From assembly GCA_041640655.1 (NCBI GenBank), contig JBEPZV010000010.1:1-64000 (forward strand): a stretch of 64,000 nucleotides of DNA, in the 5' to 3' direction. Positions 1 through 64,000 of this stretch are shown here, one piece after another. The notes beneath the pieces were generated by a model, which did not search any database, was not told where the DNA came from, and worked only from the letters and a program-made list of their open reading frames with translations. The position numbers were made by a program, and so were the translations under genes. This DNA is from a bacterium. Lineage in GTDB: Bacteria; Acidobacteriota; Blastocatellia; HR10. Each line of letters begins with the position of its first letter. Position 1 is the stretch's first letter.

Positions 1-1337
1 ATTTGGCGGCGATGGCCTGGCTGTGGAAGGATCACACGGCGGTCGCCGAGGCGGAGGAGATCACGGAGCTGGCGCGGCGGATGCGCCCTCACTATCTGGC
101 CAAATATGGCGGGGTTTATTCGAGCGAGTGGTTCTTCAGCAAGATCCTTCATTGTCGGCGCACGAGTCCGGAGGTCTTCGATGCGGCATACCTCTGGGTC
201 GAGCTCGCCGACTGGATTCCCGCGATGCTGACGGGGACCGAGCATCCGGATCGGCTCATGGTGGGCATTTGCGCAGCCGGGCATAAGGCGATGTATAACG
301 AGGCCTGGGGAGGGTATCCCGACACGGAGTTCCTCGCTGCGCTGGACCCGAAGTTGGCCGAATTGCGAGCGCGGTTGCGCCCGAAAGCGTATCCGGTGGA
401 TCGAGCCGTCGGTGGGTTGACCGAGGAATGGGCGCGGCGGACGGGACTGCTTCCAGGCATACCGGTAGCCGTCGGGGCCTTCGACGCACACTTGGGGGCC
501 GTCGGGGCTGGCGTCGCTCCCGGCACGCTGGTGAAGATCATCGGGACGAGCACATGCGACATCACGGTCGTCCCGACGGACCGCGATCTGCCTGATATTC
601 CTGGGCTCTGTGGCATTGTGGAAGGAAGTGTGATCCCGGGCTACTATGGTCTTGAGGCCGGTCAGTCGGCGGTCGGAGATATTTTCAACTGGTTCATCCG
701 CTACATCCGCCCGCTCGGGCGCGCGGGCACGCACGAGGCGTTGGCATCAGCCGCGGCGCGCGTGAAGCCGGGCGAATCCGGGCTCCTCGCCCTCGATTGG
801 AACAACGGGAATCGAACGATCCTTGTGGATCAACGCCTGACGGGATTGCTGCTGGGGCAGACGCTCTACACGACGCCAGCCGAGATCTATCGCGCTTTGG
901 TCGAAGCGACGGCCTTCGGCGCGCTCACGATCATCCAGCGATTCGAGGAATACGGAGTGGCAATCGAGCGGGTGATCGCCTGCGGGGGGATCGCTGAGAA
1001 GAATCCGTTCGTCATGCAAATCTACGCCGACGTCCTCGGGCGCCCGATTCGAATCAGTCGCTCCGCTCAAACCTGCGCTCTGGGAGCAGCGATCGCGGGA
1101 GCCGTGGTCGCGGGGAAGCGAGCGGGAGGATACGATTCGATCCCCGAAGCTCAGCGCGCGATGACCGGGCTGAAGCCCAGGGGATTCCAGCCGAATCCTC
1201 AGGCGCACGCGGTCTATCGAGAGCTGTACCCCTTATATCGCACGTTGCACGACGCGTTCGGAACAAAGGAGTGGCACGGCAATCTCCATCATGTGATGAA
1301 GCGCCTGATTGAGATTCGGAATCGCGTTCGGCAGTAG
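1..1337 (+). CDS. araB: Ribulokinase (FGGY carbohydrate kinase), 5' truncated at the window edge
   Basis: Motifs [43 protein letters not shown]; directly upstream of araD. Confidence 0.92.
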
Positions 1338-1347
1338 GAGGGGGGCG

Positions 1348-2064
1348 ATGCTCGAGGAGCTGAAAGAGCGAGTCTGTGAGGCGAATCTGCGATTGGTCCG
1401 GGAAGGGCTCGTCCTCCTGACGTGGGGGAATGCCAGTGGCATCTCTCGTCGGGATGGCGTCTTCGTCATCAAGCCGTCGGGCGTCCCTTATGATCGGATG
1501 AGGCCGGAGCACATGGTCGTGGTTTCGTTGGAGACCGGAGAGGTCGTCGAGGGCGCACTGCGCCCGAGTTCGGATACGCCCACGCATCGCGAATTATACC
1601 GCGCGTTCCCCAACATCGGTGGAATCGTGCACACTCACAGCCTCTATGCCACGATTTGGGCCCAAGCGCAGCGCGACATCCCCCCTCTGGGAACGACGCA
1701 TGCGGATTACTTTTATGGAGCGATCCCCTGCACCCGTCCCCTCACACTGGAGGAGATCCTCTCCGATTATGAGGTGAACACAGGGCGCGTTATCGTGGAG
1801 CGCTTCGCGACGTTGGATCCGCAGCACATGCCGGCCGTCTTGGTCGCCGGGCATGCCCCGTTCACGTGGGGGGCGACGGTTGAAGCGGCGGTCGAGGCGG
1901 CTATCGTCCTGGAGTACATCGCCCGGATGGCCCTGGAGACGCTCTCTCTGAATCCCGCGTGCCGGGCGATCCCTGCGACCTTACTGGAGAAGCACTTCTT
2001 TCGCAAGCATGGGCCGGGAGCTTACTATGGACAGCCCGGATCTTCCTCCGCGCGTGCATCTTGA
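1348..2064 (+). CDS. araD: L-ribulose-5-phosphate 4-epimerase
   Basis: [29 protein letters not shown], RKHGxxAYYGQ motifs; SD AGGAGG before ATG 1348. Confidence 0.95.
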
Positions 2065-2100
2065 GTGGTCACCTTTCCGCTGAGGTTTCGGTCGGCGCGT

Positions 2101-2161
2101 CCTTAACCCCATTCCAAAGCCCTTAAGATCGTGCAAGACAACGCCGTCGCATTGGTAGTAG
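2101..2161 (+). promoter_or_regulatory. Putative regulatory motif upstream of TonB-dependent transporter 1 (CCTTAA direct repeat, TAAGATCGTGCAAGACAA, TGGTAGTAG)
   Basis: Near-identical copy upstream of the second transporter at 6137-6207. Confidence 0.5.
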
Positions 2162-2208
2162 GGTGCTCCCGCATCAGGAGGTGAGACCAAACAGGGGAGG
2201 ATCGAACG

Positions 2209-5200
2209 ATGATGGTGAGGTCTTTCACCCGACTCGTCTCCCGCATCGTTCTCGTGGGGATCGCCGTATGGGGATCCGGTGGATTACCGGCGTTCGCACA
2301 ACTGCGGATCGTCGGAGCGATCTCCGGGACTGTCGAGGACCCCACCGGCGCTGTTGTTCCCAACGCGAAAGTCATCTTGAAGGACACGAAGACGGGGTTG
2401 ACGAAAGAGACCGTCTCAAGTCCTCATGGGACGTTCCTCTTTCCCGATCTGGCGAGCGGGGTCTATGAGATCACGGTGACTGCGCCCGGATTCCAGACGG
2501 CTGTCATCTCGAATGTCTCCGTCTCCACAAGTCAGACGACGGATGTGCGCGTCAAGTTGGAGATCGGTCAGATGACGGAGACCGTCACCGTTGTGGGGCC
2601 GTCCGAAGGACTGGAGACGTCGTCTCAGCTCGTGGTGAGCACGATTGCGAAAGAGACGATCACCAAGCTGCCATTGGCCAACCGCAGTAACGTCTTAGCC
2701 CTTGCCCGACTCGCTCCGGGAGCGGCTCCGGCTACGGGAGGCAGTACGCGCTACAACAATTTGGCGGGCGGTGCTCTGAACGTCACGGTTGATGGCATCA
2801 ACAATGCGTCTAACGGCTTCAAGAGCGGTGGCACGGTCTTCTTCATGACCGTTCCGGTGCGCTTGGGGGCTGTCGAGGAGGTCTCCATTGAAACGGGGGG
2901 ACTCGGCGCGGATTCTGGAGCCCAGAGCGGCACGAACATCAAGTTCACGACCCGGCGGGGAGGCAGCGAGTATCATGGCAGCCTCTTCTATGAACCTCGG
3001 AGCGAGAAGTTCAATGCCAATACCTGGGCGCGAAATGCTCAGGGCTTGCCGCGCCTGCGCTCGCGCTCGCATGACTATGGTGGGAATTTCGGAGGCCCCC
3101 TTTTGCCTTTCGGTCCTTTCAAGAAGAAGATGTTCGTCTTCGTCAATTTCGAACGTCGGTTTCAACCCCTGCGCGTGGCCCGTACGGTCGCCGTGCTGAC
3201 GCCCGAGGCTCAGCGGGGAGTCTACACATACGTGGTCGCCGGTACGACCGATCAAGTGAGGACGGTCAATGTCCTGGAGCTGGCGGCGGCGAAAGGCTTG
3301 CCGACGAAGCTGGATCGCGTGACGCAGGCGATCCTTGCACTGCACAATCAGATCCCCAAGTATGCCACCCCGGTCCCGGACAATGATCTCAACCGCGATA
3401 CCTACGCGTGGGACGAGGAGAATAATCTGTATCAGTACTTCCCCACCGTCCGATTCGATTATCACATCACGCCGAAGCAGCAGTTCACCTTCACGTGGAA
3501 TTATTACCACAGTTGGCAACCGGGAGAGCGACGCTTGCCCGTACCGGGGTTGAGCCGGACCAATCCGTTTCGCCTGGGATATTTCATCTACTCCATGGCG
3601 CTGCAATCCACCTTCTCCCCTCGGACATTCAATGAATTTCGCTACGGGGTACAGCACAGCGGGGACACGAATACTCGGGCGGAATATGGCCTCTACTATC
3701 AGTTCGACGGGACCCCGCTGCGCATCGGCACCACGTTGCCCTTCGATGTCGTTGTCCCCTTCATTGATCAGCAGAATGTGACGGGACGCCATTTCATCAC
3801 GACGATCTACGACACGCTGACGCTGACGCGCGGGGAACACACCCTGACGTTGGGGGGGAGTTTCCGAAAGACCGTGTGGAACGATACGGCCGAGGTCTTC
3901 CCGCTTCCCACGTACGCGATGGGCACGCCGTCTGGGGATCCGCTGCAAGCCTCAACAGCCTTCACGACGGCGACGATCCCGGGGATCAACCCCACTCAAT
4001 TGGGCGAGCCTCTGGCGCTATATAACCTCTTGACCGGTCGCGTCGCTGCAGCGAATTTCGTGCGCGTGGTCAATCCGGACACGTTCCGATACGACGGGTT
4101 CATCAATTTCACCTGGACGAACTCGCTCATGGGCGGTATCTACGTGCAAGACCGGTGGCGGGTCACGCGGAGCTTGACCGTGAACTACGGATTGCGTTGG
4201 GAGATTCAAGGCCCCATGAAGGATGGCAAGGGGATCACGGCCGTTCCCGATTTGGCGAGCATCTTCGGGCCGTCGCGGCGCTTGTTCGCCCCGGGCGAGC
4301 TGAGCGGCAACACCAACCCGACGCTGCACGTGGGTCGGATCCCATATCGGACCGATTGGCGCAATCTCGCGCCGAATTTCGGCTTCGCATGGAACCCCTC
4401 GCGGCTCGGTGGATGGTTGGGCAAACTCTTCGGGGAAGGGAAGACGGTGGTTCGCGCCTCGTATGGGATCATCTACTACGACGAGGGCACGCAGTTCTTC
4501 GCCGCGAACCTCGGTCCCAACGTCGGGAAATTCGTCAGCGCCATCCCGCTCATCCCGGGGCAGCCGGGGAAGACGGCGCTGCCCGCCTTTTACACGCTCT
4601 CGGACATCGTCGCCAATCCGCTCACGCTCTCGTCGTTCGATTTCCCCACGACCGAGTACAAGCGGGTCATCAATCAAGCGGATCAAACATTCGCGCGCAC
4701 TATCAGCGGCTTTGATCCCACGTTGCGCGCTCCGTATACGATCAATTGGAATTTCGGTATCCAACGCGAGTTGTGGCGAAACTCCGTATTGGAGATCCGG
4801 TATGTGGGGAATCAATCGAAGCTCTCCTGGCGCACGAGCAATTTGAACGAGGTGAACATCTTCGAGAACGGGTTCCTTGAGGAGTTCAAGAACGCCCAGC
4901 GGAATCTCGCGATCAATCAGGCGGCCGGGGTGAACAGCTTCCAGTATCGAGGGCTTCCCGGACAGGTCCCGCTGCCCATCTTCGATGCCGCTTTCGGTGC
5001 GCGCGGGGGAGTGCCGCCGATTGCGCCTGGCTCTGGGTATCAATCGCCGACCTTCATCACTCAGTTGCAGACGGGAGCCGTCGGCGCTCTGGCTACGACG
5101 CTGGCGACGAATCCCAACTATGTGTGTCGGATGTTCGGCAGCGCCTTCAGCCCCTGTTTGCGGATTGATCCACGCTACAACGTCCCCGGACCTTATCCGA

Positions 5201-6069
5201 TCAATTTCTTCCTCCTGAACCCATATGTCGCCGGTCGCCTGAACTATGTGGACGATACGGGATGGCATAGCTACAACGGTCTTCAGATCCAGCTCCGGCA
5301 GCGTCTCACGCATGGCCTGACCTGGACGACGAATTACACCTGGAGCAAGAGCATGACGAACCTCGCCGTGGACAACCAGAACCAGAGCCTCGACTTCACC
5401 ACGCTGCGGAACCTTCGCTTGGACAAGCGGGTTTCTCCGTTCGACCTGCGTCATGTCATCCAATCGTTCGGAACATACGATCTACCGATCGGGAGAGGGC
5501 GGTGGTTGGACCTCAACAATCGCGTACTCAACGGCGTGTTCGGAGGATGGACCTTGGGCTCGATCTTCGTCTTCCAAACGGGAGCGCCCATTCAACTGAC
5601 CGGCGGGTTTCAGACGGTCAACAACACGAACAATCCGGCCGCGAGCGGTGTCCGACTCGCTCCCGGGGTCACGCTCAAGCAAATTCAGGAGATGTTCAAG
5701 GCCCCGTTGAGACGTCTGACCGGTCGAGCCGGCGTGACCGATTTGCAACGGCTCGCCGTGGATCCCCGGCTGATCGGCCCCGATGGTCGGGCTAACCCGC
5801 AGTTCCTGCTCCCCAATACGACTCCCGGAGAGTTCGGGCAGTTGATCTTTCTGCGCGACCGGAATACGTTCCAGTGGGACGTCTCGCTCACGAAAACTAT
5901 CCCGCTGGCCGAGCGCACGCACTTGGAGCTCTATGCGGCGTTCAACAACGTCCTGAACCATCCGAGATGGGGATTCCCTAATGCCAACGTCTTCAGCACG
6001 ACGTTCGGCGTCGTCGGGGCTCCGACGGGGAACCGCACCATCAACTTGCGAGCCACGCTCAGCTTTTAG
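2209..6069 (+). CDS. TonB-dependent outer-membrane transporter (Oar-like, N-terminal carboxypeptidase-regulatory-like domain)
   Basis: Signal peptide, GTVEDPTGAVVPNAKV, YVQDRWRV..LTVNYGLRWE, APNFGFAW, C-terminal Phe; 1286 aa. Confidence 0.9.
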   Translation: MMVRSFTRLVSRIVLVGIAVWGSGGLPAFAQLRIVGAISGTVEDPTGAVVPNAKVILKDTKTGLTKETVSSPHGTFLFPDLASGVYEITVTAPGFQTAVISNVSVSTSQTTDVRVKLEIGQMTETVTVVGPSEGLETSSQLVVSTIAKETITKLPLANRSNVLALARLAPGAAPATGGSTRYNNLAGGALNVTVDGINNASNGFKSGGTVFFMTVPVRLGAVEEVSIETGGLGADSGAQSGTNIKFTTRRGGSEYHGSLFYEPRSEKFNANTWARNAQGLPRLRSRSHDYGGNFGGPLLPFGPFKKKMFVFVNFERRFQPLRVARTVAVLTPEAQRGVYTYVVAGTTDQVRTVNVLELAAAKGLPTKLDRVTQAILALHNQIPKYATPVPDNDLNRDTYAWDEENNLYQYFPTVRFDYHITPKQQFTFTWNYYHSWQPGERRLPVPGLSRTNPFRLGYFIYSMALQSTFSPRTFNEFRYGVQHSGDTNTRAEYGLYYQFDGTPLRIGTTLPFDVVVPFIDQQNVTGRHFITTIYDTLTLTRGEHTLTLGGSFRKTVWNDTAEVFPLPTYAMGTPSGDPLQASTAFTTATIPGINPTQLGEPLALYNLLTGRVAAANFVRVVNPDTFRYDGFINFTWTNSLMGGIYVQDRWRVTRSLTVNYGLRWEIQGPMKDGKGITAVPDLASIFGPSRRLFAPGELSGNTNPTLHVGRIPYRTDWRNLAPNFGFAWNPSRLGGWLGKLFGEGKTVVRASYGIIYYDEGTQFFAANLGPNVGKFVSAIPLIPGQPGKTALPAFYTLSDIVANPLTLSSFDFPTTEYKRVINQADQTFARTISGFDPTLRAPYTINWNFGIQRELWRNSVLEIRYVGNQSKLSWRTSNLNEVNIFENGFLEEFKNAQRNLAINQAAGVNSFQYRGLPGQVPLPIFDAAFGARGGVPPIAPGSGYQSPTFITQLQTGAVGALATTLATNPNYVCRMFGSAFSPCLRIDPRYNVPGPYPINFFLLNPYVAGRLNYVDDTGWHSYNGLQIQLRQRLTHGLTWTTNYTWSKSMTNLAVDNQNQSLDFTTLRNLRLDKRVSPFDLRHVIQSFGTYDLPIGRGRWLDLNNRVLNGVFGGWTLGSIFVFQTGAPIQLTGGFQTVNNTNNPAASGVRLAPGVTLKQIQEMFKAPLRRLTGRAGVTDLQRLAVDPRLIGPDGRANPQFLLPNTTPGEFGQLIFLRDRNTFQWDVSLTKTIPLAERTHLELYAAFNNVLNHPRWGFPNANVFSTTFGVVGAPTGNRTINLRATLSF

Positions 6070-6081
6070 CCCTGAGGACTG

Positions 6082-6116
6082 GAGGTCCGGTCCTGCGGCG
6101 AAGGAGGCCGGACCTC
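6082..6116 (+). terminator. GC-rich stem-loop after transporter 1 (terminator or mRNA stabiliser)
   Basis: GAGGTCCGG...CCGGACCTC inverted repeat; no U-tract. Confidence 0.45.
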
Positions 6117-6136
6117 ATTGATCCCGTAGGGCCTCA

Positions 6137-6207
6137 CCCTAATCCTGTTCAATGACCCTAAGAGCGTTCAAGACAATCAGCTCGCGGGCGCAGCATAGTG
6201 GTAGTAG
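6137..6207 (+). promoter_or_regulatory. Putative regulatory motif upstream of TonB-dependent transporter 2 (CCCTAA direct repeat, TAAGAGCGTTCAAGACAA, TGGTAGTAG)
   Basis: 6156-6176 matches 2121-2141 at 18 of 21 positions. Confidence 0.5.
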
Positions 6208-6253
6208 TAAGGGGTCAGCGTATGGGAATGCCAAGCCAAAAGGAGGTCGCAAG

Positions 6254-9200
6254 ATGCGGATATCACTGAGAGGTGTCTTCGCTATAGGCGTCATTGTCCT
6301 TCTGTTTGGGAGTCTGGTGCCGGGGAGCGTTCGCGCCCAACAGCAACTGGGGACCATTCAGGGGACGATCGTCGATCCCACAGGAGCTTTAGTTCCGGGT
6401 GCGACCGTGACGGCGACGAATAAAGATACCGGAGAGACGCGAACGGTTCTCTCCAACGAGAGCGGATTCTATCGGATCGTGAACCTTCCCCCGGGGCGCT
6501 ATGACGTAACGGTGGAAGCCAAAGGATTCCGAAAGGCCGTGCGCACCGATGTCGTCCTGTTCGTCGGCGCGACCCTGGGCGTGAATTTCGAGCTGGAGCC
6601 AGGCGTGTTGGAGGAAGTCATCGAGGTGACGGCGGGGCTGGCGCAGCTTCAGACGGAAAAGGCGGATGTCTCAGCCGTCGTCGAGCGGAAGAAGATCGTG
6701 GATCTGCCGCTTCAGCTTCGAAATGTCTTCCAACTGGCCGCGCTGCAGCCGGGGATCACGGGATTGGCGACAGGCGCCGACTTCCTGACGCCGGAATACG
6801 GGATCGGCATCAACGCGAACGGTCAGCGGGGATCTGGAAATAACGCCTCGCTCGACGGGGCCAGCATCAACGGGAATCCTTGGGGAGGGACGGTGCTGAT
6901 GATTCCCAATGTCGAGTCGGTGCAGGAGTTCCAGGTGATCACCAACAACCCCTCGGCCGAGTATGGGCGGAATTCGGGCGCCATCATCAGCATCGTCACC
7001 AAGTCGGGTACCAACGAGTTTCATGGGTCGGTCTTCTTCTTCCACCGCAATGACAACCTTCGCGCTCTGAACATCTTCGCGCGCGGCGCGCTCCGCCGAG
7101 ATGCGACCAAAGAGGAGCGACAGCGCGTCGCCCCCGAGTTCCGACGGAACGATTTCGGCTACAGTCTCGGAGGTCCGATCCGTCGGGATAAGACGTTCTT
7201 CTTCACCTCATATGAGGGGCTTCGGGCGGCGACCGGTCAAGCGTTCGTGACGACGGTGGAGACGAAGGAGTTCGTGGACTTCGTCCTGCGGACGCGCCCC
7301 AATTCGATCGCGGCATATCTGTTGAAGAATTTCCCGCCGTTGGCGTATCCGACGACCGGTTTGCGCGACTTGGGGAGCCCGGTCCCCGGAGCCACGCAGA
7401 TCGGTCCTCCCGATGGGATCCCGGATGTCGGGAGCGTCACCGTCGCTCCCTCGGGCGTGCGCAATGGCGATCAGTTCAACATTCGGATTGACCACCTCCT
7501 CTTCGGGGGCAACGGGCGACTGCGCGGCACGTACTACCGGACGAAGCTCGATCCGGTGGACGTCGCGGTGCGACCGAAGTTCCGACAACCCTTCCCGCAT
7601 CGGAATCAGTTCCTCAATCTCGCCTACACGCACATCATCTCCCCGCGTACGGTGAATGAATTCAGCTTCGGGTACCTGCGCATGCACGGTCGCGCGCCGG
7701 ATTTGAATCCGGAGTCGCCGACGATCACGATCTCCGGATTGGGCGCCGGATTCGGCACCGCGTTCTGGATGCCGATTCGTTTCGCGCAGAACGTCTTCGA
7801 GTACAAGGACACGCTCACGATGAACCGGGGGAATCATGGGCTGAAGACAGGCTTCGAGATTCGTCGCGTGCAGGACAATCACGATTTCCATCACTGGGAG
7901 CGACCGAACTACACGTTCAACAGCATCCTGAATTTCGCCAACGATGAGCCCTTGACCGAGTTGCGCGCCGTGGATCCTATGACGGGGTTGGCGACGGGGA
8001 TCTCGGCGGGCTATCGCAACTTCGAGTTCGCCGCGTTCATCCAGGATGATTGGAAAGTGCGGCGGAACTTCACGCTGAACATCGGGTTGCGATACGAGAA
8101 CTTCGGCACGCCGAGCAAAGTCGGGTGGAAATTCCAGAACATCATCTACGCACCGGGGCGGAACGTCTTTGAGCGGATCGCCAATGCGCGCATGGCCTAC
8201 GTGGATCAGCTCTTCAAGTCGGACAACAATAACTTCGCACCGCGCTTCGGGTTCGCGTGGGACGTCTCCGGGAGAGGGAAGCTCGTGATTCGAGGCGGGA
8301 CTGGGATCTCCTATAACCGGCTCAACAACACCATCTACACCGATGAGAAGATGAATCCGCCACGATTCGCCGCGGCCTCGACGGATGTGCGCACGCCGGG
8401 AGCTCCCCCGATCGTGTATACGCTGGGGCCGAAGTATCCACCCAATCCGGCGCTCGCGCGCGGTTTGGACGAGCGTGGGGGCATTCGCGGCACACGGGTG
8501 AACTTGAGGGTCGTGGATCCTAACATCACGACGCCGTACGCGCAGAACTGGTTCCTCGGCATTCAGCGCGAGTTGCCCGGTGGGCTGGTGGCGGAGATCA
8601 ACTACATCGGCTCGGTGGGGCGGCACCTCCATACGGGCGACGGGCCAGGTGGCGAGAACTATAACCGCTTCGCCGGAGACCTGCTCGATGGCCGATTGGA
8701 TCGGCTGAACCCGAGCTTCGGTAGCATCAGCCTGGGTGAGACCGGGGCCAGCTCCAGCTTCCATGGCGGGACTATTCAGGTGAGCCGGCGGTACAGTCAA
8801 GGCTTCGCGTTCCAAGCCGCCTTCACCTTCGGGAAGGCTTTGGAGACGCCGGGCGCGGCCATGGAGGTGACGCGGCGCGACTTGGATCGCTCGGTCACCG
8901 GGTTCCATCGCGGGAAGAAGTTCTCGCTCAACCTCATCTGGGAGATCCCGTTCTGGCGGGAGCGTCCTGTGCTGCGACACATCATCGGCGGGTGGCAGCT
9001 CAATGCGATCACGCAGATTCAATCGGGCGCGCCGTTCAGTGTCTTTCACGGAGCGCCATATCCCCGGGGTGACTTCAATGCGGATGGCCAGACGGGCGAC
9101 CGGCCGAATACGCCGAGCTGGGGGAATACCAAACGCGATTTGAGCCGCAGCGATTTCTTGCGAGGGATCTTCACCGCCGCGGACTTCCCGTTGCCAGCTC

Positions 9201-9451
9201 CGGGGACCTTGGGGAACCTCGGGCGGAACACGTTCCGCGGTCCATGGTATGCGAGCACAGACATCTCGCTCTTCAAGAACTTCCGGGTGACGGAGACAGC
9301 GACGGTCCAATTCCGCGCCGAGTTCTTCAACGCCTTCAATCGTGTGAATCTGGGGACGCCCGTGGCGGATTTGAATAGCCCGCTCTTTGGGCGCTCCACC
9401 GGTGCGGGAGATCCTCGCGACATCCAGCTCGCTTTGAAAGTCCTGTTCTGA
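6254..9451 (+). CDS. TonB-dependent outer-membrane transporter (Oar-like)
   Basis: SD AGGAGG then ATG 6254; signal peptide; AEYGRNSGA, KSGTNEFHGS, FIQDDWKV, NNFAPRFGFAW, QLALKVLF C-terminus. Confidence 0.9.
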   Translation: MRISLRGVFAIGVIVLLFGSLVPGSVRAQQQLGTIQGTIVDPTGALVPGATVTATNKDTGETRTVLSNESGFYRIVNLPPGRYDVTVEAKGFRKAVRTDVVLFVGATLGVNFELEPGVLEEVIEVTAGLAQLQTEKADVSAVVERKKIVDLPLQLRNVFQLAALQPGITGLATGADFLTPEYGIGINANGQRGSGNNASLDGASINGNPWGGTVLMIPNVESVQEFQVITNNPSAEYGRNSGAIISIVTKSGTNEFHGSVFFFHRNDNLRALNIFARGALRRDATKEERQRVAPEFRRNDFGYSLGGPIRRDKTFFFTSYEGLRAATGQAFVTTVETKEFVDFVLRTRPNSIAAYLLKNFPPLAYPTTGLRDLGSPVPGATQIGPPDGIPDVGSVTVAPSGVRNGDQFNIRIDHLLFGGNGRLRGTYYRTKLDPVDVAVRPKFRQPFPHRNQFLNLAYTHIISPRTVNEFSFGYLRMHGRAPDLNPESPTITISGLGAGFGTAFWMPIRFAQNVFEYKDTLTMNRGNHGLKTGFEIRRVQDNHDFHHWERPNYTFNSILNFANDEPLTELRAVDPMTGLATGISAGYRNFEFAAFIQDDWKVRRNFTLNIGLRYENFGTPSKVGWKFQNIIYAPGRNVFERIANARMAYVDQLFKSDNNNFAPRFGFAWDVSGRGKLVIRGGTGISYNRLNNTIYTDEKMNPPRFAAASTDVRTPGAPPIVYTLGPKYPPNPALARGLDERGGIRGTRVNLRVVDPNITTPYAQNWFLGIQRELPGGLVAEINYIGSVGRHLHTGDGPGGENYNRFAGDLLDGRLDRLNPSFGSISLGETGASSSFHGGTIQVSRRYSQGFAFQAAFTFGKALETPGAAMEVTRRDLDRSVTGFHRGKKFSLNLIWEIPFWRERPVLRHIIGGWQLNAITQIQSGAPFSVFHGAPYPRGDFNADGQTGDRPNTPSWGNTKRDLSRSDFLRGIFTAADFPLPAPGTLGNLGRNTFRGPWYASTDISLFKNFRVTETATVQFRAEFFNAFNRVNLGTPVADLNSPLFGRSTGAGDPRDIQLALKVLF

Positions 9452-9461
9452 CGCGCGGAGA

Positions 9462-9500
9462 GGAGCGGAGGAGACTTCCTCCGAGAGGTCTCCCCGCTCC
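9462..9500 (+). terminator. Stem-loop between transporter 2 and the GH51 gene
   Basis: GGAGCGG-A-GGAGAC ... GTCTCC-CCGCTCC inverted repeat; no U-tract. Confidence 0.4.
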
Positions 9501-9526
9501 GTGCCTCTCTCTTCCACGAGCGGGCG

Positions 9527-11188
9527 ATGGGGCGAAAGGGGTATACGCGTCGCGCATTTCTCGGATCGGCGGTCACCGGGGCCGTGTTCGCGCTTCTGCG
9601 TCCTTCACGTTTCGATCGGCATAGGGCGGCCTTGTGGGGGGCGCCGTCGGCGGTGGATTCCCGGATCGAGGTCCTGTTGAACGAGCCGATCGCTCGCATT
9701 GCTCCGGAGATCTACGGGCACTTCATCGAGCACCTGGGCGGCGTGATTTATGATGGCGTTTGGGTCGGAGAGGACTCGCGAATTCCCAATATCGGAGGCA
9801 TTCGCAAGGCTCTGGTGGAGGCGATGCGCGAGATCAAGCCGGGCGTCGTGCGCTGGCCGGGTGGATGCTTCGCCGATGCGTATGATTGGCGCGATGGGAT
9901 CGGGCCGCGCGAGAGGCGTCCGCGTCGAACGAACTTCTGGGTGGACAATCGCGAATGGCGGGATGTGGGCATCGTCCCGCAGAAATATGAGCCGAATCAC
10001 TTCGGCACACACGAATTCATCCGCTTCTGCCGGTTGATCGGCGCCCAACCCTACATCGCGGCGAACGTGCGGACGCTACCGGCCAGCGTCTTCCACCAGT
10101 GGATCGAGTACTGCAATTCGCCAGCTGGCAGCACCACGTGGGCGGACGTGCGGGCCGCTCACGGAGATCGTGAGCCGTTCAACGTCCGCTACTGGGGCGT
10201 GGGCAACGAGTCATGGGGATGTGGGGGGAACTTCACGCCGGAAGAATACGCGGCCGAATTTCGTCGCTTCACCACCTGGGCCGTGCCTGATTATGGTGTT
10301 GGGCTGCGCTTCATCGCCGCCGGGCCGAGTGGTCGGGACCTGGAGTGGACGCGCCGGTTCTTCGCGAAGATCGCCGAGCGCCGCGCCTTCGATCGGCTCT
10401 GGGGATGGGCGTTGCATCACTATTCGAGCTTCTCCGGAGGGGAAGCCATCAACTACGATGCCACAGGGTGGTATGAGTTGCTGCAGAGCGCCGATCGCAT
10501 GGAATCACTCCTCATCGCTCATTGGCAGGTGATGGGGGAGATGGATCGCGAGCGTCGCGTCCGACTGGTCGTGGACGAATGGGGGGCGTGGTATCGCATG
10601 ACGACGAATATCCATCCGACGCATCTCTTCGGCCAGCAATCCACGATTCGAGATGCCGTGGTCGCGGGACTGACGTTGGACACATTCAATCGGCATGCGG
10701 ACAAAGTCGGGATGGCGAACATCGCGCAGCTCATCAATTGCCTCCACTCGCTCTTTCTGGCGCACGAGGAGAAATTCGTCCGAACGCCGACCTATTACGT
10801 CTTCGCCATGTACGCCGACCATCAGGAAGGACAAGCCGTGCGGACGATCTTCTCCGCACCACGCGTGAGCTGGACCGATCGGTCGAATCGGCCGCAGTTC
10901 TTCTGGGGGCTCAATGGATCGGCTTCGGTGAAGGGAAAGATCGTGACGCTCACGGTGACCAATCCCCATCTCTCGGAAGCGCGTGAGACCGAGGTCCTCG
11001 TTCGGGGGGCGACGATCGCCTCCGCGCGCGCGACGATCCTGACGGCTCGGAGCATGCACGAGTGCAACACATTCGAGCAGCCGCAACTTGTCATCCCGAG
11101 AGAGGAGGAGATCGCCGTTCGAACGCCCGTCATGGTTTATGCGTTTCCTCCCGCCTCGGTCGTCAAGCTTCGCCTCGTGCTCTCCTAG
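9527..11188 (+). CDS. abfA: Alpha-L-arabinofuranosidase, GH51, Tat-exported
   Basis: TRRAFL Tat motif; GHFIEHLG, RWPGGCFAD, GVGNESWG, VVDEWG, MANIAQ motifs. Confidence 0.9.
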   Translation: MGRKGYTRRAFLGSAVTGAVFALLRPSRFDRHRAALWGAPSAVDSRIEVLLNEPIARIAPEIYGHFIEHLGGVIYDGVWVGEDSRIPNIGGIRKALVEAMREIKPGVVRWPGGCFADAYDWRDGIGPRERRPRRTNFWVDNREWRDVGIVPQKYEPNHFGTHEFIRFCRLIGAQPYIAANVRTLPASVFHQWIEYCNSPAGSTTWADVRAAHGDREPFNVRYWGVGNESWGCGGNFTPEEYAAEFRRFTTWAVPDYGVGLRFIAAGPSGRDLEWTRRFFAKIAERRAFDRLWGWALHHYSSFSGGEAINYDATGWYELLQSADRMESLLIAHWQVMGEMDRERRVRLVVDEWGAWYRMTTNIHPTHLFGQQSTIRDAVVAGLTLDTFNRHADKVGMANIAQLINCLHSLFLAHEEKFVRTPTYYVFAMYADHQEGQAVRTIFSAPRVSWTDRSNRPQFFWGLNGSASVKGKIVTLTVTNPHLSEARETEVLVRGATIASARATILTARSMHECNTFEQPQLVIPREEEIAVRTPVMVYAFPPASVVKLRLVLS

Positions 11189-11252
11189 GGACGGCGTCAT
11201 GAGCAAGTGCGCATTCGCTTGCTCGGCCTCAGGACTTCAGAGGGGGACTTCG

Positions 11253-13670
11253 ATGAGGTCCTTTTCCCTTTGGCTCATGGTCTTTCTGATGAGTTCGTCG
11301 GCCTGGCCCCGGTCTTCGAATTCGTCCGCACCGCCGAACGATTATCCCATCGCGGCCGTCTCATTCACCGACGTTCAACTGGAGCCGGGATTTTGGCAGA
11401 CGCGGATCGAGACGAATCGGATCGCGACTGTTCCACATATCCTGCAGCAATGCGAAGTGACCGGACGGGTCGACAATTTCCTGAAGGCAGCCGGAAAGAT
11501 GGCCGGGGACTTCGACGGGTGGTGGTTCAACGATTCGGATGTGTACAAATCTATCGAAGCGGCTTCCTACAGCCTCATGCTCCACCCCGATCCGGAGTTA
11601 ACGCGATACCTGGATGACCTGATCGCGAAGATCGCCGCGGCGCAGGAACCCGATGGGTATCTCTTCACCCCACGTCGAACGATGGCGCCGAATTATCGGT
11701 TCGCTGCCTCTGTGGGGCCGGAGCGGTGGTCGAGGCTGGGATCCAGCCATGAGTTGTACTGTTTGGGCCACCTCTTTGAAGCGGCCGTGGCGCATTATCA
11801 GGCGACGGGAAAGCGCGCGCTTCTGGAGGTCGCTCTGAAGAGCGCCGATCTCTTGGATCGCGTGTTCGGGCCCGACAAGAAGCGTGATGTCCCCGGACAT
11901 CAAGAGGTCGAAATCGGATTGATCAAGCTCTATCGGGTGACGCGGGACGAACGGTATCTCCGCCTGGCGAAATTCTTCCTCGATGAACGCGGGCGCCCCC
12001 ACGGGCGTCGGCTTTATGGGACGTACAGTCAGGATCATAAGCCCGTCATCGAGCAGGAGGAGGCCGTCGGCCATGCCGTCCGCGCCCTCTACATGTACAT
12101 GGCGATGGCGGACGTCGTCGCTGTGTTGCGCGATCCGGCGTATGCGCGGGCTTTGGACCGGCTGTGGGCGGATGTCGTCGGTCGGAAGATGTATGTGACG
12201 GGTGGGATCGGGGCCGCCGGAGGGCACGAGGGATTCGGCGCACCATACGAGTTGCCGAATCTCGTGGCTTATTGCGAGACGTGCGCGGCCATCGCTTTCG
12301 CCCTGTGGAATCACCGTATGTTCCTCCTCACTGGGGAGGGCAAATACGTGGACGTGCTCGAACGTGTCCTCTATAATGGGCTCCTCTCCGGCGCCTCGCT
12401 CGATGGGCGGACGTTCTTCTATCCGAATCCCTTAGAGTCGGACGGTCGTCACGCGAGGAGTCCCTGGTTCGCCGTCGCTTGTTGTCCGCCGAATATCGCG
12501 CGATTCTTATTCCAGGTCCCGGGGCTGGCCTATGCTCATCGCGGAGATCAGCTCTATGTCAATCTCTTCCTGTCCAGCCGCGCGACCATTCGCATGGCGG
12601 ATCAGACGGTCCGCATCCGGCAGGAGACGAGATATCCGTGGCACGGAGAGATCACGCTCATCTTCGAACCGGAGCGGCCAGGGCGCGCGTTCACTCTGCA
12701 GGTGCGCATCCCTGGCTGGGCGCGCAATGAGGCCGTGCCGAGCGATCTCTATCGCTTCGCCGAGACCGTCCGAGAGCGACCCATGATTCGGGTCAACGGG
12801 CGCTCGGTCGCCTACACCGTGGATCGCGGATATGCGACTCTACGCCGAAAGTGGCAAAAGGGAGATGTCGTGACGTTGACCCTTCCCATGCCGGTGCGAC
12901 GCGTGATCAGCCATCCCCAGGTCGAGGACAATATCGGAAAGGTCGCTTTGCAACGAGGACCCATCGTGTATTGCCTTGAATGGCCGGATGTCCCCGGAGG
13001 CCATGTCGTGAATTTGGTCCTGCCGGATACAGAACCCCTGCGTGCGGAATTTCACGAGGATCTGTTCAGGGGGATCTCCGCCATCCGAGGAATGGCCATT
13101 GGCCTTCGGTGCGTGGATGCCCAGGGGAGATTGCAGCGAGAACGTGTGCCCTTCCTGGCGATCCCGTACTATGCGTGGGCTCATCGCGGTCGCGGCGAGA
13201 TGGCCGTCTGGATCGCTCGGGTGGAGTCGGCGGCGCGCCCCTTGCCGTGTCCGACGATCGCCTTCCGAGCGAAGGCCAGCTCCTCCGGTGGCGATGCTCG
13301 GGCCTTGAACGATCAACGCGAGCCACGACATTCGGCGGATCGCTCGAACCGGTATCTTCACTGGTGGCCGCGCAAGGGGACGATCGAGTGGGTGCAGTAC
13401 GATTTCGAAGCCCCGACGCGCGTCTCCGCCGTTGAGGTCTACTGGTATGACGACACGGGTATCGGCGAATGCCGCATCCCGAAATCGTGGCATCTGCTCT
13501 ATCGGGAGAACGGGGAGTGGAAGCCGGTGAGGAATCCGAGCGGCTATGGGGTCGAGAGAGATCGCTATAACCGCACGACGTTCGATCCGGTGATCACCGA
13601 TGGACTTCGCCTCGTCGTCCAGGCGCAAGAGAACTTCTGCGCCGGGATCCACGAATGGCGCGTGTATTGA
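11253..13670 (+). CDS. Beta-L-arabinofuranosidase-like glycoside hydrolase, GH127, with signal peptide and a C-terminal discoidin/CBM32-like module
   Basis: DSDVYK, HELYC.GH, GHAVRA.Y, ETCA, CCPPN, QRGPIVYC, IPYYAW motifs. Confidence 0.88.
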   Translation: MRSFSLWLMVFLMSSSAWPRSSNSSAPPNDYPIAAVSFTDVQLEPGFWQTRIETNRIATVPHILQQCEVTGRVDNFLKAAGKMAGDFDGWWFNDSDVYKSIEAASYSLMLHPDPELTRYLDDLIAKIAAAQEPDGYLFTPRRTMAPNYRFAASVGPERWSRLGSSHELYCLGHLFEAAVAHYQATGKRALLEVALKSADLLDRVFGPDKKRDVPGHQEVEIGLIKLYRVTRDERYLRLAKFFLDERGRPHGRRLYGTYSQDHKPVIEQEEAVGHAVRALYMYMAMADVVAVLRDPAYARALDRLWADVVGRKMYVTGGIGAAGGHEGFGAPYELPNLVAYCETCAAIAFALWNHRMFLLTGEGKYVDVLERVLYNGLLSGASLDGRTFFYPNPLESDGRHARSPWFAVACCPPNIARFLFQVPGLAYAHRGDQLYVNLFLSSRATIRMADQTVRIRQETRYPWHGEITLIFEPERPGRAFTLQVRIPGWARNEAVPSDLYRFAETVRERPMIRVNGRSVAYTVDRGYATLRRKWQKGDVVTLTLPMPVRRVISHPQVEDNIGKVALQRGPIVYCLEWPDVPGGHVVNLVLPDTEPLRAEFHEDLFRGISAIRGMAIGLRCVDAQGRLQRERVPFLAIPYYAWAHRGRGEMAVWIARVESAARPLPCPTIAFRAKASSSGGDARALNDQREPRHSADRSNRYLHWWPRKGTIEWVQYDFEAPTRVSAVEVYWYDDTGIGECRIPKSWHLLYRENGEWKPVRNPSGYGVERDRYNRTTFDPVITDGLRLVVQAQENFCAGIHEWRVY

Positions 13671-13721
13671 GTTGAGACGATACTGTTCGTGGGCGATGAA
13701 AGCGATCGAGGAGGCATTCCG

Positions 13722-14852
13722 ATGCGGATCCGGGTCTTTCTTCTGGCTTTGCTCCTGGGAGCGCCGGTGGGAGGCGGTGATCGAAGAGGCTCGGCGATGG
13801 TGAGGAAGGAATTCTTCGGGAGGACGCCGGAGGGGGAAGTGGTGGACCTCTATACCCTCACCAATTCCAAGGGCATGGAGGTCAAAATCACGAACTATGG
13901 GGGGATCGTCGTCGCCCTCCGTGTCCCGGACCGGCAGGGTCGGTTCGAGGACGTCGTTCTCGGATTTGACCGCTTGGAGGATTATCTGAAGGGGCATCCC
14001 TACTTCGGAGCCATCATCGGTCGGTACGCGAATCGAATCGCGGGCGGGCGCTTCACATTGAACGGCGTCTCGTATCAACTCACGCTCAATGAGGGGCAAA
14101 ACCATCTTCATGGGGGGCAGAGGGGATTCGATAAAGTCGTCTGGAAGGCGCGACCGGTGCGGTCGGCGCAGGGCGTCGGGGTGAGGCTCACTTACCTGAG
14201 CCGGGATGGGGAAGAGGGGTATCCGGGGAATCTCTCCGTCACCGTGACGTACCTTCTGACAGAGGAGAACGAGTTGCGAATCGAGTACGTCGCCACGACC
14301 GATCGCGACACGATCATCAACCTCACGCACCATTCGTACTTCAATCTGGCGGGACAGGGCCGCCGGGATATTCTCGAGCATCTGTTGCAAATTAATGCGG
14401 AGTATTTCACGCCGATTGATGCGAATCTGATCCCGACGGGGGAGATCCGCTTCGTGCGCGGGACGCCATTTGATTTCACCAGACCGACAGCCATTGGGGC
14501 TCGGATCGAGCAAGAGGATGAGCAATTGCGGTTTGGTCGCGGGTATGATCATAACTGGGTTTTGAGCGGTCCGCCGGGCACGGTGCGCTTAGCCGCTCGC
14601 GTCGTCGAGCCCGGTTCAGGGCGTGTCCTGGAAGTGTGGACGACCGAGCCCGGCCTTCAATTTTACTCCGGGAATTTCCTCGATGGGACGATCACGGGGA
14701 AAGAGGGCCGGGTCTATAGGCACCGGTATGGCTTCTGCTTGGAGCCACAGCATTTTCCCGATTCGCCCAATAAGCCGCATTTCCCTGCTGTCGTTCTCCG
14801 GCGGGGCGCCCGGTACCAGACAACGACGGTGTACAAATTCTCCGTACAGTGA
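13722..14852 (+). CDS. galM: Aldose 1-epimerase (mutarotase) with predicted signal peptide
   Basis: GRYANRI, NHLHGG, NLTHHSYFNL, GYDHNW, QFYSGN, CLEPQHFPD motifs. Confidence 0.92.
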   Translation: MRIRVFLLALLLGAPVGGGDRRGSAMVRKEFFGRTPEGEVVDLYTLTNSKGMEVKITNYGGIVVALRVPDRQGRFEDVVLGFDRLEDYLKGHPYFGAIIGRYANRIAGGRFTLNGVSYQLTLNEGQNHLHGGQRGFDKVVWKARPVRSAQGVGVRLTYLSRDGEEGYPGNLSVTVTYLLTEENELRIEYVATTDRDTIINLTHHSYFNLAGQGRRDILEHLLQINAEYFTPIDANLIPTGEIRFVRGTPFDFTRPTAIGARIEQEDEQLRFGRGYDHNWVLSGPPGTVRLAARVVEPGSGRVLEVWTTEPGLQFYSGNFLDGTITGKEGRVYRHRYGFCLEPQHFPDSPNKPHFPAVVLRRGARYQTTTVYKFSVQ

Positions 14853-14956
14853 TCGGGTGTTCCTCAAGAGGGCGTCGCTTCGTCTCTTCTCCGGACGGAG
14901 CGCATGATCCTCTGGCGTCAAGCGCGTCCATCCTTTTTCGCCACCGGATCATGCTG

Positions 14957-14965
14957 TGTTAAAAT
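14957..14965 (+). promoter_or_regulatory. Extended -10 promoter element (TGtTAAAAT) for the ETF-QO gene
   Basis: TGnTAAAAT about 30 nt upstream of ATG 14995. Confidence 0.4.
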
Positions 14966-14994
14966 CCCCAATCTCTCTGGAGGGGAGCGAGGCG

Positions 14995-16683
14995 ATGAGC
15001 GAACGCATCGAGTTCGACGTGTTGTTCGTGGGAGCCGGTCCGGCGAGCTTGAGCGGAGCGTTGCACCTGGCGAACCTCATTCGGCGGCATAATGAGCAGG
15101 TCGAAGCGGGGCGCCTTCGGGAGCGGCGATTAGATGTCAGCATCGCGGTCATTGAGAAGGGCCGAGAGGTGGGAGCGCATATTCTCTCGGGCGCTGTTCT
15201 CGATCCTCGCGCTCTTCGAGAGTTGGTCCCGGACTTCATCGAGCGCGGGGCGCCCCTCTCGACGCCGGTCATTGAGGATCAGGTGTGGTTCCTCACGCGG
15301 CGCAGGAAGATCGCGACGCCGATCATTCCTCCACCGCTGCGCAATCACGGGAACTACATCATCTCCCTCGGTCAGTTTGTGCGGTGGTTGGCCAGCTTGG
15401 TTGAGCAGGCGGGTGTGGACATCTTCCCGGAATTCCCCGGTGCTGAGTTGCTCATTGAGGATGGAGCCGTCGTCGGCGTGCGCACGGGAGATCGAGGGGT
15501 GGATCGCGCTGGCCGGCCGAAGGGGAATTATGAGCCGGGCGTCGAAATCCGCGCGAAGGTGACGGTCCTTGGGGAGGGGGTTCGGGGATCCCTGGCGAAG
15601 GTCCTCATTGAGCGCTTCGGCTTGCAGGCTGGGAAGCAGCCGCAAGTTTATTCCTTGGGAATCAAGGAGTTGTGGGAAGTCGAGCCGGGACGCGTGGCCC
15701 CAGGGACGGTCATTCACACGCTCGGATATCCGCTGGATGCACGAACCTTTGGCGGAGGATTCCTCTACGCGGGAGCGGATCGCCTTGTGAGCGTGGGGTT
15801 AGTCGTCGGGTTGAGTTATGAGGACCCGTGCTTGGACCCACACCGGCTCTTCCAGCAGTTCAAGACGCATCCGGAGGTGGCGCGCATCCTGAGGGGAGGG
15901 AAGCTCATTCGGTATGGAGCGAAGGCTCTGCCCGAAGGGGGGTATTATTCGATCCCCCGCCCGTATGTGGGCGGGGCGCTTCTGATCGGCGACAGCGCCG
16001 GATTTTTGAACTCGCAGCGCTTGAAGGGGATTCACCTCGCGATGAAGTCGGGGATGCTGGCAGCCGAAGCGATCTACGAGGCCTTGCGAAAAGACGATTT
16101 CTCCGAGCGACAGCTCGCTCGCTATGAGGAGCTGATTCGAACGAGCTGGATTCACGAGGAACTCTATCGGATTCGGAATTTTCATCAGGCGATGGAGCGT
16201 GGGTTGTGGTCAGGTCTCCTCCAAGCCGGGCTTCAAATGCTGACCGGAGGACGCGGATGGAGGGATCCTCTTCCGGCCATCGCCGGGCATGCGCGGATGC
16301 GGAAGCTGGCCGAGTTCCAGGGGAGGCGGGAGACGGGATGTCCGCCTTCGGAGTGGAAGCCGGATGGCGTTTTGACCTTCGACAAGCTGACCGATGTGTA
16401 TTATTCGGGAACCTCCCACGAGGAGGACCAGCCGTGTCACCTCAAGATCGCCGATTTCGACATCTGCCACACGCGGTGTCCGGTCGAGTACGGGAATCCC
16501 TGCGAGCGCTTCTGCCCGGCCCATGTGTACGAGATGGTGCCGACTCCGGATGGGCGGAAACGCCTGCAGATCAATGCGTCCAACTGCGTCCACTGTAAGA
16601 CGTGCGACATCATGGATCCCTATCAGATCATCACCTGGGTGCCTCCGGAAGGCGGCGGCGGGCCAAATTACCTCATCCTGTGA
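14995..16683 (+). CDS. Electron transfer flavoprotein-quinone oxidoreductase
   Basis: VGAGPA FAD motif, GAHILSGA, KGIHLAMKSG, C-terminal CPAHVYE and NCVHCKTC Fe-S motifs, PPEGGGGP. Confidence 0.93.
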   Translation: MSERIEFDVLFVGAGPASLSGALHLANLIRRHNEQVEAGRLRERRLDVSIAVIEKGREVGAHILSGAVLDPRALRELVPDFIERGAPLSTPVIEDQVWFLTRRRKIATPIIPPPLRNHGNYIISLGQFVRWLASLVEQAGVDIFPEFPGAELLIEDGAVVGVRTGDRGVDRAGRPKGNYEPGVEIRAKVTVLGEGVRGSLAKVLIERFGLQAGKQPQVYSLGIKELWEVEPGRVAPGTVIHTLGYPLDARTFGGGFLYAGADRLVSVGLVVGLSYEDPCLDPHRLFQQFKTHPEVARILRGGKLIRYGAKALPEGGYYSIPRPYVGGALLIGDSAGFLNSQRLKGIHLAMKSGMLAAEAIYEALRKDDFSERQLARYEELIRTSWIHEELYRIRNFHQAMERGLWSGLLQAGLQMLTGGRGWRDPLPAIAGHARMRKLAEFQGRRETGCPPSEWKPDGVLTFDKLTDVYYSGTSHEEDQPCHLKIADFDICHTRCPVEYGNPCERFCPAHVYEMVPTPDGRKRLQINASNCVHCKTCDIMDPYQIITWVPPEGGGGPNYLIL

Positions 16684-16791
16684 GCGGGTCCCAGGCTCCG
16701 GGTCAAAAAAAGGGGGGAGCTTCGGAGCTTTTCTGGACTTCCCTCTTCAGGCGGTTTCGGGTAAACTTATGCTTACAGCGAATGTGAGGTC

Positions 16792-17592
16792 ATGGTGGCG
16801 AAGGCCTTGACGATCGCGGGCTCGGATTCCGGTGGAGGAGCAGGGATTCAAGCGGATCTGAAGACCTTCACGGCGCTTCGGGTGTACGGGCTCTCGGTGC
16901 TGACGGCGATCACGGCGCAGGACACATGTCAGGTGGCTGGGGTGATTGAGTTGCCAGCGGATTTCGTCCGCCTGCAGCTAGACGTGGTCATGCGCGACAT
17001 CGGAGCAGATGCGGCGAAGACCGGGATGCTCTCCAGCCCGGAGATCATCGAGGTGGTGGCCGATGGGGTACGGGAACATCGGATCGAGCGCCTGGTCGTG
17101 GATCCGGTGATGCGGGCGAAGTCTGGGGATCGCCTTCTGCGCGCGGAAGCGGAGGAGGCACTGGTTCGGCGCTTGCTCCCGTTGGCGTATCTGGTGACAC
17201 CGAATATCCCGGAAGCAGAAGCGCTTGTCGGGTGGCCGATCCGATCGCCCGAGGACATGAGGAAAGCAGCGCGACGCATCTTCGAACTGGGGCCGCGGGC
17301 GGTGCTCATCAAGGGGGGACATCTCGACTCCGGGCCGGAGGCGGTGGACATCCTCTATGACGGGCGGGAGTTTCACGAGGTCGTGGCCGAGCGCATCCTG
17401 ACGCGGAATACGCATGGGACCGGGTGCACATATTCAGCCGCGATTACGGCCTATCTGGCGAGAGGTGAGGGTCTGCTGGAGGCGATTCGTCGAGCGAAGC
17501 ACTATGTGACGATGGCGATCCGGTACGGGTTCCCCATCGGCCGAGGACATGGTCCGCTGAACCACTTCTGGAGAGAAGGCGAGGCGGGATAG
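16792..17592 (+). CDS. thiD: Hydroxymethylpyrimidine/phosphomethylpyrimidine kinase
   Basis: LTIAGSDSGGGAGIQADLKTF, DPVM, TPN, KGGH, HGTGCT motifs. Confidence 0.95.
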   Translation: MVAKALTIAGSDSGGGAGIQADLKTFTALRVYGLSVLTAITAQDTCQVAGVIELPADFVRLQLDVVMRDIGADAAKTGMLSSPEIIEVVADGVREHRIERLVVDPVMRAKSGDRLLRAEAEEALVRRLLPLAYLVTPNIPEAEALVGWPIRSPEDMRKAARRIFELGPRAVLIKGGHLDSGPEAVDILYDGREFHEVVAERILTRNTHGTGCTYSAAITAYLARGEGLLEAIRRAKHYVTMAIRYGFPIGRGHGPLNHFWREGEAG

Positions 17593-17744
17593 CGCGCAGA
17601 TCGCCCACCTGAGAGACTGCCGAGCGAACGAACGTCCGCGCAGCGGACCGCGCCCGTGGAGTGAGGGCATCGTCAAGAATATGCGAACCTCGAGGACGAG
17701 GGATCGCATCTAAGAAGGTGGAGTCCACAATGAGGGGAAAGACA

Positions 17745-18599
17745 ATGGTCGCCAAGGTCGCCAAACAGGAAATCGCTTTGAACTTGCCGCGTCGCCCGAC
17801 GACGGTCGAGCGATATTTGAAGATCGTCAAATTCGCGCTCGGCCGCGATCGCGATGTCGAGGCGGTGGCGAAACACTTCGGGTGCTCCCCGGCGACGGTG
17901 CTCAATGCCATCCGCGCGTTCGGGGTGACCTATGATCAAGTGCGGCGGCGGCGCACGCTCCCGCAGTTGAAAGTGGCGGAGGAGTACATTAAACTCGAAC
18001 GGCGCTTGAGCGAGCGGGATCAAAAGATCATCGAGATGTACAACAGTTCGGAGGCGCCGACGCTGGAGCAGATCGGGCGCGCCTTCGGCTTGACGCGCCA
18101 GCGCGTCCATCAGATCCTGAAGAAGGCGAAGGCGCTCGGGGTGAAACTCGTCGAGCGCAAGACGCCTCCGGAGGGTCATTGGATCGAGCGGTGTCAGCTG
18201 TGCAAGCGGCTCCTCCAGCTTCAGGAGGAAGAGCCCTTGCTGACGCGTCGTCAGATCGCCGCGCGATTGGACATCCCCATCTGGGTCGTCCATTGGCACT
18301 TGAATCGGTTGAAGGCGCGCGGGCTCGTGAAGCGGCATTTCGGATATTTCCGGAGCGAGCGCTTGATCGAGGCCATCAAGCTCTACAACAGTGATCCAGA
18401 GGTGAGCGCGTGGAAGCTCGGGCGAATGCTCGGATACAAGAACTTGCCAGGCATCTTCTGCGAGTTGGAGAAGCGCGGCTTGGGGTATTTGCTGCGTCCC
18501 CGTCGGCAGCGTTCAGCGGGACGACGTCGAACGTCTCAGGCGGGAACGGTGATTGATGCCAAGCAGGCATTCGGTCAACGGCGTGAGGGGAAGCGGTGA
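17745..18599 (+). CDS. Multi-HTH DNA-binding protein containing a sigma70 region 4-like domain (alternative start at 17730)
   Basis: LSERDQKII...TLEQIGRAFGLTRQRVHQI (sigma70 r4-like) plus further HTH-like segments; basic. Confidence 0.7.
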   Translation: MVAKVAKQEIALNLPRRPTTVERYLKIVKFALGRDRDVEAVAKHFGCSPATVLNAIRAFGVTYDQVRRRRTLPQLKVAEEYIKLERRLSERDQKIIEMYNSSEAPTLEQIGRAFGLTRQRVHQILKKAKALGVKLVERKTPPEGHWIERCQLCKRLLQLQEEEPLLTRRQIAARLDIPIWVVHWHLNRLKARGLVKRHFGYFRSERLIEAIKLYNSDPEVSAWKLGRMLGYKNLPGIFCELEKRGLGYLLRPRRQRSAGRRRTSQAGTVIDAKQAFGQRREGKR

Positions 18600-18832
18600 C
18601 TGTCGCGGTGACGCGCACGGTGCAGCGCGGGGGGAGGGTTCGGTGACTCCGGGGAGGCCTCCTGGGAGAGCTCGATCGCGCGTGCATCGGCCGCGAGCTG
18701 CGGTGTCACGATCTCGCGCGCGTCTGGGCGTCGGGCAGCTGTGATCCCCTCCCTCCCGGCGGTCGTCCGAAGGGTGAACTGTTTCCGTTTGCTGGCGCGA
18801 GGGTGTTGACCGGCGATCCGAGGGAGGCGAGG

Positions 18833-20224
18833 ATGGAGAAGCTCTGGGGAGGACGGTTCCGCGAGGCGTTGGATCCGGAGTTCGCTCGCTTCAACGCCTC
18901 GTTCCCCTTTGATCGCCGGCTCCTTCGCGCGGATATTCGCGCCAACGCCGCCTATTGCCGCGCCCTGCGGCGAGCGGGTGTGCTCTCCGAAGATGAGGAG
19001 GCGCGGATCCTCGAGGGATTGGAACGTATTCTCGAGCGCGCGGAACGAGATCCCGGCTATCTGGAGCGTTCCTCTGCGGAGGATGTCCATGGGTTCGTCG
19101 AAGCGCGCCTGGCCGAGCTGATCGGGGAGACGGCTTATAAACTCCGCACTGGACGAAGTCGGAACGATCAGGTCAGCACGGACCTGCGGCTCTATCTCCG
19201 TGAACAGTGCGATCTTCTGCTTGAGGAGCTTCTGCAGTTGCAAACGGCCTTGCTCGATCTGGCCGAGCGATATGCGGACGTCGCGCTCCCCGGGTACACG
19301 CACCTGCAGCGCGCCCAGCCCATTGTGTGGGCGCATTATCTGCTCGCGTACTTCGAGATGTTCGAGCGCGACCGGGAGCGGGTGCGCATCGCGCGCGCGA
19401 GGGTGAACGTGCTCCCCCTCGGCTCAGGAGCGCTCGCGGGGACGAACTTCCCCATTGATCGAGAATGGTTGGCTCGGGAGTTGGGGTTCGAGCGCGTGGC
19501 CGGCAATAGCCTCGATGCCGTGAGCGATCGCGACTTCGTCCTCGAAGTCATCTTCGCCGCCGCCCTGCTGCAGATGCACCTCAGCCGCTTGGCCGAGGAT
19601 TTCATCCTCTATGCCACTTCGGAGTTCGGATTCCTGACGCTCGGCGATGCCGTCGCCACCGGGTCCTCGCTCATGCCGCAGAAGAAGAATCCCGATGCCC
19701 TGGAGCTCATTCGGGGCAAAGCGGGGCGCGTCTTCGGTCATCTCATGGGCGCGCTCACGATGATGAAGGGCTTGCCGCTGGCGTACAACAAGGACATGCA
19801 GGAGGACAAAGAGGCCGTCTTCGATGCGCTCGATACCGTGCGCGCCTGCGTGCGAGTGGCGACGGTGGTGCTCCGACATGTGGAGCTGCGGCCGGAACGC
19901 ATGACTCAGGCGGCACTCGAGGGGTACACGAACGCGACCGAGCTGGCCGACTACCTCGTGCGAAAGGGCATGGCCTTCCGCCATGCCCATGAACTCGTCG
20001 GGCGCATTGTCCTCTATGCTGCTGAGAAGGGGAAGGGCTTGAATGAGCTTTCGCTGGAGGAGTATCAGCGGTTTGCTCCTCAAATCGAAGGGGATGTCTA
20101 TGACGCCCTCTCGCTCGAGCGCGTGCTGGCTTCAAAGCGAACGATCGGCGGGACGGCTCCGGAGCGCGTCCGCCTCGCCCTCTGTGAAGCGCGAGAACGC
20201 CTGCAGGGGCCTCACGGGGGATGA
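18833..20224 (+). CDS. argH: Argininosuccinate lyase
   Basis: KLWGGRF, GRSRNDQ, PGYTHLQRAQP, GSSLMPQKKNPD, YNKDMQEDK. Confidence 0.97.
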   Translation: MEKLWGGRFREALDPEFARFNASFPFDRRLLRADIRANAAYCRALRRAGVLSEDEEARILEGLERILERAERDPGYLERSSAEDVHGFVEARLAELIGETAYKLRTGRSRNDQVSTDLRLYLREQCDLLLEELLQLQTALLDLAERYADVALPGYTHLQRAQPIVWAHYLLAYFEMFERDRERVRIARARVNVLPLGSGALAGTNFPIDREWLARELGFERVAGNSLDAVSDRDFVLEVIFAAALLQMHLSRLAEDFILYATSEFGFLTLGDAVATGSSLMPQKKNPDALELIRGKAGRVFGHLMGALTMMKGLPLAYNKDMQEDKEAVFDALDTVRACVRVATVVLRHVELRPERMTQAALEGYTNATELADYLVRKGMAFRHAHELVGRIVLYAAEKGKGLNELSLEEYQRFAPQIEGDVYDALSLERVLASKRTIGGTAPERVRLALCEARERLQGPHGG

Positions 20225-20235
20225 CTGGGGCTCGC

Positions 20236-21126
20236 TCAGACGGCGCTGATCATCGTTCCAGACCCCGCATCTGTGAAGAGCTCTTGAAGCAGAGCGTTTC
20301 GCCGACAGCCGTTGATGATGTGCACAGTCGTTTGTCCGTGCGCGAGCACGCGCCGGATCGCATCGGCTTTCGGGAGCATGCCTTCTGTGAGCCGTCCGCT
20401 GGCGAGCAGCTCCTCGAGCTGCGCGAGCGTCAGGCGTGAGAGCTTCGTCGTTGGATCGCCCCTCTTGAGGAAGATCCCATCCACATCCGTCAGGAGGATG
20501 AGCTTCTCGGCTTCGAGCGCGATGGCCAGCTCCGCCGCCAGAGTATCGGCGTTGATGTTGAAGATGTTCCCTTGATCATCGGCGGCGAGGCAGCAGACGA
20601 CCGGGAGATACCCGTTCTCCAGAAGAAGTTGCAGGAGTTGGCCGTTGACGGTTTCGATATCGCCGACGTGACCGTAGTCGATCGTCTGCTCGCGCCCTGT
20701 GGCGGGGTCCACAAGGCGTTGAGGCTGCCGGCGGCGGGCGCGAACGAGATAGCCATCGAAGCCTGTGAGTCCGACCGTGGGGAGTCCCGACCGATGCAGA
20801 GCAGCCGCCACTTCGGTGTTGATCTTCCCAGCGAAGATCATCTTCGCGATCTCCAGCGTCTCATCATCGGTGATGCGCCGTCCGAGGACGACGCGCTGTT
20901 CGATGCCCAGGCGTTGAGCCAGATGCGTCACCTGATTTCCGCCGCCGTGCACGACGACGATCCGAATGCCCACCTGATGACAGAGAGCGATCTCCTCGGC
21001 CAGCGATTGCCGCGTCGCCGGATCCTCGGTGACCTTCCCGCTCAACTTCACGACGAAGGTCTTTCCTTTGAATTTCTGGATGTATGGGAGTGCTTCGCGC
21101 AGGAGCTCCAGGCGATCGTAGGTCAT
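20236..21126 (-). CDS. argB: N-acyl(acetyl)glutamate kinase
   Basis: EALPYI, VVKLSG, VHGGG, GRRITD, NINAD, LTDVDG, GMLPK; in the arg operon. Confidence 0.9.
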   Translation of the reverse strand: MTYDRLELLREALPYIQKFKGKTFVVKLSGKVTEDPATRQSLAEEIALCHQVGIRIVVVHGGGNQVTHLAQRLGIEQRVVLGRRITDDETLEIAKMIFAGKINTEVAAALHRSGLPTVGLTGFDGYLVRARRRQPQRLVDPATGREQTIDYGHVGDIETVNGQLLQLLLENGYLPVVCCLAADDQGNIFNINADTLAAELAIALEAEKLILLTDVDGIFLKRGDPTTKLSRLTLAQLEELLASGRLTEGMLPKADAIRRVLAHGQTTVHIINGCRRNALLQELFTDAGSGTMISAV

Positions 21127-21163
21127 CGTGCGTTCCTCTCCTTCCCCGCGCATCCTCGTCCTC

Positions 21164-22204
21164 TCACAGAAGCATGGAGAGAAGGGCCTTCTGAACGTGG
21201 AGGCGATTCTCGGCCTGTTGGATCACAAGGGAGCGCTCGCTGTCGAGAACGGCGTCGGTCACAACCACGTTCCGCCGCACGGGGAGGCAATGCATGAAAT
21301 AGCCATGGGCGGTCAAGCGCATCAGTGCCTCGTCCACGATCCACTCGCGATACTGCTCGCGCACTTTTCGTTCCTCCTCCCATCGCCCGTAGTGGTGGCG
21401 ACTGCCCCAGCTCTTGGCGTAGATGACCTCCGCGCCGCGGCATGCCTCGCGCCGGTCGTGAAGGACGCGCACGGAGGCGCCGTTGCGGCGGGCGTGCTCG
21501 CGAATTCGCTCCATGAGCTCAGGATCCAGCTCGTATTCGGGAGGGCACGCGATCGTCAGGTCCATCCCGAATTGCGCGGCGATCAAGGCGAACGAGTTCG
21601 GGACGGCCATCGGGAGGGGCTTCGGATGATACGCCCAGCAGAGGACCACGCGGCGCTGATCCACGAGCCCGAAGGTCTCTCGAATCGTCATCACATCGGC
21701 CATCGCTTGCAGCGGGTGGAACATCGCCGATTCCATATTGATGATCGGCACGGTGCTGTAGCGGGCGAAGCTACGGAGGACGGGATCGTGCCGCTCCTCC
21801 TCGAAGGAGCGCAGAGCGGGGAAGCTGCGCACGCCGATGGCCGCCACATATCGTGAGAGGACGCGCGCCGCCTCCTTGATGTGTTCGCTCCTGTCGCCAT
21901 CCATGATGACGCCCTCGCGGTACTCGAGCGCCCAAGTCCCCTTCCCGATGTCGAGCACGACGGCCTGCCCGCCCAATTGCTGGATGGCGATCTCCATCGA
22001 GACGCGCGTGCGGAGCGAGGGATCGAAGAAGAGGAGGGCGACGGATCGGCCCTTCAGGGGGCGTCCGTGCCCGAGCGTCTTGTACTGGATCGCCAGATCG
22101 AGCACCTCGGAGAGCTCTTCTCGCGTGAAGTCCTCGGTAGTGAGGAAGCTCCGCCCTTTGAGCGTCGCGCGCGGCGTGGGTGCGTGTTTCGTCGAGATGG
22201 CCAT
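21164..22204 (-). CDS. argF': N-acyl-ornithine carbamoyltransferase (ArgF'; acetyl- or succinylornithine type)
   Basis: SLRTR, WAYHPKPLP, HCLPVRRN, YAKSW motifs of the AOTCase/SOTCase family rather than canonical OTCase. Confidence 0.88.
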   Translation of the reverse strand: MAISTKHAPTPRATLKGRSFLTTEDFTREELSEVLDLAIQYKTLGHGRPLKGRSVALLFFDPSLRTRVSMEIAIQQLGGQAVVLDIGKGTWALEYREGVIMDGDRSEHIKEAARVLSRYVAAIGVRSFPALRSFEEERHDPVLRSFARYSTVPIINMESAMFHPLQAMADVMTIRETFGLVDQRRVVLCWAYHPKPLPMAVPNSFALIAAQFGMDLTIACPPEYELDPELMERIREHARRNGASVRVLHDRREACRGAEVIYAKSWGSRHHYGRWEEERKVREQYREWIVDEALMRLTAHGYFMHCLPVRRNVVVTDAVLDSERSLVIQQAENRLHVQKALLSMLL

Positions 22205-22215
22205 AGGTTGACTCC

Positions 22216-23265
22216 TCAGGGATGGCTTCCCGGCCATGTCAAGCCCGTCGTCTCCGCCCAGCCGAACATCACGTTCATATTCTGCACGGCCTGGCCGGCT
22301 GCGCCTTTGACCAGATTGTCAATGGCCGTGAAGACGATCGCTCTCGTCCCTTGCACAGCCCATCCGATGTCGCAGAAGTTCGTGTGTTTCACCCACGTGA
22401 TGTCCGGGGAGACGTTCGGTCCCAACAGGCGGATAAAGAAATCCTCCGCATAGAATCGGCGAAAGAGGTCGCCGATCTCCTCGGCCGTCATCGGCTCTGC
22501 GAGCGTGAGATAGAGCGAAGCGAAGATCCCGCGCACGACCGGCGCCGAGTGCACTTGCAGAAGGAGGCGTTCGGACCACCCGTCTGCTGAGAGGCGCGCG
22601 AGGGTCTCGGCGATCTCCGGCAGGTGCTGATGGATGAACGGCTTGTAGGCGAAGAAGCTGTTGGCCCGCCGCGGATGGTGCGTCGTCTCCAGGGGCTTGG
22701 CCCCAGCGCCCGAGGATCCGGTCTTCGCATCGGCGATCACCGGGCCGACCAAAAGCCGCGCAGCCGTCAATGGCGCGAGCCCAAGAAGAACGGCCGTTGC
22801 GAAGCATCCCGGATTGGCCACGCGTGACGCCCGGGCGATCTCCGCGCGGTACAGCTCCGTCAGTCCGTACACAAATTGATCCAGCTGCTCCGGCGCGCGG
22901 TGTGGCTTCCCGTAGTATGTCTGGAAGGCCTCGCGATCCTTCAGCCGAAAATCGCCGGCCAGATCAATCACCTTCACACTGTCGGGGATGTGCGGGACCA
23001 GCTCCATGCTCCGCCCATGCGGCAGGGCGAGGAATATGCACTCAACCTCCTCGGCGAGCCGCCCGATGGATTCTGGCGTCGGCATGGGGAGCAACGGCAG
23101 CTCCGTCAGCCGACGGAGGTTGGGATGGACGTCGGCGACCGATCGCCCCGCGTGTTCGTGAGCCGTCACCCAGGCGATCTCCACATGAGGATGGAAGAGG
23201 AGCAGTCGGAGCAGTTCACCGCCTCCGTAGCCGGATCCGCCGAGGATACCCACCCGAATCGTCAT
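22216..23265 (-). CDS. argC: N-acetyl-gamma-glutamyl-phosphate reductase
   Basis: GGSGYGG, LALPHG, DLAGDFRL, ANPGCFAT, GSSGAG, DNLVKGAAGQAVQNMN. Confidence 0.95.
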   Translation of the reverse strand: MTIRVGILGGSGYGGGELLRLLLFHPHVEIAWVTAHEHAGRSVADVHPNLRRLTELPLLPMPTPESIGRLAEEVECIFLALPHGRSMELVPHIPDSVKVIDLAGDFRLKDREAFQTYYGKPHRAPEQLDQFVYGLTELYRAEIARASRVANPGCFATAVLLGLAPLTAARLLVGPVIADAKTGSSGAGAKPLETTHHPRRANSFFAYKPFIHQHLPEIAETLARLSADGWSERLLLQVHSAPVVRGIFASLYLTLAEPMTAEEIGDLFRRFYAEDFFIRLLGPNVSPDITWVKHTNFCDIGWAVQGTRAIVFTAIDNLVKGAAGQAVQNMNVMFGWAETTGLTWPGSHP

Positions 23266-24401
23266 CGCCCCTCCATGAGGTCGAACGCTCGTCCGGCACG
23301 AGACGTCGCGTCCCGAGCCGCGAGGACTCTCCTCTCCACAAGCCGATAGAGTTTCTCGCCGTTCCTCAGGGCATTGGCCGCCGGAATCCCCCATTCGCGC
23401 TCGATGAACTCGCGCCCCATGGCGCTATCGGTGACGGCGCCGGAGATGACGGTGATCGGCACGCCCTGGGCTTCGAGGAGCCGTATCCCTCCCCATGCGC
23501 CGACGAAATCGCTCGCGCAGAAGACCGTCGCCGCCGTGAACCGCATCAGCTCTAGGTCCGCGAAGAGCACATGCACGTTATATCCGCCGATGATCCCGTC
23601 GCCCAGCTCCAGGACGATCACGTCCGGCTCGACCATGTTCAGCTCAGCGATGAGCGCCTTGGCGATCGCCGGGAGATGAGGAACGGAGACGGTCGAGGGA
23701 TACCCGCAGTCGAGGAACGAGAGCGTTCGTACCGCTCCGTGATCCTCCATGTTCAGCGTATCCCGAAGGCAGGCGATGCCGGTGAGCTTGGCCGCGGCGA
23801 CGCGGTATCCGGCGTGCGTGAAGTGCTTGATGAGCTGCGTGGCCGCGAACGTCTTCCCAGAATTCATGCACGTCCCCGCCACGAGGACCAAGGGGCACGA
23901 GCGCTCCAGATGCTCGCGAGGCGGGAGGGCGTTCTTCGCGATGTTCAAGATGGCGGGCGAGCGCACGCCCTCTCCATCGGCGACCATGCCGAGCAGCTCG
24001 ACCTCGATGGCGTCGCCGAGCTCGTTGTAATGATCCAGGCAGCGCCCGATCACTCCCCCCAGATTCAGAATATGCAGTCGGTCTCCCGGGGCGAGCGTCG
24101 GGGGGACGTCGCCCACGAAACCTTTGAGCGCGCGCCGCTGGCCGAGGACGCCGACGATCACGTCATGGCGATTGATCTTGCACAACCGCCCGGTGGGGAG
24201 CTCCAGATGATTATAGGCGGCGTTCTCCGTGAGGACCCGCACGACAACCACATTGCCGATGCGCGCCTCGCATCGCGTCGTCACCGGGACCACGTGCGGG
24301 AGTCTCAGATTCACCGTCGCCGATCCGATTTTATCCACCCGCATGAGTCGAATCGCCGATGCCTCCGAACCTTCGGGAGAGTGTCCGCAGGCTGTCTCCA
24401 T
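23262..24401 (-). CDS. Uncharacterised P-loop protein (DUF1611-like) inside the arg operon
   Basis: P-loop-like AGTCMNSGKT, AAKLTG, ELGDGI motifs; stop overlaps the argC start (ATGA). Confidence 0.75.
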   Translation of the reverse strand: METACGHSPEGSEASAIRLMRVDKIGSATVNLRLPHVVPVTTRCEARIGNVVVVRVLTENAAYNHLELPTGRLCKINRHDVIVGVLGQRRALKGFVGDVPPTLAPGDRLHILNLGGVIGRCLDHYNELGDAIEVELLGMVADGEGVRSPAILNIAKNALPPREHLERSCPLVLVAGTCMNSGKTFAATQLIKHFTHAGYRVAAAKLTGIACLRDTLNMEDHGAVRTLSFLDCGYPSTVSVPHLPAIAKALIAELNMVEPDVIVLELGDGIIGGYNVHVLFADLELMRFTAATVFCASDFVGAWGGIRLLEAQGVPITVISGAVTDSAMGREFIEREWGIPAANALRNGEKLYRLVERRVLAARDATSRAGRAFDLMEGR

Positions 24402-24435
24402 CGTGCGCTCTCTCTCGTTCACGCGTTCAGTCCTC

Positions 24436-25662
24436 CTATCGCGAGATGATGGCTTCGGCCGCCTCGCGCATCCCATGGAGCCGAAGTCGCAGGGCGTTCA
24501 ATCGGATGAAGCCCGCCGCATCCCGCTGGTCATAGACCTCATCAGCTTCGAACGTAGCGTACTCCGGCCGATACAGCGAGCACGGCGATTTGCGTCCGAG
24601 GACGATGACGTTCCCCTTGTACACCCGCAGGCGGACCGTCCCCGTCACATTCTTCTGCGTGTGATCAATGAACGCTTTCAGCGCTTGAAATTCCGGCGAG
24701 TACCAGAACCCGTAGTAGATCAGCTCGGCGATCTTCGGCAGGAGCGCATCGCGGAGCCGGCCGAGTTCGCGATCGAGCGTGATGGACTCCAGCGCGCGAT
24801 GCGCGACGTGCAGGATCGTGCCCCCGGGCGTCTCATACACCCCTCGCGACTTCATGCCGACGAAGCGGTTCTCCACCATGTCCACGCGCCCGATGCCGTT
24901 CTCTCCGCCAATGGCGTTGAGCGTCTCCAGAAGCGCCACGGGATTCAAGTATTCTCCGTTGATGGCGACGGGCACGCCCTCCTCGAAGGTGATCTCGATC
25001 GTCGTCGGCCGATCGGGCGCTCGTTCTGGGGAGACCGTCAGCAGGAACATGTCCTCCGGCGGCTCGCGCCAGGGGTCCTCCAGAATCCCCCCCTCGTAAC
25101 TGACGTGCAGGAGATTGCGGTCAATCGAATACGGCTTCTCCCGGCTCGCGCTCACGGGAATGCCATGTCGCGCCGCATATTCGATCAGGTCGGTGCGCGA
25201 TCGGAACTCCCACTCGCGCCAGGGGGCGATCACTCGGATGTCCGGGTCGAGGGCATAGTAGGTCAGCTCGAACCGCACCTGATCGTTCCCTTTCCCCGTC
25301 GCCCCATGCGCGACAGCATCCGCTCCCTCCTGCCGTGCGATCTCGATCTGCCGCTTCGCGATGAGCGGCCGCGCTAGGCTCGTCCCCAGCAGATAGAAGC
25401 CCTCATAGACGGCATTGGCCTTGAGGGCCGTGAAGACGAAGTCGCGCACGAACTCCTCGCGCAGGTCCTCGATATAACATCGGCTCGCGCCCGTGGCGAG
25501 GGCCTTCTCCTCGAGGCCTTTCAGTTCATCCCCCTGGCCGATGTCGGCCGTGAAGGTGATGACCTCGCATCCGTAGCGGTCCTTGATCCACTTGAGCATC
25601 ACCGACGTGTCGAGCCCTCCCGAATAGGCGAGCACGACCTTTCGAATCGTCGCGTTCGTCAT
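24436..25662 (-). CDS. argG: Argininosuccinate synthase
   Basis: [42 protein letters not shown]. Confidence 0.97.
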
Positions 25663-25704
25663 ATGCCCCATCCTCCCATGTTCTCAATGACCGAGAGCGG
25701 CACC

Positions 25705-26145
25705 TCATGCGCTCCGGGACGGTCGCAAGGTGAAGAGCTGACTGATGCGCGCGATCGCTTTGCGTTGCGCTTCGCGATCCCTCACGGCGATGAAGACCGT
25801 GTCATCGCCGGCGACCGTCCCCACGATCTCCGGGAAGTTCGCATGGTCAATCTTCAGAGCGACAGGGGAAGCCTGTCCCGGTTCGGTCTTCACCACGATG
25901 AGGTGATCTCCGGCCGTATCGAGATCGAGGATCTCCAGAACGCCGGCGATCGGATGCACAAGACGCGGCAGCGTGTAGTAGCCGTTGATCTTGACCGCCC
26001 CGAGCCGCGCCAGATCGCGCGAGATCGAGGATTGCGTGGCGCGAATCCCCCGCCGACGCAACTCCTCGACCAGCTCGGCTTGCGTCCGAAACCGTCTGGT
26101 CCGAATCAGCTCGAGCACCTTCTGTTGGCGCGTTCGCTTTCGCAT
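25705..26145 (-). CDS. argR: Arginine repressor
   Basis: TQAELV, TQSSISRDL, GTVAGDDT. Confidence 0.95.
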   Translation of the reverse strand: MRKRTRQQKVLELIRTRRFRTQAELVEELRRRGIRATQSSISRDLARLGAVKINGYYTLPRLVHPIAGVLEILDLDTAGDHLIVVKTEPGQASPVALKIDHANFPEIVGTVAGDDTVFIAVRDREAQRKAIARISQLFTLRPSRSA

Positions 26146-26193
26146 AATATGCAAAATTTCTGCATTCTTCGAAAATAGCCGCATACTTATAGA
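26141..26193. promoter_or_regulatory. Putative ARG boxes (ArgR operators)
   Basis: AT-rich imperfect palindromes CGCATACTTATAGA (26180-26193, overlapping the -10), ATGCAAAATTTCTGCAT and CGCATAATATGCA resemble TGCAT-wwww-ATGCA. Confidence 0.55.
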
Positions 26194-26214
26194 CGATCTC
26201 CCCTCGCTTGTCAA
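26186..26214 (-). promoter_or_regulatory. Sigma70 promoter of the argR-argG...argB operon (TTGACA-17-TATAAG)
   Basis: -35 at 26214-26209, -10 at 26191-26186, 17-nt spacer. Confidence 0.7.
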
Positions 26215-26355
26215 TCCTCTCGTCGGGCGCTGAGGAGTCTTCGACCCGGGTGAGCAGGACCCTGACCACGGCAAGATGACGGGGTGGTCTCGAGCGGGCT
26301 TGCCAGGGGTGGGGATTCCTGGTACGCTGAAGCATTCTCGATGTGGAGGAGAAGC

Positions 26356-28104
26356 ATGGGGAGAAAACGACAGGACCTCGCTGTCACGCTCATCGAGCTT
26401 CCGGCGACGGTGGATGGGACGCTTGATGGGAAGTTAGCAAAGGACGTTTATTCGCTCCTCGATTATCCGGCCCGAGGCATCCCCTTGCTCACGGCGATCT
26501 TGAAGAAGGCCGGATATACGGACACGGTGGCCATCAATCCCAAGTACAATCGTCGGACCCGAGGGCATTTGGATCGCGGGGATTGGGCGCGGTTGCTCTC
26601 GTCGGATGTCGTCGGCATCTCGGCCATCACGCGGACGGCGCCGCAATCGCTGGAGTTAGCGCGGCGGTTGAAGGAGGCGAATCCGCGCATCCGGGTCGTC
26701 TTCGGGGGGCCGCATCCCACGGCCTTGCCCGAAGAGGCGCTGCAGGTCGCGGACGTCGTCGTCCGGCATGAGGGGGATCACACGTTCCCGGAGCTGCTCG
26801 ACCGATTCCGGGAAGATCTCGAGCGCCCTTTTCTGGACGATGTCTTGGGCATTGCGTATCGAACGTCTGAGGGAGAGATCCGGCTGACGCCGAATCGGCC
26901 CTTTCTGACCTCGGAGCAGCTCTCGGCTCTTCCGTTCCCCGAGTATACGGAGGGCGAGCGGCGCGGCGTCACGCATCTGGTGGTGAACACCTCGCGCGGA
27001 TGTCCGTTCGAGTGCGAATATTGTTCGGTGATTGATAATTTCGGGCGTCAGTTCCGATTCCTGGATGATGACACGACGATCGCGCTGATCCAGTACACGC
27101 TCGGCGTGAAGCGATGTCCGATCTTCTTCGGCGATGACATCTTCAATGCGAATCGGGCGCGGGTGAAGCGCATCCTGGAGCGCCTCTTGCGCGAGGGGAT
27201 TCGGATCCCGCGGTGGTTCGCTCAGGTACGGGTGGAGGCGGCCAACGATCCGGAGCTGCTGCGCCTGATGGCGCGAACCGGATGCGCCTGCGTCTTCATC
27301 GGGCTCGAATCGGTCAACGATGAGACGTTGCGGCTCTATCACAAGCATTCGACCCTGGAGAAGAATCGAGCGGCGATCGAGGCCTTCCATCGTGTGGGGA
27401 TCCGCGTGCATGGGATGTTCGTGCTCGGCTCGGACGCCGACACGGTCGAGACGATCGAACAGACGTTGCGCTTCGCGAAAACGATGAATCTGGATACGGC
27501 GCAGTTCTTCGCGTTGACGCCGGTCCCGGGGCCGCCGCTCACGGCCCGCTATGCGCGGGAGGGAAAGATCATCGCTCCCGGACAATGGCATCTCTATGAT
27601 GCGCAGCATGCCGTCATCTGGCCGGCGAAGATGACGCCCTATGAGCTGCAGATGGGGACGATCCGCGCATCGCTCGATTTCTATTCCTATCGCGAGGCGT
27701 GGCGGCATTGGCGAGAGGGACGCGGCCTGTTCAACACCATGATCCGGATCAAGGGACGGAGATTGGCTCGGCAGATCATTCGGGACAGTGCCCCGTATCT
27801 GGCGGCGCTCCGGCAGCTGGACGCGTGGTGGAAGCAACTCGAACGAGAGCGCGCGGTGTGGGGCGAGCGGGTGAGGCATCTGGCCGAGGACCATGGGGTG
27901 CGACTGGAGGAGAAGCGCGCGCGCATGCGAGACCTCGTGGACGACATCTGCGCACAGATCCGCGCCAGTGCCGAATCCCTCGCTGCGGAGTTTCGCCCGT
28001 ATATTCAGCGGCTCACCGATCGGCTCTCGGAGGCGCTCCAGCGAGAATTTGAGGAGCTTGTGGGGATCGAAAGCGCGTCCTCACCGACTGTGGCGATCGG
28101 ATGA
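26356..28104 (+). CDS. B12-binding-domain radical SAM protein with C-terminal helical/coiled-coil extension
   Basis: GGPHPT, SRGCPFECEYC (CxxxCxxC), DDIF, IGLES, LTPVPG motifs. Confidence 0.88.
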   Translation: MGRKRQDLAVTLIELPATVDGTLDGKLAKDVYSLLDYPARGIPLLTAILKKAGYTDTVAINPKYNRRTRGHLDRGDWARLLSSDVVGISAITRTAPQSLELARRLKEANPRIRVVFGGPHPTALPEEALQVADVVVRHEGDHTFPELLDRFREDLERPFLDDVLGIAYRTSEGEIRLTPNRPFLTSEQLSALPFPEYTEGERRGVTHLVVNTSRGCPFECEYCSVIDNFGRQFRFLDDDTTIALIQYTLGVKRCPIFFGDDIFNANRARVKRILERLLREGIRIPRWFAQVRVEAANDPELLRLMARTGCACVFIGLESVNDETLRLYHKHSTLEKNRAAIEAFHRVGIRVHGMFVLGSDADTVETIEQTLRFAKTMNLDTAQFFALTPVPGPPLTARYAREGKIIAPGQWHLYDAQHAVIWPAKMTPYELQMGTIRASLDFYSYREAWRHWREGRGLFNTMIRIKGRRLARQIIRDSAPYLAALRQLDAWWKQLERERAVWGERVRHLAEDHGVRLEEKRARMRDLVDDICAQIRASAESLAAEFRPYIQRLTDRLSEALQREFEELVGIESASSPTVAIG

Positions 28105-28115
28105 CCCCGTTGGAA

Positions 28116-29000
28116 TCAGGGGAGGAACTGCCGGATGTGCGGATCGCGCGCGTTCCAGAAGAGCTCGTCCGCTCCGTCAAAGATCACGTGTCCCTCGGCG
28201 AGCATGAGGATTTTCGTGTTGATCAGGCAGAACTGATCGCCTTCGCGGCGGAAGAGGAGTCGGCCATCAGTCGTCCGCTCGTAGAAGTGGGAAGCCAGGT
28301 ATCGGACCTCGTCCATATTCTGCGTGATCCACATCGAGGTGACCCCGTGAAGATCGCGCAGGCGCATGGCGAGTCGGCTGATGCGCCGACCGATCACTGG
28401 GTCTAAACCCGAGAGGGGAGAGTCGTAGAGGATGATCTCCGGATCGCCCACGAGCGCGCGGGCGATGGCCGTGCGCCGACTCATTCCTCCGGAGAGCTCG
28501 CTGGGCATCATCCCGTAGGCGTGTTCCAAACCCACCAGGCGGAGCGTCCGTCGCACGTCGTCTTCCACGTCTTCGAGCGCGTATCCTTGTTCGAGGAGGC
28601 GATAGGCGACGTTCTCTGCTACCGTCAATGAGGTGAAGAGGGCGTCTTCCTGAAAGACGACGCCGATCCGTTGCCGGAGCTGCAAGATCTCCTCTTCGGT
28701 CATAGCGGTGATCTCTTGACCGTTCAGGAAGATCTGTCCTTCATCGGGGCGCAGCAGCCCGATGGTCAGGCGGAGGATCGTGGATTTCCCGGAGCCTGTT
28801 GGCCCCAGAATGATGCGCATCTCGCCCTTGTAGACTTTGAAGCTGATGCGGTCGAGGATGCGTCGCGGCGGATCATCGAAGGAGATGGAGACTTCTCGGA
28901 ATTCGATGACGGGACGATCCGCGAGAGGGGATGGGGGGCCTGCCGAGCCGGTGTCCTCCGTAGCGATGTCGTGGCGACCGAGAAAGAGCGACCGCATCAT
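28116..29000 (-). CDS. MlaF/Mkl-like ABC ATP-binding protein with degenerate catalytic motifs
   Basis: GPTGSGKST and LSGGM present; Walker B/D-loop ILYDSPLSGLDP; H-loop position reads ITQ. Confidence 0.85.
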   Translation of the reverse strand: MMRSLFLGRHDIATEDTGSAGPPSPLADRPVIEFREVSISFDDPPRRILDRISFKVYKGEMRIILGPTGSGKSTILRLTIGLLRPDEGQIFLNGQEITAMTEEEILQLRQRIGVVFQEDALFTSLTVAENVAYRLLEQGYALEDVEDDVRRTLRLVGLEHAYGMMPSELSGGMSRRTAIARALVGDPEIILYDSPLSGLDPVIGRRISRLAMRLRDLHGVTSMWITQNMDEVRYLASHFYERTTDGRLLFRREGDQFCLINTKILMLAEGHVIFDGADELFWNARDPHIRQFLP

Positions 29001-29857
29001 TCGCGCATGAGCTCCTCGAACACCTCTTGCTCCTCGATCTCCTCCAGGGCGCCGATGAATTCCCGAACGTAGGGATCCTCCGAGCGGCGAAGCTGCTCCT
29101 CGGTCCCGCTGAAGTAGATGCGATGGTGGCGCAGGATGAGGAAGCGCGTGTTGATGAGCGAGAACGCGTCGTCCTCCCGATGAAGGACGAGGATCTCTCC
29201 GGCAGCGTTGCGGGTATAGAGGACCGAGGAGAGAAAGCGCACATCATCCATGCGATGGGTGACGAAGATGGAGCTGACGCCTTGCAGATCGCGATACTTG
29301 GCGGCCAGCTCGCAGAGCGTGCGGGCTGTCGGGGGATCGAGTCCGGCCGTGGGTTCGTCGAAGAGCAGGATCTCGGGACCGCCGACCATCGCGCGCGCGA
29401 TGGCGACGGCGCGGCGCATGCCCCCGGAGAGTTCGCCGGGGAGGGCGTGGACGTCCCCCTTGAAGTCAATGAACGCGAGCTGTCGCATGACCTCTTCCTC
29501 GATCCGATCTTCCGGCCATCCTTCTTCGCGGAGCCGATAGGCGACGTTCTCATAGACGCTCAGGCTATCGAACAGGGCGCCGGATTGGAAGACGATCCCG
29601 ATCTTCCGACGCACCTTCAGCAGCTCCTGCTCGGTCATGGCGGTGATCTCCTGACCCTGGATGAGGATCTCCCCCTCATCGGGGCGAATGAGCCCGAGCG
29701 TGAGGCGCAGGATCGTTGATTTTCCGCTCCCGGAGCCCCCGAGGATGACGGTCATCTCACCCGGCCCCACCGAGAACGAGATGTCCTCGAGCACGAAATG
29801 CTCGCCGTCGTAGGAGTGCCAGACGTTTCGGAACTCGATGACCGACTGCATCGCCAT
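28997..29857 (-). CDS. MlaF/Mkl-like ABC ATP-binding protein
   Basis: GGSGSGKST, FQSGALFDSL, LSGGM, LLFDEPTAGLDP, VTH. Confidence 0.88.
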   Translation of the reverse strand: MAMQSVIEFRNVWHSYDGEHFVLEDISFSVGPGEMTVILGGSGSGKSTILRLTLGLIRPDEGEILIQGQEITAMTEQELLKVRRKIGIVFQSGALFDSLSVYENVAYRLREEGWPEDRIEEEVMRQLAFIDFKGDVHALPGELSGGMRRAVAIARAMVGGPEILLFDEPTAGLDPPTARTLCELAAKYRDLQGVSSIFVTHRMDDVRFLSSVLYTRNAAGEILVLHREDDAFSLINTRFLILRHHRIYFSGTEEQLRRSEDPYVREFIGALEEIEEQEVFEELMRE

Positions 29858-29942
29858 CCGCACCCAGCGCGATCGTCGCCGGTGACTCTTGTTTATATCA
29901 CACGATCGGCCCATCGGGCCATAGGGAGGGCGGGTTCGGCGA

Positions 29943-29971
29943 TTGACACAGGGGGTGCAGCCGAGTATAAA
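29943..29971 (+). promoter_or_regulatory. Near-consensus sigma70 promoter (TTGACA-17-TATAAA)
   Basis: -35 at 29943-29948, -10 at 29966-29971; about 60 nt upstream of GTG 30031. Confidence 0.7.
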
Positions 29972-30030
29972 TCGGCGCGAGCGATCGCGGTGTTGGATTC
30001 GCGACAAGGTGCGGGGGTGAGGGAGCCGAC

Positions 30031-30684
30031 GTGGAGCAGACGGGAGCGTACATCTACTGCAATCGCTACAGCGAAGTGAAGTCGGTGCTGATCTGTGCCG
30101 TGCGGTGTCCGTATGCGCTCGGGTGTCGAGATTGGGCGGGAGCGCTGGCCAGCGATCGGCGCGAGCGCATCGAGCGGGAAGTGCGCGCCTATGCGGAGGC
30201 GAAGGGCCTCATCCTCAATCCCGAGGTATGGCATCCCCTCTCGGGACGGCGGAAGCGCAAGAGGAGCTCGCCGCAGGCGGTGGCTACGGGTTCGCTCTCA
30301 TCGTCGTCGCCTTCAGGCGCGACGGGGTCATCTTCCCGGTCACACATCGAGGATTCTCGGAGCGGGGAGGGAGGACGCATGGGAGGAGAGAAGAGCGCGG
30401 ACGTGAAGCGGACGGAATCATTCGCCATCGCGCGAGAGGCCGAATCTCTGTCCGCGAAACGCAGGAAGGGAGTGAAGGCCTCCTCGCGTCGGAAGAGGCG
30501 GGAGGCGCAACCGGCGGGGACGATCTTCCTCATCCTCGATCGGAATGGGCGATATCGGGAGGTCAAGAGTGAGGAGGAGATGAAGCGCATCGCCATCGAG
30601 AGCGCGGGGCGGAATAAGAAAGGATTGCGCTTCGCGCGGGCGACGCTTCTGGAGGTCGAGGTCACATTTCGCCCGGTCCGATGA
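30031..30684 (+). CDS. Hypothetical basic protein with an N-terminal four-Cys cluster
   Basis: SD-like GAGGGAG, upstream promoter, fills the intergenic space; YCNRY...CAVRCPYALGC. Confidence 0.6.
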   Translation: MEQTGAYIYCNRYSEVKSVLICAVRCPYALGCRDWAGALASDRRERIEREVRAYAEAKGLILNPEVWHPLSGRRKRKRSSPQAVATGSLSSSSPSGATGSSSRSHIEDSRSGEGGRMGGEKSADVKRTESFAIAREAESLSAKRRKGVKASSRRKRREAQPAGTIFLILDRNGRYREVKSEEEMKRIAIESAGRNKKGLRFARATLLEVEVTFRPVR

Positions 30685-30725
30685 TGGCGATGCGCCCTGG
30701 AGGGGGCGCATCGCGCGGGGGCGGA

Positions 30726-31376
30726 TCATCCGAGGCAGAATCCGACGTTCACCAATCCGACGCCGATGGGGACGACGAACCCCAAGCAGGGGACGACCTT
30801 GAAAAACGGCGGCGTATTGGTGAGCACGACGTTGAACCCGATGGCGGGGCCGATGATCCCCAGCAGGGATTGCGCGGCCTCGACATCGGTGGCCGAGGCG
30901 CGCTTCGGAAGTGGCGTGAACTTGTATTCGCTGGCCGGGAGGCTCGCGACGACGTTGCCGAACCGATCGCGGAGATTCAGGGAGAGGCGCCGCGTCTGCG
31001 GATGGCCTCCGATCTCGAGCGTGTAGAGGCCAGCCGGCAGCGTCTTATTCTGCACGGAGAACGCCTTCCCGGCCTCGAGGATCCCCACCGTGCCCAGACG
31101 TCGCGGATCCCAGGACGAGGCGGGCGTCAGTGTCACCGGCGTATCGCCGATCTGCAAGAGCTTCGCCTGGCTGGAATCCACCGTCATCCCGATCTCCACG
31201 GCGCGATTTTGGACGAAGAGGTCGAGCGTCTGAAAGAGGCTCGGAACGTCGAGGCCGTTCACCCCCGCGAGGTCTTGGGGAGGTTCGGAAGCGGCCGTGA
31301 GTCCCGCTTCCCGGGAGGAGGGGAGGGAGAGAGCCAGCAGGAACGCGACCATAGTCATCGCCGTACGCATCTTCAT
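30726..31376 (-). CDS. Hypothetical secreted protein with a hydrophobic Cys-containing C-terminus
   Basis: SD GGAGG before ATG 31376; signal peptide MKMRTAMTMVAFLLALSLP. Confidence 0.65.
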   Translation of the reverse strand: MKMRTAMTMVAFLLALSLPSSREAGLTAASEPPQDLAGVNGLDVPSLFQTLDLFVQNRAVEIGMTVDSSQAKLLQIGDTPVTLTPASSWDPRRLGTVGILEAGKAFSVQNKTLPAGLYTLEIGGHPQTRRLSLNLRDRFGNVVASLPASEYKFTPLPKRASATDVEAAQSLLGIIGPAIGFNVVLTNTPPFFKVVPCLGFVVPIGVGLVNVGFCLG

Positions 31377-31558
31377 CGTCTTTCGCCTCCAGAGAAGATC
31401 ACTTCGAGCACGACGCCGTGAGGGTGCCGACCTGAGCGCTCTCTCGCGCCCCACTCGGTGACCTCTTTTCGGCGTCGTTTCCATTGTCATCCGCCAGATG
31501 GGACGGCGGGCGGGCGAGCGAGCGTTGTATGAATTTTTCCCTTTGGGAAGCGCGCGTC

Positions 31559-31588
31559 TTGTCTCCTCTCCTTCGGGTCGAGTACAAT
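31559..31588 (+). promoter_or_regulatory. Putative sigma70 promoter (TTGTCT-18-TACAAT) for the M14 peptidase
   Basis: Hexamer matches upstream of ATG 31636. Confidence 0.4.
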
Positions 31589-31635
31589 GCCGCTTCCGCG
31601 AACACGTGGGGGGAATCTCGAGGAGGGGGAGACGT

Positions 31636-34179
31636 ATGATCGGACGCGCATGGGGCTGGCTGAGTCTTCTGCTCATCATCCTGACGGTCGGGACGTCGTC
31701 CCCGGCGCAGCGGACCATTCCTTCCCCGAGGGAGCATCTGGGGTTCGACATCGGGGAGGATCGCAAGCTCGCCAGTTGGCCGCAGATCGTCGAATATCTC
31801 CGGCGATTGGATGAGGCCTCGGATCGCCTGCGCGTTGTGGAGTTGGGGGTGACGACGGAAGGGCGTCCGTTCATCATGGCGATCATCGCGGCTCCGCAGA
31901 CGCTCGCTCGATTGGAGGAGTATCGTCAGCTCCAGAAGCGACTCGCCGATCCGCGCGGCCTCTCCGAGGCAGAAGCGCGGGCGTTGATCGAGCGGGGGAA
32001 GGTCGTCGTCTTGATCACCTGCAATATTCATTCGACAGAGGTGGCCAGTGCGCAAACGGCTCTTGAGTTCGCGTGGCGCATGGTGACCGAGGATTCGCCG
32101 CGCGTGCGGGAGATCCTGGAGAATGTGATCCTGCTGCTCATCCCCTCGCTCAATCCGGATGGGAATCAGATGGTCTACGAGTGGTATCAACGGACGCTCG
32201 GCACGCCGTATGAGGGGACAAGTCCGCCGTGGCTCTATCACAAGTACGTGGGGCACGACAACAATCGGGATTGGTACATGTTCACGCAGGTGGAGACGCG
32301 GCTCACCGTGGAGAAGGTGCATAACGCCTGGCACCCGCAGATCGTCTACGATGTTCATCAGATGGGAGCCTATGGAGCGCGCATCTTCACGCCGCCCTGG
32401 ATTGATCCGATCGAGCCCAACATTGACCCGATCCTCGTGCAGGGGATGAACTGGTTGGGCATGAAGATGGCGGCCGATCTCACGGCGGAGGGGAAGACGG
32501 GGGTCGTCGTCAACGCGATCTACGATCTCTGGACGCCGGCGCGGTGCTACCAGTGCTATCATGGGGGCTTGCGGATCTTGACCGAATCGGCGAGCGTGCG
32601 CATTGCATCGCCGATCGAGATCCCTTTCGAGCGGCTGCAGGGGGGACGCGGTTATGATGCGCGACAACCGAGTTGGAATTTCCCCCAGCCCTGGCCCGGG
32701 GGCATTTGGCACTTGCGCGATATTGTGGACTATCAGCTCTCGGCCTTCTTCTCGCTCTTGCAGGCGGCGGCGCGGCATCGGGATCACTTCTTGTGGAATT
32801 TTTATCGGGTCGGGAAGCGGGCGGTCGAGCGGCAAGGGCCACCATATGCCTTCGTCATCCCGGCGGAGCAGAAGGATCCGGCGGCGGCCCGCGTGCTCCT
32901 CGAGACCTTGCGCTTCGGACTCGTAGAAGTCTGGCGAGCGCGAGCAGCGTTCCAGGCGGACGGACGAACGTTCTCGGCTGGCAGCTCTGTCATCCCGCTG
33001 GCACAACCTTATGGCGCGTTCGCCAAGGCGCTGCTCGAGCGGCAGCGCTATCCCGATCTGCGGGAGTACCCAGGTGGACCGCCCAAGCGCCCCTATGACG
33101 TGACTGCGCATACGCTCCCACTGCTGATGGGGGTGGATGTGGTGGAGATCGCTCGCCCCTTCTCTGCCGAGCTGGAGCGCGTGGAGCGGGTGGACGCACC
33201 AAGAGGGGGGATCGTGGGGGGACGGTCCCCGCATGGATATCTGATTCGGCCGGAGGGGCATCATGAGATCGCTGCGCTCTTTGAGCTGCTCAAGCGAGGA
33301 GCGCGCGTGTATCGGCTCCTGGAAGCTTCGGCTTTTCCCCCGGGCACGGCGTTCGTCCCCTCCGGGCAGGAAGCGCTCCTTGAAGAGGTCGCCCGACGCT
33401 TCTCGATCATGGTGCACGTAGCTCGTGAACATCCGCGTGGGGCCGCTCTTGAGCTGCGGCTGCCGCGCGTGGGGATATACCGGAGCTACGTCCCCTCGAT
33501 GGATGAGGGGTGGACGCGATGGGTCTTCGACCGCTTCGGCATCCCATATGAGAACATCTACGATCGCGACGTGCGGGCGGGGAATTTGCGCGCGCGCTTC
33601 GACGTGATCCTCTTGCCCGATCACGCGCCGCGCGCGATCGTGGAGGGGCATCGGCCGGGCACGATGCCCGAAGAGTATACGGGAGGGCTTGGCGACGTCG
33701 GTCTCGCGCAGTTGCGCGCCTTCGCCGAGGCGGGAGGAACCCTTGTAGCGTTCAACCAGGCTTCGACGGTCCTTCTGAGAGGAATTCGTCCCGCTGTGCG
33801 CGATGTGCTCGCGGGCGTCTCCGAGCGAGAGTTCTACGGGCCGGGTTCGATCCTGAAGGCTGAGTTCGATCCCGCGCATCCGGTCACCTTCGGCATGGAC
33901 CGCGAGGCGGCGATTTGGTTCGAGGAGGGGCCAGCGTTCGAGGTGGGGGAATCGGCGGTGGCCATCGCGCGGTATCCGTCGGGCGATCCGCTGTTGAGCG
34001 GATGGCTGCTGGGTGGGGAGCGGCTCTCCGGGAAAGCCGCGCTCGTCGAGGTCCCGATCGGTCGGGGTCGCGCCATCCTCTTCGGATTCCGACCGCAATA
34101 TCGGGGACAGTCTTATGCCACGTTCAAGACGGTCTTCAACGCGCTGCTCTATGCGGCTTCGGAGCGGGTGACCTGGTGA
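31636..34179 (+). CDS. Secreted M14 zinc carboxypeptidase family protein with a C-terminal glutamine-amidotransferase-like domain
   Basis: Signal peptide; IHSTE (HxxE), NPDG, DNNRD, DVHQM; SMDEGWTRW, GFRPQYRGQ. Confidence 0.85.
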   Translation: MIGRAWGWLSLLLIILTVGTSSPAQRTIPSPREHLGFDIGEDRKLASWPQIVEYLRRLDEASDRLRVVELGVTTEGRPFIMAIIAAPQTLARLEEYRQLQKRLADPRGLSEAEARALIERGKVVVLITCNIHSTEVASAQTALEFAWRMVTEDSPRVREILENVILLLIPSLNPDGNQMVYEWYQRTLGTPYEGTSPPWLYHKYVGHDNNRDWYMFTQVETRLTVEKVHNAWHPQIVYDVHQMGAYGARIFTPPWIDPIEPNIDPILVQGMNWLGMKMAADLTAEGKTGVVVNAIYDLWTPARCYQCYHGGLRILTESASVRIASPIEIPFERLQGGRGYDARQPSWNFPQPWPGGIWHLRDIVDYQLSAFFSLLQAAARHRDHFLWNFYRVGKRAVERQGPPYAFVIPAEQKDPAAARVLLETLRFGLVEVWRARAAFQADGRTFSAGSSVIPLAQPYGAFAKALLERQRYPDLREYPGGPPKRPYDVTAHTLPLLMGVDVVEIARPFSAELERVERVDAPRGGIVGGRSPHGYLIRPEGHHEIAALFELLKRGARVYRLLEASAFPPGTAFVPSGQEALLEEVARRFSIMVHVAREHPRGAALELRLPRVGIYRSYVPSMDEGWTRWVFDRFGIPYENIYDRDVRAGNLRARFDVILLPDHAPRAIVEGHRPGTMPEEYTGGLGDVGLAQLRAFAEAGGTLVAFNQASTVLLRGIRPAVRDVLAGVSEREFYGPGSILKAEFDPAHPVTFGMDREAAIWFEEGPAFEVGESAVAIARYPSGDPLLSGWLLGGERLSGKAALVEVPIGRGRAILFGFRPQYRGQSYATFKTVFNALLYAASERVTW

Positions 34180-34227
34180 ACTGAACGGCGGGGCGACTCG
34201 GCGGACGTGTGGCATGCCCGGCGGCGC

Positions 34228-35124
34228 TCACAGCCGGGCGCGGCGCCGATAGAGCGCGATCAGCCCTTGCGTCCCCTGTTCGCCGAGTCCCTCGGCGACG
34301 GCCTCGCGGAAGAGGCGGAAGGCGAGCGCCGCTCCCGGAAAGATCTCCGGCTCATCCTCGAGTGCTCGCCCCGAGATCTGCTGGACGGCTTCGCGCACCA
34401 GACGCAGGTCTTTCTGTTGAAGAGCGATCTTGAACCCCGGCGCGAAGTCGTTCTGCATGATCTTCGGGGCGAGCGTCGAGAGCATCCAGGAGGCGGCCGC
34501 TCCACCAGAGACGACGCGGAACGTCGTCTCCAGGTTGAGGCCCAATCGCTCCGCCAGATGAACGCCCTCGACGACGGCGATGATGGTCAGGGCGCAGATG
34601 AGCTGATTCACGAGCTTCGTCTTCTGACCACTCCCGCTGGGTCCCGTGTAGATGATCGTCTTCCCCAGGGCGCGAAGGACGGGCAGGCATCGCTGGAAGG
34701 TATCTTCTCGGCCTCCGACCATAATGGCGAGCGTGCCCTCGATGGCGCCGCGTTCTCCGCCGCTGACGGGGGCATCGAGCATCTCACATCCGCGCTCTGC
34801 GAGGCGCTGCGCGAACGTCGCGGCGGCCTCTGGGGCGATGGTGCTCATCTCGATCACGATGCTCCCCGGGCGTATGCCCTCCCAGACCCCTCCCGGACCG
34901 AAGAGCACGGCTTCGACATCGGGCGTATCCGAGAGCATGGTGAGGACGACTCCGGATGCTTCGGCGAGGTCGGCCGGGGAAGGCGCCCACGCGGCGCCCA
35001 TCTCAAGAAGCGGCTGGGCCTTGCTCGCCGTGCGATTATAAACGGTCAGAGGGAATCCCGCCTTGAGGAGATTCATGGCCATGGGGCGTCCCATCGTGCC
35101 GAGTCCGATGAATCCGAGGCGCAT
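34228..35124 (-). CDS. NAD(P)-dependent beta-hydroxyacid dehydrogenase (3-hydroxyisobutyrate dehydrogenase/GarR family)
   Basis: FIGLGTMG, DAPVSGG, GSGQKTKLVNQ, KDL. Confidence 0.9.
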   Translation of the reverse strand: MRLGFIGLGTMGRPMAMNLLKAGFPLTVYNRTASKAQPLLEMGAAWAPSPADLAEASGVVLTMLSDTPDVEAVLFGPGGVWEGIRPGSIVIEMSTIAPEAAATFAQRLAERGCEMLDAPVSGGERGAIEGTLAIMVGGREDTFQRCLPVLRALGKTIIYTGPSGSGQKTKLVNQLICALTIIAVVEGVHLAERLGLNLETTFRVVSGGAAASWMLSTLAPKIMQNDFAPGFKIALQQKDLRLVREAVQQISGRALEDEPEIFPGAALAFRLFREAVAEGLGEQGTQGLIALYRRRARL

Positions 35125-35134
35125 ACGTTCCTCC

Positions 35135-36886
35135 TCATCGCGTCGTCGTCAGACCATGCCCGATCGGATATGCGCCGGGCAGGCTGATGGGAAGTTTCCC
35201 GGTGAAGGGGATCTCGCCGAGAATGGCTCGGAGCGCCGCGCGCTCGGCCTCCGGATAGTACTCGTAGGTCAGGATGTAGGTCGGCAGTTCGGGGACGACC
35301 GAGAGCGCGTAGGGGCTGCCGAAGAGCGTGAAGACAAAGGGTTTCTCCCATGTCGAGAGGAAGCGGAGCAGGTCCAGCTGCCCCTCGGTCAGATCAATGG
35401 AGCCTTTGTACGCAGCGACGCGGATGAAGCCGTTGGCCAAGATGACGTCGCAGAGGCCGGCCAGTTTCTTGATGACTTCGATCGTCTCGCGCGATGTCCT
35501 CTCGTCAATCGTCACTTCGACCACATTCTGATGGCGCTTGAGGAGTTCTGCGCGGAAGGCGGCTCCGGGCGGACCTTCGCGCCATCCCTCCCGCGCGTCG
35601 AGGATCGTGAGCAACAGGACGCGCTGCGCCTCCTGCAGCGAGAGCGGGAGGACGCGGCGCTCATCGCGCACCAGTGTGATCGCGCGTTCGATCATCGTGC
35701 GCGCCCATTGCTGATGTTCTCGCTGACCGACGATCGTCTCGATCCGGTCAAGATCCACGTACCGATTTCGGTGCAGGCCGAGCCGCGCCTTCGCCTCCAG
35801 AAGCCGTCGCACTGAGGCCTCGATGCGCTCCAGGGGGATCTCGCCGCGTTCGACGGCGCGGCGGAGCGCCGTGAAGGATCTCTCGACGTCCACGGGGAAG
35901 AGGATCACATCGGCTCCGGCACGCACGGCGCGCAGCGTGGCCTCCTCCGGCGTGAAGTGGTCGGCGATCCCCCGCATCTCCATGGCATCGGTGAAGATCA
36001 GACCCTGAAAGCCCAGCTCCGTCCGAAGCAGTCCGGTGAGGATCGCGGGCGAGAGTGTCGCGGGCACGCCCCGCTCCGGCTCCAAGTGAGGCAGCGCGAT
36101 GTGAGCCGTCATGATCGCCGCGACGCCCGCGCGGATGGCCGCGCGGAAGGGGGGCAGCTCCACCTGCTCCAGGCGATCGCGTCCGACCGTGATGACGGGC
36201 AGCTCCAGATGCGAGTCCTGGCTCGTATCGCCATGGCCGGGGAAATGCTTGGCCGTCGCCAGCTGTCCGTTCTCTTGCGCGCCGCGAATGTATGCTTGGC
36301 CGAGCCGCGAGACGAGCGCGACGTCCTCGCCAAAGGATCGGATGTTGATGATGGGGTTTCTCGGATTGTTGTTGACATCCAAGACGGGGTAAAAATTCAC
36401 GTGAATCCCCATGGCGCGCCCCTCGATGGCCGTGATCTGGCCGGCACGGTACGCCAGCTCTTCACTCCCGGTCGCGCCCAGAGCCATCGCGCGCGGCAGA
36501 CGCGTCGCTCCGCGAAATTGATATCCCGGTCCGCCCTCCAGATCCGCTGTGATCAAAAGCGGGATCTTCGCCAGCCGTTGCATGCGGTTCAACAGGGCCG
36601 CCAGGGCGACGGGATCTCCGCCGAAGGCGTGGTAGCCGCCCACGTGAAAGTCCACGATGTTCCGCTCGATGCGGTGAAACTCCTCGCTCTCGCGATTCAT
36701 GAAGACGGGAGACATCGCGGGGATGAGCATCTGCCCGATCTTCTCCTCCAGCGTCATCTCCCGGAGCGTCTCTTCGACCCAGGCGCGATCTTCCGGACTC
36801 AAGGGACGTGAGACATCCTGTCGCGCGATGACGGACGTCGTGAGCGAGAGCCACAGGCTGAGTGCGATGATCCCGGCTCGTCTCAT
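35135..36886 (-). CDS. GH3 beta-N-acetylhexosaminidase, secreted
   Basis: Signal peptide; DLEGG, PVLDVN, RSFGED, KHFPGHGDTSQDSH, TDAMEM. Confidence 0.88.
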   Translation of the reverse strand: MRRAGIIALSLWLSLTTSVIARQDVSRPLSPEDRAWVEETLREMTLEEKIGQMLIPAMSPVFMNRESEEFHRIERNIVDFHVGGYHAFGGDPVALAALLNRMQRLAKIPLLITADLEGGPGYQFRGATRLPRAMALGATGSEELAYRAGQITAIEGRAMGIHVNFYPVLDVNNNPRNPIINIRSFGEDVALVSRLGQAYIRGAQENGQLATAKHFPGHGDTSQDSHLELPVITVGRDRLEQVELPPFRAAIRAGVAAIMTAHIALPHLEPERGVPATLSPAILTGLLRTELGFQGLIFTDAMEMRGIADHFTPEEATLRAVRAGADVILFPVDVERSFTALRRAVERGEIPLERIEASVRRLLEAKARLGLHRNRYVDLDRIETIVGQREHQQWARTMIERAITLVRDERRVLPLSLQEAQRVLLLTILDAREGWREGPPGAAFRAELLKRHQNVVEVTIDERTSRETIEVIKKLAGLCDVILANGFIRVAAYKGSIDLTEGQLDLLRFLSTWEKPFVFTLFGSPYALSVVPELPTYILTYEYYPEAERAALRAILGEIPFTGKLPISLPGAYPIGHGLTTTR

Positions 36887-36907
36887 CTTCTCCCCTCCTC
36901 GTGAGAC

Positions 36908-37858
36908 TCATGGTGAGTCGTGAGTGTAGCGTTCGTCCGGTCCGCTCCGCAAATCCCCGGATGGGCGGAGAGGGGCTGGGGGCTCTTCTGGTTCGGGCGC
37001 TCTCGGGGCCTCGGATCGCTCGATCGGGCGCGCGGGATCGGTGATCCATTCGCTCCAGGAGCCGGCGTAGAGTCGTGCTTCGCCAAGGCCCGCATGCGCG
37101 AGCGCCAGGAGGTTATGCGCGGCTGTCACGCCGGAGCCGCAGTAGAAGATCGCGCGCGAGGGCGGGACGTCGCCCAAGATCCGCTCGAAGCGCTGGCGCA
37201 GCTCGGCGGCCGGGCGAAATCGGCCTCGGGCATCGAGATTTTCGAGATAAGGCGCGCAGATGGCCCCCGGGATGTGGCCGGCCACCGGGTCGAGCGGTTC
37301 GTACTCGCCGCGATACCGCTCCGGGCTTCGTGAATCAATCAGGCGAATGTGGGGATCGCCCAGGGCCGCCATGACGTCCTCGACACTCGCCACCAGTTCC
37401 GGGCGGGGGCGGGGGACGAAGCGGCGGGGGGAGCGCCATTCGCGCCCGCGACGGAACGGGCGGCCTTCGGCGCGCCAGCACGGCCAGCCGCCGTCAAGGA
37501 CGGCAACGGCCTCGTGTCCGAGCCACCGCAGCAGCCACCAGAGGCGCGCGGCTATGGAGCCGCCGCTGTCATCATAGGCGACGACTTGAACGGTCGCCGC
37601 GATCCCCCACGCGCTGAATCGCTCGACCAAATGTTCGATGGGCGGGAGGGGATGACGTCCGGTCTTCCCCGGAATGACCGCGCCCGTGAGATCTCGCTCC
37701 AGGTGCGCGTAGAGCGCGCCCGGGATGTGTCCCTGTTCGTACGCGCGTTCGCCTCGCGTGGGATCCTCCAACGCGAACCGGCAGTCTATGAGCACCCAGG
37801 CTGGATCGTCCAGATGCTGCTGCAGGACTTCGGTCGAGATCAACGTGCGGGAGATCAT
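36908..37858 (-). CDS. sseA: Two-domain rhodanese sulfurtransferase (3-mercaptopyruvate sulfurtransferase-like)
   Basis: GHIPGA twice, [14 protein letters not shown] active loop, YAGSWSEW. Confidence 0.9.
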
Positions 37859-38328
37859 CGGGCGCGCTCGCTCTGGGGCCTCAGGAATCGAGCTTCGAGT
37901 TGGCGGAGTTTCTCCAGGCGACGACGATGTCGTTCCTCACCGCTGAAGCGCGCGTTCAGGAACGCGCGCACGAGCTCCTTCGCCAGCTCCGGACCAATGA
38001 CGCGCGCGCCGAGGACGAGCACGTTGAGGTCGTCGTGTTCGACGCCCTGGCGCGCGGAATATGTGTCGTGGCACAGTCCCGCGCGAATCCCCGGCACTTT
38101 ATTGGCGGCGACCGAAGCGCCGACGCCGCTCCCGCAGATGAGGATGCCGCGCTCGGCTCGCCCTTGCAGGAGGGCGTCGGCGACGGCTTCGGCGTAGTCG
38201 GGATAATCCACCGGATCCGCGCTCTGGGTCCCCAAGTCTTCCACATCATGCCCGAGCTCGCGCAGATGGGCGACGAGCATCTGCTTCAGCTCGAAACCGG
38301 CGTGATCGGCTCCGATGACGATACGCAT
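37855..38328 (-). CDS. rpiB: Ribose-5-phosphate isomerase B
   Basis: [31 protein letters not shown]. Confidence 0.92.
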
Positions 38329-38440
38329 GTTCGGCCTCCGCTCTGGATTCGGCGAAAGTGTACCAAAGCGGCATCGTCCTGGGGAAGACGCGCGGTTGCG
38401 GTCTATAAGAGGCGATGATTTCGGCAGAAAAAGAATAAAT

Positions 38441-38469
38441 TTTACAAATGCCGGGGCGATCGCTACACT
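38441..38469 (+). promoter_or_regulatory. Sigma70 promoter of ilvBNC (TTTACA-17-TACACT) with an A-rich UP-like element
   Basis: -35 at 38441-38446, -10 at 38464-38469; AAAAAGAATAAAT just upstream. Confidence 0.6.
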
Positions 38470-38495
38470 ATCTCTCTCCGCGAGGGGAAAGGAGA

Positions 38496-40253
38496 ATGAG
38501 CGGTATGAAGAGAATGAAGGGGACGGAGATCTTCGTCGAGTGTTTGCGGCGAGAAGGCGTGGAGGTGATCTTCGGGCATCCGGGAGGGGCGATTCTGCCG
38601 ATCTACGATCGGTTGTACGATGCGGAGATTCGACATATCCTGATGCGACATGAGCAGGCGGCGGCGCACGCGGCCGATGGGTATGCGCGGGCGTCAGGGC
38701 GCGTGGGGGTGGCGATGGCGACCTCAGGGCCAGGGGCGACGAATCTGGTGACCGGCATCGCGAGCGCCTTCATGGATTCGGTGCCAATGGTGGTCTTCAC
38801 GGGGCAGGTGCCCTCGACGCTGATCGGGACCGATGCGTTTCAGGAAGCGGATGTGGTGGGGATCACGCGGCCGTGCACGAAGCACAACTATTTGGTGCTG
38901 CGGACGGAGGATTTGGCGCGCACCATTCGGGAGGCGTTTTATCTGGCGCGGACGGGGCGACCCGGCCCCGTCTTGGTGGACCTCCCCAAGGACATTCAGT
39001 TGAGCGAATGCGAGTTCGAATATCCGGAGCAGGTGCATCTGCGGGGGTATCGGCCGGTTCTGGAGGGAGATCAAGCGGCGATCCGGCGAGCCGCGGTGGC
39101 GATCCTGGAGGCGGAGCGCCCGGTCATTTACGCGGGCGGTGGGGTGATCGCCTCCGACGGGGCCGAGGAGCTGCGTCGGTTGGCGGAGATGGGGCGCATC
39201 CCAGTGGCGACGACGCTGATGGGGCTGGGGGGATTCCCGACGGAGCATCCGTTGTCGCTGGGGATGCTGGGCATGCATGGGAGCTGGTATGCGAACACGG
39301 CCATCAGTCGGTGCGATCTGCTGATCGCCCTGGGCGTGCGATTCGATGATCGGGTGACGGGGAAGCTCTCGGAGTTCGCGCCGACGGCGCGGAAGATTCA
39401 TGTGGATATTGATCCGGCGGAGATCAACAAGAATGTGCGGGTGGACATCCCGATTGTGGGGGATGTGCGGCGCGTGCTCTCGGTCTTGAACGCGGAGGTG
39501 GAGGAGCTGGTGAGCGCGCACAGCACGGCGGCGTGGGTGCGGAAGCGAGAGCAGTGGCTGGCGCAGATCGCGGAGTGGAAGCGGGCGTATCCGTTTCGCT
39601 ATGAATACGACGAGCAGGTGATCAAACCGCAGTGGGTGATCGAGGAGATCGCGCGGATCACGCAAGGGGAGGCGATTCTGACGACCGACGTGGGGCAGCA
39701 TCAGATGTGGGCGGCGCAGTATTATCGGTTCAAACATCCGCGGACGTGGATCACGTCGGGGGGATTAGGCGCAATGGGGTTCGGATTGCCCGCGGCCATT
39801 GGGGCGTGGTTCGCGCGCCGGGATCGGCCCGTGATCGCCATCTGCGGGGATGGGAGTTTTCAGATGACGATGCAGGAGCTGGCTGTGGTGGCCGAGCATC
39901 GGATCCCGGTGAAGGTGGTGATCTTGAACAATTTCTTCCTGGGGATGGTGCGGCAGTGGCAGCAGATCTTCTATAATGGCCGGTACGCGGCGAGCGACCT
40001 TCGGGTCTCGCCCGATTATGCGAAGATCGCCGAGGCTTATGGGTTGCGAGGGCACACAGTGCGCCGGCCCGAGGAGTTGGTGGGGCTTTTGGAACAGACG
40101 ATGCTCGCGAGCGAGCCCGTGATCCTGGATGTGCAGGTGGCAGCGGAGGAGAATGTCTATCCGATGGTGCCGCCCGGGGCGGCGATCACGGAGATGATCC
40201 TGGGGCCGTTGGAGACGACGGCCGTGGCCGACAGCAAGGAGTCGATCGCCTGA
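38496..40253 (+). CDS. ilvB: Acetolactate synthase large subunit
   Basis: [46 protein letters not shown]. Confidence 0.96.
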
Positions 40254-40254
40254 G

Positions 40255-40728
40255 ATGTTGCGGACCTTGATCCTGCGGGTGGAGAATCGGCCGGGGGCGC
40301 TGGCGCGGATCACGGGCTTGTTCAGCGCGCGGGGGATCAATATCGAGAGCCTGACGGTGGCGCGGACCGAGGACCCGACGCTCTCGCACATGACGATCGT
40401 GGTCGATTTGGACGATGTGGCGTTGGAGAAGTTGGTGAAGTTGTTGGACCGACTGGTGGATGTGGTGGCGGTGACGGTCGTGGACACGCGGGAGGCGGTC
40501 GAGCGAGAGCTGCTGCTGTTGAAGGTGCGACAGGAGCCGGGGCAGAAGCTGGAGTTGCTCAAGGAGGCGGAGCTGTTCCGAGCGCGCGTCGTGGACGTCG
40601 CGCCGCATTCGTATGTGTTGGAAGTGACCGGGGATGAGGATAAACTGGAGGCGTTCATTCGGGTCTTCGAGAAGTACGGGATTCTCGAAGTGGTGCGGTC
40701 GGGGAAGGTCGCCCTGGCGCGGGGATGA
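40255..40728 (+). CDS. ilvN: Acetolactate synthase small (regulatory) subunit
   Basis: ENRPGALARI.GLFS.RG.NIESL ACT motif, ERELLL.KV, RSG.VAL.RG. Confidence 0.95.
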   Translation: MLRTLILRVENRPGALARITGLFSARGINIESLTVARTEDPTLSHMTIVVDLDDVALEKLVKLLDRLVDVVAVTVVDTREAVERELLLLKVRQEPGQKLELLKEAELFRARVVDVAPHSYVLEVTGDEDKLEAFIRVFEKYGILEVVRSGKVALARG

Positions 40729-40767
40729 GCGCGGGGCCTCCCCAGGATGTGCGAGAAGGAGGCGACG

Positions 40768-41775
40768 ATGGCGACGATCTACTACGATAAGGATGCCGAT
40801 CTGCGAGTGTTGGCGGGGAAGACGATCGCGATCGTGGGCTATGGGAGTCAAGGGCACGCGCACGCGTTGAACTTGCGCGACAGTGGGCAACGCGTCGTGG
40901 TGGGGTTGTACCGAGGGAGTCGGTCGTGGGCGAAGGCGGAACAGGAGGAGCTGACGGTGCTACCGGTGCGAGAGGCGGCCGAGCGGGGGGATGTGATCAT
41001 GCTCCTGGTGCCGGATCCGGTGCAGCCGGCGCTTTACGCGCAGGAGATTGCGCCGGCGCTGAAGCCGGGGAAGATGCTCCTGTTCGCGCACGGGTTCAAT
41101 ATCCATTATGGGCAGATCGTGCCGCCGCCAGAGGTGGACGTGGCGATGGTGGCGCCCAAGGGGCCGGGACATCGGATGCGGGAGTTGTTCGTGGAAGGGC
41201 AGGGAGTTCCGGCTCTTCTGGCCGTGCATCAGGATGCGTCGGGACGAGCGAAGGAGCTGGCCCTGGCCTACGCCAAAGGGATCGGGGCGACGCGCGCTGG
41301 CGTGATCGAGACGACGTTTCGGGAGGAGACGGAGACCGATCTCTTCGGGGAGCAAACGGTGCTGTGCGGGGGGGTGACGGCGCTGATCAAAGCGGGATTT
41401 GAGACGCTGGTGGAGGCGGGGTATCAGCCGGAGGTCGCCTACTTCGAGTGCCTGCACGAGCTGAAGCTGATCGTGGATTTGATCTACGAGGGGGGATTGA
41501 GCTACATGCGTTACTCGATCAGCGACACGGCCGAGTACGGCGATTACACGCGGGGGCCGCGCATCATCAATGAGTCGGTGCGAGCGGAGATGCGGCGGAT
41601 TCTCGCGGAGATCCAGAATGGGACCTTCGCTCGCGAGTGGATCCTGGAGAATCAAGCTGGGCGGCCGAGCCTCACCGCCTATCGGCGGCGGGAAGCCGAG
41701 CTGCTCATTGAGCAGGTGGGCCGAACCTTGCGCGAGAAGATTCTGGGGCTGAGGGCCCGCTCGACTTCCGCTTGA
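40768..41775 (+). CDS. ilvC: Ketol-acid reductoisomerase
   Basis: [45 protein letters not shown]. Confidence 0.97.
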
Positions 41776-41913
41776 GGACTGAGTGAGAGCGGGGAGAAGT
41801 CGTCCCGCCGGCGAAACGGTCTGTCACTCCTTGCTGCGGGGACGATCTCCGTCTAAGGTATCTCTCTTCGGGGCGAGGTGGCGTGCTCCGTTCGCCTAAG
41901 GAGGAGGGGGCCT

Positions 41914-42540
41914 ATGGGCATCCTGTATGAGGATGTCGCTCGGTATCTGGATGATCTCGCTCCCGATCGCCTCGACGTCCTTCGCGAGCAGGAGGACGTG
42001 GCGCGTCGGCGGCGCATTCCCATCGTGGGACCGATCGTGGGGCGGTGGCTGCACCAGTTGGCGCGCATGATCGGCGCGCGGCGAATCTTCGAGATGGGAT
42101 CGGCGATCGGGTATTCGACGATTTGGCTGGCGCTGGCCGTCCCAGAGGATGGCATCGTGTATTACACCGACGGCGATCCGGCCAATGCGCGAGAAGCGCT
42201 CAGGTATTTTCAGCGCGCGGGGGTGGCCGATCGCGTTCGGATTCTCGTGGGGGATGCGTTGAAACTGCTGGATCAGGTGGAGGGGGAATTCGATCTGATC
42301 TTCAACGACGTGGACAAGCACCAGTATCCGGACGTCTTTCGGAAAGCGGTGCCGCGCCTTCGGCGTGGCGGTCTGCTGGTGGCCGATAATGTGCTGTGGG
42401 GGGGGCGCGTGGCTCGTGGGGAGACCGATCCCGATACGTCGGCCATTCGCGAGTTCAATCGGCTGATCTTCTCGGCGCCGGATCTGCTGACGACGATCGT
42501 CCCATTGCGCGATGGCGTCTCGGTGAGCTTGAAACTGTGA
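41914..42540 (+). CDS. SAM-dependent O-methyltransferase (Methyltransf_3 / caffeoyl-CoA OMT-like)
   Basis: EMGSAIGYST, FDLIFNDVDK, ADNVLW.G, PLRDG. Confidence 0.88.
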   Translation: MGILYEDVARYLDDLAPDRLDVLREQEDVARRRRIPIVGPIVGRWLHQLARMIGARRIFEMGSAIGYSTIWLALAVPEDGIVYYTDGDPANAREALRYFQRAGVADRVRILVGDALKLLDQVEGEFDLIFNDVDKHQYPDVFRKAVPRLRRGGLLVADNVLWGGRVARGETDPDTSAIREFNRLIFSAPDLLTTIVPLRDGVSVSLKL

Positions 42541-42558
42541 GGGGGTGCGGAAGCGGAC

Positions 42559-43524
42559 TCACGTGGTGGCGAAGAGCGCGGCGGCGCCGAGGATCCCGAC
42601 GTCCGCTTCCAGGCGCGCGGGGACGATGGCGATCTCCGCCGCGCGCGGCAGGATGGAATAGGTGGGCGTGAGCTGACGCAAGCGAGGGAACAAGAGGTCG
42701 CCCCATTGGGAGACCCCCCCGCCCAGGATGATGATGTCGGGGTCGAAGACATTGATCATGCCGCCGAGCCAGATGCTCAGAAAGCGCGCTGTCTCCTCGA
42801 CGATCTCCAGCGCCACGGGATCGCCCCGGCGCGCGGCCTCGCCGACGACGATGGGCGTGATCGCCTCGATGTCTCCGGCGACCAGCTCCAGAATCTGCGA
42901 GCGTTCTCGCGTCGCGCGCAGCTTCTCTTTGGCCCGCCGCGCGATAGCCGTACCTGAGGCGAACGCCTCGATACATCCCCGATGGCCGCAGTTGCACAAT
43001 GGGCCTTCGTGATCAATGGTGACGTGCCCGGCCTCGACGGCCATCCCCGTTCTCCCGCCGTAGATCTTCCCGCGCAGGATGACTCCCGTTCCAATGCCCG
43101 TGCTCACGGTGACGTAGAAGACATACTCGTATCCTGCGCCGGCTCCGAAGAGCGCCTCGGCGAGTCCAGCTGCGTTGGCATCGTTCTCGATGAGAACCGG
43201 ACGGCCGTAGCGCTCGCGCATCAGGCGCGCCAGGGGGACATTCCGCAAGGCCGGGATGTTCGGCGAATAGAGCAACTCTCCTGTCCGCGGGTCGAGCGGA
43301 CCTGGAGCGACGACGCCGATGCCGCCGATGTCCTCAGCGCGACGCCCCGCACGTTCGAGGACGAGGTCCACGGAAGCGAAGATCTGACGGAGCACGTCCT
43401 CCTGGGACCGATCCGCCAGCGTGGGCAGGACGACGCGCTCCACCACGCGCATACGGCGAACCAAGCCCGTCGCGATCTTCGTCCCTCCGATGTCCACGCC
43501 GATGACTTCCCGCTCATCGTTCAT
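42559..43524 (-). CDS. ROK family sugar kinase (glucokinase-like)
   Basis: GVDIGGTK, ENDANAA, STGIG.G, EAGH, CNCG..GC.E, ILGGG. Confidence 0.9.
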   Translation of the reverse strand: MNDEREVIGVDIGGTKIATGLVRRMRVVERVVLPTLADRSQEDVLRQIFASVDLVLERAGRRAEDIGGIGVVAPGPLDPRTGELLYSPNIPALRNVPLARLMRERYGRPVLIENDANAAGLAEALFGAGAGYEYVFYVTVSTGIGTGVILRGKIYGGRTGMAVEAGHVTIDHEGPLCNCGHRGCIEAFASGTAIARRAKEKLRATRERSQILELVAGDIEAITPIVVGEAARRGDPVALEIVEETARFLSIWLGGMINVFDPDIIILGGGVSQWGDLLFPRLRQLTPTYSILPRAAEIAIVPARLEADVGILGAAALFATT

Positions 43525-43642
43525 GCTCGGTTCTCCTCTGCCCGGAGGCATTCGCGCGAAGACGGGCATCGTAAGCCGCGCGCGGCGCGTTTGTCAATGG
43601 AGGGTTCGCGGGAGGATCGTCAGCGGAGGCTCGACCTCAGCA

Positions 43643-45793
43643 TCAGGAGCGGCCCTCGATGATGAAGACGGGCTCCGTCGGCAGGAGCGCGCACAAGATG
43701 CGCTCGGCCCATCGTTGCGCTTGCTCGGGAGAGGCGGCTTGCGAGAGATCGAGGCAGTGCGTCGTGGAGAGAAGGTAGCGACGCGTCGAAGGCACGAAGG
43801 CGCGCTCGCGATCGAGGAGGCGAGCGAGTGTCGCCGAGGCCTCTGCGGCTGTCGTCGTGGTGATCATCGCCTCTTCCAGAGCGAAGACGACATTCCCCTC
43901 TTTATCGCAGACGCACAGTTTGGGTCGCGCTGTCTGGCGCTGGCGGAAGAAACGGCGACGCGAGGTGCGGCCTTGGTAAATTTCAAATCCTTCGGTCTCG
44001 GCCACGAGTTCGACGTGATCTTCCGGGATGGCCATCATGGTTGCCGCGAGGGCCACGCGTTGATCCGGCGTCACGCGCAGAGACGAACGTTCGGGATGCG
44101 GGCTCAGGCGTCCCGTCACCGTGAGGCGCGCGCGCCGCGTCGCCGAATCCCGGTCAATGGTCGTCCGGAGCGAAGCTCGCTCCGCCCCCCATTCGAGCAG
44201 CGTTCGCTCGGCTTCCTGGCGCCAGCGCTCCAGCTCTTTCTCCTCCGAGTGCGCGAGCGAACGCTCGATCGTCTCTCGAAGATCTGCCGCGGCGGCGCCG
44301 AGAGCACTCATCATCTCTCCCTGTTCGAGAAGGATGGATCGCAACCCGAGCCGTTGCGCCAGCAGCGGCAGCAAGAGCGGAGCCGATGTCCCCATTCCGA
44401 CCAGTGGCGGAGCGGGATCCCGGAAATGTCGGCGCAGCGCTTTTTGGACCAGATCGGCGAGCGCGCCGATCGCGCGCTCCACGATCACTTCGGCCGCGTC
44501 TTCGGGCGCGAGCGCGAATCGCGCGGCCAGCCGCTCAAGGGCCTTCCGAGCGATCGCCCTTCGCTCCTCATCGGCCTCGTCGAGCCCCAGGCACAGCGCA
44601 GCATCGCCGACCGTGAGCGCGTAACGGTTGCCGTCGGGTGTAGCGATCGCTAGGAATTCTTCGGAAGATCTGGGCGTCGGGTGAAATGCGATCACACGCG
44701 CGCCCTCAAGGGCTTCCCCCGTGGCCTTTTGGGCCGGAGCCATCGCGAGCGTCGAGGCGCTCCAGGGCCCGATGCCCGCGATCATGCCGCGTTGGAACCT
44801 CAGCAGGCTCTCGCTCCCCACAGCGAGCGAGAAGATCTCGAGAGCTCGAAGCGGCACCCGCATATCCGCCAGTTCCGCTTCCCCCTCGAAAGCGCGCCCC
44901 TGCTGAATCATCGCGACATGCGAGACGCTTCGTCCTATCCGAATGAGGATACCCTCCTGAAGCCGGGCGCGCTGAAGCGCCCCGAGAATTCCGGCCGCGG
45001 GGCCGGAGAAGAGGCCGAGCAAAGGGCGGTGGAGCAGATGTCTCCACGGCGCGAGACCGCCATCATTGCGGACGATGAAGAGCGGTGCCCGGAGGCCGGC
45101 CTGTCGCGCACATTCCTGGATCACTCCGCCGACCGCGAAGACATCAGCCAGGGCAGTCACCAGGCAGAGGGCCGCCCGGAGGCGAAACTTTGGGTCCGAC
45201 GCCGCGGAGAACTCGGAGACGCTGCACATTGGCACGCCCAATCGCGAGCGAGATTCCAGGAGCGTCCATTCGGCATGAGCGTGGGAGCGTTCGCGCGTGG
45301 GGACGAGGACGAAACCTTCAGCGCCGCGCGCGCGCAGGGCGAGAAGGGGATCGAACCAGTCCGCCGCGCTCTCCAGATCAGAGGAGCGAAGGAGAAGGCG
45401 CGCGATGGGAACCGTATGGCCAGAGAGGAGGGGAATCGCTTCGAGCTCGGTTTCGGTGAGAGAAGGGGGCGAAGCGCGCTCCTTCGGATCGAGCATGATG
45501 AGGCCGACAAGGGACGGGCGAGCCTGCAGGGCAGCGCTCACGCCCAGGGTCGTGCTGAAGGAGAGCGCCAGAACGCGATCGGGCGGAAATCCCCCCCTGG
45601 CCAGAAGAGTCCACAGGGCACGACGAATCTCCTCGGCGCGATCCCTCCACGCGATCGGTGATGCCGCTCCATCGCGCGAGCGCTCGCCGTGAACGGCTAG
45701 AACGTCAAGCGTTTCATGGTCGAGCGCCGCCACATACGTGCCCTCCTCCTCGACAGCGATCCCGATGCGGATCCATGCTTGCTCGTTCGCCAT
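43643..45793 (-). CDS. Hydantoinase/oxoprolinase A family-like protein with degenerate ATP-binding motifs
   Basis: STT, DGG, SGPAAG, GP.SA, SALGAA landmarks; both DxGGT motifs are altered. Confidence 0.6.
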   Translation of the reverse strand: MANEQAWIRIGIAVEEEGTYVAALDHETLDVLAVHGERSRDGAASPIAWRDRAEEIRRALWTLLARGGFPPDRVLALSFSTTLGVSAALQARPSLVGLIMLDPKERASPPSLTETELEAIPLLSGHTVPIARLLLRSSDLESAADWFDPLLALRARGAEGFVLVPTRERSHAHAEWTLLESRSRLGVPMCSVSEFSAASDPKFRLRAALCLVTALADVFAVGGVIQECARQAGLRAPLFIVRNDGGLAPWRHLLHRPLLGLFSGPAAGILGALQRARLQEGILIRIGRSVSHVAMIQQGRAFEGEAELADMRVPLRALEIFSLAVGSESLLRFQRGMIAGIGPWSASTLAMAPAQKATGEALEGARVIAFHPTPRSSEEFLAIATPDGNRYALTVGDAALCLGLDEADEERRAIARKALERLAARFALAPEDAAEVIVERAIGALADLVQKALRRHFRDPAPPLVGMGTSAPLLLPLLAQRLGLRSILLEQGEMMSALGAAAADLRETIERSLAHSEEKELERWRQEAERTLLEWGAERASLRTTIDRDSATRRARLTVTGRLSPHPERSSLRVTPDQRVALAATMMAIPEDHVELVAETEGFEIYQGRTSRRRFFRQRQTARPKLCVCDKEGNVVFALEEAMITTTTAAEASATLARLLDRERAFVPSTRRYLLSTTHCLDLSQAASPEQAQRWAERILCALLPTEPVFIIEGRS

Positions 45794-45854
45794 CGTTCAT
45801 CTTCGTGGGGCGCGCTCTTGGCGACCTCTGGCGGTCAGCGCGCCTCTTCCATGT

Positions 45855-46433
45855 TCACGCTGAGGCGGAGCCGGAGGATGACGGCGTTGGTCCGAAGCTC
45901 GCTTCCTCTTCCGCGGCATGGGCCTCGCGGTTGATCACGCGCGCCAGGACGAAGAGAAGGTCGGAGAGGCGGTTCAGATAAACGAGGACATGCTCGTTGA
46001 TCGGTTCTTCGGTCGCCAGTCGCACGACGCGTCGCTCCGCTCGGCGCGCGACGGTCCGGGCCAGGTGCAGCAAGGCGCCCGGCACACTCCCTCCCGGCAG
46101 GACGAATTCGCGTAAGGGGGGGAGCGTTTGGTTCCACTCATCTATCGCTCGTTCCAGGCGCGCGACATGTTCCGGCTCGATGCGCGGCGCTTTGATCTCG
46201 AGCGGACTGGCCAGATCAGCGCCGACCGTGAACAGCTCGTTCTGAATCTCGGCCAGGAGCCGATTCACCGGGGAGTCCTTCAAGTGCGCGCGTACAAGGC
46301 CAAGGAGCGAGTTCAGTTCATCCACTTCCCCATAGGCTTCAACGCGCGGAGAGTCTTTCCGCACGCGCCGACCTCCGATGAGCGATGTCTCCCCCTGATC
46401 GCCCGTTCGCGTGTAAACCTTCGTGATGCGCAT
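45855..46433 (-). CDS. ATP:cob(I)alamin adenosyltransferase, PduO type
   Basis: [45 protein letters not shown]. Confidence 0.94.
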
Positions 46434-46444
46434 ATGACGCCCCC

Positions 46445-46474
46445 ATTATAGCCGCGATGCCCAGGAGGCAGCAA
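46445..46474 (-). promoter_or_regulatory. Sigma70 promoter for the PduO gene (TTGCTG-18-TATAAT), near-leaderless transcript
   Basis: Perfect -10 at 46450-46445, 11 nt from the ATG at 46433. Confidence 0.55.
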
Positions 46475-46507
46475 TTCCGGCGACAATCGCTCATGGGGAG
46501 GCACTGC

Positions 46508-46537
46508 TTGACAGAAGGAGGGGCGGACAAGTACAAT
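46508..46537 (+). promoter_or_regulatory. Sigma70 promoter of the metal efflux cluster (TTGACA-18-TACAAT)
   Basis: -35 at 46508-46513, -10 at 46532-46537; ATG at 46548 lies 10 nt downstream (near-leaderless). Confidence 0.7.
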
Positions 46538-46547
46538 CTCTGCCGTA

Positions 46548-46976
46548 ATGAAGCGAGCATCTCTGGCCATTCTCCTCCTTCTGGCCGTCGGCGGCGTGGG
46601 GCGGACCGCGGTGCTCTGTGCGCGTTCTCTCTGTTCGGTTCCCCTCTCGATATGTTGTTGTCATCGTATGGAGCGTGGCGCATCGGTGCGCCTCGCGCGT
46701 CCGATGACCTGTGAGGGCACTCAAGGAATGGCGGGAGATCTCCACTGGGGGGCACCGGCGCGCGCGTGCTGCACCTTCTCTTCTGCTCCGACCCGGCCTC
46801 TCGGCGAAGCGGCTTCTCGGTCTCTGGCTGCGCATCTGTGTGAGGGGGAGATGGTGCGCTCTGCAGAGTTGGGGGCATGTGGGAGTTCTCCTCCGGCCAT
46901 GGCCCGCGCTTCATTGCCGGATGCCTCTGCGGGACTGCTCCCGATCTATCTCCGCCTCGCTGTCTTGCGCATTTAG
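46548..46976 (+). CDS. Cys-rich exported leader protein (upstream ORF) of the Cu/Ag efflux operon
   Basis: Signal-like N-terminus, 10 Cys including CCCH and CC, C-terminal SPP...PIYLRLAVLRI; immediately behind a strong promoter. Confidence 0.65.
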   Translation: MKRASLAILLLLAVGGVGRTAVLCARSLCSVPLSICCCHRMERGASVRLARPMTCEGTQGMAGDLHWGAPARACCTFSSAPTRPLGEAASRSLAAHLCEGEMVRSAELGACGSSPPAMARASLPDASAGLLPIYLRLAVLRI

Positions 46977-47136
46977 CCTCTTTTCTCTGGTCCCATCCTG
47001 GATTGAGCCGCGGGGATCACTCCCTGTCTGAGGAGATTCCTCTGAGGACGAGCGGGATCTCGTGCGGCATTCACGCGATGATGTGTGTGAGCGCATGATT
47101 CCCGAAGACGCGGAGGTGGGCCATGAGAAGAGGCTA
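46974..47136 (+). promoter_or_regulatory. Long-range RNA helix pairing the leader ORF stop region with the SD/ATG of the TolC-like gene
   Basis: 46974-46997 (TAGCCTCTTTTCTCTGGTCCCATC) is complementary to 47115-47136 (GGTGGGCCATGAGAAGAGGCTA), about 21 bp including G-U pairs. Confidence 0.55.
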
Positions 47137-48625
47137 CAGGATACGAATCTCGCACCCATTCGGTGGCTTGTGGCGAAGACATGGGGCCGCGAATGCATCG
47201 GTGAAGCGATGGTGGGGGATAGCGACGCTCGTGGGGCTTTTCGCGAACGCCTTCACCGCGCCTGCTCTGGGGCAACAGATTGCTCACCGCGCTGGCGTCG
47301 CGGAGAGAACGCTCTCCTGGAGAGGGTTCCCGGACTCGGCGGAGATCTCTCCCGATCGGTCTTCGGCCGATCTGGAGGCGTGGGAGGCGACGCGCTCCGT
47401 TGATGCGGACGTCACGCAAAAAGCGAACGTGCCGGGATCACCCTCGGTCGTCACTTTGGACGAGCTGATCGCTGAGGCCATGAGGAGGAATCCGGAGATC
47501 CTGGCCGCGCGACGGCAATACGATATGAAGCGCGCGCGTGTTCCGCAGATGACAGCTCCGCCCGAGCCGATGCTCTCAGTAGCTGCGATGGGGAATCTGC
47601 TCCCGTTCTCCGTCCAGGTGGGAGACCCCTCCAGTGCGCGCATCGTGAGCTTCTCACAAGATATCCCATTCCCCGGGAAACTCGCCCTTCAGGGGAAGGC
47701 CGCGGCCATGGAGGCGGAGGCTGAACGGTGGGCGTATGAGCGGACGTGGCGGACAGTGATCGCCGATCTGAAAGTGGCCTACTACGACCTCTACTTCGTG
47801 GAGAAATCCACCGAGATCATCACCCGGGTTAAGGGCCTCCTTGAGCAACTGCTCAAGATCGCCGAGGCTCGGTATCAGGTGGGGAAGGCGGCGCAGCAGG
47901 ATGTCCTCAAAGCCCAGACGGAGATCTCGATCCTCATCGAGAGGTTGACTCTGTTAGAGCAACAACGCGCCCGCCTGGTCGCGCGCATTAATGCCCTCCT
48001 CGATCGTCCTCCGGAGGCCCCTCTTGGGCGGACCGTGGAGGTGAAGAAGGGCGCGTTACCCTATTCGCTTCAGGAGCTGTATGGCATGGCCGCAGCCCAG
48101 TATCCCGACCTCAAGCGGCAAGAACGATACATTGATCGCGCGCAGTATGCCGTCGCCCTGGCGAGGAAGGCGTCCTACCCGGATTTCGCCCTCGGGTTCC
48201 AATATCTCCAGCGTCCCCGGATGCCGGAGATGTGGGGGATCAGTTTCAGCGTGAAGCTCCCGCTCTACTTCTGGAAGCGGCAGCGGCCGGCGCTCGAGGA
48301 GGCGGCCGCCGAGCTCGCTCAAGCTCGACATGAGCACGAGGGGATTCGGGCACAGCTCTTCTTCCAGGTCAAGGATCACTATCTGATAGCGACGACAGCG
48401 GAACGACTCCTTCGGCTCTACGAGGAAGGGATCATCCCTCAAGCGACGTTGACCCTGGAGTCTTCGGTCGCCTCGTATCAGGTCGGGGCTGTGGACTTTT
48501 TGACGCTCCTCACCAATGCGATCACCGTGTTGACCTATGAGCTGAACTATTACGAGCAATTGGTCACCTTTCAGAAGGCGTTGGCGCAATTGGAACCGCT
48601 CATCGCGCGGGAATTGACGCGGTGA
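47123..48625 (+). CDS. TolC/CusC-like outer-membrane efflux protein
   Basis: SD GGAGG at 47112-47116; NPEI, SQDIPFPGKL, YQVG..DFL OEP repeats; precedes MFP and RND genes (alternative GTG start at 47201). Confidence 0.88.
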   Translation: MRRGYRIRISHPFGGLWRRHGAANASVKRWWGIATLVGLFANAFTAPALGQQIAHRAGVAERTLSWRGFPDSAEISPDRSSADLEAWEATRSVDADVTQKANVPGSPSVVTLDELIAEAMRRNPEILAARRQYDMKRARVPQMTAPPEPMLSVAAMGNLLPFSVQVGDPSSARIVSFSQDIPFPGKLALQGKAAAMEAEAERWAYERTWRTVIADLKVAYYDLYFVEKSTEIITRVKGLLEQLLKIAEARYQVGKAAQQDVLKAQTEISILIERLTLLEQQRARLVARINALLDRPPEAPLGRTVEVKKGALPYSLQELYGMAAAQYPDLKRQERYIDRAQYAVALARKASYPDFALGFQYLQRPRMPEMWGISFSVKLPLYFWKRQRPALEEAAAELAQARHEHEGIRAQLFFQVKDHYLIATTAERLLRLYEEGIIPQATLTLESSVASYQVGAVDFLTLLTNAITVLTYELNYYEQLVTFQKALAQLEPLIARELTR

Positions 48626-48682
48626 GCCCTCCTGGGGGAGGCCTTCTCGGGAGGCAGACACGTGACGTGGAGGGAGAGCGCG

Positions 48683-50188
48683 ATGGAAACAGAGAGAACG
48701 AAGGATCACGTCTCAAGCACAGAGGACCCGTTGGACGTGCTGCGAGAAGCTCATGTCCCACCGGAGGAAGGTCATGGTGAGGCCTCGCTTCGGGGGACCA
48801 CTTCGAGGTCCTCGGCTGGAGCGCCCGAGCGCAGACGCGCTCGAGCGCGCCTTCTCTGGATCGGTCTGCTCATCATCCTGGTGCTCATCGGGATCGGTCT
48901 TGGATCTCGATACTACCAGCAACGACGGGCCGTGGAGTCCGGAGGGAGAGTGGGCCTGGATGGACAGGCGCAGTCGGGGAAGGCCGTCTACTACTGTCCG
49001 ATGCATCCGGAATACACTTCGGAGAAGCCCGGAGAGTGCCCCGTGTGTGGGATGACGCTCGTGAAACGAGAGGAACCTGGTCATCCACCGGCGCATGAGG
49101 AGGCGCTGCCTCCGGGGACGGTGCGGATCAGTCCCGTCAAGCAACAGCTCATCGGTGTCACCTATGGGGAGGTGGCTTTTGGGCCGGTCGTTCACACGAT
49201 CCGAGCCGTGGGCAAGATCACGTATGATGAGACGAAGATCGCGCGCCTTCATGCCAAGATCGAGGGGTGGATCGAAAAGGTCCATGTGGATTATGTGGGG
49301 AAGTTCGTTCGGAAGGGGCAACCGCTTCTGGAGATCTACAGTCCGGAGCTGGTCGCCACGCAGCAGGAGCTGTTGCTGGCGCTTCGGGCGAAGGAATCGT
49401 TGGGCCGCAGTCCGTATCGAGAGATCGCTTCAGGGGCGCATTCGCTCTACGAGGCGAGTCGGAAGCGATTGGAGCTTTGGGATATTCCGGAGGAGGAGAT
49501 CCGACGGATTCAACGTCAGGGTGAGCCCCTGCGCACGCTCACGCTCTATGCACCGGTGACCGGATTCGTCCTGGCGCGGAATGCCTTCGAGCGGCAACGG
49601 GTGACGCCGGAGACCGAGCTATACACCATCGCCGATCTCTCGACCGTCTGGGTTCTGGTGGACATTTACGAATATGAGGCGCCGCTTGTCCGGATCGGAC
49701 AGAAGGCGACGATGACGCTCCCATATTTCCCGGGGAAGGTCTTTCACGGTCGCGTCGCCTATATCTATCCACAGCTGGACCCAATGACGCGCACGCTGAA
49801 GGTTCGCTTGGAGTTCCCCAATCCCGGACTCATGTTGAAGCCGGACATGTACGCCAATGTCGAGTTGCGAATCGAGTACGGTCGGCGGTTGTCCGTCCCG
49901 GAGGAGGCTGTCCTCGATTCCGGCACGGAGCAGATCGTCTTTGTCGCTCACGAAGGCGGGTATTTCGAGCCGCGTCGCGTTCGCGTGGGGCCGAAGGTGG
50001 CGAACCGGTATATCATCCTCGAGGGCTTGAAGGCCGGGGAGCGAATCGTCACCTCGGGGAACTTTCTCATTGATTCTGAGAGCCGTCTCCAGTCAGCCTT
50101 GCAGGGCATGAGGCAGGGTGGTCATGGAGGGGCGTCGGCTCCCGGTCCATCTCCGGCACCGGGGGGACATTCGGGACATCGCCCGTGA
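48683..50188 (+). CDS. cusB: CusB-like efflux periplasmic adaptor with heavy-metal-binding domain
   Basis: TM anchor; YYCPMHP..CPVCGM; GWIEK, YSPELV, LKPDMY, FLIDSES; His-containing tail. Confidence 0.88.
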   Translation: METERTKDHVSSTEDPLDVLREAHVPPEEGHGEASLRGTTSRSSAGAPERRRARARLLWIGLLIILVLIGIGLGSRYYQQRRAVESGGRVGLDGQAQSGKAVYYCPMHPEYTSEKPGECPVCGMTLVKREEPGHPPAHEEALPPGTVRISPVKQQLIGVTYGEVAFGPVVHTIRAVGKITYDETKIARLHAKIEGWIEKVHVDYVGKFVRKGQPLLEIYSPELVATQQELLLALRAKESLGRSPYREIASGAHSLYEASRKRLELWDIPEEEIRRIQRQGEPLRTLTLYAPVTGFVLARNAFERQRVTPETELYTIADLSTVWVLVDIYEYEAPLVRIGQKATMTLPYFPGKVFHGRVAYIYPQLDPMTRTLKVRLEFPNPGLMLKPDMYANVELRIEYGRRLSVPEEAVLDSGTEQIVFVAHEGGYFEPRRVRVGPKVANRYIILEGLKAGERIVTSGNFLIDSESRLQSALQGMRQGGHGGASAPGPSPAPGGHSGHRP

Positions 50189-50212
50189 GCGGATCGGAGG
50201 ACGGAGGCTCGT

Positions 50213-53200
50213 ATGATCAATCGCCTCATCGAATATTGCGCGCATCATAAGTTCCTCGTTCTCCTCATAGTTGGCGTGGCCGTCTTGCTCGGTCTCTATG
50301 CGATGAAGAACATCACGCTCGATGCGATCCCGGATCTCTCGGATACGCAGGTGATCATCTACTCGCGGTGGGATCGCAGCCCGGACATCATCGAGGACCA
50401 GGTCACCTATCCGATCATTACAGCGTTGCTCGGGCTGCCTCGGGTGAAGGACATTCGCGGCTTCTCGGACTTCGGCTATTCGTACGTCTACGTCATCTTC
50501 GAGGACGGGACGGACCTCTATTGGGCGCGATCGCGGACGCTGGAATACTTGAGCAGCATCCTCCCGAAGCTTCCGGAGGGCGTGCAGGTGGAGTTGGCCA
50601 AAGATGCGACGGCCGTCGGATGGGTTTTCCAGTACGCTCTGGTGGATACGACGGGGAAGCACAGCCTGGCGCAGCTCCGTTCGATTCAGGACTGGTACCT
50701 TCGGTATGAGCTGCAGGCCGTCCCAGGAGTGGCCGAAGTCGCCCCGGTGGGGGGCTTCGTCCGTCAGTATCAGGTGAACCTCGATCCCAACGCATTGCTC
50801 GCCTACCGGATTCCCCTGGAGCGGGTCGTGGAAGCGATTCGGGAGGGGAACAACGACGTCGGCGGGCGATTGATCGAGTTCTCTGGACGGGAATATATGG
50901 TGCGGGGGCGAGGGTATATCCGTTCCGTGCGCGATGTGGAGAACATCGTCGTGGGGGTGAATCCGGAGACGGGCGCGCCCATCTTGGTGAAGCACGTGGG
51001 AACGGTCGCTCTGGGGCCGGACATCCGGCGAGGCATCGCGGAGCTGGATGGCGAGGGGGAGACTGTCGGGGCCATCGTGATCATGCGCTATGGGGAGAAT
51101 GCGCTCAAGGTGATCGAGCGGGTGAAGGCGCGGCTGGCTGAGATCGAGCGCACGCTGCCCGAAGGGGTGAAGATCGTCACGACCTACGATCGGTCGGACC
51201 TGATCCTCCGCTCCATCGAGACCTTGAAGCGGACGCTCATCGAAGAGCTGACGATCGTGAGCTTGGTCATCCTCATCTTCCTCTGGCACATCCCGAGCGC
51301 CCTCATCCCGATCCTCACGATCCCGACGGCGGTGATCCTCTCGTTCATCCCCATGTACGCGATGAACATCACGGCCAATATCATGTCGTTGGGGGGGATC
51401 GCTATCGCCATCGGCGCCATGGTGGATGCCGCCATCGTCGTCGTCGAACAGACGCACAAGAAGCTCGAGCGGTGGGAAGCGGAGGGGCGGCCGGGAGATT
51501 TCCGGGATGTCGTCATCGCCGCCGTCAAGGAGGTCGGCGGGCCGAGTTTCTTCGCCCTATTGGTGATCGCGGTCTCCTTCATACCCATCTTCGCTCTGGA
51601 GGCCCAGGAGGGACGACTCTTCAAGCCGCTCGCCTTCACGAAGAATTTCTCCATGGCCATCGCGGCCGTCTTGGCCATCACGCTCGATCCGGCCATTCGG
51701 TTGCTCTTCACGCACGCGCGGGAGTTCGATTTCCGTCCCCGCTGGCTCTGTCGGCTGACCAATGCCATCCTCGTGGGGAAGATTCACGACGAAGAGCGGC
51801 ATCCCGTCAGCCGCGCGTTAATGCGGGTGTACGAACCCATCGTTCACTTCGTCCTGCGCCATCCGTATGCGACGATCGCCAGCGCTCTGCTCATCGTGGT
51901 GCTCACTGTCCCGATCTACTTCCGGCTCGGTTCGGAGTTCATGCCTCCTTTGGATGAGGGCGTTCTCCTCTACATGCCGACGACGCTGCCGGGCATCTCG
52001 GTGACCGAAGCCGCGCGGCTGCTTCAGGTTCAGGACAAGATCTTGAAATCGTTCCCCGAGGTGGAGCGCGTCTTCGGCAAAGCGGGGAGGGCGGAGACGG
52101 CTACGGATCCGGCGCCCCTCTCGATGGTGGAGACCGTCGTGGTGCTCAAGCCTCCCGAGCAATGGCCGAAGGTGAAGCGCTGGTATTCCGATTGGGCGCC
52201 GCCGTGGATGCAGAGGGTTCTTCGGCGCATTTGGCCCGATCGTCGGACGACCGAGGAGTTGATCTACGGTCCGGGGGGATTGAACGAAGCTCTGCAGCTG
52301 CCGGGCGTCGTCAATGCCTGGACGATGCCCATCAAGGCGCGTATTGACATGCTCACGACCGGCGTGCGGACGCCCGTGGGCATCAAGATCCTCGGCGATG
52401 ATTTGAACAAGATCCAGGAGATCGGCGAGCACATCGAGCGCGTGCTCCGCGATGTCCCCGGGACGACGAGTGTCTTCGCCGAGCGCACGGCCGGCGGGTA
52501 CTTCCTGGACTTCGCCCTCAAGCGCGAGGAGCTCGCCCGCTACGGTCTCACTATCGGTCAGGCGCAGATGGTCATCCTGTCGGCCATCGGCGGAGAGAAC
52601 ATCACCATGACGGTCGAGGGACGGGAGCGCTACCCGGTCAACGTTCGCTACCTGCGCGACTACCGGAGCACGCTCGATCGGTTGAGCCGCGTCCTCGTCC
52701 CCACGCCCACCGGCGCCCAGATCCCGATCGCCCAGATCGCCGAGATCCGGCTCGCTTACGGTCCCGGGATGATTCGGGACGAGAATGGCCGATTGAGCGG
52801 CTACGTCTACGTGGATGTCTCCGGACGCGATATCGGAGGGTATGTGGAGGAAGCCAAGCGCCTCGTCCGGGAGAAGGTCCCGCTGCCGCCCGGATACACA
52901 TTGGTCTGGAGCGGCCAGTATGAGTACATGCTGCGCGTGAGAGAGCGGTTGGCGATCGTGGTCCCGATCACCCTCTTCATCATCTTCCTGCTGCTGTACG
53001 GCAATACCGGTTCAGCAGCCAAGACGCTCATCATTTTTCTGGCCGTGCCCTTCTCGGCGGTCGGCGCGATCTGGCTGCTCTATCTGCTCGACTACAATCT
53101 GAGCATCGCCGTGTGGGTGGGACTGATCGCCTTATTAGGCGTGGATGCTGAGACGGGCGTGTTCATGCTGCTCTATCTCGATCTGGCCTATCAGGAGATG

Positions 53201-53491
53201 CGTTCAAAGGGCATGATGAAGACGCGGGAGCATCTGCATGAGGCCATCGTGCACGGGGCCGTCAAACGGCTGCGCCCGAAGTTCATGACGGTGGCTACGA
53301 TGTTCATGGGATTGGTCCCCATCATGTGGTCCACCGGTGCTGGGGCGGACGTGATGAAGCGGATCGCAGCACCGATGATCGGCGGCATCTTCACTTCGTT
53401 CCTCATGGAGCTCGTGGTCTATCCGGCCATCTACGATCTGTGGCGCTGGCATTTTCACGTGAAGAAGGAGGCGCGGGCGGCCGGAGCGTGA
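50213..53491 (+). CDS. cusA: CusA/SilA-type Cu(I)/Ag(I) HME-RND efflux pump
   Basis: DAIPDLSDTQVI, EDQVTYP, YWARSR, GSEFMP, PLSMVET, WTMPIK.RIDML (Met triad), R.RPK.MT. Confidence 0.93.
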   Translation: MINRLIEYCAHHKFLVLLIVGVAVLLGLYAMKNITLDAIPDLSDTQVIIYSRWDRSPDIIEDQVTYPIITALLGLPRVKDIRGFSDFGYSYVYVIFEDGTDLYWARSRTLEYLSSILPKLPEGVQVELAKDATAVGWVFQYALVDTTGKHSLAQLRSIQDWYLRYELQAVPGVAEVAPVGGFVRQYQVNLDPNALLAYRIPLERVVEAIREGNNDVGGRLIEFSGREYMVRGRGYIRSVRDVENIVVGVNPETGAPILVKHVGTVALGPDIRRGIAELDGEGETVGAIVIMRYGENALKVIERVKARLAEIERTLPEGVKIVTTYDRSDLILRSIETLKRTLIEELTIVSLVILIFLWHIPSALIPILTIPTAVILSFIPMYAMNITANIMSLGGIAIAIGAMVDAAIVVVEQTHKKLERWEAEGRPGDFRDVVIAAVKEVGGPSFFALLVIAVSFIPIFALEAQEGRLFKPLAFTKNFSMAIAAVLAITLDPAIRLLFTHAREFDFRPRWLCRLTNAILVGKIHDEERHPVSRALMRVYEPIVHFVLRHPYATIASALLIVVLTVPIYFRLGSEFMPPLDEGVLLYMPTTLPGISVTEAARLLQVQDKILKSFPEVERVFGKAGRAETATDPAPLSMVETVVVLKPPEQWPKVKRWYSDWAPPWMQRVLRRIWPDRRTTEELIYGPGGLNEALQLPGVVNAWTMPIKARIDMLTTGVRTPVGIKILGDDLNKIQEIGEHIERVLRDVPGTTSVFAERTAGGYFLDFALKREELARYGLTIGQAQMVILSAIGGENITMTVEGRERYPVNVRYLRDYRSTLDRLSRVLVPTPTGAQIPIAQIAEIRLAYGPGMIRDENGRLSGYVYVDVSGRDIGGYVEEAKRLVREKVPLPPGYTLVWSGQYEYMLRVRERLAIVVPITLFIIFLLLYGNTGSAAKTLIIFLAVPFSAVGAIWLLYLLDYNLSIAVWVGLIALLGVDAETGVFMLLYLDLAYQEMRSKGMMKTREHLHEAIVHGAVKRLRPKFMTVATMFMGLVPIMWSTGAGADVMKRIAAPMIGGIFTSFLMELVVYPAIYDLWRWHFHVKKEARAAGA

Positions 53492-54804
53492 TGAGCGGTA
53501 TGGGGGTCCGACGCGTGGAGGAGGGACTTCGCTTCGGATCGGGCGCGGGGAGCCAAGCGGGGAGATCCGCGTGGTGTGCGCTGCTCCCCTTGGGGATCGG
53601 TGTCATCCTGGGGCCGACGGGCTTGGGATGGCTTCACCCATTTGTTCTGCCGGGGGGATGGGAGGTCGGCGATGGAGGCTGGTCGCGCGCGGTAATCGCG
53701 GGGATAGCGGAATTGGGGTTGGTGCAGATCGTTTTCCTCGCAGGAGCGCGCGACGGACAAGAGTCCTGGAGATGGGGGGCACTCTTGCGTCTGGCCGCGA
53801 GTCGTTTCGCCTTCGGGGCAGGAAGTCTTCTGGTCGTGGCGCTTGCGCTCGGTATCGAAGGCGCGGCGGCCTGCGCCATCGCCGGTGCGCTCTCGACGGC
53901 GAGCTTTGTGCTCTCGCCCTTTAGCTCGGTGGGGGCGAGAAGAGAGGAGCCGAGGGCGGCCGATCCGGCATCCGTGCTGGCCGTTCTCGGAGCGCTTCTG
54001 GTTCTCATCGCCGTGGGATGGGAGTGGACGTCGAGCTCCGGCGCCCATCTGGTTGCAATCGGTGTCGGACTCTACATCGTGAAGACGGGACTGGTGGTCG
54101 GAATCGCTGATCGTATTCTCGCGTGGTACGCGATGCGTGCGGAGAGGTGGGCGAAGCTCGAGCGGAGCGCCGGTGCGGATTCGTCCCCCGGGATCGAACT
54201 TCGCCACCAGACATTTGTGGGCTTCCTCGTTTTGTTCGCGATCTTCTATGGATGGGCGGCCTGGCGGGTCGGGCCTCTCGCGGCGATAGGCGTGGCCTAT
54301 TTGGGAGGAAGGCGGTTTGGCCGTTCGCCCTTCCAGAGCAGAGGCGCGGCGAGCGCTTTTCCCTGGCTGGTCCGACTGCCGGTATGGACGTTCTTTCTGG
54401 CATTGGGGGCGACCCTCGATGCGCGAGCGCTCGGCCAGAGGATCGGGGAATTCCTCGCGCTTCTTGGGGGCGGAGTGATCGGGAGGTCTCTCGGTGCGCT
54501 CGCCATCGCGCGGTGGATGCGATCGAGCGACTCAACGGATGTCCCCTGCGATTCAAAAGGTCGCGCGACGGCCAGAGGTCCCCGCGTGCTCGAAATGCCT
54601 CTGGGAGGGGAGGTCGGCTGGGTCCTGGCGGGATTCGCTTTCTCTCGGGGCATCATCTCACCTGAGTTGCTGTCTGTAGTTCTTGGGATCATTGGCTCGA
54701 CGACGCTCGGCGCCCTCCTCTTCAGGGGAGGGGAAGCCTGGCTGTGGGCGCCCCGGGTGTGCGATGGCGCCACGCCGAATTCTTTAAGAGGAGGGAAGCA
54801 GTGA
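53491..54804 (+). CDS. Divergent cation:proton antiporter (CPA2/KefB)-like membrane protein
   Basis: Polytopic; GVILGPTGLG, ELG..IVFLAG, FF..LG, GEV landmarks; start overlaps the cusA stop (TGATG). Confidence 0.55.
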   Translation: MSGMGVRRVEEGLRFGSGAGSQAGRSAWCALLPLGIGVILGPTGLGWLHPFVLPGGWEVGDGGWSRAVIAGIAELGLVQIVFLAGARDGQESWRWGALLRLAASRFAFGAGSLLVVALALGIEGAAACAIAGALSTASFVLSPFSSVGARREEPRAADPASVLAVLGALLVLIAVGWEWTSSSGAHLVAIGVGLYIVKTGLVVGIADRILAWYAMRAERWAKLERSAGADSSPGIELRHQTFVGFLVLFAIFYGWAAWRVGPLAAIGVAYLGGRRFGRSPFQSRGAASAFPWLVRLPVWTFFLALGATLDARALGQRIGEFLALLGGGVIGRSLGALAIARWMRSSDSTDVPCDSKGRATARGPRVLEMPLGGEVGWVLAGFAFSRGIISPELLSVVLGIIGSTTLGALLFRGGEAWLWAPRVCDGATPNSLRGGKQ

Positions 54805-55517
54805 AGTCCGGGAAAGTGATGGGGGTCTTCTTCATTTCGGTCTTCACAGCGGGGGTCCGAAGCGGCCTCGCTCAGGAGTTCCGCATCCCCGTTCGACACG
54901 ATCACGCTCTGGGGTCTTGTCGGGGCGAGCTGGTGATCACGGGCGATGAGATCGCGTATCAAACGGCGCACCGTCACCATGCGCGCCGATGGCGATTCTC
55001 GGAGATTCGGATGCTCACGGTCGCCTCGCGCACGGAGCTGATCATTCTCACATATGAATCCGGCCGATGGACATTTGGGCGGGATCGTGCCTTCCGATTC
55101 CGGGTTGCGGAAGGAGAGCTCTCGCCGGAGGTGGGGGCGTTTCTCCTCTCGAGGATTGAGCGACCCATGGCGATGGCTCTCGCCGCCCCTTGGCGAGAGC
55201 CTCTGCAGGAGCTCGCCGTGCGCCACCGCCATCGTTTCGGAGGATGCCAGGGGGTGCTTCGCCTTCATCCGGAAGGCGTGGCCTACGTCTCGTCGGACCG
55301 TCCGCGGGATTCCCGCTTTTGGCGGTGGTCGGATATTCAGGGGATCGGTCGGCTCGGCCCTCATCAGTTCGAGGTCACAACGTATGAACCGGAGTTCGGC
55401 GGGCCTACGCGCACCTATGTGTTCGATCTGAAAACGAGCCTGTCGAACGAGGCGTACGATTTCATCTGGGAAAGGGTCTATCGTACGACGCCTCATGCGA
55501 CCGAGGGACTTCGCTGA
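54801..55517 (+). CDS. Exported hypothetical protein with two repeats carrying an HxH..GxCxG motif
   Basis: SD GAGG then GTG; signal peptide; internal duplication. Confidence 0.7.
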   Translation: MKSGKVMGVFFISVFTAGVRSGLAQEFRIPVRHDHALGSCRGELVITGDEIAYQTAHRHHARRWRFSEIRMLTVASRTELIILTYESGRWTFGRDRAFRFRVAEGELSPEVGAFLLSRIERPMAMALAAPWREPLQELAVRHRHRFGGCQGVLRLHPEGVAYVSSDRPRDSRFWRWSDIQGIGRLGPHQFEVTTYEPEFGGPTRTYVFDLKTSLSNEAYDFIWERVYRTTPHATEGLR

Positions 55518-55597
55518 AGGAGTTCCCATGTGGGGCGTTCGGGCGAGCGCCTTCGCCTGAGAGCGAAGGTGAAATCCAGTTGATCTGGAGGAGGGAG

Positions 55598-55978
55598 ATG
55601 AAGACCATCTGGTCGCTTCTCAGCATCGTGTTCATCGTCGGCGTGAGCGTGTGGGCTCAGCACGCGCATCCGTCGGGGACCACTCGCGAGATGACGATCG
55701 TGGGAGAAGTGATTGATCCGGTGTGCTATCTCAGCCACGGGTCCACGGGAAAAGCGCATCGCAAGTGCGCCGAGTATTGCGTGCGGCAGGGGATTCCACT
55801 CGGCATTTTGGAGGAGAAGACGGGGCGGGTGTACCTCTCGCTTCCCGTGGATCATTCCAATCCGAACGCGAAGCTGAAGGATTTCATCGCCGAGAAGGTG
55901 AAAGTGACGGGGACGGTCTACAGTAAGGGCGGGCTCACGGGCATCCACGTGAAGCGCGTCGAGCGGGTTGGGGCATAG
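55598..55978 (+). CDS. Small periplasmic Cys/His protein (OB-fold-like, putative metal chaperone)
   Basis: SD GGAGG; signal peptide ending VWA; GEVIDPVCY..H..H..CAEYC..G motif. Confidence 0.75.
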   Translation: MKTIWSLLSIVFIVGVSVWAQHAHPSGTTREMTIVGEVIDPVCYLSHGSTGKAHRKCAEYCVRQGIPLGILEEKTGRVYLSLPVDHSNPNAKLKDFIAEKVKVTGTVYSKGGLTGIHVKRVERVGA

Positions 55979-56129
55979 GCGCCTCAATTCGCCAAGGGCT
56001 CAGGACGAACACGCCTGGCTGTGGATGGGGTGTCCCACCGAGGGCATCGCGAGGGAGGGGTTTCGTTTTCATCGAGCGTGGGGGACAATATAGTCTTCGC
56101 GCGAAGTCAATCGAATGGGAGGAGGACAT

Positions 56130-58586
56130 ATGCACGACATCAGGGACGCGCGGCCAGGAGCCGGAGCCTCGGTGATGGATCCGGTATGTGGGATGGTGGT
56201 GAGTCCGGAGCGGGCGGCGGGCTCGCTGGAATACGAAGGGCGAACGTACTTCTTCTGCTGCGAACACTGCTTGGAGAAGTTTCGCGCAGAGCCGGGGCGG
56301 TACGCGGGTCGCGCCGAACAATGGCTCACGCTTCGGCGCCTTCGCCGGGAGCCAGAGCCACATCCCGCAGTAGAAGGCGAGTATGCATGTCCTATGCACG
56401 CGGAGGTGCGGCAGGCGCGGCCGGGAACGTGTCCGGAATGTGGGATGGCTTTGGAGCCATTCTCACCCTCGGTGTGGGAGTACACGTGTCCGATGCACCC
56501 GGAGGTGGTGCGACGGGAACCCGGAGCCTGTCCGATCTGTGGGATGGCCTTAGAGCCGAAGCTCGCGCTCGGCCAGGAGCCTCCCCAACCGGAGCTTGTG
56601 GACATGAGCCGCCGATTTTGGCTCAGCTTGGTATTGACAGCACCGATCCTGCTCTTGGCCATGTCCGATCTGATCGGGGGGATCCGCGGCCTGCCGGCCC
56701 GCTGGCTCAACGGGATTCAACTCGTCCTCGCCACGCCGGTCGTCCTCTGGGGGGGATGGCCGTTCTTCCATCGCGCGTGGATGTCGGTGAAGCACCGACG
56801 ACCGAATATGTTCACGTTGATCGCCATGGGCACGGGGGCGGCCTATCTCTACAGCGTGGTCGCGGCGCTCTTTCCCGGCCTTTTCCCATCCTCGTTTCGG
56901 GGCTCACAGGGTGAGGTCGCCGTCTATTTCGAAGCGGCGGCCGTCATCACGACCCTTGTCCTGCTGGGACAAGTGTTAGAATTGCGGGGTCGCCGTCGGA
57001 CGGGTGGCGCGATTCGCGCCTTGCTCGGTTTGACGCCACGGACCGCTCGTGTGGTTCGCGGCGAAGGGGAAGAGGAGGACGTGCTCCTGGAGCGCGTGCG
57101 CGTGGGCGATCGTCTTCGAGTGCGTCCGGGAGAGCGCATCCCCGTGGATGGTGTTGTGCTCGAAGGCACGAGCTTCGTAGATGAGTCCATGGTGACGGGC
57201 GAGCCGATGCCGGTGGAGAAGGGGCCCGGGAGTTGGGTCATCGGAGGGACGGTCAATGGGACGGGCAGCTTCCTGATGCGCGCCGAGCGCGTCGGTCATG
57301 AGATGCTCTTGCAGCAGATCGTGCGCCTGGTGAGCGAGGCGCAGCGCAGTCGGGCGCCGATCCAGCAGTTGGCCGATCGGGTATCGGCTTACTTCGTCCC
57401 CGCGGTCATTCTCGTGGCAGCGATCACGTTCCTGGTCTGGAGCGTCGTGGGTCCGGAGCCGCGTCTGGCGCATGCGCTGGTGAATGCCGTCGCCGTCTTG
57501 ATCATCGCGTGTCCCTGCGCTTTGGGGCTCGCCACGCCGATGGCGATCATGGTGGGGACGGGCCGAGGCGCTCTGGCTGGCGTGCTGGTGCGGAATGCCG
57601 AGGCCCTGGAGCTGTTGGAGAAGGTGGACACGCTCATCCTTGATAAGACGGGTACGCTCACGGAAGGGCGGCCGCACTTGATCTCCATCGTCGCGTTGGC
57701 GGAGTTGACCGAGGCCGAAGTGCTTCGCTCCGCCGCGAGTCTGGAACGTGGGAGTGAGCATCCTGCGGCGCATGCCGTACTGGAGGCTGCCGAACGGAGG
57801 GGGATCGCGCTGGCCGAAGTGCGGGACTTCCGATCGCTCCCGGGGAGGGGAGCGCAAGGGGTGGTTGATGGACATGCGGTGGCCATCGGAAACGAGCGGC
57901 TCATCGAAGAGCTCGGTCTGGAGACCGAGGCCGATATGGTGCGTCCTCAAGTCGAAGCCATGCGACGCCGCGGGCAAACGGTTCTCTTCGTCATCGTGGA
58001 TGGGGAGCTGGTCGGGCTTCTCGGGGTCGCCGATCCCATCAAGGAATCGGCGCGTGAGGCCATCGCGGCGCTGCGTCGGGAGAAGCTGCGCATTGTGATG
58101 GTCACGGGCGATCATCGCCAAACGGCCGAGGCGGTGGCTCGCGAGTTAGGGATTGATGAGGTGATCGCCGAGGTGATGCCCGAGCAGAAGGCCGATGTGG
58201 TGAGGCGTCTGAAGGCCGAAGGTCGCTGCGTGGCGATGGCCGGGGATGGCGTGAATGATGCGCCTGCACTCGCTGAAGCTCATGTGGGCATCGCCATGGG
58301 GACGGGGACAGACGTCGCCATCGAGAGCGCGGCCATTGTGCTTGTGAAGGGGGATGTGCGCGGGATCGTGCGCGCTCGGCGGCTCAGCCGGGCGACGATG
58401 CGGAACATCCGGCAAAATCTCTTCTTCGCCTTTGCGTATAACCTACTCGGCGTGCCTATTGCGGCCGGCATCTTCTATCCGATCTTCGGACTCTCGCTGA
58501 GTCCGATGATCGCAGCGGCGGCGATGACGTTCAGCTCGGTCTCGGTCGTCGCGAATGCTTTGCGTCTGCACCGGCTTGCCCTCTGA
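56130..58586 (+). CDS. copA: Cu(I)-translocating P1B-type ATPase with a YHS domain and two CPMHx heavy-metal-binding domains
   Basis: [57 protein letters not shown]...MxxSS. Confidence 0.95.
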
Positions 58587-58655
58587 AATAGTGGACGACA
58601 GCCCTCGGAGCTTTGTCCATGAGTCGCAGAGCGGCACGATGGGGTGGAGGTAGGG

Positions 58656-58678
58656 GGGGCGGGCCGAGGGCCCGCCCC
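58656..58678. terminator. GC-rich hairpin between the convergent copA and HU genes
   Basis: GGGGCGGGCC-GAG-GGCCCGCCCC perfect 10-bp stem followed by TTGTT. Confidence 0.6.
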
Positions 58679-58693
58679 TTGTTCAGAGCGAAG

Positions 58694-58993
58694 TCACTTC
58701 TTCGCCGGCAGGACGGAGTCCTTCAAGGTCTTGGCGATCCGAAACTTCAAGACCGTCTTGGCCGGGATCTTAATGGGCTCTCCGGTCCGCGGATTTCGAC
58801 CCATGCGAGCCTTCCGCTTGGAGAGGACGAACTTGCCGAGTCCCGGGAGCGTGAAGACACCCGCTTTCTTCAGCTCTTTGGCCACGAGCGCCGACAACTC
58901 ATCCAGGAAACCGCGAGCGGTCGCTCGGTTGACGCCGAGTTTCTCCGCCAGTTGTCCGACAAGTTGAGCCTTCGTCAGTCCCTTTTTCGCCAT
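58694..58993 (-). CDS. hup: HU family DNA-binding protein
   Basis: TKAQLV, LPGLGKF, KARMGRNPRTGE.IKIPAK; SD AGGAGGAGG. Confidence 0.93.
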   Translation of the reverse strand: MAKKGLTKAQLVGQLAEKLGVNRATARGFLDELSALVAKELKKAGVFTLPGLGKFVLSKRKARMGRNPRTGEPIKIPAKTVLKFRIAKTLKDSVLPAKK

Positions 58994-59051
58994 ATCCTCC
59001 TCCTGTAGCTTGAGATGCTCACCGCACGAGCGCCCCTATCTTAGCACGAAA

Positions 59052-59675
59052 TCACGAGCGCGTCACCGACAGGACTTCCTCTTCAGGGACTTCGCGCCGG
59101 TGCAGGACCTTATCAATCAGGCCGTAGGCGACGGCTTGATCGGCCGTGAGGATGAAATCGCGCTCCACGTCCCGCTCGATCTGTTCGATCGTGCGCCCGG
59201 TATGCTTGGCCAGCAGCGAGCTGATCAGGCGTCGCAAGCGCATCAACTCCTCGGCGTGGATGCGAATGTCGGTGGCCTGCCCCGAGATGCCGTAGATGTA
59301 CGGCTGGTAGATCACGATTCGAGAGCTGGGGAGCGCATATCGCTTCCCCGGGGCTCCGGCCGCCAGCAGCAGGGCGGCGATCGCTTCCGCCTCCCCGGTG
59401 CAGATCGTCGCCACGTCGGGGCGGATGAATTGCATGGTATCGTAGATGGCGAGGCCTGCCGTGAGCGACCCTCCCGGGCTGTTGATGTAGAGGTTGATGT
59501 CCCGATCTGGGTCCTCGGCCTCAAGATAGAGCAGTTGCGCGATGATCAGATTGGCCACCTGATCGTCAATGGGAGTGCCCAGGAAGACGATGCGCTCCTT
59601 CAAGAGGCGAGAGTAGATGTCGTAGGCGCGTTCGCCGCGACTTGTCGTCTCAACCACGATCGGCACAAAGTGCAT
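59052..59675 (-). CDS. ClpP-family subunit lacking catalytic Ser and His (ClpR-like)
   Basis: [26 protein letters not shown] conserved; GEAEA in place of GQAAS; IYQP in place of IHQP. Confidence 0.85.
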
Positions 59676-59696
59676 AACTTCACCTCCCGCTCTGCA

Positions 59697-59724
59697 ATTT
59701 TAGCATGAATCGGCGCTCTGGCAA
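59697..59724 (-). promoter_or_regulatory. Putative sigma70 promoter for the clpP-like gene (TTGCCA-16-TAAAAT, extended -10 TG)
   Basis: TGcTAAAAT at 59705-59697; SD GGAGG downstream. Confidence 0.5.
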
Positions 59725-59807
59725 TCGCTGCCGCTTGTTCTCACGACCCGTCGGGGCCTTGCTTTTCGAGGAGAAATCGGCTATCACTCGCAAACAGTGA
59801 AGCGGTC

Positions 59808-61346
59808 ATGAGGAGCGACGTGAATCAGGACGTTCAGAAGCTGGCGACGCTGCTCAACATCAGCCAGACACTGGGGACGACGCTCAACCTGCGGCAGGCG
59901 CTGCTGCGGGTGCTGGAGATCTTGGAGGAGAATCACGGCGTGGTCTCCGGTGTGATCGCCCTTTTGGAGGAGAGCGGCGAGGAGGTGGTCATCGAGGTCT
60001 CGGTGGGGCTGACGCGCGAGGCGCAGCAGCGCGGTCGCTACCGGGTGGGTGAGGGGATCATCGGGCGCGTCGTCGAAAGCGGCAAGCCCATCGTCGTCCC
60101 CAAAGCGAGTCAAGAGCCCCTCTTCTTGAATCGCACGGGCGTGCTCCGGGCCTCTCGCGAGGAGCTGACCTTCATCTGCGTGCCCGTCTCCGTGGATCAG
60201 CAGACGATCGGCGCCATGGGGGTGGTGCTCCCCTATCGCCCGGATCGCGACTACGATCAAGCCACGAAGTTCTTCAGCATCGTCGGCTCGATGGTGGCGC
60301 AGGCGGTGAAGGTGAATCAGCTCATCGAGGCTGAGAAGCGTCGCCTGATGGACGAGAACCTCGCCCTGCGCCGAGAGCTGCGGGAGCGCTACGACTTCAG
60401 CAATATCATCGGCACGAGCCGCCCGATGCAGGAAGTCTACGCGCAAGTCGCTCAGGTCGCTCGCACGAACACAACGGTCCTCATTCGTGGGGAGTCGGGA
60501 ACGGGGAAGGAGTTGATCGCGCGCGCGATCCACTACAATTCGCTGCGGGCCGATCAGCCATTCATCAAGGTCAGTTGCGCCGCTCTGCCCGAGAGCCTCA
60601 TCGAGGCCGAGCTGTTCGGATACGAGAAGGGGGCATTCACTGGAGCCTACGCGCGGAAGAAGGGGCGGTTCGAGCTGGCCGATCGGGGGACGCTCTTCCT
60701 GGACGAGGTCGGTGATCTCCCCCTCTCGGTCCAGGTCAAGCTCTTGCGCGTGTTGCAGGAGCGGGAGTTCGAGCGGCTCGGCGGGACCGAGACGATCAAA
60801 GTGGACGTGCGATTGATCGCCGCCACCAATCGCGACCTCGAGCAAGCCATGCGCGAGGGGACATTCCGCGAGGACCTCTATTATCGCCTGAACGTGTTCA
60901 CGATCTTCCTCCCACCGCTTCGGGAGCGGAAATCGGACATCCCGCTTCTGGCCGATCACTTTCTGGAGAAGTACGCCCGCCTGCATGGCAAGGACATCCG
61001 GCGCATTTCGACGCCCGCCATTGATATGCTCATGAGCTACCATTGGCCGGGGAACGTCCGCGAATTGGAGAACTGCATTGAACGCGCCGTGCTCGTCTGC
61101 GAGGGGAGTGTGATTCACAGCCATCACCTGCCCCCCACGCTGCAAACGGCGGAGGCGTCGGGAACCGTCCCTCGCCTCTCCTTGAGCGAAGCTGTGTCCG
61201 CTTATGAGAAGGACTTGATCCTCGATGCCCTGAAGACGGCCCGAGGGAATATCTCGCGCGCCGCGCGCCTGTTGAATACCACGAAGCGCATTCTCGGCTA
61301 TAAGGTCAAGAAGTACGGGATCAATCCCCGCCGGTTCAAAGAGTAG
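59808..61346 (+). CDS. Sigma54-dependent transcriptional activator, GAF-AAA+-Fis HTH (NifA-like)
   Basis: N-terminal [38 protein letters not shown]-terminal HTH. Confidence 0.92.
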
Positions 61347-61419
61347 TTCGGGGCGGGTGCGTCGCGCGTCAGGGCCGATGCCCATCGTCTCGCACACGCG
61401 CTCTCCCCGTGAGCGCGCA

Positions 61420-61448
61420 TTGACAGTGGACACGAGCTCTGATATACC
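61420..61448 (+). promoter_or_regulatory. Putative sigma70 promoter (TTGACA-17-TATACC) for the S9 peptidase
   Basis: Perfect -35, TGn-extended partial -10. Confidence 0.4.
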
Positions 61449-61513
61449 CCTTGGCTCCCCGCGTATAGAGGGCATCGTCGCCCTGGGGGGAGAGCCGAGA
61501 CAGGGAGGGGGGG

Positions 61514-63592
61514 ATGATCGGATGGTATCGTCTGCGTCGCGGCGTCATCGGGATTATCCTTTCGGCCATCCTTGTGAGCGGTCTTCCGGCGGTCGCGCGG
61601 GATCAGGAGGATCGGCTCACGCCGATGGATCTCTTCGAGGTGGAGTACGCCAGCGATCCGCAGATCTCGCCAGATGGACGATACATCGTCTACGTGCGGC
61701 GGGCCAGCGACGTCATGACGGATCAGCGGTATTCCAACCTCTGGATCGTCTCCTTCGATGGGAGGGAGCATCGGCCGTTGACGACCGGCATTCATCGAGA
61801 TACATCGCCGCGATGGTCACCCGATGGCACGCGGATCGCCTACATCTCGGACCGAGAGGGCTCGCCGCAGATCTACGTGCGGTGGATGGATACGGGACAG
61901 GTGGCGCGGATCACCAACGTGCCGTTCCCCCCGGAGGGGATCGCGTGGTCTCCCGATGGGCGATACCTCTCGTTCGCGATGTTCGTGCCGGAGCCCCCTC
62001 GACAGATCGGGGGTCTCCCATCGCCGCCTTCCGGAGCCAAGTGGGCGGATCCCGCGATGGTGATTGACCGCCTCGTTTATCGGTTCAACGGCGCGGGGTA
62101 TTTGAAACCGGGATACACGCATCTGTTCATCGTCCCGGCGGAAGGGGGGACGCCCCGGCAAATCTCCAGCGGGAGATTTCATCACGGTGGCGTTGGCTTC
62201 CGCGCCAGCGAGGCCGTGTGGACCCCTGACGGGAGGGCGTTGCTCATCTCGGCCAATCGTCGGCCGGATTTCGAGCGGGAGCCGCTCGATACGGAGATCT
62301 ACGAGTTCTCCGTCGCTGATGGTTCGGTTCGGGCTTTGACCAACCGCAAGGGGCCGGACAACGCTCCGGCGATCTCACCCGATGGGCGGTTCATCGCGTA
62401 CGTCGGCTTCGATGACGCCTATCAAGGGTATCAGGTGACGCGCCTCTACGTGATGAATCGGGATGGGAGTGGTTCGCGCGTGCTCTCGACCGCGCTCGAT
62501 CGCGATGTCATGCGACCGTGTTGGACTCCGGATAGTCGTGGCCTTCTCTTCCTCTACGATGATCAGGGTACGACGAAACTCGGCCTCTATACATTGGACG
62601 GCACTTTTCGGACACTCGCGGCCCATATCGGGAGCGGAGAGCTCGCCTACAGCATGGGAGGGGCCTTCAGCGTGGCGAAGAACGGCGCTTTCGCCGTGAC
62701 CTACACGCGCCCGGATGTGCCGGGTGATATCGCCGTGGGAACGCTCGCGGATCCGACGCTTCGGGTGATCACCGCCTTGAACGCGGACCTCTTCGCGCGG
62801 AAGAAGCTGGGGCGCGTCGAGGAGATCTGGTATACGTCGTCGCTCGATGGGCGAAAGATCCAGGGATGGATCATCACGCCACCGGACTTCGACTCGTCGA
62901 AGAAGTATCCTCTCATCCTGGAGATTCACGGCGGACCGTTCGCCAACTACGGCGACCGATTCGATGTGGAGAAGCAGCTGTGGGCCGCGCGCGGATACGT
63001 CGTCCTCTATACGAACCCGCGCGGGAGCACGAGCTATGGAGAGGAGTTCGGCAACCTGATTCATCACGCCTATCCCGGCGATGATTTCTACGATCTCATG
63101 TCCGGCGTGGATGCCGTCATCGCGCGCGGGTATGTGGATCCGGAGAACCTCTTCGTCACCGGTGGCAGCGGTGGCGGCGTCTTGACCTGTTGGGTGATTG
63201 GGCGAACGAATCGGTTCCGGGCCGCAGCGGCCGCCTATCCCGTGATCAATTGGTACAGTTTCGTGTTGACGGCCGACATCGCCGCCTTCGCCATCAAATA
63301 TTGGTTCCCCGGGTTCCCGTGGGATCACGTCCAGCATTACGAGAGGCGATCGCTCTTGTCGGTCGTCAAGAACGTGCGCACGCCGACGCTCATCATCACG
63401 GGCGAGGAGGATTATCGCACGCCCATGTCCGAATCCGAACAGTATTTCACGGCGCTGCAGCTGCTGGGCGTCGAGACGGTGCTCGTGCGCGTTCCCGGAG
63501 AACCACATGGGATCATGCGGCGGCCGAGCCATCACATGGCCAAGATCTTGTATATCGTCAATTGGTTTGACGAACACCGGAAGCGCCCGTGA
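61514..63592 (+). CDS. S9 family (prolyl oligopeptidase/acylaminoacyl peptidase-like) secreted peptidase
   Basis: Signal peptide; WSPDG propeller repeats; IHGGP, NPRGS, TGGSGGG nucleophile, D.R and H triad residues. Confidence 0.92.
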   Translation: MIGWYRLRRGVIGIILSAILVSGLPAVARDQEDRLTPMDLFEVEYASDPQISPDGRYIVYVRRASDVMTDQRYSNLWIVSFDGREHRPLTTGIHRDTSPRWSPDGTRIAYISDREGSPQIYVRWMDTGQVARITNVPFPPEGIAWSPDGRYLSFAMFVPEPPRQIGGLPSPPSGAKWADPAMVIDRLVYRFNGAGYLKPGYTHLFIVPAEGGTPRQISSGRFHHGGVGFRASEAVWTPDGRALLISANRRPDFEREPLDTEIYEFSVADGSVRALTNRKGPDNAPAISPDGRFIAYVGFDDAYQGYQVTRLYVMNRDGSGSRVLSTALDRDVMRPCWTPDSRGLLFLYDDQGTTKLGLYTLDGTFRTLAAHIGSGELAYSMGGAFSVAKNGAFAVTYTRPDVPGDIAVGTLADPTLRVITALNADLFARKKLGRVEEIWYTSSLDGRKIQGWIITPPDFDSSKKYPLILEIHGGPFANYGDRFDVEKQLWAARGYVVLYTNPRGSTSYGEEFGNLIHHAYPGDDFYDLMSGVDAVIARGYVDPENLFVTGGSGGGVLTCWVIGRTNRFRAAAAAYPVINWYSFVLTADIAAFAIKYWFPGFPWDHVQHYERRSLLSVVKNVRTPTLIITGEEDYRTPMSESEQYFTALQLLGVETVLVRVPGEPHGIMRRPSHHMAKILYIVNWFDEHRKRP

Positions 63593-63661
63593 GCGTGTGC
63601 GTCGGATCGGCCCTGAGGCGGCGAGGTGCGCTCGTCGAATCAGGATCGGGAGGGGAGTGAG

Positions 63662-64000
63662 ATGAGAGCTGTTCGGTTGATCCTCGTCACCTTCCTTCTG
63701 CTCACCCGTGTGGGGCCATTGGGGTATGGTCTCGCCCGGCCGAAGCTGCCTGAGGGGGACCTTCAGGACCTGGAGGCTTACATCGCTCGCGCGATGCGCG
63801 AGTGGGAGGTTCCGGGGCTGGCGTTAGCCATCGTCAAGAATGATGCCCTGGTGCTCGCCAAAGGATATGGCGTCAAGCGGCTCGGGGAGTCGGCTCCGGT
63901 GACCGAACGCACGGTCTTCGCCATCGGCTCGGCCTCGAAAGCGTTCACGACGGCGGCGCTAGCCATGCTGGTGGAGGAGGGGAAGATCCGCTGGGATGAT
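63662..64000 (+). CDS. Serine hydrolase, beta-lactamase (class C-like) family, 3' truncated at the window edge
   Basis: Own translation MRAVRLIL...WEVPGLALAIVK...KGYG...FAIGSASKAFT...EGKIRWD contains an SxxK motif; absent from the ORF track because it has no stop in the window. Confidence 0.85.
   Translation, partial: MRAVRLILVTFLLLTRVGPLGYGLARPKLPEGDLQDLEAYIARAMREWEVPGLALAIVKNDALVLAKGYGVKRLGESAPVTERTVFAIGSASKAFTTAALAMLVEEGKIRWDD

Follow-up and report, generated by a model that had tools for sequence, protein, structure and literature searches.

The 64-kb stretch of DNA analysed here, hereafter the window, carries on its forward strand an operon of CusCBA-type make-up, with a CusA/CzcA pump, an HlyD/CusB adaptor and an OEP factor. 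The first of its efflux genes (47123..48625) encodes a TolC/CusC-like outer membrane efflux protein (PF02321, 5.3e-40), followed by genes for a CusB-like membrane fusion protein (48662..50188; HlyD_D23 (PF16576), 1.6e-83; HMBD, 4.9e-15), whose best match was CusB, under the curated cut-off, and a CusA/CzcA-family heavy-metal RND pump (50213..53491; TIGR00914, 1095 bits with the cut-off at 701). Escherichia coli CusA provided the best solved relatives of the pump (E = 0), and the methionines in its LLYMP, APLSMVET and RIDMLTTG motifs align with what we take to be the Cu(I)/Ag(I) site of CusA (M573, M623 and M672). A Cu-type P1B ATPase is encoded 2.6 kb beyond the cus genes. The original prediction that the cluster lacks a dedicated regulator gene was borne out by a Pfam search of the 44 ORFs located between 38 and 64 kb, in which no MerR/CueR, CsoR, ArsR, CopY or two-component domain was detected.

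Translated from ATG 47123, the TolC/CusC-like protein carries a 26-aa basic N-terminal extension, after which a typical signal peptide begins at GTG 47201. The extension has a dN/dS of 0.25 relative to the closely related Bacterium HR10 (hereafter HR10), calculated from 14 changes only, and relatives sharing 72 to 78% identity also bear N-extensions that are not conserved among them. GTG 47201 is the less likely start, as ATG 47123 has a conserved GGAGG 6 nt away and relatives are N-extended too, while the poor conservation of the extension leaves some room for it.

Directly upstream of this operon lies a small ORF (46548..46976, forward strand) encoding a 142-aa Cys-rich protein, hereafter the leader. 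It is preceded by a sigma-70-like promoter (46508..46537, forward strand) consisting of TTGACA (46508-46513), an 18-nt spacer and TACAAT (46532-46537). As predicted, this promoter is near-consensus: a motif scan scored 11 of 12 matches and found no other site within 46200-47400, where shuffled sequences average 0.1 sites. HR10 has TTGACG and TACACT at the equivalent position. Apart from one 10- to 12-nt inverted repeat extending into the ORF, no operator dyad was found between or around the promoter hexamers, and no intrinsic terminator was found in 46200-47400. An Rfam search of 45500-48000 at E<=1 returned no riboswitch, its single match being at chance level and elsewhere (18 bits; gathering score 38.3). 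The leader ATG (46548) is the first start codon past an in-frame stop (46509-46511). It lies 10 nt 3' of the -10 hexamer without a Shine-Dalgarno sequence (SD), and so the description of the ORF as almost leaderless is a fair reading, provided that the promoter at 46508-46537 is used.

A conserved gene for a cysteine-rich leader

In line with the original description of its cysteines and C-terminus, the protein has 10 cysteines, with CCCH at residues 36-39 and CC at residues 74-75, and ends in ...SSPP...LLPIYLRLAVLRI immediately before the stop codon TAG (46974-46976). Compared with HR10, which is 93.5% identical to the window over 20.4 kb, the reading frame has accumulated 40 substitutions and no indels over 429 nt, the substitutions being distributed 12/4/24 across codon positions. 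The dN/dS ratio is 0.27 in the leader frame versus 1.07 and 2.79 in the other two, with values of 0.31, 0.27 and 0.20 for the three parts of the gene, and dS (0.22) equals that of neighbouring genes. GC content by codon position is flat (0.67/0.63/0.64), unlike that of the neighbouring genes. A close allele on a single Logan contig is frameshifted past ~residue 90, either because the assembly is in error or because the gene is dispensable. At the level of sequence comparison, ORF 46548-46976 is a genuine conserved gene; for annotation, this means that a 690-bp 'intergenic' stretch of flat GC before the cus operon contains a real gene. The family profile matched the leader alone when searched against six frames of the window and one related locus, and tblastn with the leader protein against a plasmid collection gave no match.

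The leader family is rare, with 11 matches at E<=1e-3 among 1.84 billion representatives, and a repeat search using the family profile (word index) recovered no further members. Pfam and NCBIfam returned nothing at E below 0.1 for the leader and its family members, including no match of the leader to CusF_Ec (PF11604) or any other folded metal-binding domain. Likewise, hmmscan gave no match to DUF2946 (PF11162), either for the leader and one homologue at E<=10 or for 10 family members at E<=1. Protein language-model neighbours of the leader belonged to Acidobacteriota and Planctomycetota clusters. Separately, one look-alike cluster from the language model (score 0.92, rank 17) has PF11162 in 23% of its members, an observation that serves as a lead and not as a test. 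Our literature search found no paper describing the leader family or its C-terminal YL...LRI motif.

Conservation within the family is concentrated at both ends of the protein. The N-terminal module (46548..46661) comprises MKR plus hydrophobic residues (residues 1-18) and then LCA(R)S.C...CCC (C24, C29 and C36-38), within which M1, K2, C24, A25, C29, C36, C37 and C38 are invariant in 10 of 10 family members. The N-terminus is signal-like, with a 15-residue hydrophobic stretch after MKR and a Kyte-Doolittle mean of 2.77 over residues 6-16. The cysteine pattern of the family is an invariant C-x4-C-x6-CCC followed by the CC pair (C74-C75; 46767..46772), which is nearly invariant and present in all nine full-length members, giving seven invariant or nearly invariant cysteines. 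CCC and CC are separated by 33-35 residues in eight of these nine members and by 43 in the other. The distance from CC to the C-terminus is 66-70 residues in all nine, despite the poorly conserved stretch between them. An AlphaFold2 model of the leader was of low confidence (mean pLDDT 46.6), with a helix at residues 3-13 only.

The C-terminal motif, YLRLAVLRI with the stop codon directly after it (46947..46976), is a candidate arrest or termination-pause peptide. In homologues at 27-58% identity the motif still forms the extreme C-terminus, with all nine full-length members having it, a positive outcome for the check proposed with the original prediction; it reads LRL in one member and FRI in another, giving the family consensus YL(R/L/H)xxx(L/F)R(I/L)-stop. 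Between the window and HR10, the nucleotides encoding the motif differ by four synonymous changes and one L-to-F replacement; the motif is therefore conserved at the peptide level. Consistent with the view that this C-terminus is not of the RAPP type, RAPP is absent from the family's C-terminus, and PP occurs within the last 15 residues of just one of the nine full-length members and not in the window's leader.

RNA pairing between the leader stop and the cusC start

The central RNA feature of the original prediction, a helix of 12 contiguous base pairs with one G-U, was recovered. Its 5' arm (46974..46985; TAGCCTCTTTTC) begins on the leader stop codon and its 3' arm (47125..47136; GAGAAGAGGCTA) consists of the G of the cusC ATG and codons 2-5 (AGA AGA GGC TAC), two of which are AGA, a codon accounting for 2.6% of Arg codons in 34 window genes. 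The helix is present in the minimum-energy fold of both the window and HR10. All 12 pairs are kept in HR10, the sole relative with readable DNA, where two one-sided changes (U-G to C-G and U-A to U-G) retain pairing; this conservation has low statistical power, because it comes from one relative that is 93.5% identical. Approximately 15 comparable helices (loop 20-300 nt; 24 overlapping matches) occur in the 64 kb, and therefore one somewhere near a gene start is not rare. Arms placed exactly on an upstream stop and the next start are unlikely by chance, at an estimated ~1e-4 per gene or ~0.01 for the window. Taken in full, the 301-nt fold has an unremarkable stability (z = -1.62).

Between the arms, a structured spacer (46986..47122) forms nested hairpins that bring the two arms together in the predicted fold. 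The consensus fold of the window and HR10 contains 63 pairs, none broken and one compensatory. The 146-nt region separating the leader from cusC differs from HR10 by 20 substitutions and six gap positions and is therefore non-coding. The GGAGG SD of the TolC/CusC-like gene (47112..47116), located 6 nt before ATG 47123, is identical in HR10. A second helix, proposed to occlude this SD and the start codon, was found in the window, whose fold pairs 47109-47123 with 46988-46999, and was not kept in HR10. The predicted probability of being unpaired was 0.06 for the SD, 0.34 for the AUG and 0.06 for the start region in the window, and 0.22 for the SD and 0.23 for the start region in HR10.

The proposal that a ribosome at the leader end would expose the cusC start held in part when a ribosome footprint was imposed on the in silico folds. 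Start-site accessibility rose from 0.06 to 0.35 in the window, an increase limited to ribosomes with the P site on the last two leader codons, and hardly moved in HR10 (0.23 to 0.25). The SD itself became more paired under the ribosome in both genomes, its unpaired probability falling from 0.06 to 0.02 in the window and from 0.22 to 0.01 in HR10. The folds predict that, when a ribosome occupies the last codons, the SD finds a new partner in an anti-SD stretch (46946..46955; CTATCTCCGC) within leader codons 133-136, which would pair with 47110-47119. This pairing is predicted in both genomes once the ribosome covers the stop region, and the pair C46955:G47110 is replaced by U:A in HR10, a single compensatory pair that is weak alone. 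A C>G composition bubble (46880..47017), in which C minus G peaks at +0.17 (78-nt windows), spans the 3' part of the leader and runs into the spacer; it is a possible Rho loading site.

Possible modes of control

Our preferred reading, which we judge to have about an even chance of being right, is that the leader acts in cis as a nascent-chain regulator like CutF, CruR and CopL and heads a leader-cusC-cusB-cusA operon. The operon would be transcribed from the near-consensus promoter as a nearly leaderless mRNA, and the hydrophobic N-terminus would serve as an export or anchor signal. When the ribosome reaches the stop codon, the C-terminal motif would sit in the ribosomal tunnel, with the cysteine motifs, 66-105 residues away, already beyond the membrane, where binding of Cu(I)/Ag(I) could alter the residence time of the ribosome at the 3' end of the leader ORF. 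Because one arm of the helix lies at the leader stop codon and the other on the first cusC codons, a ribosome at the last leader codons would have to open it, so that initiation at cusC would depend both on translation of the leader and on how long the terminating ribosome dwells there. Export, metal binding, stop-codon pausing and the sign of the regulatory effect are all inferred.

Translational coupling through long-range RNA pairing is classical, as in the coat and replicase genes of phage MS2. There, as proposed here, the downstream start lies hidden in a helix until translation of the upstream ORF opens it. The leader differs in being built like an exported sensor and in having a stop codon that starts the helix.

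The concept of an exported, Cys-rich upstream ORF acting in this way (CutF/CruR/CopL) is in print, and the idea is less new than was first held. Ozturk et al. (mBio 2023; 10.1101/2022.11.11.516240) catalogued 5,334 CutF-like exported Cys/His-rich upstream ORFs, which most often precede a CusC/CzcC-type OEP gene. The leader resembles CutF of Rhodobacter capsulatus and CutF-like ORFs (10.1101/2022.11.11.516240; 10.1101/2025.02.05.636593) in being under 150 aa, in its putative N-terminal export signal, its cysteine motif and its conserved C-terminal motif, in its position as first gene of a same-strand copper operon and in an RNA structure that, as predicted for the window, would shelter the start site of the following gene. 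Its 142 aa and 146-nt spacer to the OEP gene fall within the CutF size filter given there. CutF-like proteins have a proline-rich PP/PPP C-terminus and CxxxC, whereas the window leader family has YL(R/L/H)xxx(L/F)R(I/L)-stop and C-x4-C-x6-CCC plus CC; the DUF2946 match is missing in the window leader. In CutF the structure is local, a stem-loop, and the spacers of most CutF-like ORFs are shorter than 100 nt, in contrast to the 146 nt and the helix from stop codon to codons 1-5 in the window.

Similar likenesses and differences hold for CruR (Bp2923, DUF2946) of Bordetella pertussis (Roy et al., mBio 2022, PMC9426467). Like the putatively exported leader, CruR is an exported, poorly structured upstream ORF of ~145 aa that heads a copper-related operon, has cysteine and C-terminal motifs at fixed spacing (at a distance of 45, unlike that of the leader family) and ends in a C>G bubble. 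Its CXXC and RAPP motifs are both absent from the window leader family. The mechanism of CruR is Rho-dependent termination, and its target is an uptake receptor that it represses in the presence of copper, whereas the putative target in the window is an efflux pump with a start-site helix. The leader also has all four features listed as criteria i-iv by Fujiwara et al. (PMC10987492), namely a small unannotated upstream ORF, an N-terminal signal/TM, a conserved C-terminus and a spacer of >30 aa. The arrest peptides of that work share with the leader an extreme C-terminal motif right before the stop, an N-terminal localisation signal and the >30-aa spacer, and some of their motifs cause arrest while the stop codon occupies the A site. 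They have another motif and sec/yidC targets, whereas the target in the window would be cusC and arrest is a candidate feature. On these comparisons, the leader gene is likely a putative member of the nascent-chain copper sensors, as a variant with differing motifs.

The main competing explanation, possible though on the whole doubtful, is that the leader is a stand-alone, trans-acting envelope Cu/Ag-binding accessory of the pump with a CusF/CzcI-like role, and that the helix reflects ordinary coupling or is incidental. Purifying selection acts over the full length of the protein, in all three parts, 142 aa is long for a leader, the seven (nearly) invariant cysteines fit thiolate metal binding, and the in silico switch is weak in HR10; with 142 aa and a dN/dS of 0.27 throughout, the gene product might just as well be a functional protein of the periplasm or membrane. 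Against such a role, no folded domain was predicted and neither CusF nor another Pfam family matched. Conservation is highest in the signal-like N-terminus and in the nine C-terminal residues, which flank a variable linker of fixed length, an arrangement typical of nascent-chain sensors and not of chaperones, and the first base pairs of the helix are formed by the leader stop codon itself.

We regard as improbable a transcriptional mechanism like that of CruR, in which a ribosome at the leader end masks a Rho site at 46880-47017, its release lets Rho terminate ahead of cusC, and the 12-bp helix is secondary. The C>G bubble over the leader 3' end and spacer start is comparable to that at cruR (PMC9426467), and 46200-47400 is free of intrinsic terminators, but the bubble is short (~140 nt, of which 25 nt are strongly pyrimidine-rich) and largely paired in the predicted fold, the downstream spacer is G-rich and structured, which is unfavourable for Rho, and the RAPP motif is absent. 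The flat GC, the 16 ORFs of at least 25 aa overlapping 46434-47200, the abundance of comparable helices and the lack of a Pfam/NCBIfam match might suggest that the leader frame is open by chance, in intergenic DNA of 63% G+C, and that the helix is a fortuitous inverted repeat. This is highly improbable and already refuted as far as sequence comparison can do so, by the codon-position pattern of its indel-free substitutions, the dN/dS of 0.27 in the leader frame alone and full-length homologues down to 27% identity that conserve the start, cysteines, length and end.

Returning to the nascent-chain regulator, a further and more tentative proposal, unlikely in its entirety, is that the YL(R/L/H)xxx(L/F)R(I/L)-stop family constitutes an undescribed class of termination-stage arrest peptides, in which the CCC/CC thiolates of a chain exported during its synthesis would bind Cu(I)/Ag(I) beyond the membrane and so set the time that the ribosome spends on the stop codon, and this dwell time, acting through the helix, would switch on CusCBA without a protein regulator. 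If true, the nascent-chain metal sensors would gain an arrest or pause motif that is free of proline and ends at the stop codon, and the RNA switch a long-range (146-nt) form. To our knowledge, nearly all known nascent-chain metal sensors are in Pseudomonadota and Bacteroidota, and this form of metal control would then reach a lineage outside both. Published screens require a PP or RAPP-like motif and would therefore miss families like the YL...LRI leader; hence, the class may be broader than catalogues suggest.

Organization of the copper efflux locus

In the window (62.8% G+C), a 690-bp stretch separates a divergent PduO-type cobalamin adenosyltransferase gene (cobA-like; 45855-46433, minus strand; PF01923) from the gene encoding a TolC-like outer membrane efflux protein (cusC; 47123-48625, plus strand; PF02321). 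Further along the plus strand are genes encoding a CusB-like adaptor that carries a heavy-metal-binding domain (48662-50188), an RND pump of the CusA/CzcA family (50213-53491; TIGR00914, 1095 bits vs. a cut-off of 701), with E. coli CusA as its best solved relatives, and a P1B ATPase of the Cu type bearing YHS and HMBD domains (56115-58586). A consensus scan found a sole promoter-like site in the 690-bp stretch, TTGACA-18 nt-TACAAT at 46508-46537, with 11 of 12 matches (shuffle mean 0.1). The leader ATG (46548), the earliest start codon past an in-frame stop at 46509-46511, lies 10 bases beyond the -10 hexamer, and has no Shine-Dalgarno (SD) sequence ahead of it; the 142-codon frame closes at TAG 46974-46976. 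The locus had thus been correctly described in the original prediction. Its statement that the cluster lacks a regulator gene was supported by Pfam scans of 44 ORFs in 38-64 kb, which took in all ORFs of at least 60 aa surrounding the leader and within 53.2-56.4 kb and recovered no MerR/CueR, CsoR, ArsR, CopY, or two-component proteins. No riboswitch was found with Rfam. The nearest gene resembling a regulator, and the sole one in the vicinity of the metal cluster, encodes a GAF/sigma-54 activator (59808-61346, plus strand), 1.2 kb beyond the ATPase and past clpP and an HU gene.

Several other features of the locus were recorded. The copper ATPase has an unusual N-terminus: in place of classical HMA domains, it carries a single YHS domain and then two CxxC...C motifs of the HMBD type. 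Directly upstream, a plus-strand ORF (55580-55978) encodes 132 aa; its N-terminus is signal-like and its GC3 (0.81) resembles that of coding sequence. This ORF had no Pfam or NCBIfam match and may encode a periplasmic accessory protein of the ATPase. Pfam recognized no gene in the approximately 2 kb between cusA and this region (53492-55579), where the long ORFs at 53326-54804 (plus) and 54297-55529 (minus) have flat GC by codon position, and a 257-aa ORF (54744-55517) is coding-like by GC3 yet without a family match. A 12-nt inverted repeat with one G-U pair, 46512-46523 (CAGAAGGAGGGG) and 46572-46583 (CTCCTCCTTCTG), links the promoter -35/spacer region to leader codons 9-12 (LLLL) and is kept in Bacterium HR10, where one A-to-G change gives a G-U pair; it would form part of the transcript only if transcription also began farther upstream than the mapped promoter. 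The minus strand ahead of the cobA-like gene (46434-46455) contains a perfect TATAAT, 12-17 nt before the ATG. This gene may have a very short leader too, a hint that the organism commonly makes mRNAs with short 5' leaders or none.

Pairing between the leader stop and the cusC start

The predicted stop-to-start pairing was confirmed: 46974-46985 pairs with 47125-47136 through 12 contiguous bp, including one G-U. The 5' arm starts with the leader stop codon, and the 3' arm comprises the G of the cusC ATG and codons 2-5 (AGA AGA GGC TAC). AGA accounts for just 2.6% of 1,629 Arg codons in 34 window genes, and its use here suggests selection on nucleotides. The helix occurs in the minimum-energy folds of both 46900-47200 and 46930-47170, and again in that of HR10, where two substitutions in its arms retain pairing (U-G to C-G and U-A to U-G). 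The 301-nt fold as a whole is unexceptional (z = -1.62), and with approximately 15 distinct helices of comparable quality across the 64 kb the helix alone is unremarkable; what is remarkable is that its arms fall on a stop codon and on the start codon that follows. A consensus fold of the window and HR10 contained 63 pairs, none broken and one compensatory, though two-sequence consensus folding favors structures open to both sequences. The second predicted helix, burying the SD and start codon, was seen in the window only. There, the SD and AUG additionally pair with 46988-46999 (SD unpaired probability 0.06), but this helix is lost in HR10, where GGTCCCATCC reads GATTCTGT, with 4 nt deleted (unpaired probabilities: SD, 0.22; AUG, 0.66).

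On sequence grounds, ATG 47123 is a likelier start of cusC than GTG 47201. The ATG is preceded by GGAGG at the ideal 6-nt spacing, both identical in HR10, while the GTG opens a textbook signal peptide (KRWWGIATLVGLFANAFTAPALG) and has no SD. Across the 26-codon extension, 7 of 26 residues differ between the window and HR10, with a dN/dS of 0.25 on 14 changes. Relatives sharing 72-78% identity have N-extensions too, different in sequence and length, and one of these relatives likewise starts MRR. The extension itself (47123-47200) is basic and stands ahead of a typical signal peptide, with the rare AGA AGA as codons 2-3.

Pairing probabilities were then computed while a blocked 32-nt ribosome footprint was stepped through the final 21 P-site positions of the leader. 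In the window, mean accessibility of positions -13 to +13 around ATG 47123 was approximately 0.06 before the last four positions, apart from a brief 0.13 at the position four codons ahead of the last, and then took values of 0.06, 0.15, 0.35, and 0.35, the value of 0.35 being reached solely when one of the last two leader codons occupied the P site. For the HR10 start region, accessibility was 0.23 before and 0.25 after. Under the footprint, the SD of either genome became more paired because CUAUCUCCGC (codons 133-136, 46946-46955) is able to base-pair with GCGGAGGUGG (47110-47119), so that equilibrium folding does not support the simple proposal that a paused ribosome exposes the SD. In this alternative helix, both partners of one pair differ between the window and HR10 (C:G to U:A), a suggestive double change that we estimate would arise by chance in about one of four such comparisons. 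The folding model does support that a ribosome on the last leader codons would have to unwind the 12-bp helix occluding codons 1-5.

We give roughly even credence to the leader being a cis-acting, exported, cysteine-rich element: ribosomes would reach, and perhaps pause at, its conserved C-terminus and stop codon, and cusC translation would be coupled to their arrival. Somewhat unlikely, yet the strongest competitor, is a metal-binding accessory of the envelope that acts in trans, with cusC subject to ordinary translational coupling. Rho-dependent attenuation, for which a C>G bubble is present at 46880-47017, is improbable.

The leader as a gene family and its relation to nascent-chain sensors

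Composition argues against the leader being coding, but comparison with Bacterium HR10 (BEHM01000009.1), the single relative from the genome-contig scan, settles for coding. The HR10 locus is collinear with window positions 36536-57002 at 93.5% identity. Over the 429-nt leader ORF there were 40 differences and no indels, distributed 12/4/24 by codon position (chi-square against an even spread approximately 15, p approximately 5e-4 by our own arithmetic), while the 146-nt spacer 3' of the leader had 20 substitutions and six gap positions and the 114 nt 5' of it 19 substitutions and one gap. Nei-Gojobori dN/dS was 0.27 in the leader frame vs. 1.07 and 2.79 in the other two, and the leader dS (0.22) equaled that of flanking genes (0.21-0.22). 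A chance ORF, which would fit the flat GC at codon positions 1/2/3 (0.67/0.63/0.64 vs. approximately 0.65/0.45/0.75 in neighboring genes) and the 16 ORFs of at least 25 aa overlapping 46434-47200, is very hard to reconcile with that pattern. By its sequence conservation, the leader is a genuine gene, and its family is rare.

Among 1.84 billion representatives, profile searching returned 11 proteins at E<=1e-3, nine of them full-length (139-152 residues from the conserved MK start; 27-58% identity to the window protein). The family had no Pfam or NCBIfam matches, and neither the window nor the HR10 locus contained a paralogue. P0008, a close allele present on one assembled contig, follows the family for approximately 90 residues and then runs in the +1 frame relative to the window and HR10, which may reflect an assembly error or a broken copy. 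M1, K2, C24, A25, C29, and C36-C38 are invariant in all 10 aligned sequences; A13, G16, C74, C75, Y134, L135, and R141 are nearly so. The N-terminus, among the best-conserved parts, consists of MKR and approximately 15 hydrophobic residues (Kyte-Doolittle 2.77) that run on into LCA(R)S.C......CCC. From CCC to CC the distance is 33-35 residues in eight of the nine full-length members and 43 in the other, and from CC to the C-terminus it is 66-70 residues in all nine, the remaining sequence being poorly conserved. The originally proposed comparison of homologues showed the C-terminal motif to recur: all full-length members terminate in YL(R/L/H)xxx(L/F)R(I/L), with the stop directly after. The last 12 codons differ from HR10 by four synonymous changes and one Leu-to-Phe, indicating conservation of the peptide, not the RNA. 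AlphaFold2 with the family alignment gave a mean pLDDT of 46.6 and a helix at residues 3-13 only.

The kind of system originally proposed, including its cusC-type association, is already in print. In the CutF studies, stalling that depends on Cu opens a stem-loop covering the cutO ribosome-binding site (10.1101/2022.11.11.516240; 10.1101/2025.02.05.636593). The first of these describes 5,334 CutF-like proteins, filtered by length (<150 aa), signal peptide, a PP among the last 15 residues, and a neighbor on the same strand, most commonly an OEP (CusC/CzcC/SilC) gene, in a list dominated by Pseudomonadota and Bacteroidota. In CruR (DUF2946), CXXC and RAPP motifs stand a fixed distance apart, and regulation runs through Rho (PMC9426467). 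Judged by sequence motifs, the leader family fails the defining features of both groups: unlike CutF, it lacks CxxxC, and PP, one of the published filters, occurs in the last 15 residues in one of nine members, and unlike CruR it has no DUF2946 match, CXXC, or RAPP, in line with the prediction that its C-terminus is not of the RAPP type. Language-model neighbors of the leader fall in unnamed clusters from Acidobacteriota, Planctomycetota, and Myxococcota, in one of which 23% of members carry DUF2946; both observations serve as leads only. The literature searched contained nothing on the family or its motif. The leader does have all four features by which Fujiwara et al. (PMC10987492) screened for arrest uORFs (a small unannotated uORF, an N-terminal signal or transmembrane segment, a conserved C-terminus, and a spacer of >30 aa), and the same paper demonstrates motifs that stall with the stop codon in the A site. 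By analogy, the family is laid out like known nascent-chain sensors: a putative localization signal and a cysteine motif come first, a linker of fixed length modeled with low confidence follows, and the extreme C-terminus is conserved.
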